DNA of 60,471 bases, counting the filler. It is 7 parts of 7 records of this genome, joined end to end, with 100 filler letters (N's around TTAATTAATTAA, not from the genome) between each part and the next. Parts side by side here need not be neighbours in the genome. Positions count along the whole stretch, not along the records: positions 6,237 to 23,976 come from SRR31147125_8698; 6 more parts are not named here. One strand, written 5' to 3'. Below, piece after piece: positions 1-60,471 of this stretch. The notes under the pieces are model-generated. The model did not search any database. It had not been told where the DNA came from and was given only the letters and a program-made list of their open reading frames with translations. Position 1 is the first letter of the stretch. Each line of letters opens with the position of its first letter. The position numbers and the translations under genes are program-made.

Positions 1-68
1 TTTTTTGCCCAAACAAATTGAGTAACTAACGGGGATAGTATTGCAAGGCAAATTAGTTTTGTTTTCAT
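1..68 (-). CDS. 5' start of a gene running off the window (probable signal peptide)
   Basis: ATG 3 nt after the GH92 stop; reads MKTKLI..., with a signal-like LAILSPLVTQFVWAK in an adjacent frame. Confidence 0.3.
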   Translation of the reverse strand, partial: MKTKLICLAILSPLVTQFVWAK

Positions 69-71
69 CTT

Positions 72-2356
72 TTAATTTATTGGTTTGTTAGTCATTTCAA
101 GTTCCAATATTCCGCCACTCACAATCTCGTTATGAGTTATCCAATAGCGTTTCAAAGGTTTCCCGTTCAATTTCATTGATTTGATGTAGATATTCTCTTT
201 GGAATTGTTTTGAGCAATAATTGAGAATGTATCTCCAGAATAATACTTTGGATCCAACTGAATGTCGACCCGATTAAAAACTGGACTTGTTATTTCGTAC
301 TTATTATTGCCAGGGCATACCGGATGAATACCCATAGCAGCGAGAACATAAAAAGCCGACATCTGTCCAACATCTTCATTTCCGCACAAACCAAAAGCAT
401 CAATTCCGTATGCCTTTTCACATATTTCACGAGTCCATTTCTGAGTTTCAGATGGTAGACCAAGCTCATTAAATAAGAATGGGACATGATGAACAGGCTC
501 ATTAGCATGATTATAATAATCGTTCCATAAAAGTCACGGGGTGTATTGGAAAAGAAATTTAACAGCTCCTTCCTAAATTCTGCTTTTCCACCCATTAATT
601 CCATAAGTCCCTTAATATCATGTGGAACAAACCAAGCTTGCTGATATGGATTACTTTCAGTACACCCTTGTCCATGAACGGTTTTACCCTGCCAAGACAT
701 CCAGTTTCCATTTGCATCTTTAGCACGAAACCAATTTACATCTGCATTCCATATCTGCTTATAATTCTTACTTCTTCGATAATATTCGCAGGCAAGTTTT
801 TCCTTATTAAGTGACTCTGCAAAACGTCCCAAGCACCAATCAGTATATGCATACTCCAGTGTATGTGAAATACTGTTTGCAGTGTATCCCAACGGTTCGT
901 TACCAAATTGATCAACACTGTTTTTCGCAAATTGAAATGCTTTCTCTATATCGTAATTCCGAATACCTTTTTCATAAGCATCAACAACCACTGAAACTGC
1001 CGGATTTCCTAGCATACAACCTGAAAAAGCATTGAGCAGTTCCCAACGTGGAAAATAATTATGACCACTCGATTCAGCTAATTGGATCAATGAGTTAATT
1101 TCATCATTTACCAAGGAAGGATTAATAATAGTTTGAAGGGGAAACTGAGAACGAAAAACATCCCACCCACTAAAAATTGTTCGATATGTATAATCATTGG
1201 CTAAATGAGTCTGTTTATCAGCTCCAATATATTCCCCATTTACATCGGAACATGCACGAGGATCGATCATGGAATGATACAAGGCCGTATAGAATTTGAT
1301 TTTGTCTGCTTCAGTCCCCCCATAAACTTTTACCTTTTCAATAGCATTTCGCCACAAATTTCTCGTATCAATTACCACCTGGTCAAAGTCCCATCCAGGA
1401 ATATCATGTTCCAGGTTTTCTTTAGCTCCGTTTACACTCACAAATGAGATTCCACTTTTAACTATAATTTCCTGACCTTCATACGTGTTATAATTTGCAT
1501 AAAAACCAAGATGTTTGCCTTGCATTTCTTTCTGAAGAGGATACAGTTGAGCATTTGAAACAAGTTCCTGATATTTTGAACTCTGAACCTCTTCATTTTT
1601 ACGAACCCAATCGTCTGGTATTTCTGCACTCCAAACACCAAAGTTTTCCAGTGGTTCACTAAATTGACAGTAGAAATAGACCGTATAATCAACCTTTCCG
1701 TCTCCATTCCCCCAACCACCTCCTTCAGGAGGACACTTCATCCATCCCTGAATGGTATAATCATCAACAAGTTCAACAAATTGCTCGGTAGAAGTTCCAC
1801 CACGCCTTCGAGCCAAATCAATCTGAATATGGGATTCCTTATTTTCAGGAAAAGTAAACCTTAAGATACCTGCCCTTGGTTCAGCTGTTACTTCAACCCG
1901 TATATTATAATCAGTTAGATTAACCGCATAATACCCAGCTTCAATTTCTTCTCCATCGTGATTAAAACGTGAGCGATATCCATTTTCAGGATCATCATCA
2001 TCACCTTTATTAGTATGAACTTTACCTGTAGTCGGCATCACTAGAAAATTTCCAAGGTCACCGTACCACCCAACTCCACTCATTGATGTAAAACAGAAAC
2101 CTTCAATGGTTTTATGGTTGTACCCATATCCGCTTTCATCTCCACGTGTTCTGGTGACCGGACTTGGCTGAACCAAGCCAAAAGGAGTAGCAGCTCCTGG
2201 AAAAGTTTTACCAAATCCATGTATGTCGTCAGTTTGCTCAGTATATTTTACCGCACCTATTACTGGATGGATATAATCCACATTCTCATTATTCTGAGGA
2301 TTAGAACAAGCAAATATTAATAGAGTAATGACACTGAATAGAGATATTAGCTTCAT
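72..2356 (-). CDS. GH92 alpha-mannosidase lipoprotein, split by a 1-nt frameshift at ~529-532
   Basis: Lipobox IFAC; GKTFPGAATPFGLVQPSP, FSGWDVFRS, ESNPYQQ; adding one T gives LWNDYYNHANEPVHHVPFLF, which joins ORF 72..389 (CGNEDVGQMSAFYV). Confidence 0.92.
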
Positions 2357-2383
2357 GATGCTTACATAAAATCTTTTATTGGT

Positions 2384-3487
2384 CTATTTCAGATATACAG
2401 TTTTCCCAGTTTTTGCAGACAGTCGAGCTGCATCCAAGATTTCAACAACCCTCACATTGTTTTCTAATGAATACAAGCCAAATGGCTCAACCTTAATTTT
2501 TCCATTAATTATATCATAGAAATAAGAAAACGGATCCTGATATACAGCTATATTGTCAGCAGTTATTGTCTCTTGTTTTTCAAACTGCATTCCTTGTGTC
2601 CGAATTCTCATTGCTTTATCATTATCTGCCTTGATATAGCCTATAGCACCATAAATTTCCATATCCTTACGATTGAAAGGCCAATTCCATGAAGCCTGAA
2701 TAATACACTGACAATCAGGGTAGGATATAATTATTGTTGCTTCATCATCAACATCAGGATAAACATCAGGTTTAAACTGGCGAGTAACTGAAGTAACAGA
2801 AATAGGTTTTTCTCCTTTGGTCAACTTTGTCATTAAATTAGCACCATAACACCCAAAGTCTACAATAGCACCACCACCATTCAATACAGAATCTGTCAGC
2901 CAGTCCAGAAAAAATTTATCACATCCAATCTCTTTGGGGCCACGGTGACCATCATGGATTACCACTTTACGAAGCTTACCAACAAAATTTCCGTCCTGCA
3001 CCATTTCCATTGATTTTGCTGTTGTTGGATACCACGATGTTTCATAATTGGTTAAAAGATGAATGTTATTTTCCTTTGCCAGCTTCTGCATTCTCAAGGC
3101 ATGATCCATGTTAACTGCCAACGGTTTTTCCACCATAACATCAATACCACGAGATGCACAAGCTTCCACTACTGCCAAATGATCATAAACCGAACCAAAA
3201 GCGACAACTGCATCAGGTTTTACTTTATCTAACATCTCATTCAAATCATCATAAACCAACTCTGGATCAAGCACATATTTACGAATAACTTTTGTTTTCA
3301 ATTCCAGTTTAGATTCGAAAATACCTACCACATTAAAATCACCTTTATCTGGCCGATCCAAGATAAATGCAAGATGTCCATGAGACATACCGGCCACTGC
3401 CAAACGTATTGGTTTTTGCGCAGAAGCATTGAAGAATGTAAATACAAAAAGATAAGTAATCAGAGTATAAAGACCATTTTTCTTCAT
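2384..3487 (-). CDS. Gfo/Idh/MocA family oxidoreductase with signal peptide
   Basis: IRLAVAG, VMVEKPLA and GGGAIVDFGCYG motifs; N-terminal signal ending ASA-Q. Confidence 0.9.
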   Translation of the reverse strand: MKKNGLYTLITYLFVFTFFNASAQKPIRLAVAGMSHGHLAFILDRPDKGDFNVVGIFESKLELKTKVIRKYVLDPELVYDDLNEMLDKVKPDAVVAFGSVYDHLAVVEACASRGIDVMVEKPLAVNMDHALRMQKLAKENNIHLLTNYETSWYPTTAKSMEMVQDGNFVGKLRKVVIHDGHRGPKEIGCDKFFLDWLTDSVLNGGGAIVDFGCYGANLMTKLTKGEKPISVTSVTRQFKPDVYPDVDDEATIIISYPDCQCIIQASWNWPFNRKDMEIYGAIGYIKADNDKAMRIRTQGMQFEKQETITADNIAVYQDPFSYFYDIINGKIKVEPFGLYSLENNVRVVEILDAARLSAKTGKTVYLK

Positions 3488-3522
3488 AACAAATTCATTG
3501 TTTTTCAATTCTTCAATTAGAG

Positions 3523-5784
3523 CTATTTCGTTACTAAATTCTCAAAATTGCTATTGGGTGTTGCTCCCATCACAAATTTGATTACACCACCTTTCATTAT
3601 ATCCTGATGAGTTATGGAGTTCTTTAAATATGGTTCTCCATTTAAATTAACCGACTGGATATATATATTCTCATCGCTGTTATTTTCTGCTTCAACCACA
3701 AATCGCTTCCCTCCTTCGAGCTGAATTTCGGCCTTATCAACTAAAGGACTGCCAAACACATATTCACAGGAAGCCGGAAAGACAGGATAGAATCCAAGCG
3801 ATGAAAAAACATACCATGCTGACATTTGCCCACAGTCCTCATTTCCAATTACCCCATTTGGATCATCATGGTAAAACTCTTTCATAATATACCTGACTTT
3901 TTCAGCTGTTTTCCATTGCTGACCAGTGTAACTATATAGATATGCAATATGGTGACTTGGCTCATTACCGTGTGCATACTGACCAATAAGCCCTGTCAGG
4001 TCAACCAAAACCTCGGATTCTTCTTGAGGTTTAAGCACAAAGAAACTGTCCAGCCTGGCATTGAAAGTATCTTCTCCTCCCAACAATTCAACCAAACCGG
4101 GAACGTCTTGTGGAACCAACCATAAGTATTGCCAAGCATTCCCTTCTGCATAATCTGTTGCCTGATTGTGTTTTGATTTTAAAGCGTCAAATGGCCTGTT
4201 CCAAGTTCCATCTTTTTTTATTCCATGAAAAAAACCAACTGCTTCTTCATAAAACAATTTGTAATTTTTTGCTCGTTTAGTAAAGTATTTATAGTCTTCA
4301 GTTTTTCCCATTTCTTTAGCCATCAAAGCAATACTCCCATCGGAAATTGACAACTCTAAAGCCTGAGCGACAGCTCGATGTACATTTTCATCATCTGAAG
4401 GGATTGGCTTAAACTCACGTAAATAATTAAGCCCTCTCAAATCAGAATTGGATGTTTTCACAACAGCTTCATACGCTTTTTCCACATCAAAATCTCTAAA
4501 CCCTTTTAAATAAGCCTCTGCTATCACCTGAATACTACTAATACCAACCATTGTTCCTGTTTCGTATCCATTTAGATGCCAGATAGGTAAATATCCTTGC
4601 TGATCATAAATCGCAAGCATCGAGTTAATGAAATCACCCATCCTATCAGCTTGAGTAATTGTAAATAAGGGGTGCTCTGCACGGTATGTATCCCACAATG
4701 AGAATATGGTATAATTACTAAAGCCTGCTGTTTTATAAATCTGATTATCAGTTCCTCGATAGTCTCCATTGCTATCATTGAATAATGAAGGATGCATAAA
4801 TGAATGATACATTGAGGTATAGAAAATCTTCTTATCTGATTCATTATTAGTCTCAACTGTTATTTTCTTCAGTTCACTATTCCATTTCTCACGGGCTAAT
4901 TTTACAATTTTATTAAACTCCCAATCCGGTATTTCTGCATTAATGTTTCCTAAAGCATTGGATTCACTAACTGGTGAAATACCAATCTTTAGTTCTACTT
5001 TCTCAGGAATATCATCAAAGCTAATCAAGCCCTTTATATTTTTACCACTTGCCTTTTGTCCCTCAATCGGCAAATCTCCTTCATATAAGCTTAAATCATT
5101 TAGTGGCACTGAACTTCGAATAGCAAAAACTTGCTGTTCTTTTGCCCATCCGGAAGAAAACCGTCTACCAAACAATGTATAGTTATCAATCTTTATTAAG
5201 GAAGTCTCTGTGGATTGATCATTAATTCCCTCTTTCAAATCAATAATAATATGTGCGTCTTCTTTTTTTGGAAAAAAATAACGATGGTACCCAACACGTT
5301 CTGATGCAGTTAATTCAACATGAACCCCGTTATCAAGGGTTACCGAATAATAGCCAGGTTTTACAACTTCATTTTCATGACTGAATGTTGAAAGATATCC
5401 TCCGTGTGGATATTGCTGCTTTCCTTTATCTAACCTTGGTTCTCCTGTATATGGCATAATTAAAATATCTGCCAAATCTCCAATTCCTGTTCCACTAAGG
5501 TGAAGTTGAGAAAACCCAATAATTAAACTATCAGAATAATGATAACCGGAGCACCAATCCCACCCTTTGTAGATATTGTTTGGACCAATTTGTACTGCTC
5601 CAAAAGGCACATTCGCACCAACAAAAACATGTCCGTGCCCACCAGATCCAATGAACGGATCAACGTAATCGACTGGTTGTTTTACAGATTGTTTGGGAAC
5701 TTGAGTACAACTCCCAAACAATAGTACTGACAAAACAACAAGTGTTATAATTCTATAATTTTTCAAAGAATGAGATTGATTCAT
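3523..5784 (-). CDS. GH92 alpha-1,2-mannosidase lipoprotein
   Basis: Lipobox FGSC; YVDPFIGSGGHGHVF, FSLWDTYRA, EGNAWQY, QYAHGNEPSHH, GNEDCGQMSAWY. Confidence 0.95.
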   Translation of the reverse strand: MNQSHSLKNYRIITLVVLSVLLFGSCTQVPKQSVKQPVDYVDPFIGSGGHGHVFVGANVPFGAVQIGPNNIYKGWDWCSGYHYSDSLIIGFSQLHLSGTGIGDLADILIMPYTGEPRLDKGKQQYPHGGYLSTFSHENEVVKPGYYSVTLDNGVHVELTASERVGYHRYFFPKKEDAHIIIDLKEGINDQSTETSLIKIDNYTLFGRRFSSGWAKEQQVFAIRSSVPLNDLSLYEGDLPIEGQKASGKNIKGLISFDDIPEKVELKIGISPVSESNALGNINAEIPDWEFNKIVKLAREKWNSELKKITVETNNESDKKIFYTSMYHSFMHPSLFNDSNGDYRGTDNQIYKTAGFSNYTIFSLWDTYRAEHPLFTITQADRMGDFINSMLAIYDQQGYLPIWHLNGYETGTMVGISSIQVIAEAYLKGFRDFDVEKAYEAVVKTSNSDLRGLNYLREFKPIPSDDENVHRAVAQALELSISDGSIALMAKEMGKTEDYKYFTKRAKNYKLFYEEAVGFFHGIKKDGTWNRPFDALKSKHNQATDYAEGNAWQYLWLVPQDVPGLVELLGGEDTFNARLDSFFVLKPQEESEVLVDLTGLIGQYAHGNEPSHHIAYLYSYTGQQWKTAEKVRYIMKEFYHDDPNGVIGNEDCGQMSAWYVFSSLGFYPVFPASCEYVFGSPLVDKAEIQLEGGKRFVVEAENNSDENIYIQSVNLNGEPYLKNSITHQDIMKGGVIKFVMGATPNSNFENLVTK

Positions 5785-5837
5785 ATTCGGTTTAAGCTTA
5801 AATTCTTTTGTTTTATTTTTATTCTTAGATTAACAGA

Positions 5838-6136
5838 CTATTTTGTTTGAATCACCTTTTGAATAGTACCATCAGCATTGAAATATAATTTATCAACACA
5901 AATTGAACGCAAGTTCCCTTGGTTTGATAAGGACATATTATGGTAAAATGCATACCATTGACCTTTATATTCAACCACTGAACCATGACTGGTGTCACAT
6001 CCGGTTGGGTCAAGATAAATCTCCTGGCTTTTCCATGGTCCAAATGGCTTTGAGCTTGTTGCATATCGAAGCCTGTTAGCCCCTTGTTTATTGTCAGAAT
6101 AAGTTAAATAGTAGATTCCATTTCTTTTAAAAACCC
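5838..6136 (-). CDS. GH43 family glycoside hydrolase, C-terminal fragment (not in the ORF track)
   Basis: Manual translation: VFKRNGIYYLTYSDN...RLRYATSSKPFGPW...DTSHGSVVEYKGQWYAFYHN...RSICVDKLYFNADGTIQKVIQTK*; truncated by contig end. Confidence 0.85.
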
Positions 6137-6236
6137 NNNNNNNNNNNNNNNNNNNNNNNNNNNNNNNNNNNNNNNNNNNNTTAATTAATTAANNNNNNNN
6201 NNNNNNNNNNNNNNNNNNNNNNNNNNNNNNNNNNNN
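6137..6236. other. Artificial contig spacer
   Basis: N44-TTAATTAATTAA-N44; stops in all six frames. Confidence 0.99.
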
Positions 6237-7461
6237 GTGATTCCGCCTTTGGCGATGATGAATTTAGGTTTGATAGTCAGGTTTTGGACAATTGAAGATA
6301 CCGCATCTGAGATGTGTACAGAGACGGCGAGGATTTCGTCTTTACTCATATTATCAGGTAGCTCTATCTTCTTTCTGCTGGTATAGATCACTGTTGTACG
6401 TGAGTTTGAGATGGAATTAATGCATTTAGATAGAATTTCATCTGCCCTGCGCTGTAGTTCTTTACTCTCCTGTGCGCAGGAAATGTCAAACTCATAGGTA
6501 TCGATTGATTCAAGTCGGAGTAGGGATTCGAGCTGCCGGGTAGTCTTGTTGACATGCGAACCGACAATAATAAGGCGCCGTTTTTGTCCTCAATATCAGC
6601 AACATCTTTTTTTGTCAGGAGTGGAATATCCTTTACCTGCATGATTACTTTTGGAAATGAAGCGGAAGATCTGAAGATGAACTTTTTGCCAGCTTTATAG
6701 GCTCGTATCAGTGCAATACTGAAAACATCTATATCGCAGTAGTCAATTGCGTTGACCACGAATTTACTCTCTGCTGGTGCATCAAGAATGAGTTTGAGTA
6801 TTCCGGTAGTATCCTTATTGCGCAGCATCTCCAGTGTGATAAAGATAACTGCATCTTTTTTATATTTGCCCTCAGACTTCTCTTCGATCCATTCTCCCAT
6901 GTGTGAACTGGTGTAACCAAAGCTTTTATCTTTGGCGAATTCTGTCTGAGCGCAGGGGATATACTTCTTGCCATCGCCGACATAATGAGTATTGTCAAAG
7001 GTCAGTCGTGCACCTTCCTTGAAGAAAGGTATCAGTATCTCACCATCGGGTTTGTAGCCATAGTGGATGAGAGTTTCGGTGATTATGTTGGTCTCAAGCG
7101 GGTAATGACCTCGCATTGTCGAGTCACTGCGGGAGATTATCATGAATTCCCGACCAAGTTTTTCAGCAACAGTCACGATTGTTCCTATCAGCTTATGGTG
7201 AAAATTGATTGTCTCATGCTTTGAAAAGGCTCGGGAATTGGTCAGTATATAAAATCCGGTATTGCCGTCATTGAAAGCTGCTTCTATCGTCTCTGCATCA
7301 TATGTGGTATAGACATAAAGGTCATTGACTGTCTGGATACCAGTGGGGTCGTCATCCAGCACGACAATTTTAGGGGTGAAGGAGGTGAACTCTGTTTTTA
7401 GTTCATCACTGACATCAACAACATCATATTTATCAAGATACTCTGCGCTTATTATACTCAT
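6237..7461 (-). CDS. Four-carbon acid sugar kinase family protein (DUF1537/YgbK), frameshift at ~6575, 3' truncated
   Basis: VVLDDDPTGIQTV, LTNSR, RSDSTMRGHYPLE; shifted frame continues LIIVGSHVNKTT...VIYTSR...IAKGGI. Confidence 0.9.
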
Positions 7462-7867
7462 AATTATTCTTTCTGATTATTTTTGTTATATATTATTATA
7501 GCACTATGAGCTTGATTGCCCAGACCCTTTTTAGCAGTTCTGTCGTAGAAGTTGTGACTGTCTGGTGAGTGGGGCGTTGCAGGATGTGTCAGCCAGTTTG
7601 TAAAATATTTTGAGCATTGCCAGTCCATTGCTCCTGTATCTAAAATTCAACCTGCATATGTTATCCTTTATAGTATATACTAAACTGGTTCATGTGATAT
7701 CTTAGGCAACTAATAATTGCTTTTTTCTGGTTTTGATCTATAATCAGATAGCTGGATACTTGTAGCTTGTGCAATTAAGCAGAGCTACAGCTGCAGGGTT
7801 GAATTATATAATATCGTTGATATCAGGGTTTATGAATAATGAATTATTTTTACAGTAAACAAAGGGG

Positions 7868-8377
7868 TTGTTGATGATAGCTATTGTTTTTCGAGTATTA
7901 TTTCGCTTGATGTCATACTCTATAGTTGCTGTGAATTTATTGACCTTTGGAATATTTCTTTATGTGATTGCACCTTACACTGCTTACTTCTTTTTCAATG
8001 ATGTGCGATTCTGGAAATATGTCAAGCATTTTCATAAGTATTACTTTTACTCATTATCTTACTTGTTGATCAGCTTATTGCGAAAAAGGGAGATTCTTCC
8101 AGCACTTCTCCCTCTGACGTCTCCACCCATGAACCAGCCCGACCCTGCCAGGTTTAGAATATCATCCAGCTGGTCGCATCCGGTTGATTCATGCGGTACA
8201 TGTACCAGTTGTTGTACATTTGTTGTGACCTGTTGTTTTCTTGATATGACAAATAACAGCTGTCTGTGTTATGGTAGTCTTTTTTGGCGATATTTCAATT
8301 GCGGTAGATTTCCGTCTTCTCAGCAGTTGCTTGAGACTTGTGGTTGTCAGAAATTCGAGGTCATTGAAGAGGACTGA
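7868..8377 (+). CDS. Membrane protein with a C-terminal CxxCxxCC (YkgJ-like) cysteine cluster
   Basis: Hydrophobic N-terminus; CGTCTSCC-x5-CC...CLCY...CGRFP...CGC. Confidence 0.65.
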   Translation: MLMIAIVFRVLFRLMSYSIVAVNLLTFGIFLYVIAPYTAYFFFNDVRFWKYVKHFHKYYFYSLSYLLISLLRKREILPALLPLTSPPMNQPDPARFRISSSWSHPVDSCGTCTSCCTFVVTCCFLDMTNNSCLCYGSLFWRYFNCGRFPSSQQLLETCGCQKFEVIEED

Positions 8378-8428
8378 ACCAAGAAAGCTTTATTAACCTG
8401 ATCATCTAAAAATTTTGAACGAGGCTCT

Positions 8429-9321
8429 ATGGATAACACATTACTCAACCTTCTTGAAAGAATCATCACTGCCATTACTCACGGGGATTATTCCCAAGGT
8501 GAAAGACTTGATCATCTGTTGGAAAGTGAAGACTTGAAACAGGAAGAGAGCCGGGTTGTAGAATCCCTTGGACTGATGTCTATCAAGTTGGAGGCACGAG
8601 AGTTTGCCCTGGAAAAATCTATACATGATTTGGAAGAGAAAAATGCAAAGTTGCAGGAAGAGAAGAAAAAAATTCTTTATTTTCGACAATTTTTGTCACT
8701 TTATTCTTATCTGTTGCTCTCTATGTCTTTCTGATATTCTTGATGGATAAGCTTGATTATCTGAATGAAGACTCGGCAAGATTTGTAGAAGTTATCTTTT
8801 TAGTTGTATGTATTATTATCATCAGAAAGAGCGCTTTCTCTTTTTCCTCGTTTGGTGTGACCTTCAAATGGGCTATTGAATCCATCTACCTTATGCTGCC
8901 AAGCACTATTGGAGTATGCATCGCCCTCATAGGGCTAAAAGGTTTGTTACTGGGGTTTGGAATTTTGGGTTTGAAAGGTGAATTTTTTATTGTTGATAAC
9001 TTTGATTTGCAGTTCGTTGTTTACTTACCAGTAGCCATTGTGCAGGAATTTTTAGCCAGAGGCGTTATTCAGACAGCGCTTAAATCTGTTCTTGCAGGTC
9101 AGAAAGCCTCATTCTGGGCTATTCTCACCGCTTCGGTCTTGTTTGGGCTGGTGCACATTCAGCTATCAGTTAGCATTGCCTTTGCATCCTTTGTGTGTGG
9201 ACTATACTGGGGGTGGCTTTATAACCGGAGAAGATGTCTTGTGGGTGTGAGTCTATCACATTTTTTGATTGGTAATACAGCTTATGTCCTGGGCTTTTGG
9301 GATTACCTTCATATTATTTAA
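8429..9321 (+). CDS. CPBP (CAAX/Abi) intramembrane metalloprotease with N-terminal soluble helical domain; frameshift at A7 8666-8672
   Basis: One extra A joins the two ORFs through NSLFSTIFVTLFLSVALYVFLIFLMDK; motifs QEFLARG, FGLVH, SHFLIG. Confidence 0.8.
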
Positions 9322-9333
9322 GGAAGAGATATC

Positions 9334-10089
9334 ATGAGCCGGATCCTCGCCTTCTCAGACCTGAAACAGCTTTTGCTGTCATTAGCAATCTGGTCTTCCA
9401 CCATATTTCTGACACTGACGCTATTTTTGCTTATGTTGCTGGTAACAGCGGTGACCTTTCCTTTTGACAGAAAACGGAAGCTTCAGCACTCTTTATGCTT
9501 CTTCTGGTCGGATGCACTTATAAAAATTAACCCGTATTGGCGTGTTGTAGTTAATGGAGGTGAATATGTTGATCGCAAACGCACCTATGTCATGGTTGCT
9601 AACCATCAATCCCTTTTGGATATCGTCGTTTTGTTTCAGCTGAGAATGCAGTTCAAATGGATAGCGAAGGATTCACTCTTTCGTGTCCCTGTCCTCGGCT
9701 GGTGCTTATCACTTGCCAGACATGTTTGTCTAAAGCGTGGAAGCCTTTCAAGTATTCGTAGTGCTGATCAACAAGCTTCCGGTTGGATTGATACAGGTAT
9801 GTCGATGATGTATTTTCCAGAAGGAACTCGTAGCAATACCGGAAAACTCCAGAAGTTTCACAATGGTGCATTCAAGATGGCGCTTAAAAAGAAGGTGCAA
9901 ATTCTGCCTGTTGCTATTCAGGGAACAGCGGCAGCCATGCCGAAGAATAAATTATTCTTTAATTCAGGAGGTGTCATCAGTATCAGAGTTCTTCCTGCTC
10001 TTGAGCCGGAAGATTTCACTTTGAATGGTATGGAGTGTCTTAAAAACTCTGCCAGAGATAAAATTTTTCAGGCACTCTCTAAAGGCTGA
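9334..10089 (+). CDS. Lysophospholipid acyltransferase (PlsC-like)
   Basis: NHQSLLD and FPEGTRS motifs; N-terminal TM segment. Confidence 0.92.
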   Translation: MSRILAFSDLKQLLLSLAIWSSTIFLTLTLFLLMLLVTAVTFPFDRKRKLQHSLCFFWSDALIKINPYWRVVVNGGEYVDRKRTYVMVANHQSLLDIVVLFQLRMQFKWIAKDSLFRVPVLGWCLSLARHVCLKRGSLSSIRSADQQASGWIDTGMSMMYFPEGTRSNTGKLQKFHNGAFKMALKKKVQILPVAIQGTAAAMPKNKLFFNSGGVISIRVLPALEPEDFTLNGMECLKNSARDKIFQALSKG

Positions 10090-10224
10090 TTCTGTAAAAC
10101 CTGTAAATTGGGGGTGTAAGATACTCCCAACTTATAATAATCAAGGATGAAAACCTTGAATCATCATCTTGGACACCAAACTGATATCACTGTAAAGTCA
10201 GTCCTTCAGAGGTTGGGGGGATCA

Positions 10225-11625
10225 CTAGGTTGTCTCTTTTGATAATTTGCAATTTAAGAGTAAATTTTTGGGAAGTGCTTCTACACACTCTAAAACTTTC
10301 TGATACTCGGTCTTGAGGGCTTGCAAACTGATTTGAGAGTTTTCCAGTAATAATCCGATTCTAGCATCATGCTGGATTTCTGATTCATCATTGTTTAGGA
10401 AATATCCATTCAGGAGTGTTCTTACTTGCAAGTCACATTTGCTTTTAAATGAGTTTACCAGTTCATCACAATCTTTCTTGATACTTGTGATGCTCTGTGA
10501 CATGCCTTCATAATTTTTGCGAACGCTAAGGAATTCATGGTGGATAGCTTGAACATATTCATTCTTAAGTTGTGAGAGTAATTCGCAGACAGAGACGATT
10601 TTATCTAGTTTATATGCATTAGCTCCTGCAAAGGCATAACCTTCAGCAAGGTTGCCGACGCGAGCATTGTTCAGCGCAATTGAGATACAGTAGCCGGCAT
10701 TCTCGATATTACAAGTCTCAAGACACTTCCATGGACACTTAGCATACTTGAATGATTTGTCTTTTAGTCCTTTTATAAAGTCATTATTGATAGCTCTTCC
10801 TGGCATTCCGACAGGGCTCTGAATAATGACAAGATCTTCTTTGGATGAGTTGATATACTCCTCTTTAAATTTAATATCAGCATCACATTCATGAGTAGCA
10901 ACAAATCTTGTGCCTAACTGTACGCCACCAGCACCGAGTTTTATAAACTTATATATATCTTCGCCATTGTAGATACCTCCAGCAGCTATAACAGGTATCT
11001 TTCTCTGGAATTTTTCTTCATAAACCTCCAGAGTCCTGATTACTCTAGGAACAATTAATTCTAAACTATAATTGGGGTCATCTATCTCTTCTACTTTGAA
11101 CCCTAGGTGTCCTCCAGCTTTTGGACCTTCTACAACTACTGCATCAGGGATGTCGTTAAACCGTTTTTGCCAACTCTTGAAGATGAGCTTGGCTGCTCTC
11201 TCTGTCGAGACAATTGGCACAACCATGATGTTTGCTTCTCGTAGCTCGCTGACTGGTATGCCTTTAATTGGTAGGCCAGCTCCGAGGAAGATCAGATCTG
11301 GTTTTTCTTCTAGAATGACAGCCATCAGGGGTTGAAAATCATTAGCTGCGACCATGAGGTTTACACCTAAAAGTCCTGAAGAGATTTTTCTGGCTTGTCT
11401 AATTTCATTTCGAAGTGCCCGTACATTTGCTTCAATGCTATTTTGAAAGTAATCTGGCTCTATCATACCTATGGCATTTGCAGCAATTACTCCGATTCCG
11501 CCTTCTGTCGCAACTGACGAGGCAAGCCCTGACATAGAGATACCGACCCCCATACCTCCTTGAACAATTGGTAATGCGGCTGTTTTGTTTCCTATTATTA
11601 ATTCTGGCATACTGAAAAGATTCAT
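10225..11625 (-). CDS. Nitronate monooxygenase/FabK-superfamily FMN protein, FabX/UfaA-like subgroup, with C-terminal extension
   Basis: PIVQGGMGVGIS, VEGPKAGGHLG, IAAGGI, GVQLGTRF, SPVGMPGRA; Cys motif CPWKCLETC...YCI. Confidence 0.88.
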   Translation of the reverse strand: MNLFSMPELIIGNKTAALPIVQGGMGVGISMSGLASSVATEGGIGVIAANAIGMIEPDYFQNSIEANVRALRNEIRQARKISSGLLGVNLMVAANDFQPLMAVILEEKPDLIFLGAGLPIKGIPVSELREANIMVVPIVSTERAAKLIFKSWQKRFNDIPDAVVVEGPKAGGHLGFKVEEIDDPNYSLELIVPRVIRTLEVYEEKFQRKIPVIAAGGIYNGEDIYKFIKLGAGGVQLGTRFVATHECDADIKFKEEYINSSKEDLVIIQSPVGMPGRAINNDFIKGLKDKSFKYAKCPWKCLETCNIENAGYCISIALNNARVGNLAEGYAFAGANAYKLDKIVSVCELLSQLKNEYVQAIHHEFLSVRKNYEGMSQSITSIKKDCDELVNSFKSKCDLQVRTLLNGYFLNNDESEIQHDARIGLLLENSQISLQALKTEYQKVLECVEALPKNLLLNCKLSKETT

Positions 11626-11643
11626 CTAAATTACCTACCTTAT

Positions 11644-11674
11644 AAAAAATGGTATTCCCTAGAAGGAATACCAT
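11644..11674 (-). terminator. Intrinsic terminator in the leader (riboswitch expression platform)
   Basis: Minus strand ATGGTATTCC-TTCTAG-GGAATACCAT-TTTTT, just upstream of the RBS. Confidence 0.8.
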
Positions 11675-11749
11675 GTATAATACCAAAGCCCGTGTCAAGA
11701 CATCTTGAACGGTTTATTTCCTTCCTACGCGAGGAATACAAGCTCGTAA

Positions 11750-11900
11750 AACATATCGTCTTCTGGCTTCCGGAAAGCCTCTTGCTCGGCACTTCCCATC
11801 AAAATTATGACAGTGTACCAAGCGCCTTAACTCCGGTTACAGCGGCGCGTCCGCGATGGATTTTCACCATCTTCCGTTTTATGTTATACGTTAAATTACC
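11750..11900 (-). promoter_or_regulatory. Cobalamin riboswitch
   Basis: Minus strand AAAACGGAA GATGG-TGAAAAT-CCATC GCGG-ACGCG-CCGC TGTAA CCGGA...CACTG TCA-TAATTT-TGA TGGGAAG...TCCGG AAGCCAGAAGAC (B12 box). Confidence 0.9.
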
Positions 11901-12187
11901 AAAGAACGTTACTAAACACAGCAATAATGCTATATCTCTTATACTCAAATATCTATCAATTACAAGGACTATTATATTTTACTCATATACAATTGACTTT
12001 TTAACTTGTGAAGCACTATTATTAATCCCAATGATTTCATATATACCATTTTCATTACGATAGTCCACATTATTTATCAAGTGTTGCAAAGTAGAGATAT
12101 ACTGGCTTAAGCCTGAGTCTATGAACTAGCTGATTCAAATTAATCTGTTAGTTTAGTCACTTGATATGAGTGGCTTGACAATAATAA

Positions 12188-12667
12188 TTATTTCTCTGCT
12201 GAGGCCTCTACCTTCTTGCCTCTATAGGTATCCCACTGCATAATCTGACCATTTATATAGACCTGTTCTGGTAGTGGGAAATGGGTATGGATAAAGAGCC
12301 ACTTTCTTTCTGCTCCAGCGTGCTCAACCAGAGCATCAGCTACAGCATTGAGCATTGTATGCACCTCTTCATCACTGAAGAACCCCGGTACATAGAGGTC
12401 GACAAATACGGGGCTGCTATTTTCTTTTCCCTTATAGACTATATGATCAAAGGTCTGCCAGAAATAGGTAATCATAGATTCATCAATACCTGTTTCACGA
12501 CTGACATCTTTACTTACGGCAGCGAGTACTTGTGGAATGTCAAAATCAACAGGAGCAGCAGTAATCCTGACCATAGGGTCTGCCGGGTCAATACCATCGG
12601 TAGCAAATACAGAATTGCAGAAGCAAAGGAGAGCAGTAATGCATAAATAATACAGTTTCATTTTCAT
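12188..12667 (-). CDS. Secreted hypothetical protein, tautomerase/MIF-like
   Basis: Signal peptide (VFA-T); PMVRI followed by two beta-alpha-beta-like repeats. Confidence 0.55.
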   Translation of the reverse strand: MKMKLYYLCITALLCFCNSVFATDGIDPADPMVRITAAPVDFDIPQVLAAVSKDVSRETGIDESMITYFWQTFDHIVYKGKENSSPVFVDLYVPGFFSDEEVHTMLNAVADALVEHAGAERKWLFIHTHFPLPEQVYINGQIMQWDTYRGKKVEASAEK

Positions 12668-12761
12668 CAGTTAATTCCTTATAAAAAATCACCAAGAAAG
12701 TTATTTATATGTATTAACAAGTGGCTCGTTCAGACCATTGTCAATCCATCATATATATCGA

Positions 12762-13881
12762 TTATTTTCTAGCAGACTTTCTGCAGATAGCAACAGCAAT
12801 TCTTTCCAGTGCCAGTTTGGGGTCGCCTCCTGTATCATGTGTAGATTTTATAGCCTGTACAATCTCATCTAAAATATTAGAAAGTTCATCCATTGTAAAG
12901 TTTTTTGCAGCGGACAGCATACTCTCTGCTCTTCGTGGGTGCATTCCTAATTCTGTGATAATTTCTGCTGGTGAGAATTGCTGTGCGAGTAAGGCTCTTG
13001 CCTGAGTAATGCTTTCAATCAGCGAGGATACCAGTGCGATTGCCTGATGAGCCGAACTGTCTCCATCCTGCCTTTTGCCACTTTTGTCTTTGCTACCTTG
13101 CTCTGCTATCAGTCTGCAGAGATGGAGAGCCTGTCCGAGGTTTCGCCTTTCCAGTGCGTTGGTCAACTCAAAGATATTAAATTCTAGCGAACCTGAAAGA
13201 AAGACTTCTGCTGCGGCATTATCTATGATATGCTCATCGCCAACATATAGGGACAGCTTTTCCAGTTCACTCGCCAGTACCCCAAGATCACTGCCATGAG
13301 CTTTGTTAAGGGTTATTGCAGCATCGCTTGCCAGGCTTTTATTATATTTCTTTACAGTTGTTTTCATCCAGTTGATAATATCACGCTCTCTGTTAAGTAT
13401 AGGACAGGGGATTGTTTCACATTTAGCAAGAGCTTTTCCGATGATGCGTTGTCTGTTTATCTTCTCAACTTCTATTATCAGGTAATTATCAGACTTGGGC
13501 TCTTTGATATATTCTGCAAGTGAGTGCAATGGAGGTGTTTTTCTCGTATTGCCACTATCTTTACTGCCCGTATTTCCAAAGAGTGTGCGCTGTGCTGACT
13601 TGATGGTGATAATTTTCTGACTGGCAAAGAGGCTTGAGCTTGTAAGTTCGATTAGCAGATTGCTGAAATCAAATGCTCCTTCACCTTGTACTGTTGTATC
13701 CGAAAAATTGTACCTGCGCAATGTCAGGTATTCTTCCTACCAGTTCCTGTTGTAGTGTCTCTACCGCCTGCTGTCGGAGATATTCTTCTTCTCCTTCTAC
13801 AACAATAACACAGGGGGTGTTCTGCACAGCTTTCTGGAGCGCTTGCTGGTAGTCAGAAAAGTTATACCATTTTTTAGCCAT
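12762..13881 (-). CDS. holA: DNA polymerase III delta subunit, frameshift near 13703-13707
   Basis: VIVVEGEEEYL in the first ORF; SSLFASQKII, ELEKLSLY, FNIFELTNAL, KLALERI in the second. Confidence 0.85.
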
Positions 13882-14009
13882 TGTGAATTATTTCTAATGT
13901 TAGATGATTAATAATAAAACCTGTTATTTCATAATACAAGATTCGATAATATTCTGAGTGGTTAATAAGGGTAGCAAAATGCTTAATCTATCACTCTAAT
14001 ATAATAATA

Positions 14010-14040
14010 CACACGAAGCAGAGAAAATCCACTTCGTGTG
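14010..14040. terminator. Stem-loop downstream of flagellin
   Basis: CACACGAAG...CTTCGTGTG flanked by A/T tracts. Confidence 0.55.
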
Positions 14041-14066
14041 AAAAAAAACTTAATTATACCGAGTGA

Positions 14067-15596
14067 CTATGGAAGTAATGACAACCTCAATGCAGACATC
14101 TGATTTGTCTGTTCAATTCCGAAGAGACTTGTCTCCTGTAGTATTCGCTGGGTAGTCATTTCAGTAACACTCTGAGCAATATCTGTATCTGTTATTGCAC
14201 TATTGGCTGCAGTGATGTTCTCCATAGCTATTTCGAGGTTTTTAGCGGTTGCATCCAGAGCATTACTCTGGTAAGCCCCGATATCAGCCCTGTAGCCAGA
14301 TACATCCTCAATAGCCTGTCCTATTACCTGTTGAGCAATATCAGGATCGACTGCTAATGAAGCTTTTCCGCCACCAAAGAGATCCTGCAATGAATAGCTT
14401 TCACCATCTACAGTAATTCTTCCGAGATTTGACAGATTTGCATTTGGCAATGAGACATGATCTCTGTCAGAACCACCTGCGCCAGAACCTAGCTGAAGCT
14501 GTTCTGTTCCTTCTGGCTGTGATACTGTTGCTCTACGGGCGGTAGATGCATCGACAAGAGTATCTTCGCCATATCCACCTTGACTTACTCCGGTTGTGGA
14601 GCTATCAGAATCAGCCGGATTAAACTGTAGAGTCCCGCCGATATTCTGTGTGTCTACTGTCACACTCAAGCCATCGCCGGTGAATTCCTGACCGTCGACA
14701 CTTATAGTCAGATCCTGTCCTGCGTCACTTGCGCTACTGCCGGCAGTTGCAAAGCCATCTCCGGCAACCTGTTCAACAGTGACGCTCTGGCTGCTGCCAT
14801 AATCAGTAGAAGCAAGGCGTACTTCGGTATTGCCATCAATAGCAAAAGCCTCTACGCCTGTGTCCTCGGTTGAGGCATTAATCGATGCAACCATATCTTC
14901 AATACTTGTACCTGCAGCAAAAGCAAAGTTTTCAGAGCCATTGACACCGCTGACAGAAAAACTCTGATCTGCAGCTAGAGTTGTTGCTCCAGTTCCAAAA
15001 TTACTGGTAAGTGTGGCTTTTTCAGCTTGATCAGCAGTATCACCACTGAAACTCACGACAACATCATTCTGTCCTGTTGCCTGAGTATGCACATCAGCAT
15101 CACTCTGATTCAGGTTGATAATATTTGCAGGATCAGCTGCATCCATAGCAATGGAACCGGCAGAGAAAGATTTCGTGCCATTGAGTAGATTTTCACTGCC
15201 ATAATTGGTAGTGGTTGCAAGATGATTGACTGTACTGAGCAGGTTGTTCATCTGAGATTGATAAGCGCCTGTCTGTCCGCTGCCATTGATACCGGTATTA
15301 CCAGCACCGACTGCAAGAGTTTTCATCTGATTGAGAGCAGAGGAGATGCCACCAAGACCACCCTCAGCAATTGAGAACATGTTGTAGGCTTCCTGAGTAT
15401 TCTGGTAAGCTCTCGACATACCGCTCAACTGGCTGTACATCTGTGATGATATCACCAGATTTGCTGGGTTATCCTTTGCTGTGTTGAGTTTGACTCCAGT
15501 AGAGATGTTGCGCATTGCCTTACTGGCATTTTTCACTGACTTATTCAGGTTATTGATATACCCGCCAGCTGCGCCTGAGTTTACGTTACCTACCAT
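14067..15596 (-). CDS. Flagellin, divergent
   Basis: N-terminal ISTGVKLNTAKDNPANLVIS...SIAEGGL; C-terminal RADIGAYQSN...SAITDTDIA; RBS GGAGG before ATG 15596. Confidence 0.88.
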   Translation of the reverse strand: MVGNVNSGAAGGYINNLNKSVKNASKAMRNISTGVKLNTAKDNPANLVISSQMYSQLSGMSRAYQNTQEAYNMFSIAEGGLGGISSALNQMKTLAVGAGNTGINGSGQTGAYQSQMNNLLSTVNHLATTTNYGSENLLNGTKSFSAGSIAMDAADPANIINLNQSDADVHTQATGQNDVVVSFSGDTADQAEKATLTSNFGTGATTLAADQSFSVSGVNGSENFAFAAGTSIEDMVASINASTEDTGVEAFAIDGNTEVRLASTDYGSSQSVTVEQVAGDGFATAGSSASDAGQDLTISVDGQEFTGDGLSVTVDTQNIGGTLQFNPADSDSSTTGVSQGGYGEDTLVDASTARRATVSQPEGTEQLQLGSGAGGSDRDHVSLPNANLSNLGRITVDGESYSLQDLFGGGKASLAVDPDIAQQVIGQAIEDVSGYRADIGAYQSNALDATAKNLEIAMENITAANSAITDTDIAQSVTEMTTQRILQETSLFGIEQTNQMSALRLSLLP

Positions 15597-16148
15597 TGTG
15601 CTACCCTCCATAGTATGTCCAGAGCGCATCCATAGGCTCTGATCGACAAACAGAATAATATATTGTACTAACTGTTATTAATTATTGTAGTTATGCGAAA
15701 ATAATCCTGCATAAAAGTTATAATCCTTCAACTACATTTTAGCACAACTTTTTACACTTGTCAAATAAATCTTTAACTATTTGGATGATTTAAAAATTGA
15801 ATGGCAGCAATTTTATCCTGATATATTCTGCAATTCATTTAGTTATATATCATTTTATTAAGAATGTAAGCTGAAGAGTTGCTGTGTTTCTATGCTAATA
15901 ATAATTTCGGGTAAAATTGTATGAACTCAAGCTGATGTCAACTGCTGGGTAGGGAGTGGATTTCTTTGGGAAAAGATGGTTGTTTTTAAAGTTAATTGGC
16001 TTGACGGGAAAAATAATACGAGTTATCATTGATAGTATAGGAAAGGTATATTCAGTAGCCGTAATCTGCTGATATATTATGTCAGCCAGATTATACTGAC
16101 AGATTTTCGTATAGTAGCTGCTCGTCTCTCTTGACAGGAGGAAGACAG

Positions 16149-17321
16149 ATGTTTAAATCAAAATCTTATATATATTTACCAGCATTTCTTCTTACATTTT
16201 TTATATATTTTTCTGGTGGTGGCTCTGCAGTATTTGCTCAGGAGGACACTGTTGCTGTAATTGCAGAATTGACTAAAGCAGCTGAGGATGGGAATTCTCG
16301 CGCGCAGTTTCAGCTGGGTGTTATCTATAGTAATGGAATGGGAGTTGAAAAAAATTATGAAGAAGCTTTCAGATGGTATAAAAAAGCTGCTGAGAACAAT
16401 AATCATAATGCACTCTATAATCTTGGACATATGTATAGACTTGGGCTTGGGGTAGAGCAGAGTTATAAGGCTGCGGCAAAATGGTATAAAAAAGCATCTG
16501 TTTATGGTGATTCTGCAGCAGAGTTCAATCTCGGCATCATGTATGACAACGGTTATGGAGTGACTCAGGATGATGGCATGGCTTTTGACTGGTATTTACG
16601 TTCGGCTAAACATGGGTATCCTCCGGCTCAGTTTAAAATCGGAGTGCGGTACAGTAAGGGGAGGGGGATTGAAAGAGATTCTGAAAAAGCTGCAGAGTGG
16701 TATCTGAAATCTGCGGAGCAGGGGTATGTCGATGCGCAGTATAATATGGGGCATATCTGTAGAATTGGAGATGGTGTCGAGCAGGATTATTACAAGGCTG
16801 CAGAGTGGTATAAAAAGGCTGCTAAGCAGGGTGATTATTCTGCTATGCATAATCTGGGGATTATGTCGGAGAATGGCTTAGGTGTGGAAAAGGATATGAA
16901 TTCTGCAATAGAATGGTATAGTAAGGCTGCTGAGTTGGGGTATTATAATTCTCAGCTTGTACTGGCTACTCTCTACGCCAATGGCAAGAAAGTGCAGCAG
17001 GATAAAGCAAAAGCTGTTTATTGGCTCGATAAAGTTGCAAATCAGGGTGACAGCTCTGCGCAGGTATTTCTCGGTAAAATATACCTTACCGGAGATGGTG
17101 TTGCAAAAGATTACCTTAAAGCGAGTTACTGGTTTCAACAGGCTATAGCGAAGGGTAATAATGAAGCAATGTTTTTCATGGCGATCATGAGTATTGAAGG
17201 GCTTGGGGTTGAGGTGAATTATCTGACGGCACGGTATTGGCTTGAACAGGCTCTTGAGAAGGGAAACCCTAATGCTCAAGGGGTTCTGAATATGCTCTAT
17301 GAAGCGGGAAAGATTGAGTGA
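16149..17321 (+). CDS. Secreted Sel1-like repeat protein
   Basis: Signal peptide; about 9-10 repeats of the type AQFxLGxxYxxGxGVxxDxxxAxxWYxKAA. Confidence 0.93.
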   Translation: MFKSKSYIYLPAFLLTFFIYFSGGGSAVFAQEDTVAVIAELTKAAEDGNSRAQFQLGVIYSNGMGVEKNYEEAFRWYKKAAENNNHNALYNLGHMYRLGLGVEQSYKAAAKWYKKASVYGDSAAEFNLGIMYDNGYGVTQDDGMAFDWYLRSAKHGYPPAQFKIGVRYSKGRGIERDSEKAAEWYLKSAEQGYVDAQYNMGHICRIGDGVEQDYYKAAEWYKKAAKQGDYSAMHNLGIMSENGLGVEKDMNSAIEWYSKAAELGYYNSQLVLATLYANGKKVQQDKAKAVYWLDKVANQGDSSAQVFLGKIYLTGDGVAKDYLKASYWFQQAIAKGNNEAMFFMAIMSIEGLGVEVNYLTARYWLEQALEKGNPNAQGVLNMLYEAGKIE

Positions 17322-17446
17322 TTCGTAGAGATTTCTTTTATCATGTTTTGTAGGAGTTAACGTTATAAATTGTTCGGCATATTTTTTAATGTTAATGAGA
17401 ATATGTTTGACTTGGCTGGCTTGGTGTTTAAATATCTGGAGATATC

Positions 17447-19321
17447 ATGAATATTAAATTTAAAATCATGTTATTACCACTGATTGCAATTATTTGTACT
17501 GTATTGCTTGTTGTGACTGTTAATGTGATTCATTATAAAGTGTTTGAAGATATTGCTTTTCCAAAGGTTAAAGAGGTTATCATTGATAGAGAAAAAAATA
17601 TGCTGAAAACGCTGGTTGAAGTTGAGGCTATTGCTTTGTCTGAGGCGATCAAAGGAATTGATGATGCTGAAAAAATTGATCAGGCTCTGATTGAGCAGAC
17701 TGATGTCATGATTTTCTTTGAAAATAAATCAGGGTATTTTTTTATCTATGATTTTGCTGGAAACAGAATAAACTCTCCCGGGACAAAGGGGGAGGCTAAG
17801 ACTAGTGGTAATTACAATGACTTGCAGGATAAGAATGGTAATTATCTTATTAGGAATTTAGCGCAAAAAGCAAAAGATGGAGGAGGTTTTTCGGAGTATT
17901 GGTTTCCTAAAAAAGGAGAGACTGAGCCTTTAAGAAAAGTTGCTTATTCTAAACAGATTTCTGGAACTGATTACTATGTCGGTGCGGGTATCTATATGGA
18001 GTATGTTGATGAATACGTAGCTGGAATAAATAATGATATCACTAATGAAATATCAGGTTATGACATTTATATCTATATAGGTTATGTTGTATATTTCTTG
18101 CTCCTGGGATCCTTTACTTTCTTTATTATTAAAAGCATCATAACTGGTATTAGTGGGATTCGTAATGTAGTACTTAAAATTGCTAATGAAGGAGATGTAA
18201 GCTTTAGTATCGATAACGAGTTGCTTGAACGAAAAGATGAAATAGGTGATTTGGCTAATGCTAGCCAAAGACTTATTACTGACTTTACAGGTATTGGTGA
18301 ATTGGCCAGTAAGCTTGCGAAAAGAGACTGGAGCAATGAGGTGTCGGTTAAGTCTGAGAAAGATATTATGGGTAATTCTCTCTCTGCTATGATAGATGAA
18401 GTCAACCTTGCATTTTCCAGGTTCTCTAAGATTATTGTGGATGTGGATTCGGGAGCGCATCAGATAAGTGCTGCCAGTCAGGCGTTATCGCAGGGAGCAA
18501 CTGAACAGTCTGCATCGCTGGAGGAAATTACCAGTTCTATGGTTGAGATGGGTGCGCAGACAGGTAAGAATGCAGCCAACGCTCAGGAGGCAAACCAGCT
18601 TGCAAATGAAGCGAATCGTGCTGCTATTACTGGACAGAATAGAATGCAGGATCTGGCAGAGGGAATCAGTGAGATTACCAGACGTGCAGAAGATACTCAG
18701 AAGGTTGTTAAGACAATTGATGATATTGCCTTCCAGACAAACTTGCTTGCACTCAATGCAGCGGTGGAGGCTGCCAGAGCCGGGGTTCATGGTAAAGGTT
18801 TTGCCGTGGTCGCAGAGGAAGTGCGGAACCTTGCTGCACGCTCGGCAAAGGCTGCTGGAGAAACAGCGGAACTGATTGATAATGTAGTAAAAGAGGTCGG
18901 AAACGGGAATACTATGGCTGTTGCTACAGCTGAAGCGCTCAATGGTATTGCTGAGAAGATTGAGAAATCTGCAGCGTTAGTTGCTGATATTGCTACAGCT
19001 TCTTCAGATCAGGCTCAAGGGGTTGCTCAGATTAATATTGGTCTGGAACAGATTGACAGGGTTACTCAGCAGAATACAGCAAGCGCTGAAGAGACTGCTT
19101 CAGCAACTATCGAGATGAGTTCACTCGCAGAAGAATTGCAGAAGGATATATCAAAATTCAATCTCAAAGAAAATGTCGGGCAGAGAGTGAGGGCTAAGAA
19201 GAGAGTTGCTTCTCCCAGAGATGCAGCTGTAAATCAATTGCCGATGAAGCATACGGCTGCAGCGGTTACTCCTGAAGAAGAGATAAAACCAGGTGATAAT
19301 GAATTTGGGGATTTTAAGTAG
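17447..19321 (+). CDS. Methyl-accepting chemotaxis protein (Cache sensor, HAMP, signalling domain)
   Basis: TM-GYFFIYD...DLQDKNG...YWFPK-TM; RKDEIGDLA; IAFQTNLLALNAAVEAARAG. Confidence 0.95.
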   Translation: MNIKFKIMLLPLIAIICTVLLVVTVNVIHYKVFEDIAFPKVKEVIIDREKNMLKTLVEVEAIALSEAIKGIDDAEKIDQALIEQTDVMIFFENKSGYFFIYDFAGNRINSPGTKGEAKTSGNYNDLQDKNGNYLIRNLAQKAKDGGGFSEYWFPKKGETEPLRKVAYSKQISGTDYYVGAGIYMEYVDEYVAGINNDITNEISGYDIYIYIGYVVYFLLLGSFTFFIIKSIITGISGIRNVVLKIANEGDVSFSIDNELLERKDEIGDLANASQRLITDFTGIGELASKLAKRDWSNEVSVKSEKDIMGNSLSAMIDEVNLAFSRFSKIIVDVDSGAHQISAASQALSQGATEQSASLEEITSSMVEMGAQTGKNAANAQEANQLANEANRAAITGQNRMQDLAEGISEITRRAEDTQKVVKTIDDIAFQTNLLALNAAVEAARAGVHGKGFAVVAEEVRNLAARSAKAAGETAELIDNVVKEVGNGNTMAVATAEALNGIAEKIEKSAALVADIATASSDQAQGVAQINIGLEQIDRVTQQNTASAEETASATIEMSSLAEELQKDISKFNLKENVGQRVRAKKRVASPRDAAVNQLPMKHTAAAVTPEEEIKPGDNEFGDFK

Positions 19322-19352
19322 TTTCTTGCAGGGCATTAATTGGTGTCAGTAC

Positions 19353-19382
19353 AGAGGATGATGAGATGGCTCATCATCCTCT
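19353..19382 (+). terminator. 13-bp stem-loop after MCP1
   Basis: AGAGGATGATGAG-ATGG-CTCATCATCCTCT. Confidence 0.65.
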
Positions 19383-19600
19383 ATGGTATTTCTGTGGCAG
19401 TGAGTGTGGATTAAAAGTACGAGATTGCTATAGAGTAATTGTTTCAATTCCTCGCATGTTGGGCTTTAGTAAGAATTATTTTATAAATATTAAAGTATTT
19501 TGTTTCAAATAGATACGAAAAAGATAAAATTAAACAAATGTGTAATGTTTTTAGTGTGTATTGTATGTATTAGCTATATGTTTTTGTTTTTGGAGATATT

Positions 19601-21465
19601 ATGAGTGTTAAATTTAAGATTATGCTTTTGCCACTGATTGCAGTGATCTGTACTGTGCTGCTTATTGCGACGGTAAATATTATTCATACAAAGGTATTTG
19701 AGGAGATTGCTTTTCCTAAAGTAAAAGAAGTTATTGTTGATAGGGAAAAAAATATGCTGAGCTCGTTGGTGGAAGCTGAGATTCTTGCTCTTGGGGAAAG
19801 TCTTAAAGGCATTGATGATCCGGAGAAGATTCGACAGCTGATTATTGAACAGACAGATGCCATTACTTTCTTTAATAACAAGAGCGGCTATTTCTTTGCT
19901 TACGATATAGAAGGTAACAGGATAAATGTTCCGGGAGTAAAAGGTGATGGTAAAACAAGCGGAAACTATTATGACCTGCAGGATAAAAAAGGGAATTATC
20001 TTATTCAGGGGCTTATTCAGAATGCTAAAGACGGTGGCGGGTTTACTGAGTACTGGTTCCCGAAAAAAGGAGAGACAGAGCCTTCACGTAAGATAGCTTA
20101 TACCATGCTGATACCGGGGACTGATTACCTTGTTGGAACTGGCATATATATGGATTATGTTGACCAGTATGTAAGTGATATTCATGATGATATTGGTCGT
20201 GAAAGAGCGAGTTTTGATTACTATCTCTATATCGGGTATGCGTTATATCTGTTGATTCTTGGCTTATTTGCTTTCTTGATTATTAAAAACATCCTTTCGG
20301 GTATTTCTAATATCAGAGAGGTTATTTTGAAAATTGTCCATGAGGGAGATGTGAGTTTTAGTATTAATAAGAAATTACTCGATCGTAAGGATGAAATTGG
20401 TGATCTTGCTCAGGCAAGTCAGAGGCTGATTATGGACTTTACCAATATTGGTGAGCTTGCCAGTAAACTTGCTAAAAGAGACTGGGATCAAGAGGTCTCG
20501 GTTAAATCAGAGAAAGATATTATGGGAAGCTCCTCTCTACTATGATAAAAGAGGTAAACTTTGCATTCAGTCGATTCTCCAAAATTATTGTAGATGTGGA
20601 TTCGGGGGCGCATCAGATAAGTGCTGCGAGTCAGTCGCTATCGCAGGGAGCCACTGAGCAGGCTGCCTCACTTGAGGAGATTACCAGCTCTATGACAGAG
20701 ATGGGAGCACAGACAGAGAATAACGCTACTAATGCTCAGGAAGCAAATCAACTGGCTAAAGGAGCTAACGATGCTGCTGTTGCCGGACAGGAAAGAATGC
20801 AGAATCTGGCTGAAGGAATCAGCGAAATTACTAAACGTGCAGAAGAGACGCAGAAGGTTGTCAAGACTATTGATGATATCGCTTTCCAGACAAATCTGCT
20901 TGCTCTTAACGCTGCAGTTGAGGCTGCTAGAGCAGGTGTTCATGGTAAGGGGTTTGCTGTTGTGGCGGAAGAAGTGCGTAACCTTGCTGCACGTTCAGCA
21001 AAAGCAGCGGGTGAGACTGCAGAGTTGATTGATAATGTGGTAAAAGAGGTCGGCAACGGTAATACTATGGCTGTCGCTACAGCTGAAGCTCTCAATGGTA
21101 TTGCTGAGAAGATTGAGAAGTCTGCAGCATTGGTTGCTGGCATTGCTACAGCTTCCTCGGATCAGGCGCAGAACGTTGCTCAGGTAAATATTGGCTTGGA
21201 ACAGATTGATAGAGTTACTCAGCAGAATACAGCGAGTGCGGAAGAGACTGCTTCTGCTACAATCGAGATGAGTTCGTTGGCAGAAAAACTCCAGAAAGAT
21301 ATCTCTATGTTCAACCTCAAGGAGAGAACCAGTAAGAAGCAAAGGCGAAGAATTGCACAACCGCGGAACTCTGCGGTAAGTCAGCCACAGATCAATAGGC
21401 TTGCTGCAACTGTTACTCCTGAGGAAGAGATCAGACTTGATGATAGTGAGTTTGGGAAGTTTTAG
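19601..21465 (+). CDS. Methyl-accepting chemotaxis protein, paralog of 17447..19321; frameshift at ~20532
   Basis: Colinear with MCP1; GGAAGCTCCTCTCTACTATG lacks one base relative to MCP1 GGTAATTCTCTCTCTGCTATG; ends EFGKF. Confidence 0.92.
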
Positions 21466-21497
21466 TCTGCGGTCTACTGTGGCTTGATGCTGAGATT

Positions 21498-21529
21498 AAG
21501 CAGGAGACTGAAAACTCAGTCTCCTGCTT
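21498..21529. terminator. Bidirectional terminator
   Basis: AAGCAGGAGACTGA-AAAC-TCAGTCTCCTGCTT between convergent genes. Confidence 0.8.
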
Positions 21530-21553
21530 TGCTGGTATAGAGGTGAAGCTGTT

Positions 21554-21901
21554 TTAAAAGGTTATAACCTGATAACCTTCTGAGATATATTTTTCAAGTG
21601 AGGGGTGACCAGACATCTCTCCATTAATCGGTAGGCCAGCCTCTTCAGCAGCGCTCAGCGTTCCCATCTTGTTTGCACATGCTTTGCAGACTGCTTTGAG
21701 TAGACCCTTTTCAATAACAGCAGTATATTGCTTGAAAAATGGATTTTTTGCCTCATCACTCAGTGTGGGGATCAGTTTACAGGCTGCCCCTTCAATGACA
21801 ACGGCAACCTCATGACCTTTTTCTGTCATTTTCAGTGCGTTTATCAGGACATGGGCAAAGCACATAAGTTCCCCCTGAAAGGCAATTAAAGCAATCTTCA
21901 T
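21554..21901 (-). CDS. DsrE/DsrF-like family protein
   Basis: CFAHVLINA, VVIEGAA, VCKACA, GYQVITF; RBS AAGGAG before ATG 21901. Confidence 0.8.
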   Translation of the reverse strand: MKIALIAFQGELMCFAHVLINALKMTEKGHEVAVVIEGAACKLIPTLSDEAKNPFFKQYTAVIEKGLLKAVCKACANKMGTLSAAEEAGLPINGEMSGHPSLEKYISEGYQVITF

Positions 21902-22131
21902 TATCTCTCCTTTGACTATAAATAGTAATAAGTTCAATGCTAATTATAATTTATTTTCTGTTTTAGGGTAGGTATTTTTAAGTGTTATATTATTAATTTT
22001 CATATGACTGGCTCAATAAATTGTAATTTGCTTGAATCTTTTAAGGATATTAGTAAAATGGCTTATGAAACCACAGTTTGTAACTATGGTAAATTATTTA
22101 GTAACTTTGTGCTTAGGAGGGAATATTTCTC

Positions 22132-22806
22132 ATGGCAGGTAAACTTGAAGAATTGAACAGTAAAAATTCAGACCTTGAAATTAAAAGTGCTGACTGTGCA
22201 GCTTTCAGACCTTATGGTAAAAAAGTTGAAGGTCTTGACTTGAAGCAGCTTGAAGACTATATGAGTAGTGTAGAAATTCCAGAGAATGAAGTGGTTTATT
22301 ATCCTTCAATTGCCGAGATGGAGAGTAGTGATGTATATTCTCAGCTTAATAAATCTTTTTATGCAGGGCAGGAGGCGCAGATTGGTTATTGTGCTGGTAA
22401 TAATAGCAGCCTAGATGCGCTTGAGTATCATAAGGGATGCGAGATCGTTTATGCTATTACTGGTGTTGTGCTTCTTTTGGGGCACATCTGGGATATTGAG
22501 AATGACCAGTACTCTTCTGAGAAGGTAGAGGCTTTTTATGTTCCTGAGGGGACAGGTGTTGAGTTATATGGTACTACTCTGCATTATGCTCCATGTCAGG
22601 TTGAAGAGTCTGGGTTTAAGGCTGTTATTATTTTACCAAAGGATACAAATACTGATTTTGACGTACCTGCAGAAAAGTTGACAGGGGAAGATAAGTATAT
22701 ATTTGCTAATAATAAATGGTTGATTGCGCACCCTGAGGTTGCTTCTCTGGCTGAGGGCGGTGCTGTTGCTGGTATTACTGGGAAGAATCTTGAGGTAAAT
22801 ATTTAG
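22132..22806 (+). CDS. DUF4867 family protein (cupin-like)
   Basis: QIGYCAG, LDALEYHKG, ELYGTTLHYAPC, NKWLIAHPE. Confidence 0.75.
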   Translation: MAGKLEELNSKNSDLEIKSADCAAFRPYGKKVEGLDLKQLEDYMSSVEIPENEVVYYPSIAEMESSDVYSQLNKSFYAGQEAQIGYCAGNNSSLDALEYHKGCEIVYAITGVVLLLGHIWDIENDQYSSEKVEAFYVPEGTGVELYGTTLHYAPCQVEESGFKAVIILPKDTNTDFDVPAEKLTGEDKYIFANNKWLIAHPEVASLAEGGAVAGITGKNLEVNI

Positions 22807-23187
22807 TCTGTTGAAGCTGGTAGAGAAATTTGAATATTGATATCGGATACTCATAATTGATGAGTGTCCGATATTTTTTGGGTATTCATGAATGGCTTGA
22901 AGGTGTGCTGTGTCTGTGTTATTCTGCATTCAAGATAGCAGTATAATAAAAGGTTTGGGTATTTGCTGTGAGGATAGGCCGGTTCATTAAAGATAAATAT
23001 ATACATGTCTGGGTATCTGTCATGGAATTTAAATACGGGAAGCTAGTTATTTGAAATAATATGAAGATATCGGTTAGAAAAGAAGTGACAAAAATAAATT
23101 TAATGAAATAATATAGTTAGCAGGCTTGATTGTTGAGCAGCTTTTTAAAATTTATGAATTTGATAATATTTCAGCAGAGGAAGAGAT

Positions 23188-23976
23188 ATGCAAGAGAAGC
23201 ATAACCTTTTTAAAAATGAAAAGCATTTTAGAATTCTTATGGGGACTGTATTTATTATAATGGCAATATATCTAAATGCCTGGTGGGTTGCGGCTATGGG
23301 ACTTTTTGCATTTATTACCAGCGCATATAATTACTGTCCATTCTATGATATGGTAAATATTAATGAAGATAAGGCGAAACGCAGTTATTATCTGTCTCAA
23401 TTTCCTATCTACAATCCTGAGCCGACGTTGTTGGCATCCAAAGATGGTAAGATTGAATTTATGAATACTGCTGCTGAAGTGCTGTTTGAGGATATTGCAA
23501 CGATTGCAGATATTTTTCCAGATGGAGAATCAGTTATTGAATTGATCGAAAAAGGTGGAGGTGTTTTCAATCAGATTACGAGGGGAGAATTGTCGTACAC
23601 TGCTCACTTTAAAGGTATTCCAGAAATTAAATCAATTCTTGTTTTTGCTGTCAATATAACTGATATTGTTAGAATGAATGAAGAAATTATCAATACTCAG
23701 AAAGATATTGTATATAAGATGGGAGAGATTGGGGAAACGCACTCCAAGGAGACTGGGCAGCATGTCAAAAGAGTTGCTGAGTATTCGTATATACTGGCTA
23801 AAGCTATAGGACTGAGTGAGAAAGAATCTGACACTTTACGGATTGCTTCGCCTATGCATGATATCGGCAAGGTTGGAATTCCTGACTCTATTCTGAAAAA
23901 ACCAGGAAAGCTTGATCTTGAGGAGTGGAAGGTTATGAAGACACATACTCAGATAGGGTATGAGATGTTGAAAAAA
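23188..23976 (+). CDS. HD-GYP phosphodiesterase with N-terminal DUF2892-like TM and PAS-like segment, 3' truncated
   Basis: TM pair then YCPFY; ETGQHVKRVAEYS; SPMHDIGKVGIPDSILKKPGKL. Confidence 0.85.
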
Positions 23977-24076
23977 NNNNNNNNNNNNNNNNNNNNNNNN
24001 NNNNNNNNNNNNNNNNNNNNTTAATTAATTAANNNNNNNNNNNNNNNNNNNNNNNNNNNNNNNNNNNNNNNNNNNN
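23977..24076. other. Artificial contig spacer
   Basis: N44-TTAATTAATTAA-N44. Confidence 0.99.
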
Positions 24077-24104
24077 ACGAGTTCAATTCTCGTCCCAGGT
24101 ACCA
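24077..24104 (+). tRNA. 3' end of a tRNA gene, possibly tRNA-Leu
   Basis: T-arm ACGAG-TTCAATT-CTCGT, acceptor strand CCCAGGT, discriminator A, encoded CCA; anticodon not in the contig. Confidence 0.8.
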
Positions 24105-24110
24105 TTAGAA

Positions 24111-24144
24111 AAAGGGACTACTAACATTGAATTGTAGTCCTTTT
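24111..24144 (+). terminator. Terminator after the tRNA
   Basis: AAAGGGACTAC...GTAGTCCTTTT. Confidence 0.7.
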
Positions 24145-24438
24145 CCATTTAGAAATCACTCAAAAATAAATGACCTTTTTTTTGTATTGCAGCTATTGAT
24201 TTTATGCAAAATAAAAGACTAGACTGGGTAGTTTATTTTTTCGTGGGTTCTTAGCCATTTTTGATTTTTTCCCATTCTTTTCCAGTTTGTCTTCCGAAAA
24301 TTTATTCTCTCGAATTCATTTATTAATTTTCTATTTTACAAATCTTCAATTCTATTTTACCTTCTGAAATTGTAATTCAGAAATGAGACATGAAAATAAT
24401 GAAAGTAATGAAAGTAAAATGCTATTTGGAGATAACAA

Positions 24439-25572
24439 ATGAAAAAGATAATTATTTGCTTCCTACTAGTGATTAATTTCGCAATTACGTCGATAGCTTC
24501 GGAAGCTCAACTCAAGGTAAGTCGTGATCATCTTTTACCGTCATTAATCAAGAGTGCAAGATATTCAGGTTCAGATAGGCTCTGTGGGGAAAAAATACCT
24601 TTATCTTCTCAAGATGTCCGAGAGCGTCTTGAAAAGGAAATATTGTTGGCGCTTTGGGATAGAGCCCAAGTGATTTTGTGGATCAAAAGAGCATCAAAGT
24701 ATTTCCCTCATATAGAGAAAATTTTGAAAGATGAGAGGCTGCCGGATGACTTAAAGTATGTTGCTGTCATTGAAAGTAGCTTAAGACCCAATGCGGGTTC
24801 TTCAAAGGGTGCTGTTGGTTTCTGGCAATTTATTTCATCTACGGGTAAGAAATACAATCTTAGAGTGGATCGCTCCATTGATGAACGCAGGAGCTTATTT
24901 AAGTCTACGCGTGCAGCCTGCAAATATTTTAAGAAATTGTATAACCAATTTGGATCCTGGACGCTTGCAATGGCAGCATATAATATGGGTGAGTATGGGT
25001 TGCAATCGGAAATTAGGATGCAGGAAAATAAGGATTACTATTCCCTTTATTTATATTTGGAAACTCAGCGGTATGTATTTAAAGTCATTGCGGCAAAAGA
25101 AATTCTTGAAAATCCTGAAAAATACGGATTTAATTACTCATCCCAAGATCTTTATCCGGTATTGGATTTTTCAAAGGCTCAGCTCAATATCAAAGATAAA
25201 ATTCCTTTGACTCTAATCGCAAAATCCGCGAATACAACCTTTAAAATGATCAAAGACCTGAATCCGGAAATAAGAGGGTATCATCTTGTTCCCGGAGTAC
25301 ATGCGATATATTTGCCGGCAGGGACTAGCAAAGGATTTAATGAGGCGTTTTCAAATCACTATGCCTCTTGGAAAAAAACTCATGCAAAGAAAAATACTAG
25401 AAAAGCCAAGAGAGCTACTCGACAATATCATGTTGTTCGAAAAGGAGAAGGCTTGTCGATGATAGCGAATCGGTATCGGATTTCACTTTCCAAATTGTTA
25501 AAGTGGAACAAACTCCATCGTAAAAGTATCATTCATCCTGGAGACAGATTAATCATTGGAATGAATAAGTGA
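24439..25572 (+). CDS. Lytic murein transglycosylase (SLT domain + LysM), MltD-like
   Basis: VAVIESS, GAVGFWQF, AAYNMG, ETQRYV; C-terminal YHVVRKGEGLSMIA...WNKL...IHPGDRL. Confidence 0.92.
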   Translation: MKKIIICFLLVINFAITSIASEAQLKVSRDHLLPSLIKSARYSGSDRLCGEKIPLSSQDVRERLEKEILLALWDRAQVILWIKRASKYFPHIEKILKDERLPDDLKYVAVIESSLRPNAGSSKGAVGFWQFISSTGKKYNLRVDRSIDERRSLFKSTRAACKYFKKLYNQFGSWTLAMAAYNMGEYGLQSEIRMQENKDYYSLYLYLETQRYVFKVIAAKEILENPEKYGFNYSSQDLYPVLDFSKAQLNIKDKIPLTLIAKSANTTFKMIKDLNPEIRGYHLVPGVHAIYLPAGTSKGFNEAFSNHYASWKKTHAKKNTRKAKRATRQYHVVRKGEGLSMIANRYRISLSKLLKWNKLHRKSIIHPGDRLIIGMNK

Positions 25573-25588
25573 AATCCAGTCTTTACAT

Positions 25589-26608
25589 TTATTGACGTGT
25601 GTTGTTGAAGGGGATTTGGAAACTCTCGTTTAGTTCGTTAAAAGTTACCGGTTGTGTTCCTACTTTCCCTACAACGATTCCAGCTGCGGCATTTGCTAAT
25701 TTTGCAGCATTTTCAAACGACAATCCAATGGAAATTCCCGCAGCCAGCACAGAAATAACAGTGTCTCCAGCCCCAGAGACATCATATACTTGACGGGCTT
25801 GTGTCGGGACTAATAGGGGGGATTTTGTTTTTCCGGTCAGGCACATTCCTTTAGGTCCCCTAGTAACAAGAAGCCATTCAAGTCCGAATTTTGATCTAAT
25901 TTTATTTGAAATTTCAATCAGTTCTTTCTCATTTTCAATGTCGACACTTTCTGCAAGATCGTTGATATTGTCGCAAATCAGGCCCAGTTCAGCACAATTC
26001 GGAGTAATGCAAGTTGCTTGTTTATAGCGATGCCAATCTTTTCCCTTCGGATCGACAAGTACTTTGACCTTACTGCGGTTACAAACAGATATGATTGATT
26101 CCGTCAAATTTTGAGTCTGAAAGATCCCTTTGCCGTAATCCGATAGTATGACTGCCTGATAGTTATCTATGTGCATTTCAATTTGGCGCAGCAATCGTTC
26201 TACCTCATCGCTGAATAGGGAGCTAATTTCTTCTTCATCAATTCGTAATAATTGTTGTTTTAGTGCCATTATCCGGGTTTTCGTCGTGGTCTTACGGCGT
26301 TGATCCGAGATGATCAAATCTCCATTGATGTTTTTTCTTGCCAGCATTTTTTTGATTCGATCTCCGGCACTGTCTTGACCACATAGCGCAACAATGTCAG
26401 TTTGACACCCCAACCCAACAAGGTTCATTGCAACATTTCCCGCACCTCCCAACATAAATGTTCTCTCTTTGGTTTGGAGAATGGGTACAGGTGCTTCCGG
26501 TGAGATCCGCTCTACCTTCCCCCATAGATAGCAGTCAAGCATGATGTCTCCAATAACCAGAATACGGGAGTTGGAGAATTGATTCGGTTGAATGGGAATG
26601 TGCTTCAT
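25589..26608 (-). CDS. rfaE1: D-glycero-beta-D-manno-heptose-7-phosphate kinase (stand-alone PfkB domain)
   Basis: GDIMLD, RISPEAPVP, GGAGNVA, SDYGKG, VDPKG, DVSGAGDTV. Confidence 0.92.
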   Translation of the reverse strand: MKHIPIQPNQFSNSRILVIGDIMLDCYLWGKVERISPEAPVPILQTKERTFMLGGAGNVAMNLVGLGCQTDIVALCGQDSAGDRIKKMLARKNINGDLIISDQRRKTTTKTRIMALKQQLLRIDEEEISSLFSDEVERLLRQIEMHIDNYQAVILSDYGKGIFQTQNLTESIISVCNRSKVKVLVDPKGKDWHRYKQATCITPNCAELGLICDNINDLAESVDIENEKELIEISNKIRSKFGLEWLLVTRGPKGMCLTGKTKSPLLVPTQARQVYDVSGAGDTVISVLAAGISIGLSFENAAKLANAAAGIVVGKVGTQPVTFNELNESFQIPFNNTRQ

Positions 26609-26614
26609 TACCTG

Positions 26615-29600
26615 TTATTGTGCTCCGCTAAGTGTATTTTTATTTACCATGGTATCTGCAATTTTTTCTGCCGAATCACCAAACAGATCTCCTATGGGGA
26701 TGGTGTCTAATAGTGAATCATCCCATTGGAGATCATCCGTTTCCAAAATGGTGTCTTTGATGCGAATGTATTTTCCGCCCAGCGCTTTGATTTTATCCAA
26801 TAGGGAGACTTGATCCGGATCTTTAAATGCAACATTGATGGAGAGAAGATATTCTATGGCACTGGAGTCGGCCTTGGGGGAAAGGACAGGAATGATCATG
26901 ATGCTTCGGCCGTCTTTTCTCCCTTTTCCAATGTAGACATTGCCTTCTCGCACAATAATATTCTTTGTACCCTTTAAGCGGTGTTCGGTTTCGACTCTTG
27001 AGGCTTCGTTTGCAAGGGAACCGGTTTTATTGACCACGTCAATACGTGTTTCTACCGTTGGCTCCCCAAGTAGATTGAGGCCTGATATTTTGTATAACAA
27101 TGCTCCTTTCACATGAGAAATGACCCGCTGAAGATTTTTAATGACCAGGACATTGTTGTTTGTAATTTGAGGAAGCAGAAGATTGTTATGGGCGATTTCA
27201 TTAAAAATGACCCCTTCAAAGGTCTGCGGTATCTCCAATGCCTTTTCTTTCTCTTCGATTCGACTCGTCCCTACGGTTACGGTTTTCGCTTGGTGTTTGA
27301 TGGCGTCGATGGGTCTTGCCAGGGCATTCACTGCATCGGACAGCGTACTGAAAAAGGTCTCCAACATATTCGCCGGGGTTCCTTTTTTTGCAAAATCCAT
27401 TTCAAAGTCAGCAACCGGCAACCTTCCTGAAAGATATTTCAATAAAAGAGTGATGTTGGTGACGGTACTGAGACCAATAATGGCCGGCATTTTTTGTTCT
27501 CTTCGACGTTTTGAAAAAGCTTGATAAAATGAGGCGATTTTTTCTCTAAAATCATTTTCAAGTACAATCTCGTATTCATTTCTTCCCATGGTTCGATATT
27601 CATCGATCATGTCGGATATTTCTTCTTGAAATTGAAAGATGAATTCCGACCCTTCATGCATGGAAAGCGCCGCATAGTAGCCCCAAAGATGTCCCACCAA
27701 AGTGTTTAAAATCGGTGCAAAGTGCTCCTTGACGTTGGGGACCCTGAAAACATCGGCGGCATAATTATCGAAACGTGTCTCTCCCTCATTGGTGATGACG
27801 ATTGGCGTTGCCTTGTGGGCGTGAAAAATGGCTGTATCCTTGATGATATCTTTGAGAACACTTTCGCGGGTGGAAGCGGCACAAACGATGATTAAAGGCT
27901 CTGATGAGAGATCAATATGTTTTTTATCTTCCACATAATCGGATGAGATGGTTTTATAGCATAGCTCGCTTAGTTTGATTCGAATCTCATCTGCCGATGT
28001 TTTATTACATCCGCTTCCCACCGTGGCCCAAAAATATGTGGGAATAGAGTGGGTTCGGGCAGATGATTCTATTTGTTCAGCCCGTTTAAGAATTTCCTCC
28101 ATTTTATTAGGGAGGTCCATCAGCTCATCGAGCTCTTCTGTGAGGGTCTCAGGGGAAAGGGCTCCGGTGAGGCTGCCCAGTTGGAGTCCAAGCAATGCGC
28201 CTGCCGTTATTTGTGAGTAGAATGCTTTTGTCGAGGCAACAGACATTTCGATATCCCGCCCCGTACTGGTGTAGAGGACACCATCTACCTTGAATGTCAA
28301 ATCCGAGTCTCTCCGGTTGACGATGGCTAATGTTCTTGCCCCTCGAGTTCGGACCATATCAACTGTTCTATTTGTATCTGTGGTAGTTCCGGATTGGCTG
28401 ATGGCAACCACAAGGAAGGAATCCATGGCATGACTTGCTTCATCACCGAGCATGGAAAACCCGGAAAGCTCAGAGGCTTTCATGGCACGGATATCAAAGT
28501 CGCTTCCTGAAAGATAGTGACGGAAAAGATCGGCACAGCCTTGGGCGGCAACCCCTGCTGTTCCTTGTCCAATAAAAAATATTTTTTTGATTTTTCCTGA
28601 TTTTAAATCTGTGACAATGGACGCCGGTAAAACGGTGTCGTCCAAAGTCATTGAGTAATAGCTGGATGATTCTGATCGTTTCCAGCGATTTTGAAGTGTC
28701 TTGGAAACAGATACCGGCGCCTCTGAGATTTCTTTAAGAAAATAATGGGGATAGTTTTGACGATCGATATCTCTGGATGTTATTTCACTGTGTTTCCAAT
28801 GGGATTCTTCGATCTCAATGGGGGTGCCGGCATAATCCATGGAAGTCATACCTTCGACGCCGCCGGGTGAATTTTGATCCAGGATGAGGATCTGGCCATT
28901 GGCCTCTCCATTTAACTTTATAAACGTTTGGGTCTCTTCCACAACACCGTACAGCTCCGAAGCGGTGACATAATGATCCGGTGCAATCCCCGTAAATATA
29001 GCCTGTCCACTTCCTTTTTGAGCTAAAAAGAGTTTTCCGGGCGCCAGATCGGTATGCATACTGATGGCATGGGAGCCTTCAAAATCATTGACCGCCAACC
29101 GAAATGCCGAGTTGACGGAATGGCCTTGCTTCAAATAGCGCTCAATTTGGAGCGGGATGATTTTTGTATCTGTGGTGATGTCCGGGTGCAACGAATCAAA
29201 TCGTGATTCGTATGCCTTTTTAAGTTCTGGATAGTTGTCAATGTCTCCATTGAGACTCACATGTATGATGCCGCTGGGCTTCATTGCAAGATCCGTTGAA
29301 GCGCTGTCCACCGGATGACAATTGGCTTGGGTGATATCCCCTACCGACGCCCATCGGGTGTGGGCAGAGATACTGTTGAATTGAAAATTAAATCTGGTTA
29401 GAAGTTGCAGAAGTTGATCATTTTTAATTTGGGTTCTCAAAAAAGCGACATTATCTCCAAGGGATCCGATTTCGGCGGCATATTTGTAGACAAACGAAAT
29501 TGAAACATAGTGAATATCGGTAGATAGATCTTCAGAAAGCAACGCTTCACCACTTGCATCAACCTGCCCACCCTTTTGTTGCGGTGATTTTCCAAACGAA

Positions 29601-30439
29601 TCGTTAATTGTCAGACAGTTGTTTTTTAGCACGGCATGATTCGTCCTTGCCCGCAACTGATCCCCTAAACCGGTCAACAGTAATTCTTTTCTAAAATCCT
29701 CAAATTCAGACTTTGTCAATGTAAATAGAAGAGAAATTCCTGCAGAATCCCGCCCTCGAACTTCCAGGCGATCGATACTGTTGAGAACGGTATTGATTTG
29801 CTTAAAAATGCCCACCCCTTGCAAACTCAAACCGGAGAGGGGTAATACAGAGAGCTGTTGAAGGCGATCAAAGTTATCATGGATTTCTTTTGACAATGTC
29901 CAATGAACATCTTTTAACACCTCGATTCGCTCCAAAACCGTTTCTGCATTTTTTTTATCCAGGACGGTTATTTTGTTATCAATTTCAGAACTCTCTTTTT
30001 CAATAAATGATTTCAGGTTTGAAATGAGTTGAGAAAGCAGTTTTTGTTTGTCGTCATCAGATAATAGTGCATAAAAAGGAGATAGTGTCTTGAGATGACG
30101 GGCCTGTTTTAATATGGAGTTGAGTGCCGAACTTCCCCCCAGATAATCCGTATCCGCATGAAATTGATCCTCTGAGCAGCGAGACAGAGAGGATGCGGTG
30201 GTGCTTGAGATGCCCTTTTCCAAGTCGGCAAGAAGGGCGTCGCAATCATTTATTTTATTGGAAAATCCTTTATAAGCGACAAGTGCGGAAATGCCGCAAC
30301 TCAACGTAGTCTGAGAGGTTGGAAAGAGAATTAGAGTGTGTTGATTTGCGCGATGTGGGGCTTTTGCAAACGCGATTTCAAGGGAAAACAGCCGTGTAAA
30401 AAAACGTCTAATGAAGGTAAAAATATTTATGAAATCCAT
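26615..30439 (-). CDS. Giant atypical glutamine-fructose-6-phosphate aminotransferase-like protein (GATase-2 + SIS domains)
   Basis: SCGI, LEVRGRDSAG, HTRWAS, NGDIDNY, TDT, SQSGTTTDT, SVASTKAF, AKTVTV; 1274 aa. Confidence 0.85.
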   Translation of the reverse strand: MDFINIFTFIRRFFTRLFSLEIAFAKAPHRANQHTLILFPTSQTTLSCGISALVAYKGFSNKINDCDALLADLEKGISSTTASSLSRCSEDQFHADTDYLGGSSALNSILKQARHLKTLSPFYALLSDDDKQKLLSQLISNLKSFIEKESSEIDNKITVLDKKNAETVLERIEVLKDVHWTLSKEIHDNFDRLQQLSVLPLSGLSLQGVGIFKQINTVLNSIDRLEVRGRDSAGISLLFTLTKSEFEDFRKELLLTGLGDQLRARTNHAVLKNNCLTINDSFGKSPQQKGGQVDASGEALLSEDLSTDIHYVSISFVYKYAAEIGSLGDNVAFLRTQIKNDQLLQLLTRFNFQFNSISAHTRWASVGDITQANCHPVDSASTDLAMKPSGIIHVSLNGDIDNYPELKKAYESRFDSLHPDITTDTKIIPLQIERYLKQGHSVNSAFRLAVNDFEGSHAISMHTDLAPGKLFLAQKGSGQAIFTGIAPDHYVTASELYGVVEETQTFIKLNGEANGQILILDQNSPGGVEGMTSMDYAGTPIEIEESHWKHSEITSRDIDRQNYPHYFLKEISEAPVSVSKTLQNRWKRSESSSYYSMTLDDTVLPASIVTDLKSGKIKKIFFIGQGTAGVAAQGCADLFRHYLSGSDFDIRAMKASELSGFSMLGDEASHAMDSFLVVAISQSGTTTDTNRTVDMVRTRGARTLAIVNRRDSDLTFKVDGVLYTSTGRDIEMSVASTKAFYSQITAGALLGLQLGSLTGALSPETLTEELDELMDLPNKMEEILKRAEQIESSARTHSIPTYFWATVGSGCNKTSADEIRIKLSELCYKTISSDYVEDKKHIDLSSEPLIIVCAASTRESVLKDIIKDTAIFHAHKATPIVITNEGETRFDNYAADVFRVPNVKEHFAPILNTLVGHLWGYYAALSMHEGSEFIFQFQEEISDMIDEYRTMGRNEYEIVLENDFREKIASFYQAFSKRRREQKMPAIIGLSTVTNITLLLKYLSGRLPVADFEMDFAKKGTPANMLETFFSTLSDAVNALARPIDAIKHQAKTVTVGTSRIEEKEKALEIPQTFEGVIFNEIAHNNLLLPQITNNNVLVIKNLQRVISHVKGALLYKISGLNLLGEPTVETRIDVVNKTGSLANEASRVETEHRLKGTKNIIVREGNVYIGKGRKDGRSIMIIPVLSPKADSSAIEYLLSINVAFKDPDQVSLLDKIKALGGKYIRIKDTILETDDLQWDDSLLDTIPIGDLFGDSAEKIADTMVNKNTLSGAQ

Positions 30440-30507
30440 CTTTTCTCCTTGAATGTTTATGGTTGGGGGTTTCCGGATTTATATGAAAATTCTTGCCGTT
30501 TCGGCTT

Positions 30508-30607
30508 NNNNNNNNNNNNNNNNNNNNNNNNNNNNNNNNNNNNNNNNNNNNTTAATTAATTAANNNNNNNNNNNNNNNNNNNNNNNNNNNNNNNNNNNNN
30601 NNNNNNN
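30508..30607. other. Artificial contig spacer
   Basis: N44-TTAATTAATTAA-N44. Confidence 0.99.
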
Positions 30608-30763
30608 ATTAACTTTTGCTGGATCAGAATCCATCATCTGATCAGACCAAATTTTGATTGCATCAACTGAGGTCGTCGTTGGTCCTACTTCTTTGGCCAC
30701 TAACGAGCCTAAAAGTGAAAATGTAAGGACGATCGCAACTAATATCAGTTTGGTTTTAGGCAT
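30608..30763 (-). CDS. Secreted protein, 5' fragment
   Basis: RBS AAGGAG; signal peptide MPKTKLILVAIVLTFSLLGSLVA; truncated. Confidence 0.7.
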
Positions 30764-30973
30764 GTTTTAATTCTCCTTACGCTAAAAAATTAGGATTAAA
30801 CATGGGTTGAAATGCGTTACTTTTTCAATTCCAAAAGTATCCACATCTCAAAATGAATTAAAGATACAGATGCTCACACTACTATTCGTTTCATTATTGG
30901 CTTTTTATCACCTCCTTTTTTAATTAATCTTAAATGTTTTCAATTTTCAGCCGTTTTATCATCTCCTTACGGT

Positions 30974-32485
30974 TTAATGAGTTTTGTTTTCCTTTTTACT
31001 CACATATTCAATTAAATTATCGTCAGTAATGACTGGAAACAATGGAACCACATCTCTGAAAGGTTGTTGTTCATATTGAACAAGCAAATCAATGGTTGTC
31101 AGAGTGATATCCTCAAAGGCCTCAAAATCCAATTCGATTTTTCTATAGTATTTTTTCTGCAATTCATCGATGTATGGATTCAAAGTCTCTTTTAATATTT
31201 TATGATAATTCTTTGCAAAAGGTCGTGTGTCCCCAACGGACTCCAGATATTGATGTTTTTTATTAAGCGCCAGAAATGTATCACGCCACATTTTAGTATG
31301 GCGTTCTACGGCATTGACCTGATCATAGCCGGCATTATACGCTTCTTGCGTAACATAAAAATCGCGAACAAGATCAGCGACCGCCAGGCGAAATTGCTGC
31401 GGGAATTCTTTGGCACTCATGCGCTGATTGCGAAAAACCAGCGGATGAGACATTAGTGCTGTGCGAAAATCTTTTACCGTCCACACTTTGCCACTAACAC
31501 TAAAAAACGATTCCTGCAAAAAGGCCTCATCATTGATATTCTGTATCGTTTTTGGTGCTTCTTCATCTTCCTTGCGCCATAGTTGATTTACGGCATCATC
31601 TCGTTTCTTTTCATCCGACGGGAAATAGGTTTCATATAACAATTCGCTTAATATATAAAAAACATCTTCATTAAAATTCATACGCTTGCCGCTCATGATC
31701 TGAGAGACACGTTTTTCCCAGATGGCTTCGGCTTTGATTTGTGTTAATTTTTCCGTCACATTGTCAAGCCGTTCCTGTTGCTTTTTTCCGGTTAAAACCA
31801 TGTCATCGGTGTAGGCAAGAATTTTCACAAAGAGATAATGATCTTTTTCAATTTTAATCGGCTGCAGTACCTGGCCCTTTTTCAGGTTATGTGAAAAAAG
31901 AACCTGATGCAGTTTTGTATGCTCATTGCTATTCCATTTGATTTTTCGCTTTGGCAGACCGGTATCGCCTGATACATGACAATAAATATCTTTAAACTTT
32001 TCAGAATCTGTGCTCAGTTCTTTACGGGCCTTGTTAACGATTGAGCTGTCGTCTAAGGTAAAATAAGCAATCTGGTATTCCCGTCCGGCAAACTTGAAGG
32101 CATTTTTTATCTCAGTTGTGTCGAGGACAACCTTGGCAGTCGCCTCTTTATGATGCATATACCGGCGCATCGCCTGTTCTTTATGACCTTTGATAAAGTG
32201 TTGAAATTCAATATTTGACAACAGCGGGGATTCATTTCCGGCTTCCAGCGCCAGCATTTTTTCGGCTATGAGCGAATTGAGGATAATTTTTTTATGCAGA
32301 TATGTATTTCTTTTGCAATAATCCGGTCTAGGCACATATTCAGCACGCCGTAGAAACTCGTTAACACTGATGGTTGCCTGACCAGCAATATTGACAAGGA
32401 TTTTTTCTTTGGGTTCTTCTGGCGCTTTCACTCCACAGGTAATTATTAACAAAGAAAATAATAAAAATATAGTAATATTCTTCAT
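30974..32485 (-). CDS. Lipoprotein, SurA/PrsA foldase-like
   Basis: Lipobox IITC; ISVNEFLRR...ILNSLIAEKMLALEA resembles the PrsA/SurA N-terminal region. Confidence 0.6.
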   Translation of the reverse strand: MKNITIFLLFSLLIITCGVKAPEEPKEKILVNIAGQATISVNEFLRRAEYVPRPDYCKRNTYLHKKIILNSLIAEKMLALEAGNESPLLSNIEFQHFIKGHKEQAMRRYMHHKEATAKVVLDTTEIKNAFKFAGREYQIAYFTLDDSSIVNKARKELSTDSEKFKDIYCHVSGDTGLPKRKIKWNSNEHTKLHQVLFSHNLKKGQVLQPIKIEKDHYLFVKILAYTDDMVLTGKKQQERLDNVTEKLTQIKAEAIWEKRVSQIMSGKRMNFNEDVFYILSELLYETYFPSDEKKRDDAVNQLWRKEDEEAPKTIQNINDEAFLQESFFSVSGKVWTVKDFRTALMSHPLVFRNQRMSAKEFPQQFRLAVADLVRDFYVTQEAYNAGYDQVNAVERHTKMWRDTFLALNKKHQYLESVGDTRPFAKNYHKILKETLNPYIDELQKKYYRKIELDFEAFEDITLTTIDLLVQYEQQPFRDVVPLFPVITDDNLIEYVSKKENKTH

Positions 32486-32529
32486 TGCTATAAACCGCCA
32501 ATAATTCGAATTTGTGTGCAGGTATATAT

Positions 32530-32573
32530 ATTATTTTTAATGTCCGGCCGTCACACCGGACATTAAAAATAAT
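32530..32573. repeat. 18-bp perfect inverted repeat within the operon
   Basis: ATTATTTTTAATGTCCGG-8nt-CCGGACATTAAAAATAAT. Confidence 0.85.
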
Positions 32574-32597
32574 CCAACTCGTCAAAAAATCTGCACG

Positions 32598-33416
32598 TTA
32601 TTCCATTTCTAAAAAGTAGTTAAAACGTTGTGCGACTGGATAGTTTGACCAAATACCGTTTCGGTCTGTTCGCATGGCGAAAAAATATAAGGCACGAAAA
32701 CCATCGGGACCGCCTTTGCCGGTAAAATATTCATAGGTTAGGTCATCTCCGTTAACCCATTTTTTAAGAGTAAATCCTCCATCATCTGTGGGAATATAAC
32801 GGATGCCGATCCATGCATTCCCTATGTCAAGAGCCGTTCGTGCCTCATGAAGAAAAGCATTCTCTTCCTGACTGCTAATACAAGGCAAATAACCTCCCGC
32901 GACCTCACAGTTATAGTTCGCCTCTGGCCATGTCACCTCGGCACGAGACAAGTAGTAATAATGCCCGCCAAACGTTCCAAGAGAAATGTAATAATCCGGA
33001 TCCGCCCAATGTTTGGTGATAACAACATTTAGCTTTCTATTCGCACTATTGGCGGGATCGTCTAATGACAACATACTTGTAGTACCGCTATCGGCCAAAG
33101 CAACAGCATAAAATGAAAGTGGGTCATCTGGCACTGGCAATATTTTTAATATGCTGTTATCGTTAACTTTCCACGTATAGGCAGGAGCATTTAGCAGCCT
33201 GGTGGTTAATTTTAGCTCTAATGTATCTCCCTCATTAATATATAGTGAATCAATTCCCGTCGGTTTTTCTAACGATTTATTTATATAAATTTCTTGCCCC
33301 AATATTTCAGCTTTATTAAAATTTAGATCGGGTTCAGTATGACTATTGAAATCACATGCAACATTTCCGATGCTGGCAACAAGCGCCCCCAGCAGTATCA
33401 ATGTCCAAAACTTCAT
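32598..33416 (-). CDS. Lipoprotein with C-terminal C-type lectin-like domain
   Basis: Lipobox NVAC; GHYYY...TWPEANYNCEVAGGYLPCISSQEENAFL...AWIG...W. Confidence 0.8.
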   Translation of the reverse strand: MKFWTLILLGALVASIGNVACDFNSHTEPDLNFNKAEILGQEIYINKSLEKPTGIDSLYINEGDTLELKLTTRLLNAPAYTWKVNDNSILKILPVPDDPLSFYAVALADSGTTSMLSLDDPANSANRKLNVVITKHWADPDYYISLGTFGGHYYYLSRAEVTWPEANYNCEVAGGYLPCISSQEENAFLHEARTALDIGNAWIGIRYIPTDDGGFTLKKWVNGDDLTYEYFTGKGGPDGFRALYFFAMRTDRNGIWSNYPVAQRFNYFLEME

Positions 33417-33490
33417 TGTGCCTCCTATGTCTAATTTATTTCCTTTTAATCGGTTCTCAATATGCCATGTAATAAACTATCAAATATTTA

Positions 33491-34552
33491 TTAAAATCGA
33501 ACACCAAAGCTCGTGCAATGAATATCTCCCAACACTCCAAGGGTACGATAGGCATAGTCAATATTAACTGACAAGTTCGGAGATAAATAAAAATTTATTC
33601 CACCACCAAATGTGGGTCCAAAATTATTATCGGTTAAAAACAACCCCTTATAACCAGCCCGTAAAGCAAAATCTCCATATCCCGGAGCAAATAATTTGTA
33701 TTCAGCACCCACATTAACAGATTCGCCCATATTGTTTGGGTGCAGGGCATCGGCCTCTATTGTTAATTTTTGCTTTGCCGAAATAATAGGTGTCACAGCA
33801 ACGCCAACTCTGAAAATCAAAGGTAATTCCCAGTCTGACATTTTGTATTTTCCCTGCAGATTCTGATAATTCCCATGAGCTGTTTCATCTATGTCCACCG
33901 GAAACAGCAGATCATCTCCATCATATTGCAATTTGGTGCCATAGTTGGCAATACTCATACCTATTCGCAAACCATTATCTTCTTTGCTGTCAGGGGAGAA
34001 AAAAGGTGTCTGAATCAGCACACCTAAATCAGCCGCCATGGCATTGGCAGTGGTATGCCAAATATTTGAAGTGATATATTTTACTGAAGCACCAACTGAA
34101 AACCAATCTACAATACTGCGGGAAAAGGTCAGATAAAAATTATAATCATAAGCCGTATATTGTTCACCTGTTCCTTGTTGGTATTCAAGGGTCGTCACAT
34201 CAATATTGCCATAATCAAGGCCGGATATCCCCAGGGCAACGGTGCCTATCCCTGGTAATGGCATTCCAAAGCCAACAAATAATGAATTTACATCAACAAC
34301 CCACGGCTGATACATAAACAGCGCTTCGTTTTTTTTCAGGAGCCCAAGACCTGCCGGATTCCAATAGATGGCTGACAGATCACCAGCTGATGCCACACAA
34401 GCATCTCCCATGGCGATACCTGTGCCGCCCACCCCAATTTCCAAAAAACCTGCCGATGTTGTCCCAACTCTGTATGGTTCCTGGGCAAGACCTGGAATGC
34501 TCATCAGGATTATAAATGTCAAAATCAGGATTAAACGGTGTACTTTTAACAT
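33491..34552 (-). CDS. PorV/PorQ family outer-membrane beta-barrel
   Basis: GTTSAGFLEIGVG, MGDA, AIYWNPAGL, LPLIFRVG, ALRAGY, IDYAY; C-terminal F. Confidence 0.88.
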   Translation of the reverse strand: MLKVHRLILILTFIILMSIPGLAQEPYRVGTTSAGFLEIGVGGTGIAMGDACVASAGDLSAIYWNPAGLGLLKKNEALFMYQPWVVDVNSLFVGFGMPLPGIGTVALGISGLDYGNIDVTTLEYQQGTGEQYTAYDYNFYLTFSRSIVDWFSVGASVKYITSNIWHTTANAMAADLGVLIQTPFFSPDSKEDNGLRIGMSIANYGTKLQYDGDDLLFPVDIDETAHGNYQNLQGKYKMSDWELPLIFRVGVAVTPIISAKQKLTIEADALHPNNMGESVNVGAEYKLFAPGYGDFALRAGYKGLFLTDNNFGPTFGGGINFYLSPNLSVNIDYAYRTLGVLGDIHCTSFGVRF

Positions 34553-34590
34553 TACTTTATCCTTTCACTCTATTCAATTCTTTAAAAACG

Positions 34591-37500
34591 TCATTTAATG
34601 ACACCAAATTTGCCTACTTTTTCTTCTCCAGTAATATCATCTTTTACATGATAAAAGTACATGCCAGCGGCAATTTCCAAACCCTCCCAGGAAAGCATAT
34701 CCCAATGAAGGACACCTGTATTCGAATCACCCATACCGTCGAATGATGTCAATCCATCTACTGGTCCGTGCAATTCCCGAACAAGCATACCGCTTACTGT
34801 AAATATCTTTATTGTACATTGTGCCGGAATATTTGTAAATAATAATCTTCGGCTCTGGTTAAGGTACTTGTTGACCACTGACGGTTCCATCATGTTTGTG
34901 GCAACATAAGGGTTCGGCACAACACGGATATCTTCCATCTTGCTTTTGGCTTTTTCTGTATCGATCAACTTTTGGGCTGAAACCTTAAAGGTCAGAGAAT
35001 CTGTTCTATACCACGGTTTCAGGTGGCGAATTGCATAAACATCGTTTGGCTGTGGCAATTCACTTTCATTCTGGCATTGGTTAAAATCAATGATAAATAA
35101 AATCCCATCCCATAATTTTCTCTCATTATAGGGGCCGACCAAAATACGATCTTCCAATATGTCAAACTGCCCATTGCTGTTCATATCCTGCACCAACATA
35201 TCCATTACACGAGGAGTTCCGGTAGAATCCGCAAAATCCAGGCATTCAATTCTAAAATTAAAGTCCTCGTCAACCAGCAATTCATCCTTGTTTAGTCTAT
35301 TACCTTCTTCATCCGTCAGATAAGCAGCGTATCGCTGTGCAATCTGTGTTTGAGTCAGAGGTTGATCGGAAAAAACAATATTATAATCCCAGCCATAACA
35401 CTGCATTGGTGTGGCGTCGATATAGTGGATATTCATCGGCGATTCTCCGGGCATCCATCCGGTATTTTCTATATCAATCTCTGATACAGCAGCATCCATT
35501 TTGATGCCTAATTGCAGTCCGTCAAAAACGTCCGTCCACATGAGTTCTGAGGTAGCGATATGATAAAAACCGTTATCCTCCCTTTCAATAACTGAATTCA
35601 TATTTCTTTGTGAACACAGTTCTTTTTCACCTTCCAATACATCTTCAAACACTAATTTCCCATCTTCTGTCTCATCATATATCGACATACCGTTGGCGGT
35701 ATATTTATATCCATAACCTGCGTGATATTTATAAGCGGAATCCAGCTGGTTATAGGAAAATTTAATTTTATAGGTATGGCCTTCTTTGAGAGAATTTTCA
35801 TCCGCAATTTTGGGCACAACTTGTCCGTCACCTATGGTTCCGTTGTCATCAATCTCAAAATCAACTTCAACAGTCTCACCTGCTGCATTCGTTCCTGGCG
35901 TTACGATTGCCACATTTGGCCCAATGAATTCTACATCTTCATATTCATTCTTTCGAACCACAGCATTGTTTTCAGATGGCCCAATACCGGCATTTTCACC
36001 CTGAGATATAAGACTACTACCTTTAAGCTTGTCAGGTTCAATACCATAATCGTAAGCGACTAGAGCATAATAATAGGTCCGGCCATTCTGTACGGTTTCA
36101 TCTTTAAAAGAATAGGCTATACCTGTGTTTTCACCCATGTAATAAGCAGTTCCATTTAAAAGACCCCAGGTTGTAAATCCCTTGTACTCATCTTTTTTAT
36201 CACATTGAAAGATAGGTTTTAAAAAGGCTTTTGTTCCAAATCCATCTGTCACTATCCGCGGATCAAGCATATCCGGATCTGTAGAACGATACACTTTATA
36301 GCCTTCAAAATCGTTTTCTCCGTTAAGAAAAGATTCCCTGGTAAGTTTGTCTGAGCGATCGTCCCACATCAATTGAACAAAGCCATCTCCGGCCACTGCT
36401 TTAAGCGTCGGCATTTCCGGTGGCTGGGCAAAGCGATAATCCTTTTCATAGATAAGCTGTACCACATTTTTCAATGTAAAAAGTGCCGGTGCTGTATGTT
36501 CATCTGCAATTAAACCGGCGAGATCATCGTAGGAATGCAGCTCAGAAATTGAGATAAACTCAGTAAGACCCTGATAAAGAGGAAAAGTGGCGGTGGAAAA
36601 CAACTGGAACAAGTTATTAATATTTGACGCGCCCGATTCCAGTTCATCTTTCGTCATATTTTTGTACATTGATTCATCATGTCTGAACCAGTTCCTAAAA
36701 GGCGCAACCGCAATAGGACATTCGTAAAACAACAACGTTGTTAAACCCAACATGTCGGTTTCAGACACATCAGTCCAGCCAAAATTTGGTTCGGCATATC
36801 CCTCTCCCAGGTCCGGTTTATGATTACATTCTGTACCATCCGCATCCGGCCCGGTATAATTAAGTTCACCAGGAGCGACGCCGTCAAGACCGACATCATC
36901 GCCGGCATACTCTTCTGCCTGATAAATTCCGTCTTCGTTAAGATCAAGACCATCATTCCAATCCTGATCTTCATCGCCTGACCAGTGATCTTTTAAATCT
37001 TCTTCCTTTTTACCATAGAATGATAGAAACTTGTCCAAATCCACAATGCCATGCATCTTGTCGACGAATTCACCTGCATCGTTGTCTCGTTTTTCATCAA
37101 TCAGACCATCATCATCATTATCCATATTGTCATTAAAGATACCAGGACTTTCAAGATAGGCATATCCGGCGGTACCGGTCCTATATCCACTATCACCAAC
37201 TCCATCGGTATCCCAACTGTATGACAAGTTTAATATTTTGTCATAACTGCCATCTTCGCCACTATTTTCGCCGCCAATATTATTATCCAGCCAGTAACCA
37301 AAAGCCATGTGCGGCAAATCATAATCTGATACATTGGCGATTGTATATTCCCAAAAAATACAGTCCTGCGCCATCGGATTATTCCACTGAAAGCCTCTCT
37401 GTTTCACTCTTATTCCCAGACCGCCCCACGGTTTTCCCTTTTGCACGGTCACATTGGGATCAATATCACCAATTCGAACATTATTGCGTGGATAATATTT

Positions 37501-38154
37501 AACTCTATCATCATCGCTCAGGTATTCGAGATCCTGAGCATCATTGGCAACAACATATGTCTCCAAATCTGCTTTAATTTGACCACGACCAAAGCGACCA
37601 TCCCACTCGTTAACCCAATGCGTTTGGCGTCCTGTGTATAACCATCCTTGGGGTGGCCAGGACAGTGGATCATTGCTCATAGCCGGTGTTTCGCTAAGAG
37701 TATTCATATAACCGGCAGCAGGATGAAGACCCCACTCGATTTGACCTGTAGGATCGCAGTCCATTTGTTCACGATAATTGGTTTGACAATAAAAAAGCGT
37801 GTCAATTTGACCCTGGCTCGACAGCTGTTCAATAAGAACAGGATCGGTAACCGGAATTGAGTCCTGGGTTATGTAGACTGCTGCACTCACTAAAAGGCCC
37901 AATCCGTCGTGCATATTATTTCCGCCTACACCTTTTGGCCACCATGCGCCTTCAGGCCGCGGATAATCACCTAATTCTGTGTTATTTTTAAAAGTCAGTT
38001 GAACGCGGTTGCCAGTCATCACACCTTCGCGTTCAATATATGGATCTCCAGCACCATCCTCTGGGCCGTTATAAATTCTCCCTTGGGCATAAAGATCCGC
38101 ATTGTGTGCAAATAAAAATCCAAAACTAAGGATAAATAAAAGTATTCTCCTCAT
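34591..38154 (-). CDS. Large secreted protein with Asp-rich Ca-binding-like repeats and a T9SS/FlgD-like C-terminal domain
   Basis: Signal peptide from M15 of the ORF; DNDDDGLIDE, DLNEDG, DFEGYKVYRS; ends IRVVPNPY...IKIFTVSG...WD...AAGMYFYHV...GKFGVIK. Confidence 0.8.
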   Translation of the reverse strand: MRRILLFILSFGFLFAHNADLYAQGRIYNGPEDGAGDPYIEREGVMTGNRVQLTFKNNTELGDYPRPEGAWWPKGVGGNNMHDGLGLLVSAAVYITQDSIPVTDPVLIEQLSSQGQIDTLFYCQTNYREQMDCDPTGQIEWGLHPAAGYMNTLSETPAMSNDPLSWPPQGWLYTGRQTHWVNEWDGRFGRGQIKADLETYVVANDAQDLEYLSDDDRVKYYPRNNVRIGDIDPNVTVQKGKPWGGLGIRVKQRGFQWNNPMAQDCIFWEYTIANVSDYDLPHMAFGYWLDNNIGGENSGEDGSYDKILNLSYSWDTDGVGDSGYRTGTAGYAYLESPGIFNDNMDNDDDGLIDEKRDNDAGEFVDKMHGIVDLDKFLSFYGKKEEDLKDHWSGDEDQDWNDGLDLNEDGIYQAEEYAGDDVGLDGVAPGELNYTGPDADGTECNHKPDLGEGYAEPNFGWTDVSETDMLGLTTLLFYECPIAVAPFRNWFRHDESMYKNMTKDELESGASNINNLFQLFSTATFPLYQGLTEFISISELHSYDDLAGLIADEHTAPALFTLKNVVQLIYEKDYRFAQPPEMPTLKAVAGDGFVQLMWDDRSDKLTRESFLNGENDFEGYKVYRSTDPDMLDPRIVTDGFGTKAFLKPIFQCDKKDEYKGFTTWGLLNGTAYYMGENTGIAYSFKDETVQNGRTYYYALVAYDYGIEPDKLKGSSLISQGENAGIGPSENNAVVRKNEYEDVEFIGPNVAIVTPGTNAAGETVEVDFEIDDNGTIGDGQVVPKIADENSLKEGHTYKIKFSYNQLDSAYKYHAGYGYKYTANGMSIYDETEDGKLVFEDVLEGEKELCSQRNMNSVIEREDNGFYHIATSELMWTDVFDGLQLGIKMDAAVSEIDIENTGWMPGESPMNIHYIDATPMQCYGWDYNIVFSDQPLTQTQIAQRYAAYLTDEEGNRLNKDELLVDEDFNFRIECLDFADSTGTPRVMDMLVQDMNSNGQFDILEDRILVGPYNERKLWDGILFIIDFNQCQNESELPQPNDVYAIRHLKPWYRTDSLTFKVSAQKLIDTEKAKSKMEDIRVVPNPYVATNMMEPSVVNKYLNQSRRLLFTNIPAQCTIKIFTVSGMLVRELHGPVDGLTSFDGMGDSNTGVLHWDMLSWEGLEIAAGMYFYHVKDDITGEEKVGKFGVIK

Positions 38155-38219
38155 AGTCGATGATCCTTTCGAATTTCTTCCAATCGTTAGATTCATACCT
38201 TTTATTCAACGCAACGTCA

Positions 38220-40925
38220 TTAAAACGATACGCCGATGCCAAATTTGACCAACCGTGGTGCTGACCAGTTGGAGGGGCTGTAAATACTTTCTTCATAAGT
38301 ACTATAATCACTCCAAAAACCTAACCTGTCACTTGGTCTGATAATCGCTTGATTGGTCCGTCCTGTATGTGAATTAACGGCATTCTCGTTTAAGCGATCA
38401 AAAAGATTATAAATACGCAATGTCACACGAATATCAGCGCCTAATACTGTAGCAATGTCGTAATGTGCTTTTAAATCAAAGTTGTAATGAAAAGGTTTGC
38501 TAGCTCCATTTGGATAGAGATTGATGCGGTTAAGCGGATTCTGGTCGATCGGACTCCAGGAATAAGCCGACCCTGAACCCATCCATCCGAGGACAGTCAA
38601 ACCCCATTTGTCCTGGTTATATCCTGCAGTGAGATTCAAAGTATGACGTTGGTCCCAGCTCATCGGAATCAAGGTTGGAATAGGATCCTGGCTGCTACCG
38701 GCGCGACTAAAAGTAAAAATGGGATTATCAGCATTACCGCGTGTGTATTGTAAGGTATAGTTTACTTCAGCAAAAAAGTTTTCAACATGCGCATTATATT
38801 TAAGTTCAAGTCCTCGTGCATTTCCATAATCTTTATTTCCGTACAGGCCATAGCGAACCGTGTTATAGGTTGTCACAATATTGACAGTCGATAAATTATA
38901 AATATCTCTGTACCAAAGTGCTACCTCCAAATCCATAAAATCGTTAAGAGCCTGCCACAAGCCGATCTCGTAACTAACTGTCATCTCAGGCTTGACATTA
39001 GGATTACCCAGGGTGCTGGAATAATTTGCTGGAGAAATGACATAAGAGCTGTTTTGATACATGGTGCTATGAGGTGGATATTGGTAAAAATGTCCATAAC
39101 TGAAACGCAGCAATGCTGCCTCACCAAGTTTATAGGACAAACCCAAACGCGGGGCTAAATGTACTTTTGCCTCTGCTTTCGGATAGGTGCTAATCCATTC
39201 CTGCATATCTTCTTTTTGCAGCAAATTATTAGGATTTCGATAGTTGGAAGGATAAGTAGAATTTGGATCAAAATACTCACCCCGCACACCCAACTCTATG
39301 ACCATATTGTCGTATTCCATCTTGTCGGAAAGCCAGGCGGCTAATTGCAAAGGATTCTTTTGATAACTATCGGTGTAAACTGTTGAATCCGACATCATTT
39401 CCGGTGCGTAAAGAAAATCAGATGCAGGTGTATTGCGATAAAGATTTAAGATGCTGCTACTTCTATAATCATAATCAAACCATTCACCCTGAAGTCCGGC
39501 TTCGATACTGTGATTATTATTGGCCTGCCAGGTTACATCTAAACGACCGAGCATTTTTTTACTAACCGTTTCGGAATGTCCTTTATCCTGCCCGCCTGTT
39601 ACAAAACCAGTATATGAACTATTAGCCGAATAAGAGTCATGAATGTAGCGGCTATCCAGCGGATCCTCATACAAGTAGTTTCCATACGTATCCTTGGAAT
39701 AGGAAAATTTTGCCTCGTAAAAAAATTTCTTACCCAAAATATGATTCAACTGATAGGTCAGCATCTGGCTATTATTATGACCACGAGTACGCCCATCTGG
39801 TTTATATTTTCGAGAATGTTTGTACCATTGTTGTTCACTCTGATTGCGCAAATACATCAGTGACATTTTTATGTTCGGTAACTTGTATGTCAGCTTACCG
39901 TTGAGATTTATTGATTCTACCCAGTTCATGGGCACGTAAGAGCTATCTCCTGTATGCTCACCATAAAGATATTCACCGGTTTCACCATCAAACGCTAAAC
40001 TATCCTGATAGGCGCTATAGTCCGGTTGGTCAGTTACGTTAAATCGTCTGATACCATTCAGATAGTTGTCATTATCCTGAACTCTGGCACTGGCAAAAAA
40101 AGTGAGTTTATCACCAATGACAGGACCATGTAGCATCACTTTGTAATCTTCATTACGGTCAATTTGTGATGATTTTAAACCGATAAAAGTATCATCATGG
40201 GAGGTAAGATAATTGCCTAAATACCCCTCAAATTTTCCATGAAAAGTGTCACCACCTTCTTTGGTAATGGCATTGACAATACCGCTCATGGCCTGTCCAT
40301 ACTTGGCACTAAATGTACCGGTAATGACTTCGACTTCCTGAACAGCATCCGGATCAATCTCAATCATTTTGCCTCTGTTCAAACCATTATTGACAGACAT
40401 GCCATCAATCAAATAGCTTGTCTCATTGCTTCGGCCACCTCGGAAATGACCCTGAACAACTCCCGGCTGCATGGCGACAACCCCTCCAGTGCTCTCAACC
40501 GGCAGTACATTCATCTGATCTGATGATACATTTCGAATGGAACCTGTCTGGTCCTTCTTTACAGTTACCCTATCCGCTGTCACCACAATGTCTTCACCAA
40601 TTTCCATGGTTGTTTCCTGCAGTGTGGTTGACAAAGGAGAGGTTCGATTCACTGAAACCTGAACATCTGTGATTCGCTTATTCGCATAACCAATATACAT
40701 AAATCTAACTGTATAGGTCCCGGGAGGAACATTAATAATAAAATATTTACCGTCCATATCAGACGATGCTCCCAAATAGGTTCCTTCGATAACAACATTT
40801 ACACCGAGGAGAGGATCTCCTGTTTTGGCATCTTTGATTGTTCCTGAAATTTTCCCAGTTGTTTGTGCGAATAAACTTACTGGCAAATACAAAAGAAGGA
40901 GAATTCCAAAGACGAGGTTTTTCAT
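38220..40925 (-). CDS. TonB-dependent receptor (CarboxypepD_reg-like N-terminus, plug, barrel)
   Basis: GKISGTIKD...NVPPGTY; HFRGGRSNE..YLIDG; ITGTFSAKYG; PRLGLSY; NLFD; ends GIGVSF. Confidence 0.93.
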   Translation of the reverse strand: MKNLVFGILLLLYLPVSLFAQTTGKISGTIKDAKTGDPLLGVNVVIEGTYLGASSDMDGKYFIINVPPGTYTVRFMYIGYANKRITDVQVSVNRTSPLSTTLQETTMEIGEDIVVTADRVTVKKDQTGSIRNVSSDQMNVLPVESTGGVVAMQPGVVQGHFRGGRSNETSYLIDGMSVNNGLNRGKMIEIDPDAVQEVEVITGTFSAKYGQAMSGIVNAITKEGGDTFHGKFEGYLGNYLTSHDDTFIGLKSSQIDRNEDYKVMLHGPVIGDKLTFFASARVQDNDNYLNGIRRFNVTDQPDYSAYQDSLAFDGETGEYLYGEHTGDSSYVPMNWVESINLNGKLTYKLPNIKMSLMYLRNQSEQQWYKHSRKYKPDGRTRGHNNSQMLTYQLNHILGKKFFYEAKFSYSKDTYGNYLYEDPLDSRYIHDSYSANSSYTGFVTGGQDKGHSETVSKKMLGRLDVTWQANNNHSIEAGLQGEWFDYDYRSSSILNLYRNTPASDFLYAPEMMSDSTVYTDSYQKNPLQLAAWLSDKMEYDNMVIELGVRGEYFDPNSTYPSNYRNPNNLLQKEDMQEWISTYPKAEAKVHLAPRLGLSYKLGEAALLRFSYGHFYQYPPHSTMYQNSSYVISPANYSSTLGNPNVKPEMTVSYEIGLWQALNDFMDLEVALWYRDIYNLSTVNIVTTYNTVRYGLYGNKDYGNARGLELKYNAHVENFFAEVNYTLQYTRGNADNPIFTFSRAGSSQDPIPTLIPMSWDQRHTLNLTAGYNQDKWGLTVLGWMGSGSAYSWSPIDQNPLNRINLYPNGASKPFHYNFDLKAHYDIATVLGADIRVTLRIYNLFDRLNENAVNSHTGRTNQAIIRPSDRLGFWSDYSTYEESIYSPSNWSAPRLVKFGIGVSF

Positions 40926-41034
40926 AAGCTAATCCTTTACTTAAATTTTTGCTCGAATTTTATTCATTTATGTACTTGTATAGGTGCTTAATGGATTACG
41001 AAAAATTATCAAAATAGACACAAGACTCTAAATA

Positions 41035-41050
41035 AATGAGATGTCTCATT
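41035..41050. promoter_or_regulatory. Palindromic putative operator upstream of the TBDR operon
   Basis: AATGAGA-TG-TCTCATT, ~110 nt upstream of the ATG. Confidence 0.45.
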
Positions 41051-41310
41051 CACTTTTCACATATTGTCTGTTACTATAATAGCCTTCAATTATGCGAATA
41101 TCGATTTTAACGGCTTTTTTAAATATTTGATATAGAAATGATTCAAAAGTGGACGATCCTCGAAAAAACAGACCCATTATTAAGAGTTACACAGCTATTT
41201 GGATTTTCAATATTTTTCAGAGGTCATATAATGTAAAGACGTCGAATTTATTTCATCCTTGGCACAGGATGTTTAATCGATTTAGCATTGATACCTAAAA
41301 ACATGAAATA

Positions 41311-41410
41311 NNNNNNNNNNNNNNNNNNNNNNNNNNNNNNNNNNNNNNNNNNNNTTAATTAATTAANNNNNNNNNNNNNNNNNNNNNNNNNNNNNNNNNN
41401 NNNNNNNNNN
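41311..41410. other. Artificial contig spacer
   Basis: N44-TTAATTAATTAA-N44. Confidence 0.99.
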
Positions 41411-42475
41411 GAATTTTTCATATGCAGATTCGATCATTGGTGCAAGCTCGTTATCAAAAGGCAGAAAATTGATCCTTAAAAAATCCGAATCATAGGGATG
41501 TGAGATGATATCTTTTTGTTCTGCTAGCTCATAAAACAGCTGCTCCTTAGCTTGAGCGGAAAGAAGTGCCATTGATTGTCTGGCAACATTTTCAGATACA
41601 AGATAGGATTCTGCAATATCGGCAGCCTTTATTGCCAATTCATATTGTTCTTGTTTGAACATACGCTGCGCAAAACTTTTCATTGCTGTTTGAATATGCA
41701 ATTTATCCATATTCCCATTAAGCACCTCAAAAGCTTTATCGTGTTCTTGCAAGTGAATGTAAATATCGCTCAATAGCACTATTCCTTCTGGTGACTTTGT
41801 TTTTTCCAGCGCATGAATGGTTTTGGGATATAGTGCGGACAAAGGATCATAACGAAAAATGTTCTGCCTGACATATCGTAGGCCTTTTACATCCGTTTCA
41901 AGAATGTGTTGGATCTCCTCAACGGCATGATCCCAATTCCTGTAGCGTAAGGCAACTGTGAAATTGTAATTTATTAACAGTTTGGGATCATTTGTGATCG
42001 ATCTGAGCATATCTGTGATAATATGAAATTCGTTACCCATGCGATATTCGATCGCGTCCTGATAAACCGTGACCGCATAAGAATTCCTGATATTGGATTT
42101 TTGTCCCGTAAAGACTTCTGTCCATATTTTATTTGCCTTGGCTTTATTATCTATCGCATAATAAAGCATGCCCAATTCAAGTTTCAGGTATCTGTCGTGT
42201 GATCGACCTTCCAATCTTTTTTCTATGACAGGCTGAAGCTCCGCAAATTTTCTTTGTAAGACCAAAATATTCCGGTAGCGATTGTAGTAATTGAAATTAT
42301 TCGGATTTGAAACATAAAGATCTACGAACAAAGATTCAGCTTTGGCGTATTCCCCAGCTTTTTCAAAAACAATGGCCTGTTTGTATTCCTTCTGTTGCTG
42401 ATTATCTTTACCGAATAAGGGCAATATAATCGTCAACAAAAGTATAAATACAATATTTACGGCTTTCCTCTTCAC
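41411..42475 (-). CDS. Secreted TPR-repeat protein, 3' truncated
   Basis: Signal peptide; helical repeats such as GEYAKAESLF..LY..NP and LELGMLYY..KANKIW. Confidence 0.7.
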
Positions 42476-45400
42476 TTATTTATTCTCCTTTACGGGTGTA
42501 TTCCCGATCAAGGATTCAAGGTATCTTTCCATTTCACGTTTTTCCTGCGGACTTAGATCACTGTTCCTTACCTCTCTCCTGATCATATCGATCAGTGATC
42601 CATGATCACCCAGATCACCGGGTAAGGACAGAGGATTATCCCTCAATATTTCACTTCCGGTCGTAGATTCGCGCTCTTTTTTATAATCGCGAGAGGTGGC
42701 TGAGCGACTGGCGTCCAGTAAACGCTGAACGATCTTTTCCTGACGCATAATGGTCTGACGATCCACTTGGTTTCTTCTCATCTGGTTGATGACCTCTTCC
42801 ATATCTTTAGCTATGCGGTCAAGATTTCCTGTCATTTTATTCCCGTCACCGGATTCTGACATTTCTTGCTGGATCTTTTTCAATCCTCGTCTTAACGCTT
42901 GCTGACGGGCCGCCATTTTGGCTAGTTGATCCATCATGGAAGATGTAGGTGAACCATTTGGCCCCAATTGCGGCATACCTGAATTTAGCTGTTGTTGCTG
43001 ACCGGCCATCTGCTGCAATTGTTGCATATAAAATTCCATACCGGAAGCATTGCCTTGTTGTTCATCCATGACCATATTGACCCGTTCCAACAATATCCTG
43101 GCCAGATTATTCATATTCTTGAATGCTACACTAAAGTTTTTCTGTCCCTGCGACAATCTCGCTTCTTCCACATTTTGTATGCCCGAACGTAAATTACCTA
43201 TAGTCAATCCAAGTGCCTGCCCAATTCCCTTATCAACTAGAAAAGTCATTTTAGATAAAGCCAGCAGATCCTTGTTGATATCCAGTGCGATCTCAAGATT
43301 ATCCATCATTTTACTTGTATATTGGTGGATCAAAGGCGAACCGTCATGAAGTTCGGATCCTTGCTCCAGGGTTTTCTCCTGCTCATGCGACAGATACAAA
43401 GCTTGTTGAAAGGCTCTTTGAAATGCATTAAGTATTTCATCTTTTTGCTGTTGCATCATTTGGGAGGACATTTGCTGGAATGCCTCCTGTAATGAACTTA
43501 GCTTATCCTCTGAAAGTTGACTTTGCTCCTGCCCCGCTTGCTTTTGTCCCTGCTGATATTGCTCGCTTGCCTCATTCATAGAAGAAGAAACATTCATTTC
43601 TTCCATTTTTTGTAAAAATTCTTCGTATAATTCTCTGTCACTCTCATCAAACAGCTCTGCAGATTCTTTACTTAGCTCTTCCCATTTTTCCGTTTCGTTC
43701 GCGATCTTATGCTGTTCCTCTGCCAAATCATCGGAAGAATTTTTATCGGCATCTTCCAGCATTTCCTGCTGTTCTTTCAGGCTTTCTTTGATCTTTTCCC
43801 CCAACTCCTCCAGACGCTGTTCCTGTTGAATACGTTTAAATACTTCCAGCATGCGGTCCAGACTTTCTTCAAAGCGCTTGGCTTTCTCACTAAAATCTTC
43901 AAGCAACTCTTCCATATTTGATGTGTCGTTTCGATCTATCTTTTCCTGTATATCCTGAAGCATCTCGAATAATTCATCATCGATCAATTCATCCATCAGA
44001 TCTTGAAGTTGTTCAAAACTCTGCATCACTTCATCCGAAAATAATTTATTCTCTTCCATAAATTGTTTTTGTTCATCTAATGCTGACTGCATTTCCTGCA
44101 ATTCATCCTGTATCTTTTCCAAGGAATTCAAATTCTCTTCAAGCGCTGATCTGTCCTCCCAGTCCATCTCTCCTTCTTTCAGCAGATCCATGCGGATCTC
44201 CTCAATATTTTCAACGATCTCCTCGGTTGAAATAAGCTCATCTTCCAACATAGCCATAGCCTCTTCTTGAGACTGGTTTTGAGAATCGTAAAGATCTCCA
44301 AGTGTTGGAAGTATGGCATAATAAATTGATGAACGAACCTTCTTGGGACCTGAAATGGTGTCGTTATCTCTCAACTCAAAATAGTATCTAAGTTCCGACC
44401 CCGGAGAAATAAAATCATTGATCTCCCAAACGCCAATACGGGTCTGCAATCTGGAATCTTGCACAAATGGAAGTTCGATCCGCTTATAAACCGTATCATT
44501 GAAAAAATTGTATTCTGAAAAACTAAGATAATTCACAGATAGATCAGAAATACCGAAATCATCCTGCAGGTGGAGGATGTAAGGCAATGTCATTTGATCG
44601 TTTAAAATTAGTTCATCACTGATCTTTGGTTCTATGACCTGAAGCTCCGGATACTGATCTTTATCAAGATCAACGAAATAAGACGGAGGGCTTTGAGTGT
44701 AAATTCCTTTTATATTCTTCAGTAAAAATCTGACCTCTCCATTATCATCAGGCACCCATGTCAGCTGTGCTGATCTGCCCATAATCTCCAGGTCCAGTGT
44801 GTCATCACCCCAGACGGCATAAGATGATCCAAATTCCTCTGAAAATTCAATATTAAAACTTAACTCCGAACCTTTCAATATCCGGATTCTGTCCATATTT
44901 CCCTGATAAGAAGCCGGAGTAATATTGGAATATTCGGGTGAAACGACTGAAATATTCAGAGTTTCAACACGAGGTCTGTTCATAACCTTAACATTCAGAG
45001 TATCAAGATCAAGGTATTTCCTGTGATAGAAAATATTCGGACGTTTCAGTTTTATATAATATGCGGCAGAACTCCGAACTTTTCCAAGAGGCAAGATAAT
45101 GTCGGTATCCATTGATCTCTTGATCAACTCTTCAGCACGATAAATTTCTACGGGGAAATTACCCGGAGCATTCTTATTTATTCTGATCGTAAGAGAATCA
45201 TATGAATAGATGCTGGTATCCTGAGGTGAGGCCTCAACAAAATACTTTTTGACAGGTTCATAGCTTCTTCTCATGTGAGTAAAACGCGTTAAAGTATCAC
45301 CCGAAAAGAATGCAAAGACTATTAGAACGCCAAAAATGATCAGAGAAATCCTAAGTTTTCTTTTTACAGAAACTGCCTGATAAGACTCTTTAAAATAGTC

Positions 45401-45805
45401 GATGCTAAATCGAGCAATAAAATCTCTAACAGTGTGAGACGCAATTTCATTATCCAGGTGCGAAAGCTGATAATGGTTCAATAATTTATCATTGATATTC
45501 GAATACTGTTGTCCAATCTTCAGCAGAATATCTTCATCAGTTTTCTTTTCTTTTTTAAGAAGCAAATCCAGAAGAATAACGATCCCTCGATAAAGAAAAA
45601 ACGCATTCAGGCTCAGAAATATCCAAAGAAGTGTTTTGGTTTCGGAAGGCAAATACCAAATACTCTCTACCAACAGACAAAGAAAGAGATAAAGTGAATT
45701 GAAAACAAGAAATTCCAAACCAAGGTGTGTCACCTTGTTCAAAGCTCTCCGTTTTTTATACCGGAGAAGGATGGAATTAAAATATGTCTCTATTTTTTTC
45801 TTCAC
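42476..45805 (-). CDS. DUF4175-like membrane-anchored protein with Ig-like region and long Q/E-rich coiled coil
   Basis: N-terminal TMs; DQYP, DDFGIS, DNDTISGPK; QQQL..., RQEKIVQRLLDA, KKERES. Confidence 0.75.
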   Translation of the reverse strand: MKKKIETYFNSILLRYKKRRALNKVTHLGLEFLVFNSLYLFLCLLVESIWYLPSETKTLLWIFLSLNAFFLYRGIVILLDLLLKKEKKTDEDILLKIGQQYSNINDKLLNHYQLSHLDNEIASHTVRDFIARFSIDYFKESYQAVSVKRKLRISLIIFGVLIVFAFFSGDTLTRFTHMRRSYEPVKKYFVEASPQDTSIYSYDSLTIRINKNAPGNFPVEIYRAEELIKRSMDTDIILPLGKVRSSAAYYIKLKRPNIFYHRKYLDLDTLNVKVMNRPRVETLNISVVSPEYSNITPASYQGNMDRIRILKGSELSFNIEFSEEFGSSYAVWGDDTLDLEIMGRSAQLTWVPDDNGEVRFLLKNIKGIYTQSPPSYFVDLDKDQYPELQVIEPKISDELILNDQMTLPYILHLQDDFGISDLSVNYLSFSEYNFFNDTVYKRIELPFVQDSRLQTRIGVWEINDFISPGSELRYYFELRDNDTISGPKKVRSSIYYAILPTLGDLYDSQNQSQEEAMAMLEDELISTEEIVENIEEIRMDLLKEGEMDWEDRSALEENLNSLEKIQDELQEMQSALDEQKQFMEENKLFSDEVMQSFEQLQDLMDELIDDELFEMLQDIQEKIDRNDTSNMEELLEDFSEKAKRFEESLDRMLEVFKRIQQEQRLEELGEKIKESLKEQQEMLEDADKNSSDDLAEEQHKIANETEKWEELSKESAELFDESDRELYEEFLQKMEEMNVSSSMNEASEQYQQGQKQAGQEQSQLSEDKLSSLQEAFQQMSSQMMQQQKDEILNAFQRAFQQALYLSHEQEKTLEQGSELHDGSPLIHQYTSKMMDNLEIALDINKDLLALSKMTFLVDKGIGQALGLTIGNLRSGIQNVEEARLSQGQKNFSVAFKNMNNLARILLERVNMVMDEQQGNASGMEFYMQQLQQMAGQQQQLNSGMPQLGPNGSPTSSMMDQLAKMAARQQALRRGLKKIQQEMSESGDGNKMTGNLDRIAKDMEEVINQMRRNQVDRQTIMRQEKIVQRLLDASRSATSRDYKKERESTTGSEILRDNPLSLPGDLGDHGSLIDMIRREVRNSDLSPQEKREMERYLESLIGNTPVKENK

Positions 45806-46456
45806 TTATTTATTCAAATGATAGATAAAGATGTTCGTTCCCATTTGCAATGCGGAGATTCTAAGGTCTTCGGGATCCTGATGTACTTCTTCGTCTTCCC
45901 AGCCGTCACCCAGATCACACTCATAGGTATAGAATACGATCAATCGTCCATTGTGGAAAAGCCCCAATCCTTGGGGTGGTTTATTATCGTGTTCGTGTAT
46001 TTTTGGCAAGCCCTTAGGGAAAGTAAAAGTTTGATGATAAATTGAATGATCAAAGGGAAGCTCCACCCATTCCTTATCCGGGAACAGTCTTTTCATTTCC
46101 CGGCGAAAGGATTCGTTCATACCGTAATTATCATCAGCATGTAAAAATCCACCATTTTCAAGATAATGCCTTAAGCGAGAAAGTTCCTTTTCACTGAATC
46201 GAACATTGCCATGACCGTTCATGTAGAGGTATGAGTATTGAAACAATTCGGGAGATGAGGCCTCGACCACGACTTGCTTATCAGCCATATCAATGCCTGT
46301 GTTCTTTTCAATAAAACGCATTAGGTTCTCTAAGGAACCTGGGTTGCTGTACCAGTCCCCACCTCCATTATATTTCAATCGAGCAATATTTACCGGTGAC
46401 AGTGCTTCGGCAAATATGAGCGTAAATATGCTGAGTAAAATTACAAATTTCTTCAT
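45806..46456 (-). CDS. DUF4159 domain protein
   Basis: IARLKYNGGGDWY, YMNGHG, GGFLHADDNYG, DLGDGWED, ALQMGTN. Confidence 0.88.
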   Translation of the reverse strand: MKKFVILLSIFTLIFAEALSPVNIARLKYNGGGDWYSNPGSLENLMRFIEKNTGIDMADKQVVVEASSPELFQYSYLYMNGHGNVRFSEKELSRLRHYLENGGFLHADDNYGMNESFRREMKRLFPDKEWVELPFDHSIYHQTFTFPKGLPKIHEHDNKPPQGLGLFHNGRLIVFYTYECDLGDGWEDEEVHQDPEDLRISALQMGTNIFIYHLNK

Positions 46457-46496
46457 GCTGGAAATATAGTGGAATTATCATAGAAATTCGAGATAT

Positions 46497-46523
46497 AAAA
46501 GAAAAGTCACGCCTTTGCGTGAC
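46497..46523 (-). terminator. Intrinsic terminator
   Basis: Minus strand GTCACGC-AAAG-GCGTGAC-TTTTCTTTT. Confidence 0.65.
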
Positions 46524-46548
46524 CTAAGTACATCATTTGCAGATTTGT

Positions 46549-46974
46549 TTATCTGAACATCGCCTTGATACTTCCCCAGGTCTGTTGCGAAACACCAAGA
46601 CTTGTTAAGGAAACTTCCACTTTATCAGAATTTGTAAAAGTCCCATCTTTCATAACGGCACGGACAAAATAATCAAAACTGTAATTACCTGTTTCAGTCG
46701 ATTTTGAAAAAATATTGTCGTCCTGAAAAGTATAAGACGCACCTTCACCAAGTGCTGTTACCGATGCTCTTTTATCCAGAATATTGCTATCTGATCGTGA
46801 ACGATATATTTCGTAATAATGAACGCTTTGCTCATCTTTGGCCTGCCAATCCACTCGAATACCGGAATTGAATTCATTAGCGGCTACATAAGTAAATCCA
46901 TCCCAAGCAAACAAGAGACTGCTGCCCAGCATCAATAAAATGATCGCTATTAGATGTAGTTTTTTCATAATCAT
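46549..46974 (-). CDS. Small secreted Fn3/Ig-like protein with C-terminal TWGSIKAMFR
   Basis: Signal peptide; VDW...YEIYRS...YTFQD...YFVRAV..DG pattern. Confidence 0.75.
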   Translation of the reverse strand: MIMKKLHLIAIILLMLGSSLLFAWDGFTYVAANEFNSGIRVDWQAKDEQSVHYYEIYRSRSDSNILDKRASVTALGEGASYTFQDDNIFSKSTETGNYSFDYFVRAVMKDGTFTNSDKVEVSLTSLGVSQQTWGSIKAMFR

Positions 46975-47025
46975 AATCTTCGTCCAAAAATATAGCTATA
47001 TATTCCAAACAATAGCAAGGAAAAA

Positions 47026-47125
47026 NNNNNNNNNNNNNNNNNNNNNNNNNNNNNNNNNNNNNNNNNNNNTTAATTAATTAANNNNNNNNNNNNNNNNNNN
47101 NNNNNNNNNNNNNNNNNNNNNNNNN
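47026..47125. other. Artificial contig spacer
   Basis: N44-TTAATTAATTAA-N44. Confidence 0.99.
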
Positions 47126-47140
47126 GGGAGGAGTATTATA

Positions 47141-47863
47141 ATGAAACTTGGAGTTAATATTGATCATGTAGCTACACTTAGACAAGCTAGACTTGCAAAG
47201 GAACCTGATTTAGTTAGAGCTGCTGTTCTAGCAGAAAAAGCTGGTGCAGACGGAATTACTATTCATCTGAGAGAAGATAGAAGACATATCCAAGATAAAG
47301 ATGTTAGAATCTTAAGAGAAGTTGTAACAACTAGGCTTAATCTTGAAATGGCTACTTCTGAGGATGTTATGCAGGTTGCTCTTGAAGTTGTTCCTGATAT
47401 GGTTACATTAGTACCAGAAAAAAGAGAAGAGCTTACTACAGAGGGTGGTTTAAATATTGCTGATGAGGATATAAAAGCTAAAACTAAAGATGCAATTACT
47501 AGACTACATGAAAAAGGTATAGAAGTTAGTCTTTTTGTTGATCCAAAATCTGAGATTATGAAAATAGCTAAAGAGATTGGAGCAGAATATGTAGAGGTTC
47601 ATACTGGAAAATACGCTGACGCGGAAAATGAAGCTGAGAGAAAAGAAGAATTAAAAAATATAGAAGACGCACATAAAGCTGCAAAAGCATTAAAATTAAA
47701 AGTAAATGCCGGACATGGTTTAGATTATAAAAACGTTACTGACGTTGCTAAAATAAGTGAAATTGTTGAGTTAAACATAGGCTTTTCAATTATCGCTAGA
47801 TCAATATTTGTTGGTATCGAAAAAGCCGTTAGTGAGATGAAAGAAGCTATTTCGAATGCGTAA
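47141..47863 (+). CDS. pdxJ: Pyridoxine 5'-phosphate synthase
   Basis: LGVNIDHVATLRQAR, HLREDRRHI, LTTEGG, NAGHGL. Confidence 0.97.
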   Translation: MKLGVNIDHVATLRQARLAKEPDLVRAAVLAEKAGADGITIHLREDRRHIQDKDVRILREVVTTRLNLEMATSEDVMQVALEVVPDMVTLVPEKREELTTEGGLNIADEDIKAKTKDAITRLHEKGIEVSLFVDPKSEIMKIAKEIGAEYVEVHTGKYADAENEAERKEELKNIEDAHKAAKALKLKVNAGHGLDYKNVTDVAKISEIVELNIGFSIIARSIFVGIEKAVSEMKEAISNA

Positions 47864-48254
47864 AGCTGAAATTATTCATAGAGTTTACTACAATGAAACT
47901 GATCAAATGGGAAGAGTTTATCACTCAAACTATTTAGTGTGGATGGAAAAAGCCAGAACTGAATGGCTACGTGAATGTGGGATCTCGTATAAGGATTTAG
48001 AAAACATGGGGATAATGCTTCCCGTTAGTGAGCTAAACATTAAATATCTAAATGCTGTTGAGTATGACGAAGAGGTCTATATAAATATCTATCCCGAGAA
48101 ACTTAACAGAATCAAGGTAGACTTTGTATATGAATTTTATAACAAAGATAAAACAATACAGTTTGCTGAATCAAAATCAACAAATGTATTTACTGATAAA
48201 GATGGAAAAATCAAAAGAATATCAAAAGAGCTTTTTGAAAAAATTTGCAATTAA
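47856..48254 (+). CDS. Acyl-CoA thioesterase, YbgC/FadM family
   Basis: RVYYNETDQMGRVYHSNYLVWMEKAR. Confidence 0.9.
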   Translation: MRKAEIIHRVYYNETDQMGRVYHSNYLVWMEKARTEWLRECGISYKDLENMGIMLPVSELNIKYLNAVEYDEEVYINIYPEKLNRIKVDFVYEFYNKDKTIQFAESKSTNVFTDKDGKIKRISKELFEKICN

Positions 48255-48262
48255 AATAAAGG

Positions 48263-48526
48263 ATGGTGTTAAGATTGAAAAAATCATATGACAAATTAAC
48301 TGAATTATTAAAGTATATATTAACTGAGCTTGTAGATACACCTGAAAAGATCAATATTAAAATTGTTGAAAAAGAGGATTTACTTGTTCTAAAAGTTAAA
48401 CTTGCTGATGGTGAGCTTGGAAAAGTTATTGGTAAAAATGGATTAACTGCAAATGCTGTTAGAGGAGTTATGCAAGCAGCAGGAGTAAAAGATAAATTAA
48501 ATGTTAACGTTGAATTTTTAGACTAA
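48263..48526 (+). CDS. khpA: KH-domain RNA-binding protein
   Basis: LVDTPE, GKVIGKNG; lies immediately before rimM. Confidence 0.85.
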   Translation: MVLRLKKSYDKLTELLKYILTELVDTPEKINIKIVEKEDLLVLKVKLADGELGKVIGKNGLTANAVRGVMQAAGVKDKLNVNVEFLD

Positions 48527-48567
48527 AATAAACATTTCAAACAAACTTAAGATACTAAGGAGGAGAA

Positions 48568-49089
48568 ATGGAATTATTTTATCTAGGAAAAATTAATGGT
48601 ACCCATCATCTAAAAGGTACTACGAAACTTTTTTCAGTGTTTAATGAACCTGAAAAACTTGACGGAAACAAAGTAATTGCTGAAAAATCAAATGGACAAA
48701 GAATAGTTTTAACAATTGCAAACGCAAGAACTATGAATCAGAAAGTCATTTTGGTTGATTTCGAAGAGATAAAAAACAAAAGTGATGCTCAGGCAATTAT
48801 GGGCGCTAAAATACATGTTAGAAGAGATATTCTTGGAGATATTTCTGAAGATGAATATTACTCAGACGATCTAATGGATATGACTGTTTTTACTAAAAGT
48901 GGGGAAGTTTTAGGGAAAGTAACCGATGTAATGGAAACTGCTGCTCACGAGATTATTGTGGTAAATGAGGATGAGGATGAAATCATGATACCATATGTTG
49001 AAGAGTTTGTTTTAGAGTTAAACTTTGAAACTAGAAAAATACTAGTTGATATCCCAGATAGTCTAAGAGAATTAAATAAAAAATCATAG
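48568..49089 (+). CDS. rimM: Ribosome maturation factor RimM
   Basis: GKINGTHHLKG, EDEYY..DL, ETAAHE, MIPYV. Confidence 0.93.
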   Translation: MELFYLGKINGTHHLKGTTKLFSVFNEPEKLDGNKVIAEKSNGQRIVLTIANARTMNQKVILVDFEEIKNKSDAQAIMGAKIHVRRDILGDISEDEYYSDDLMDMTVFTKSGEVLGKVTDVMETAAHEIIVVNEDEDEIMIPYVEEFVLELNFETRKILVDIPDSLRELNKKS

Positions 49090-49121
49090 ATTCGAATGAA
49101 AAATAAAACAGGTGAACTTTA

Positions 49122-49894
49122 TTGAAAATAAATATACTTACACTTTTTCCAGGAATGTTTGAAGGTTTCTTGGGAGAAAGTATTATTAAAAGAGCCATTA
49201 GTAATAATTTGCTCGAAGTCAACATAATAAATATCCGTGATTATTGTTATGATAAGCATAAACAGGCTGACGATACACCTTTTGGTGGAGGTGCGGGGAT
49301 GGTTCTTAAACCCGAACCTCTTTTTTCTGCACTAGAAGATTTGGATACAAAAGGGGCAGTAATATATACGTCACCTCAAGGAAAAACACTCACTCAGGAA
49401 ATAGTTAACAACTATGCCTACAATCATAAAGAGCTGACTATTATAGCTGGACATTATGAAGGAATTGATGAAAGGGTCATAGATGAATTTGTCAATGAAG
49501 AGATTTCTGTTGGTGATTATGTACTAACTGGCGGAGAGCTTCCAGCAATGATTATCGCTGATGCAGTTGCTAGAATCGTACCTGATGTACTAGGGAATAA
49601 AGAGTCATATGAAAATGATTCTTTCTTTAGTGGTTTACTTGACAACCCTCACTACACTAGACCTGCAGAGTATAGAGGAAAGAAAGTTCCTGATGTATTA
49701 CTCTCAGGACATCATAAAAATATCGATTTATGGAGAAAAAAGAAAGTCTAAAAAGAACATATCTTCGAAGACCTGACCTGTTGAAAAAGAAAAAACTTGA
49801 TAAAACAGAGATTAAGTTATTAGAAGAAGTTAAAAGAGAGATAAAACAAAATAGAGTTAAAAGATACGAGTTAGATAAAAAGGAGAATAAATAG
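49122..49894 (+). CDS. trmD: tRNA (guanine37-N1)-methyltransferase; frameshift at A-run 49736-49741
   Basis: DDTPFGGGAGMV, GHYEGIDER, SVGDYVLTGGE, PHYTRP; shifted frame continues ESLKRTYLRRPDLL to TAG 49894. Confidence 0.95.
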
Positions 49895-50458
49895 ATGAGA
49901 GATAAAGTATATCTTGGTTTAGTGCACTATCCTGTTTATAACAAAAGACAGGAGACTGTTGCTACATCAGTTACTAATTTTGATATCCACGATATTTCTA
50001 GAAGTTGTAAAACTTTTGATATAAAAGGATATCATATAATTACACCAGTAGACGCTCAAGTAGAGTTAACTCAAAGAGTTATTGGGTACTGGCAAACAGG
50101 GAATTCTAAAATTCAAAACAAAGATAGAGAAGAGGCTTTTTCAATTACACATGTAACTGAAAGTATTGAATTAGCTGTTGAGATGATTGAAAAAGCTGAA
50201 GGAAAAAAACCTTTGATTGTAACAACATCAGCTAAAACGTATGATAATTCAATTTCTTATGAAGATATGTCAAACAAAATATATAAAGATGACAATGTTT
50301 ACCTTTTACTTTTTGGTACTGGTTGGGGATTAACCGAGGAGGTAATGGAGGAATCTACATATATTCTTAATCCTATTAGAGGACAAGCTAAATATAATCA
50401 CCTATCTGTTAGATCAGCAGTTGCGATTATTCTAGATAGATTATTCTCAGAAAACTAA
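49895..50458 (+). CDS. SPOUT-type RNA methyltransferase (trmD-associated family)
   Basis: LVHYPV, DIHDISR, LFGTGWGL, YNHLSVRSA. Confidence 0.88.
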   Translation: MRDKVYLGLVHYPVYNKRQETVATSVTNFDIHDISRSCKTFDIKGYHIITPVDAQVELTQRVIGYWQTGNSKIQNKDREEAFSITHVTESIELAVEMIEKAEGKKPLIVTTSAKTYDNSISYEDMSNKIYKDDNVYLLLFGTGWGLTEEVMEESTYILNPIRGQAKYNHLSVRSAVAIILDRLFSEN

Positions 50459-50466
50459 CAACTTAC

Positions 50467-50501
50467 GGCTGGCTAAATTTTATTTTTAGTCAGCCACTTT
50501 T
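50467..50501 (+). terminator. Intrinsic terminator
   Basis: GGCTGGCTAAA...TTTAGTCAGCC-ACTTTT. Confidence 0.7.
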
Positions 50502-50516
50502 ATATATTGTCTTGTT

Positions 50517-50552
50517 ATTGCATATATCCTATTTTAAGAGGATATATGCAAT
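50517..50552. repeat. 14-bp inverted repeat
   Basis: ATTGCATATATCCT-8nt-AGGATATATGCAAT. Confidence 0.7.
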
Positions 50553-50765
50553 TCTAAAGAATACTTTATATAAATACTTCTAGATTTTATCCTAAAAAGA
50601 CATAATATGCTATTTAAAGACGCTAAAGCATTTGGAAGATTCCCTCTTATATTTCCTTATTGCCTAATAGAATATTATTTGATACTATTCATTAGGCACA
50701 GCACAGAGCTTAAAATAACTTTAATGCATGAGCTCCAAGATACAGAATAATGGAGATGATAACAC

Positions 50766-51287
50766 ATGAAATATATAATCTTAATAATCTTAATTTTAAA
50801 TATCTCCGTTTTTGCTTTTGACGATGCTGAATACTATAATTTACAAATAAAACAAGAGTTAAAGTTAGAGTATAACCCTCACATTGTTGCTTCCAAAACG
50901 AGAACAAGAAGCTTAAGATGGGATGAAGTACTTCTCGATAAAGCTGATAGGTACATTGATGAAAAACATGCCCAATATCTAGCTGCAAAGCAAAAACTTG
51001 AAGAGGATTTTACTCTAGATTTAAATAGAACTATTGTTCCTGCTACTATGAAGGAGGATTTAAGAGTTATTGTAAATCTTGACGAAAATCCTAAAAAAAT
51101 AAAAATAATTTATAGGTATGATAATCCTATTATCAAAGATGCTTATACTGATTTTGGTCTTATTGAAGAGCAACTTCAGCTTTCCTTTAATATTAGGAAG
51201 GAGTTTAAAGGCTTAGAATCACCATTTTCGGAAAGGCTTACATCAATATTTGAGTACGTAAATGAACGAGTCGATTTTTTATTTTAA
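50766..51287 (+). CDS. Secreted hypothetical protein
   Basis: RBS GGAG; signal peptide ending VFA; followed by a terminator. Confidence 0.7.
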   Translation: MKYIILIILILNISVFAFDDAEYYNLQIKQELKLEYNPHIVASKTRTRSLRWDEVLLDKADRYIDEKHAQYLAAKQKLEEDFTLDLNRTIVPATMKEDLRVIVNLDENPKKIKIIYRYDNPIIKDAYTDFGLIEEQLQLSFNIRKEFKGLESPFSERLTSIFEYVNERVDFLF

Positions 51288-51325
51288 AAGAGCTATAAAT
51301 GAATAAAACTCATTTATAGCTCTTT
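51287..51325. terminator. Bidirectional terminator
   Basis: AAAGAGCTATAAATGA-7nt-TCATTTATAGCTCTTT between convergent genes. Confidence 0.8.
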
Positions 51326-51339
51326 ATTATAATTAATAA

Positions 51340-51690
51340 TTAAACTTTCCCTATTTTCGCTTTCTGATACTCCATTATCCATCTCACTTCATTTTTTAAT
51401 TCTACTGAGTCACAGTTTGCTATAAAAAATGAATATATATCAATAAACCTTTCCCTATTCTTGTCACTCATCTCATTTACTATTCTATTAACTATAAGTA
51501 GAGTTCGATTACTTGGATTTTTAACTATCAACCTTTTCATAAAATTATATATCAAATTTAATTCTTCATCATTAACCCCTGCAGCCTTTTGTTTTAAAAC
51601 AAGCTTATCTAATTCAAAAAAATAGTTGTCATCTTTTTCCAATGTTAAAATTTTTTTAAAAGTCCAAACAATATGTTCCATCCCCTTCAC
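51340..51690 (-). CDS. Hypothetical protein
   Basis: 116-codon ORF in AT-rich DNA, with RBS-like sequence and convergent terminator; start may be ATG 51681. Confidence 0.6.
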   Translation of the reverse strand: MKGMEHIVWTFKKILTLEKDDNYFFELDKLVLKQKAAGVNDEELNLIYNFMKRLIVKNPSNRTLLIVNRIVNEMSDKNRERFIDIYSFFIANCDSVELKNEVRWIMEYQKAKIGKV

Positions 51691-51952
51691 CTCTCTTTAA
51701 ACCCCTTTGAATTTGACATTATTAGTTTTATGTAAAAATAAAAAGTTGCTTTTCTCCAATAAAGTACTCTTAATTTATTCCAACACTTTTTGTTCTTTTA
51801 TTGTAACTTAGTTCTATAAAAGAACATATATGTTATTTTATCACTATTTTATAAAAAAAACAACACTTTTTAATGACAACTTCATACACTTATCATTAAA
51901 AAATGCTGTTATTAATATGTCCATACCAAATTTTGTATTTCTTTTTTTATAC

Positions 51953-51993
51953 AAATAAAAAATCTGATCTACAATAGATCAGATTTTTTATTT
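51953..51993 (-). terminator. Terminator after ftsH
   Basis: AAATAAAAAATCTGATCTA-CAA-TAGATCAGATTTTTTATTT. Confidence 0.8.
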
Positions 51994-52905
51994 TTAAATA
52001 TTTGATTGTTTTTTAATTCTCTCAATTGCATTAATATCATCAATATTAACTTTTTTGTCATCAATTTGAGGGAATCCAATTATTTTCTCTAACTCATCCG
52101 ACATAATTGTTTCCTTCTCAAATAAAAGTTTTGCTAATTTATCAAAGGTCTCAACATTATCACTTAATAGTTTTTTAGCTTGATAATATGCTTGGTTAAT
52201 TAGTTTCTGAATCTCTTCATCGACCTCTTTTGCAGTGGCTTCACTATAGATTCGTTGTTTAAACCAATCTCCTTCATTGGAATCATCAAGTAAAACAGGT
52301 CCAAATTTATTTGACATTCCTATTTTAGTAACCATAAATTGAGCAATCTTTGTCGCTCTCTCTATATCATTACCGGCACCTGTTGTAATATCTCCAAATA
52401 CCAATTCTTCAGCAGCTCTTCCAGCTAATAAAACTTGTAATTCCGATAAGTATTCATCTTTTGATTTACTAACTTTATCTTCACCAGGAAGTGCCATCAT
52501 ATACCCAAGAGCCCCTCCTCTAGGAACTATTGTTACTTTATGAACTGAATCTGTATGAGGAAGCAACCAGTTAACTAATGTATGCCCCATCTCATGATAC
52601 GCAGTATTAATCTTATCTTTATCAAGCATAACTTTCGATCTTTTTTCAGGACCATATGCTACTTTTTCACTTGCTTCTTCTAAATCAGCCATTGTAATTA
52701 GCATTCTATCATTTCTAGCTGCTAATATTGCTGCTTCATTTAATAAGTTTGCTAAGTCAGCACCAACAAATCCTGCTGTTTTCTTTGCTACAGTGTTAAA
52801 GTCAACATCGCTTGCGAACTTCTTGTTTCTAGCATGAACTTGAAGGATTGCTTCTCTTCCTTTTCTATCTGGTCTATCAACTATAACTGATCTATCAAAT
52901 CTTCC
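51994..52905 (-). CDS. ftsH: ATP-dependent zinc metalloprotease FtsH, 5' truncated
   Basis: GRFDR...GFVGADLANLLNEAA read from the contig edge; AYHEMGH, PRGGALG, GRAAEE, TTGAGND. Confidence 0.95.
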   Translation of the reverse strand, partial: GRFDRSVIVDRPDRKGREAILQVHARNKKFASDVDFNTVAKKTAGFVGADLANLLNEAAILAARNDRMLITMADLEEASEKVAYGPEKRSKVMLDKDKINTAYHEMGHTLVNWLLPHTDSVHKVTIVPRGGALGYMMALPGEDKVSKSKDEYLSELQVLLAGRAAEELVFGDITTGAGNDIERATKIAQFMVTKIGMSNKFGPVLLDDSNEGDWFKQRIYSEATAKEVDEEIQKLINQAYYQAKKLLSDNVETFDKLAKLLFEKETIMSDELEKIIGFPQIDDKKVNIDDINAIERIKKQSNI

Positions 52906-53005
52906 NNNNNNNNNNNNNNNNNNNNNNNNNNNNNNNNNNNNNNNNNNNNTTAATTAATTAANNNNNNNNNNNNNNNNNNNNNNNNNNNNNNNNNNNNNNN
53001 NNNNN
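52906..53005. other. Artificial contig spacer
   Basis: N44-TTAATTAATTAA-N44. Confidence 0.99.
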
Positions 53006-53916
53006 AAAACTGCAAGTACCTGTTCATAACTGTTTGTTAGGGTAAACAATACGTTGGCAGCAAACACAGCAAAAATGCCGCCTAAAAAACTACCAATAAC
53101 ATCAAGCCTGCCACCTGAGAATTTACTATTACCAAGTAGGGCGCCGATAATCGCAAAAGGTATCCAGGATAATACAGGATAATTATAGAATGTTAAAAAT
53201 GCCACAGCAGTTGACTGATTAATAATAATACCAGCTATACCGCAGATCAAGCCACTGATTAAATATGATTTTTCAATACTGCAATTGACATCAATACCTG
53301 CTTCCACAGCGGCAATACGTGATGAGCCTGTAGCTTTCAGATTTGTCCCTGACTTGCTATGTGCAAAAATGATACTCAGCAATAAACCAGCACCAGTTAA
53401 AATATAGAGTGCTGTATTATTGATTGCAGGTAGGGTATTATGAGCTAGGAAAATGTTGATGCTCTGATTATTATTAGCGAGAAGATAAATAATATAAAAG
53501 ATAATACTTGGTATTGCAAAGCTGCCGAAATATGCGGGGATATTTCTTTTTGTAATTATTTTTCCTGTAATATATCCTGTCAGAGCTGCGGCTAGAATAC
53601 CGCAAACTATGGCTATTTCATTAAAATATTCAAAAGTAATTATAGAGCTATATTTTGTATATATGAGATTAGCAATAACAAAACTTATAAAACAGGTAAC
53701 CGGTAATCCTAAATCAATATTTTTACCAGCCATTACCAAAGAACATGCTACAGCCAGTAAACCCATACCCAAAGCAGGATATATAATACTAGTTAGTTGG
53801 ATAGAAAAAAGTGCATAGGCTGCAGCAATCAAGACTAGTAAAACAATTTTATGAATAATAAATCCACCTCTGCTATTAGAGAATGGAGAAGGCTTCAAGT
53901 TTTCCGCTTGTGACAT
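53006..53916 (-). CDS. Sugar ABC permease (RbsC-like, divergent), 3' truncated
   Basis: Multiple TMs; NIDLG, IPAYF, ATGSSRIAAVEAGIDV (EAA-like loop), GALLG..FSGG. Confidence 0.75.
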
Positions 53917-55174
53917 ATTTAAAAATCTCCTCGTTGTTCCAGTTATCAGCTGCTCTTACAGCAGACAGTTCACCATTATAAATAATTGCAATTTCATCAC
54001 ACACATTCTGCAACTCTATAAATGAAGGAGTGTGTAGAATAATTGCTTTAGACGTTTTCTTTAGTTCTTCCAAGTATAAATAGAATTCTTTTTTATCTGT
54101 TGTATTCAATCCGAGAACGGGATTTAGAAGTACTATAATATTACCACAAAAAGCAGATATTTTATTTACTCTTGCAGAGAGCGGTAAATCGTATTCCCGG
54201 ATACCATTATAGATATGTATACCAGCTTTGACTGTCTTTACGGAAGACAATGATTTTGATTTGATATTATTTTTATTGGCTGTAAGTACTCCACCTTGCG
54301 CTTGCTGTCTGCCTGTAATGATGGCCAGAAACTCTTCCAGACCAGATCCTTTTAAACCGGTGATTCCACAGATTTTATTTTCTCGTATATTGATAGAGGC
54401 ATCTTTTAAAATACTTCCTTTTAGTCCAATCGCTTCCAGTACAACTTTTGCTTGCTTGATATGTTCAGTAACGGGGAAAATATCTTCATTATCTAATGTA
54501 TATAAAGTGTTGTTTATTTCATCTGGGGTAGAGTTGGTTTCAATAAACTTGCTATCTTTAAGCAGAAGGTGTCTATCTGCAAAGTGCATATTTTCAAAGA
54601 TTGCAGGTATGAATAGAACACTCTTACCAGCACTTTTAAGACTACGTAGAACTGCTGCGTAAGATTCTCTTTCACTTTTATCGAAAGCACTATCAATAGA
54701 ATCAAATAAGAACAATTCGGCATCACTGACTAAAGCTCTGGCAAGTAATAACAAAGAGTTTTGAGCAGCAGTAAGCATCTTGCACGAAGTGATGAGTGGT
54801 ATTTTATCCAGTCCTGTTAATGTAAGTGCATTTTGAATAGCATCTGTTTTCACAGTATTGGTTAGACCCAGGGTAAGATTCTCCTTAACAGTCAGGTCTT
54901 TAGCAACACAGGCATTATTAGTGATCATCAGGATGCCTTTTTTAAGGGCATCTTTTACATTTTTAATATATATAGGATTGCTTTTAAATTTAATCTCACC
55001 TTTATCTGGTTGAATATATCCAGCAAGGATACGGAGAAAGGTTTCTGCTTCAATCTTATTACCTGTTGATAGAGCTATAAGCTGATTATTTGGTATAGTT
55101 AAATTTATATCATGTAGAATAGCTTTGTTATTTATGCTTTTAGTAAGGTTACTAATTGTTAAAACTTCGGTCAT
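53876..55174 (-). CDS. Sugar ABC ATP-binding protein (RbsA-like, two NBDs) with degenerate motifs
   Basis: LTKS...ILAGYIQPDKGEI, LTVKENL, LARAL, second NBD GITGLKGSG; canonical Walker A absent. Confidence 0.75.
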   Translation of the reverse strand: MTEVLTISNLTKSINNKAILHDINLTIPNNQLIALSTGNKIEAETFLRILAGYIQPDKGEIKFKSNPIYIKNVKDALKKGILMITNNACVAKDLTVKENLTLGLTNTVKTDAIQNALTLTGLDKIPLITSCKMLTAAQNSLLLLARALVSDAELFLFDSIDSAFDKSERESYAAVLRSLKSAGKSVLFIPAIFENMHFADRHLLLKDSKFIETNSTPDEINNTLYTLDNEDIFPVTEHIKQAKVVLEAIGLKGSILKDASINIRENKICGITGLKGSGLEEFLAIITGRQQAQGGVLTANKNNIKSKSLSSVKTVKAGIHIYNGIREYDLPLSARVNKISAFCGNIIVLLNPVLGLNTTDKKEFYLYLEELKKTSKAIILHTPSFIELQNVCDEIAIIYNGELSAVRAADNWNNEEIFKYVTSGKLEAFSIL

Positions 55175-55271
55175 AATTTTCCTTCTTATCCGTCTATATT
55201 GAATATAGCATTTCCTGTGCAATAGTCAATTACAGGGCATTAAGACAAATAGTAATTGTTTAATAAATTTA

Positions 55272-58200
55272 TTAGCGGTCTGCTGTATAGCCTAATTCTC
55301 GAGCCTGTGCTTTATAATCTTCGGCTTTCTGGAGGTCAACTTCTACCCCTGTACCATTCTGATACATAAGTGAGAGTCTGATAAAGGCTCGTGGAATATT
55401 TCTTTCGGCTGCTTTTTCATACCAGTTCAAAGCTTTTTGCATATCACTCTCTATTCCCCAGCCATTCTGATACATAAGACCTAAATTCAGCATAGCATTG
55501 GCATAATCATTTTCTGCAGCTTCTGTATACCATTTTAAAGATTCAGCAGGATCTTTTTCAACCCCTTTGCCAAATCCATAGCATACTCCCAGACTATTCA
55601 TAGAAGCAACATTTCCTGCTTCAGCGGCTTTTCTGTAGAATTCTACAGCAGATGAATAATCCTTTTTACCATAATAATACACGTTGGCAATATTGTTCCA
55701 GGTATAAGATTTTACTTCATTATCAGCACTATCATATTCCAATACTTTATTATAATCATTGAGTGCCAGATCAAAGTTACTGATTCCTGCATAGGTATCG
55801 GCTCTGTTTATGCGTAATTGTGGGTTATTTCTATCAAGATCAATACCGTTGGAGTAAGCCTGAATTGCACTTTCAAATTTCTTTTGAGCTCGCAGGCGGT
55901 TACCTTCATCAAGCAACAGGCTTGCCTGATGCTGCATATCTTGTTCTGGGCTGAGTTCTTCTTCTGGATGCTCGGGAATTTCAATTTCCTTTTGCTTTGG
56001 TTTAAGACTGATAGTTTCCTGTAGGAGTTTCATTGCATCACGATTAACCGTATAACCTTCTATTTTCAGTGCTTCATTAAACATCGCTTCTGCAACCTCA
56101 TACTGCATTAGCTCCATCTGCCTCTTACCTTCACGTAATAGAGCTTCGAATTCTGCTCGGCGTCTTACTTCTTCCAGATCTGCATCTGCAGGTATGAGTC
56201 CATTCTGCAGTAATTCTTCATCAATGTTTCCTACCTCTGGAACAGGTTTATTTTGGGCACTTGCAGCAGCTTTGAGGCCAGACATAGCGTCAGGGTCTTC
56301 TTTAAAATCACTGAGACTTAGAATTACTCTAAATGTTTCTTCCGCTCTTATCCAGTTTTCTGATTCTAGCGCATCTCTTCCCTGCGTCATAAGTGCATTA
56401 TACTCTGCTCTTGCCTCTGCTGATACAGGAGGTTTACTCATAAGGTTTTCAGCATTTTGAATTGCCTTTACAGTTTCTGCATCTTTTGCATAACCAGGTA
56501 TCTTCAGAGCTAGATTGTAACTGTCTAGTGCTCCATTATAATTTCCAGCAGAGAGATATACATCACCGCTTGAAATTAGCTTGTCGAATATAGGTTTATT
56601 CTTTTCTCTTTTAAGCGCAAGAGCTTCTGGTGAATTGTCATGTTCTAATTGCATATTCTTAGCAGTATCAAGCATGGCAGCAGCAACAGCATCATCTGTA
56701 TAGCCATCCATGTTGAGGACAATTTCTAGCATTTGAATTGCCGCACCGTAATTATTATCGGCTAAGAACTGTTTTGATTGCTTGAGAGCCATATTGTAGC
56801 TGGCTACATCTCTGGTATCTCCATCGGCACCAATTTGAGGAAGATCATCTGGTGTGTTGATTGCATCATTTATAGCTTCAGAAATTTCTTTACCTATGGC
56901 AGCCAGTTTGCCTACATCACTCTCAATAATTGAATTATATAGATAGATAGCCTGCGGCCATTGTTCATCACGAAGAAGTGTTGTGGCATTACTTAAAATT
57001 GCAATATTATCTGAAGCGGTGGATTTACCGTTTTCATAAGCTTTTTTCTTTTCGGTGATAGCTGTTTTCAAGCCTGCGGCAGCATCACCCTGATCAGGAC
57101 TATCCGGTAATGCCAGAGCCAGACGGAAGGCCTGTTCAGCAATTTCCCATTCTTGAGCAGAAAGACTTTTTTCTGCTTCTGCAATTAGAGTATTATACTC
57201 TGCCATAAACTTGCTTGTTTTCGCTGGGGTGTTCTCTGGAACATCATTTTCAAAATCAATATCAAGCTCATCGTTATCTATAGTAGTATTAGAGTCAATA
57301 TTTTCGCTTGCCAGTTCGATAGAGTTTAAAATACGATCCAGTTCGGTATTACCTGAAGCTGCTGTTGCGGGCTCTTTTTCAATAATATTTTCTGTTATTT
57401 CGGTAGTAACTTCTTCTATAACAGGTTTGTTGACTGCAATTGTTGGAATTGCAGTAATACTATTTCTTGCAGTACTAATTTTTGCAGACAGTTTTTCTTC
57501 AGCTGCTGTGATAAGGCTGTTCAATTCATCAGAATCCTGATATCCATCAAGATAAGTCGCAAGCTTATAGACTCTGGCAGCGGCTGCATAATTATTGTTC
57601 TCAAGAAGTTTGCGTGCACTGTCTTTGATGCCAGCATACTGTTTTTCAAGTTCAAGCATATCTACATTTGTTGAGAGCTGTTCTTCAGGCAGCGGGATAA
57701 GTATCTTGGGTTTGGCAATAAGATATTTTGTATCTTTATTGGTTTTATCATTATATTTCTCAGACATTTCAAGCATCAGATTTTTGTTCTTTTTTACTCC
57801 TCGACCTCTGCGGTACATCTCTGCTACCTGACCCCAGGCAATTGGGAGAGTTTCGGTTTCTGCTGCTTGCATGAAATATTTAAAGGCTGTTTCGTAATTC
57901 CGTTTAATTCCATTTCCTTTATAATATGCCATGCCTAAATTAAAGAGAGCTTCAGGTTGACCAGTGTCTGCCGCCTGCTGGAAGTACTCAATAGCTTCAT
58001 CGTAATTCTTCTTTGTAGCAATGCCGTTCATCAGCATATACCCGAGATTATTCCATGCGACATTATTGTCGTCATCGCTTGCTTTTATGAAATAGTCATA
58101 CGCTTGCTGGTTGTCATAAAGATAAGAATTATCTTCATTCTCTAAATACATCCAGCCAATAGCAGCTTCACTATCGCCACGAACAATACTGTCAACTGTA

Positions 58201-60471
58201 GTATCTTCTAATTCTGAGAATGCAGTAAAGGCTTTCTCGTAATTTTTATTTTTAAAGAAAGCAATTGCTTTACCAATTTGTGCAGCTTCAAAGTTAGGTT
58301 CAATTTCCAGTGCCTGATTGAAATTACCAATTGCTCTGTCTGCATCTCCTGCTTCTAGATAAGCACTACCTCGTAAAATATAGGCATTAATCTGATTTGG
58401 CGCTTCCACAATTGCTCTACCGAAGTCACGTGCGGCATCTGCAGCGTTTTTATTAATTAGGTTTTCTTTGCCGGCATTGATATAATTATTATATTTCTCA
58501 GCTCGGGTAACAATTCGGTTGAGATCTTCCGCAAACATTATGCCTTGTCTAGCAAGTTCTGCATTGTCAAAACCTGGTATTAATAATGCGTCTCTAAAGG
58601 CTTTTTCGCTTTCAGGATAACTTTTACTAGCAATATTCTGCATACCTTTTAGTAACAGTGCATCATATTGTTCACGGTTGATTTTCTGTCTGTTCTGTTC
58701 TATTGCTGCTTTTCTGCCGTTTGCAGCCTCTTCACTCTGAGCATAACCCTCAATTTCCAGAGATTTACTGAATTCCTTTTCTGCCTCACTCCATAGACCA
58801 GCCGCTAAGTATGTATTAGCATTTTTGATATATGCGGCATACTGTGCTTTTAATTGTTGTTTTTCCAGTTCAATTGCAAGTCTTTCTTCTTCAAGCTTGC
58901 TGTTTAAAGTGTTTTGCTTGCCTGATAGAGCTTCGGGATTATTCTGATAATCCGGGACTTTGAGTGCAGCATCATAGGCAGCAACTGCTTCATCCCATCT
59001 TTTTTGAGAAAATAATTTTTCAGCTTCTGCCATAGCAGCATTATACTGTGCCAGGCGATTACGTTTTTCAGCCTCAGCTTCAGCTTTTTTCTTTTCGATT
59101 TGAATAATGGTTTCTTCAGCAATTCTTTTGCCATTCAAGGCATCTGGATGATTTTCATACCCTTCAATACTGAGAGCCCATGCAAATTTTATTATGGCAT
59201 CATGGAAATTGCCTGCAGCAAGTAAGCTGTTGGCTTCATCAAAGGTGGTGTCAAATTGAATTTGTTTTATCTCTTCAAGGATCTTATCTGTTCGTGGATC
59301 TTCATTATATCCCGGAATATTTTTTGCATTGATGATTGTGATCTGAGCTTCTTCAAGATTATTCTCTGTAAGTAGTTCACCAGCTTTCAGCAGGTGGTTT
59401 TCAAAATCATTGCGTTGTTGCTCTTTTATGTCTGCAACCTGTAGCAAATCTCCAGCTTCTATAGTATTTTTTAAGTTAACGGCATTATTGTACTCAACAA
59501 TAGCTAAGGCATAATTTTTAGCTTTCATTGCTTCATTACCAGCTATTATAGCAGTCTGATATTCTTCTTCGATCAGTTTCTGCTTTTCTATTTCAGGATC
59601 AATTGCCGGAGTCTCTGTTTCTATTACTTCTTTTTCCTGAGGCTCCTCTCTGGTTATTGTTGGAATATTGATATCATTGTTTTCTTCTTCTTGAATGACT
59701 TCGACAATATCATTGATAGCAGCTTCTTTTTCGGCAGTAATACTTTCAGCTTCTTCAGCAATGACCGTATCTTCTGCGGTTTTCTCTTCAGCTATATCTT
59801 TTTCTTCAGTTAACGAAATATCATTCTGTTCTTTTTCTGCAATTTGTATTTCATTCTCAGCCTCAGCGTTGTTGCTATTTTTTTCTTTTTGATTATTTAA
59901 AAAGATATAGCTACCGCCTGCCAGGCCAGCAATTACAGCAGCGGCAATAAGCATTTTTTCCAGACCTGTGAGCTGGTTTTATTGAGATTTGCTGAAATAT
60001 CATCAATATTAGGAATTTCAGGCTCATTGAATGGCTGTGGCAGGTCTTCTGCTTTGAGCTTTTTCTGTACTGGTATATCATTAATATTACTGGCAATATC
60101 TGTTAACGGATTATTATCAGTTTTTGGAGCAGGTTTTTCAGTAATATTGGGAGCTTGTTCTACATTTTCCTCTGTTTTATCTGCTGCAGCGTTTGGCGGA
60201 GTCTCTTCCAGCAATGCTAGTGCTTTAGGATTATTGCCGTCTCTGCAGGCTTCAAGATCTTCAATAAATTCAGCTACATTCAGGTAGCGCTTAGCAGTAT
60301 CACTATGGATAGCTTTTAAAATAATAGCTTTTAAATTGACAGGGATATTTTCAAATGAGTTGTCGTTTAATGCCTTATTTCCAGTTTTACATTCTTCAAG
60401 AATATCAAATAGAGTTCTAAAGCTATGCCATGGGTGTTGGCCTGAAAGGTAAAAATATAAAAGGCACCCCA
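55272..60471 (-). CDS. Giant Ser/Thr kinase - TM - TPR/Sel1 protein, 5' truncated, frameshift at 59954-59959
   Basis: From the window edge: GCLLYFYLSGQHPW...IPVNLKAIILKAIHSDTAKRYLNVAEFIEDL (kinase subdomains IX-XI), open into ORF 59933..60214; one extra A joins VWKK-MLIAAAVIAG (TM) and the 1560-aa TPR/Sel1 ORF. Confidence 0.8.

Follow-up and report, generated by a model that had tools for sequence, protein, structure and literature searches.

The DNA analysed here, a stretch of 60,471 nucleotides (the window), carries on its minus strand a gene for a 466-residue enzyme of the FabX family, preceded by a cobalamin riboswitch and an intrinsic terminator (Table 1). The open-reading frame begins with an ATG at 11625, and the riboswitch and the gene form a monocistronic unit.

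Table 1. Features of the riboswitch and its gene, in window coordinates
Feature	Position	Strand	Basis
plsC-like gene, convergent, next downstream	9334-10089	+	ORF/profile match
Terminator-like hairpin after the stop codon	10141-10159	-	Terminator scan
Gene for a 466-aa FabX-family FMN/[4Fe-4S] enzyme	10225-11625	-	ORF, profile, sequence and fold matches
RBS-like AAGGTAGG	11634-11641	-	Read from sequence; 8 nt before the ATG
Intrinsic terminator: 11-bp stem (11674-11649), loop TCTA, T-run (11648-11644)	11644-11674	-	Terminator scan
Middle hairpin, CCGTTCAAG-ATGT-CTTGACACGG	11690-11712	-	Conserved
Candidate antiterminator strand, purine-rich AGGAAGGAA	11718-11726	-	Complementarity to the terminator 5′ arm
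First platform hairpin (P13-like), TTCCT / loop CGCGT (11731-11727) / AGGAA	11722-11736	-	Conserved pairing
Cobalamin aptamer (RF00174), full length with peripheral P6 extension	11735-11915	-	Covariance-model score
Aptamer loop L5, ACGCG	11846-11850	-	Place in Rfam alignment
Promoter-like TTGTAA (11965-11960), 16-nt spacer, TATAAG (11943-11938)	11938-11965	-	Read from sequence; inference

Residues 1–353 of the protein make up the NMO/FabX core, and residues 354–466 form a helical-hairpin extension. The Pfam NMO profile matched with 184 bits, and the best solved relative was H. pylori FabX, with 242 bits over residues 6–353 compared to about 92 bits for the FabK structures. With the predicted model of the window protein as query, the best five Foldseek matches were all FabX (TM 0.84–0.86, 36–38% identity), the match spanning the [4Fe-4S] subdomain. 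Three motifs picked out in the initial annotation of this DNA, QGGMGVGIS, EGPxAGGH, and a C-x3-C-x3-C...C array, were found at residues 22–30, 166–173 (as EGPKAGGH), and 297–313. The cysteines of the array, C297-x3-C301-x3-C305-x7-C313, are equivalent to the cluster cysteines C300, C304, C308, and C320 of FabX, and none of the four varied in an alignment with 36 homologues. Residues N89, E166, H173, Q236, and T239 are the equivalents of the FMN-ligand and catalytic residues N99, E175, H182, Q240, and T243 of FabX, the first four of these positions again being invariant in all 36 homologues; the roles of the FabX residues as FMN ligands, catalytic His182, and [4Fe-4S] cysteines are taken from published work (PMC8626469). 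With H. pylori FabX as the top match in both sequence and fold, and with the residues for cofactor binding and catalysis conserved, the likeness to FabX that had been proposed from motifs holds, and by these comparisons the window protein belongs to the FabX family.

The match is less complete at the surface that docks the acyl carrier protein (ACP). The residues called pivotal for docking in FabX, K152, I156, K159, R160, R164, and T130 (PMC8626469), correspond to R143, L147, K150, S151, R155, and I120, such that the basic docking helix is kept and the equivalents of T130 and R160 are changed. The T130 position is isoleucine in the window protein and isoleucine, leucine, or valine in all 36 homologues; the R164 position is arginine in the window protein and arginine or lysine in just 20 of the 36. 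FabK (enoyl-ACP reductase II, TIGR03151) has the NMO TIM-barrel superfamily and the catalytic histidine in common with the window protein, but a FabK identity was rejected at 134.2 bits, far under the equivalog cut-off of 453.1 bits, and the window protein has its [4Fe-4S] subdomain at the position of NAD(P)H binding in FabK (PMC8626469).

The leader and gene recur as a unit in two related uncultured Planctomycetota genomes, G001 and G002, where the proteins are 77% (locus L001, G001) and 69% (locus L002, G002) identical to that of the window. A scan of the window with Rfam identified one cobalamin riboswitch, RF00174, which scored 68.2 bits (gathering score 31.5; E = 9.8e-15). This match was full length (model positions 1–189), was the sole Rfam match across the 60-kb window, and encloses the complete aptamer that the initial annotation had placed at 11750–11900. 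The orthologous aptamers, also directly 5′ of the gene, scored 64 bits in L001 and 71.6 bits in L002 and are 82–86% identical to the window aptamer. A promoter-like site lies about 25 nt before the aptamer, with equivalent hexamers and spacing in all three leaders (TTGCAT-16-TATAAG in G001 and TTGCAA-16-TATAAG in G002); a consensus promoter scan did not flag the window's TTGTAA-16-TATAAG. A kissing contact of aptamer loop L5 with an expression-platform loop is a feature of cobalamin riboswitches in published structures. Here L5 is the exact complement of the CGCGT (CGCGU) loop of the first platform hairpin, both sequences being invariant in the three leaders and hence without covariation, and CGCG also stands in the matching loop of the G001 and G002 metE leaders.

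Downstream of the aptamer, GTATTCCT (11739–11732), CGCGT, and AGGAAGGAA follow one another on the minus strand as the segment around CGCGT had been described, from 11739 to 11718. The five pairs of the P13-like hairpin are formed in all three leaders, and this hairpin is part of the minimum-free-energy fold of the window leader. The eight pairs of the middle hairpin show no variation among the three leaders, and its loop is variable. The terminator was found where it had been claimed, just before the ribosome-binding site, and ends about 20 nt 5′ of the start codon. Its stem was paired in 33 of 33 cells (100%) over the three leaders, compared to at most 55% in slid controls, and 3 of its 11 pairs are changed on both sides in G002, which is compensatory change. 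Four terminator-like sites were present in the region versus 1.6 ± 1.1 in shuffles. The AAGGT of the ribosome-binding site is kept in all three leaders.

A competition between the first hairpin and an antiterminator had also been proposed, and this part of the earlier reading stands only as plausible. The purine-rich AGGAAGGAA can pair with TTCCTTCT (11668–11661) of the terminator 5′ arm, and it is from this complementarity that we infer a candidate antiterminator strand. The pairing was present in 22 of 24 cells over the three leaders with zero compensatory changes, and thus without covariation; in G002, GGAAGAA faces TTCTTCC in a shifted register. Thermodynamic folds favour the terminator, even with the first hairpin blocked.

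Over about 10 kb to each side, the three loci have no gene in common, indicating that the leader travels with the gene. Mean column identity among the three leaders was 85%. The FabX aptamers, at 82–86% identity versus 75% for the orthologous metE aptamers, are at least as conserved as those of metE. They are nearest to the metE aptamers of the same genomes (56–62% identity versus 46–57% for others), with which they share the CGCG loop contact. An Rfam scan of the upstream regions of FabX-like genes returned a riboswitch in 2 of 112 homologue loci (L001 and L002) besides the window and none in the 110 others. In a tree with the FabK-like protein of G001/G002 as outgroup, and with H. pylori FabX, the FabK structures, and Neisseria UfaA (NGO1024) outside the sample, the three riboswitch-linked proteins formed one clade, and as judged from this tree the pairing is a single evolutionary event in one small clade. 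Homologues of 50–60% identity are widespread. The neighbourhoods of homologues in other phyla contained no fab genes; an SBP_bac_5 gene, unknown proteins, and a FAD_binding_4 protein were present, an uninformative set. In one genome (G028) a FabX-like gene adjoins a riboswitch-controlled ABC operon of the Opp/Nik type, which may be chance. In G006 and its sister G004, a riboswitch lying 5.7 kb from an NMO-like gene was taken as chance, with four genes intervening; it drives a 753-residue open-reading frame taken for metE by size alone.

Arguments from genome content rest on the relatives G001 and G002, and not on the genome of the window itself. The other B12-controlled genes of these two genomes are metE, a ThiC-like gene, a gene for an exported CbiK-like protein, and a gene for a membrane protein with a Gate domain, and the riboswitch-controlled MetE occurs alongside a MetH-like protein. 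Both genomes carry CbiC and CobS as well as the riboswitch-controlled ThiC-like gene and so are probably cobamide producers, in which the switch would read an internal pool. Each has one FabX-like gene, a FabK-like gene, an LpxC-FabZ fusion, and a second FabZ-like gene. No FabA equivalog, PF00487 desaturase, COX1, or cytochrome bd was found in either genome, leaving the FabX-like gene as the sole recognisable gene for forming double bonds, and the host is probably a strict anaerobe. Repression of this one gene would be paradoxical unless it is partial or another route exists.

H. pylori FabX (HP0773; PDB 7E1Q and others) is an acyl-ACP dehydrogenase/isomerase with FMN and a [4Fe-4S] cluster, and is likewise encoded by a stand-alone gene. 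Unlike the window protein, it is without the 113-residue C-terminal helical hairpin, its last cysteine gap is x11 and not x7, and it is not under B12 control. It also needs O2 (PMC8626469), whereas the host of the window gene is probably anaerobic; since the sister genomes have no recognised oxidase, the electron acceptor would have to differ.

A B12-dependent lipid enzyme was sought in G001 and G002 and none was found among PF02310 matches, acyl-CoA mutases, diol dehydratases, and EutB. Matches to PF02310 were the MetH-like protein, one corrinoid protein (G001 only), and B12-radical-SAM proteins. The gene for a 492-residue member of the last group sits among sugar-nucleotide and methyltransferase genes. 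A 560-residue B12-radical-SAM orphan, common to G001 and G002, is present in 8 of 61 relatives without a FabX-linked pattern. Neither genome contained MM_CoA_mutase (acyl-CoA mutase) or EutB. The diol dehydratase large subunit was likewise not found, a weak blank in that this family matched no control genome either. Among 61 Planctomycetota relatives there were 40 desaturase matches, and a comparison by eye placed none of them near a riboswitch.

The gene is a new member of the B12 regulon and its switch is real; that this works as a B12 OFF switch on the FabX-like gene is very likely. Transcription would start at the conserved promoter just 5′ of the aptamer. With cobamide bound, L5 (ACGCG) would pair with the CGCGU loop of the first platform hairpin, and this hairpin, once docked, would sequester the purine strand AGGAA(GGAA). 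The 11-bp hairpin and its U-run would then form and halt RNA polymerase some 20 nt short of the start codon. In the ligand-free state, the purine strand would be able to pair with the terminator's pyrimidine 5′ arm (UUCCUUCU), allowing read-through into the gene. A FabX-type function in lipid synthesis is probable: the likeliest reaction is dehydrogenation and isomerisation of a medium-chain acyl-ACP, by which unsaturated fatty-acid synthesis would start in an anaerobe that has no visible FabA, desaturase, or terminal oxidase. Regulation most likely follows the pattern of metE, with the enzyme needed mainly when cobamide is scarce. We give this reading as a whole, a functional B12 switch that terminates transcription of a FabX-type lipid gene with metE-like logic, a probability of roughly one half.

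The likeness to metE lies in a similar OFF switch before a single biosynthetic enzyme gene, and the difference is that the B12-dependent partner of MetE, MetH, is known and present, whereas none was found for the FabX-like gene. A B12-repressed lipid pathway, as suggested in the initial annotation, is still the most likely reading, while the B12-dependent lipid modification suggested with it is unsupported in the two sister genomes, and the existence of a B12-dependent counterpart is doubtful.

Three other explanations were weighed against metE-like control of a lipid gene. The riboswitch might be a leftover or passenger, with the gene driven by a promoter of its own; the differing flanks of the three loci do record past rearrangement, which is not direct support for this. 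We consider it highly improbable, given that the aptamer, platform hairpins, terminator, and ribosome-binding site are intact, that the leader is 85% conserved compared to 69–77% for the proteins, that the terminator has compensatory changes and ends so close to the start codon, and that a promoter scan of the minus strand from aptamer to ATG found no promoter-like site. The enzyme might alternatively act in cobamide metabolism and be repressed by the end product like the rest of the regulon. Flavoproteins can reduce cobalamins, and reduction of cob(III)/cob(II)alamin would be one possible task for an FMN/[4Fe-4S] protein, chemistry of the lower ligand or the corrin another. Such a role would fit the partial conservation of the ACP-docking residues and the other targets in G001/G002, of which three of four (the exported CbiK-like protein, the ThiC-family protein, and the Gate-domain membrane protein) suggest cobamide supply, and the ABC operon adjoining the G028 gene would agree with it if that adjacency is not chance. 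However, the protein matches FabX in its active site, in all four cluster cysteines, and in its fold, the widespread homologues at 50–60% identity include the 110 scanned loci with no riboswitch upstream, and the sister genomes yielded no other candidate for unsaturated fatty-acid synthesis, making this role rather improbable.

B12 might also serve as a physiological signal, with membrane unsaturation tuned to cobamide status and no isozyme pair involved. Cobamide would then be a proxy, for example for methionine/SAM supply, growth state, or community density, and repression would be partial, some unsaturated fatty acid always being made. The failure to find a B12-dependent lipid enzyme in G001/G002, their probable cobamide synthesis and hence the sensing of an internal pool, and the position of the FabX-like gene as the sole recognisable double-bond former, which argues against full shut-off, are all consistent with this. 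We nevertheless regard it as unlikely, as no mechanism tying B12 to the need for unsaturation is known, and the targets of cobalamin riboswitches described in the survey by Kazanov et al. are B12 synthesis, uptake, and B12-independent isozymes (PMC2211319), so that a signalling use would be scarcely precedented.

The same 2007 metagenome survey reports a cobalamin riboswitch before ole1, a gene for a fatty-acid desaturase (COG1398), for which its authors propose a pair of B12-dependent and B12-independent isozymes, the partner being unknown there (PMC2211319). The ole1 case is alike in placing an enzyme that introduces fatty-acid double bonds under B12 control, and differs in that Ole1 is non-homologous to the window enzyme, membrane-bound, and an O2-dependent di-iron protein. 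The earlier statement that no link of this kind had been described must, therefore, be narrowed: the ole1 riboswitch is such a link, while the pairing of a cobalamin riboswitch with a FabX-type enzyme was itself not found in the literature. B12 control thus recurs on non-homologous double-bond-forming enzymes, and we raise, as a tentative idea of low probability, that this may mark an undiscovered cobamide-dependent route to unsaturated or equivalent lipids. If so, FabX and Ole1 would be its B12-independent back-ups, and a B12-radical-SAM enzyme such as the 560-residue orphan of G001 and G002 would be one candidate for it.

The regulons of cobalamin riboswitches have been dependable guides to new B12 biology, among it transporters, synthesis of the lower ligand, and B12-independent isozymes. 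Through a conserved switch on a FabX-type gene, cobamide status is tied to the unsaturation of membrane lipids in anaerobes; together with the 2007 desaturase case, this suggests that the link is more than the accident of one lineage. The finding also draws attention to a large “long form” of FabX in anaerobes, where O2 cannot be the electron acceptor. Should a B12-dependent counterpart exist, it would be a new lipid enzyme; should there be none, a vitamin riboswitch would here be serving as a physiological signal.

The cobalamin riboswitch aptamer was the only Rfam family found in the 60,471-base window, where it is full-length and scores 68.2 bits (E 9.8e-15; gathering score 31.5). Together with the terminator hairpin and the 466-aa open-reading frame, it confirms the riboswitch, terminator and gene described in the initial annotation. 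A consensus scan of the minus strand found no promoter-like site between the aptamer and the ATG, and a TTGTAA-16-TATAAG element about 25 nt ahead of the aptamer, kept in both orthologous leaders, is the putative promoter of the unit. The second terminator-like hairpin and the convergent plsC-like gene indicate that the riboswitch unit holds one gene. This PlsC-type gene is a lipid-related neighbor that the FabX-like gene lacks in G001 and G002, the two related Planctomycetota genomes that carry the unit. Elsewhere in the window (290-5784, 14067-15629 and 34591-45805) are two GH92 glycosidase genes, a 520-aa flagellin, Sel1/TPR repeat proteins, a TonB-dependent receptor and two very large ORFs (1201 and 1109 aa) that gave no Pfam match.

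Features of the riboswitch-FabX unit and its convergent neighbor, in window coordinates
Feature	Position	Strand	Remark
Cobalamin riboswitch aptamer	11735-11915	-	Rfam
Aptamer loop L5, ACGCG	11850-11846	-	Rfam alignment
Small hairpin TTCCT / CGCGT / AGGAA	11736-11722	-	3' strand continues as AGGAAGGAA
Second hairpin, conserved	11712-11690	-	read from sequence
11-bp hairpin, then T-run	11674-11644	-	terminator scan
AAGGTAGG between T-run and ATG	ATG at 11625	-	
FabX-like ORF, 466 aa	10225-11625	-	
Second terminator-like hairpin, beyond ORF end	10159-10141	-	terminator scan
plsC-like gene (PlsC-type 1-acylglycerol-3-phosphate acyltransferase), convergent	9334-10089	+	

The encoded protein matches the Pfam NMO family at 184 bits, and its best match by sequence among solved structures is FabX of H. 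pylori (242 bits, E 6e-71, residues 6-353), with FabK structures at about 92 bits. The FabK equivalog model gave 134 bits where its cut-off is 453, which rules out identity as FabK. With 36 homologues as input, AlphaFold produced a model (mean pLDDT 85.5) whose top Foldseek matches are the five FabX entries (target TM 0.84-0.86, rmsd 2.5-3.0 Å, 36-38% identity), with FabK ranking below them. Residue roles given for H. pylori FabX in PMC8626469 were transferred by sequence alignment. The FMN ligands N99, E175 and Q240 correspond to N89, E166 and Q236, the catalytic H182 to H173, and the cluster cysteines C300, C304, C308 and C320 to C297, C301, C305 and C313, all invariant in 36/36 homologues, while T243 corresponds to T239 (T in 28 and S in 8 of the 36). 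Conservation of the ACP-docking surface is only partial: K152 is replaced by R and I156 by L, K159 and R164 are retained (the latter position being R or K in only 20 of the 36 homologues), and T130 is changed to I and R160 to S. Residues 354-466 (window 10225-10563) have no counterpart in H. pylori FabX and no Pfam match, and are modeled as a hairpin of two long helices (346-409 and 416-457, pLDDT ~60-80). Of the 36 aligned homologues, 35, drawn from several phyla, carry this extension, as judged by their length of 432-502 aa; the G002 orthologue (371 aa) lacks it.

The nearest protein relatives lie in two Planctomycetota chromosome assemblies, at loci L001 of G001 (77% identity) and L002 of G002 (69%), and RF00174 is directly upstream in both (64 and 71.6 bits, respectively). 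The three leaders, aligned from promoter to start codon, have a mean column identity of 85%. All 33 cells of the terminator pairing are paired across the three leaders, with both partners replaced at 3 of the 11 pairs in G002, and sliding the 3' partners by 1-3 columns leaves at most 55% paired; 45 of 500 shuffles reached the observed value, a control that is weak with three sequences. Besides the FabX-like gene, no ORF within ~10 kb is common to the window and either relative, indicating that leader and gene remained linked as the sequence around them changed. The three FabX-unit aptamers share 82-86% identity, whereas the metE aptamers, orthologous between G001 and G002, share 75%. Leader conservation, terminator pairing, changed flanks and aptamer identity argue for a maintained, working unit. 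In G001 only, a flavodoxin gene (L102:15380-15925, +) is divergent and upstream of the unit, an arrangement absent in the window and G002; the flavodoxin is conceivably an electron partner of the [4Fe-4S]/FMN enzyme.

The spread of the pairing was followed by scanning homologue loci with Rfam at gathering thresholds. The riboswitch was upstream in 2 of 20 loci scanned from the 22 genome loci (L001 and L002), in none of 12 comprising the remaining two and ten from G001 relatives, in none of 20 of the 23 metagenome loci, and in none of 60 of the 80 diverse loci, giving 2/112 plus the window. The metagenome set omits the least similar loci (L092, L095 and L096) and includes four loci encoding proteins identical to those of genome loci as well as L084, a duplicate of L082. 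The diverse set omits L111, L114, L116 and L117, whose contigs had been scanned before, and L172-L187; three of its loci (L112, L118 and L130) have <150 nt upstream. A regular-expression prefilter, which recovers 10 of 12 Rfam-confirmed controls, found nothing in the 80 diverse loci. A maximum-likelihood tree was made from 42 distinct proteins, omitting six identical rows and partial or masked loci and with the FabK-like protein of G001 and G002 as outgroup. It groups the three riboswitch-linked proteins in a single clade (SH-aLRT 99), nested in a long-form group alongside Aminicenantes and Acidobacteria sequences. FabX-like matches at E <= 1e-40 occur in 12 of 61 G001 relatives, most in other subclades (the unpublished G055 is one of the 61 and is counted only in these tallies). 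The pairing thus goes back to a single evolutionary event within a small clade.

Riboswitches occur near FabX-like genes in other arrangements. In genome G028 (L072; L101, G028:C1:1-12000), a FabX-like gene with an internal N-masked stretch has a cobalamin riboswitch (47 bits) downstream of it on the same strand. This riboswitch controls an ABC operon of Opp/Nik type, which encodes two permeases, two ATPases and an SBP_bac_5 protein. The adjacency may be chance. At L143, in a Bacillota MAG, the FabX-like gene has a Moco riboswitch (77.5 bits) upstream on the opposite strand, and an FMN riboswitch (112.6 bits) in the gene's own orientation follows it directly.

The loop of the first platform hairpin, CGCGU, is the exact complement of L5, and both are invariant in the three leaders. 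This contact corresponds to the L5-L13 kissing loop of cobalamin riboswitch structures, by which ligand binding stabilizes the platform hairpin. The equivalent loop in the metE leaders of G001 and G002 is CGCG. In the alternative pairing proposed by the initial annotation, the 3' strand of the platform hairpin, AGGAAGGAA, could bind UUCCUUCU within the terminator's 5' arm and so act as an antiterminator. This pairing holds in 22 of 24 cells across the three leaders and has no compensatory change; in G002, a perfect GGAAGAA/UUCUUCC pairing exists one register off. Thermodynamic folds favor the platform hairpin plus terminator, and only G001, in its nascent-transcript fold, shows the antiterminator. 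The OFF state is thus well supported, and the ON state, which would be kinetic, is plausible.

The cobalamin riboswitch model matches five sites in G001 and five in G002, one of those in G002 slightly below the cut-off at 30.0 bits, and the controlled genes are the same in both: CbiK-like, MetE, ThiC-family radical-SAM, Gate-domain membrane protein and FabX-like. The CbiK-like protein (at L033, G001:C1:15516-15735; at L039, G002:C1:1198927-1199144) has a hydrophobic, signal-peptide-like N-terminus, so it may be exported and bind cobalt or corrinoids instead of serving as a chelatase in the cytoplasm. The ThiC-family gene (~553 bits, PF01964; L035, G001:C1:2349945-2350164; L038, G002:C1:2474782-2474977) has a cobalamin riboswitch instead of a TPP riboswitch, the pattern of anaerobic benzimidazole (BzaF-type) lower-ligand enzymes. 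A short riboswitch variant without the peripheral extension (L036, G001:C1:2002312-2002442, -, 32.6 bits; L040, G002:C1:2082236-2082360, -, 30.0 bits) precedes a ~410-aa membrane protein that matches Pfam only in the Gate (nucleoside recognition) domain and is a candidate transporter of corrinoids or their precursors. The FabX-unit aptamers are nearer the metE aptamers of the same genomes (56-62%) than to the other three (46-57%), a hint that the leader arose as a copy of the metE leader.

Both genomes contain CbiC, CobS, a MetH-like protein, one FabK-like NMO protein, an LpxC-FabZ fusion and a second FabZ-like gene. Searches of both found no FabA equivalog, PF00487 desaturase, haem-copper or bd oxidase, acyl-CoA mutase or EutB; the diol dehydratase large subunit had no match there or in any control genome, a weak blank. 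From this gene content, the hosts look like cobamide-producing strict anaerobes whose sole recognizable double-bond-forming enzyme is the B12-repressed FabX-like protein. H. pylori FabX requires O2 and is not known to use any other acceptor (PMC8626469); in these hosts, which lack oxidases, the electrons of the FabX-like enzyme must go elsewhere.

Control of the metE type requires a B12-dependent counterpart, and none with a lipid context was found among the B12-binding proteins of G001 and G002. The interpretation in the initial annotation is supported in part, through the known riboswitch class, the conserved unit and the FabX family; the B12-dependent lipid modification that it raised gained no support from the two genomes. 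The enzyme may instead have a role in cobamide metabolism, a reading slightly favored by which other genes the regulon contains and by the riboswitch-driven ABC operon beside the G028 gene, although the FabX active site is kept and many homologues have no riboswitch, both of which speak against it.

No report pairing a cobalamin riboswitch with nitronate monooxygenase was found in the literature and, judged by titles, nothing relevant on a B12 riboswitch with 2-nitropropane dioxygenase or on a cobalamin riboswitch with unsaturated fatty acids. Kazanov et al. 2007 (PMC2211319) describes a cobalamin riboswitch ahead of the fatty-acid desaturase ole1 in metagenomes and proposes a B12-dependent/independent isozyme pair; unlike that case, the FabX-like enzyme is non-homologous to desaturases. 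The finding is of a known riboswitch class with a new target, conserved, lineage-restricted and moderately surprising. It would add another case in which B12 governs the formation of fatty-acid double bonds, and its value lies in a recurring, unexplained link between B12 and lipids.
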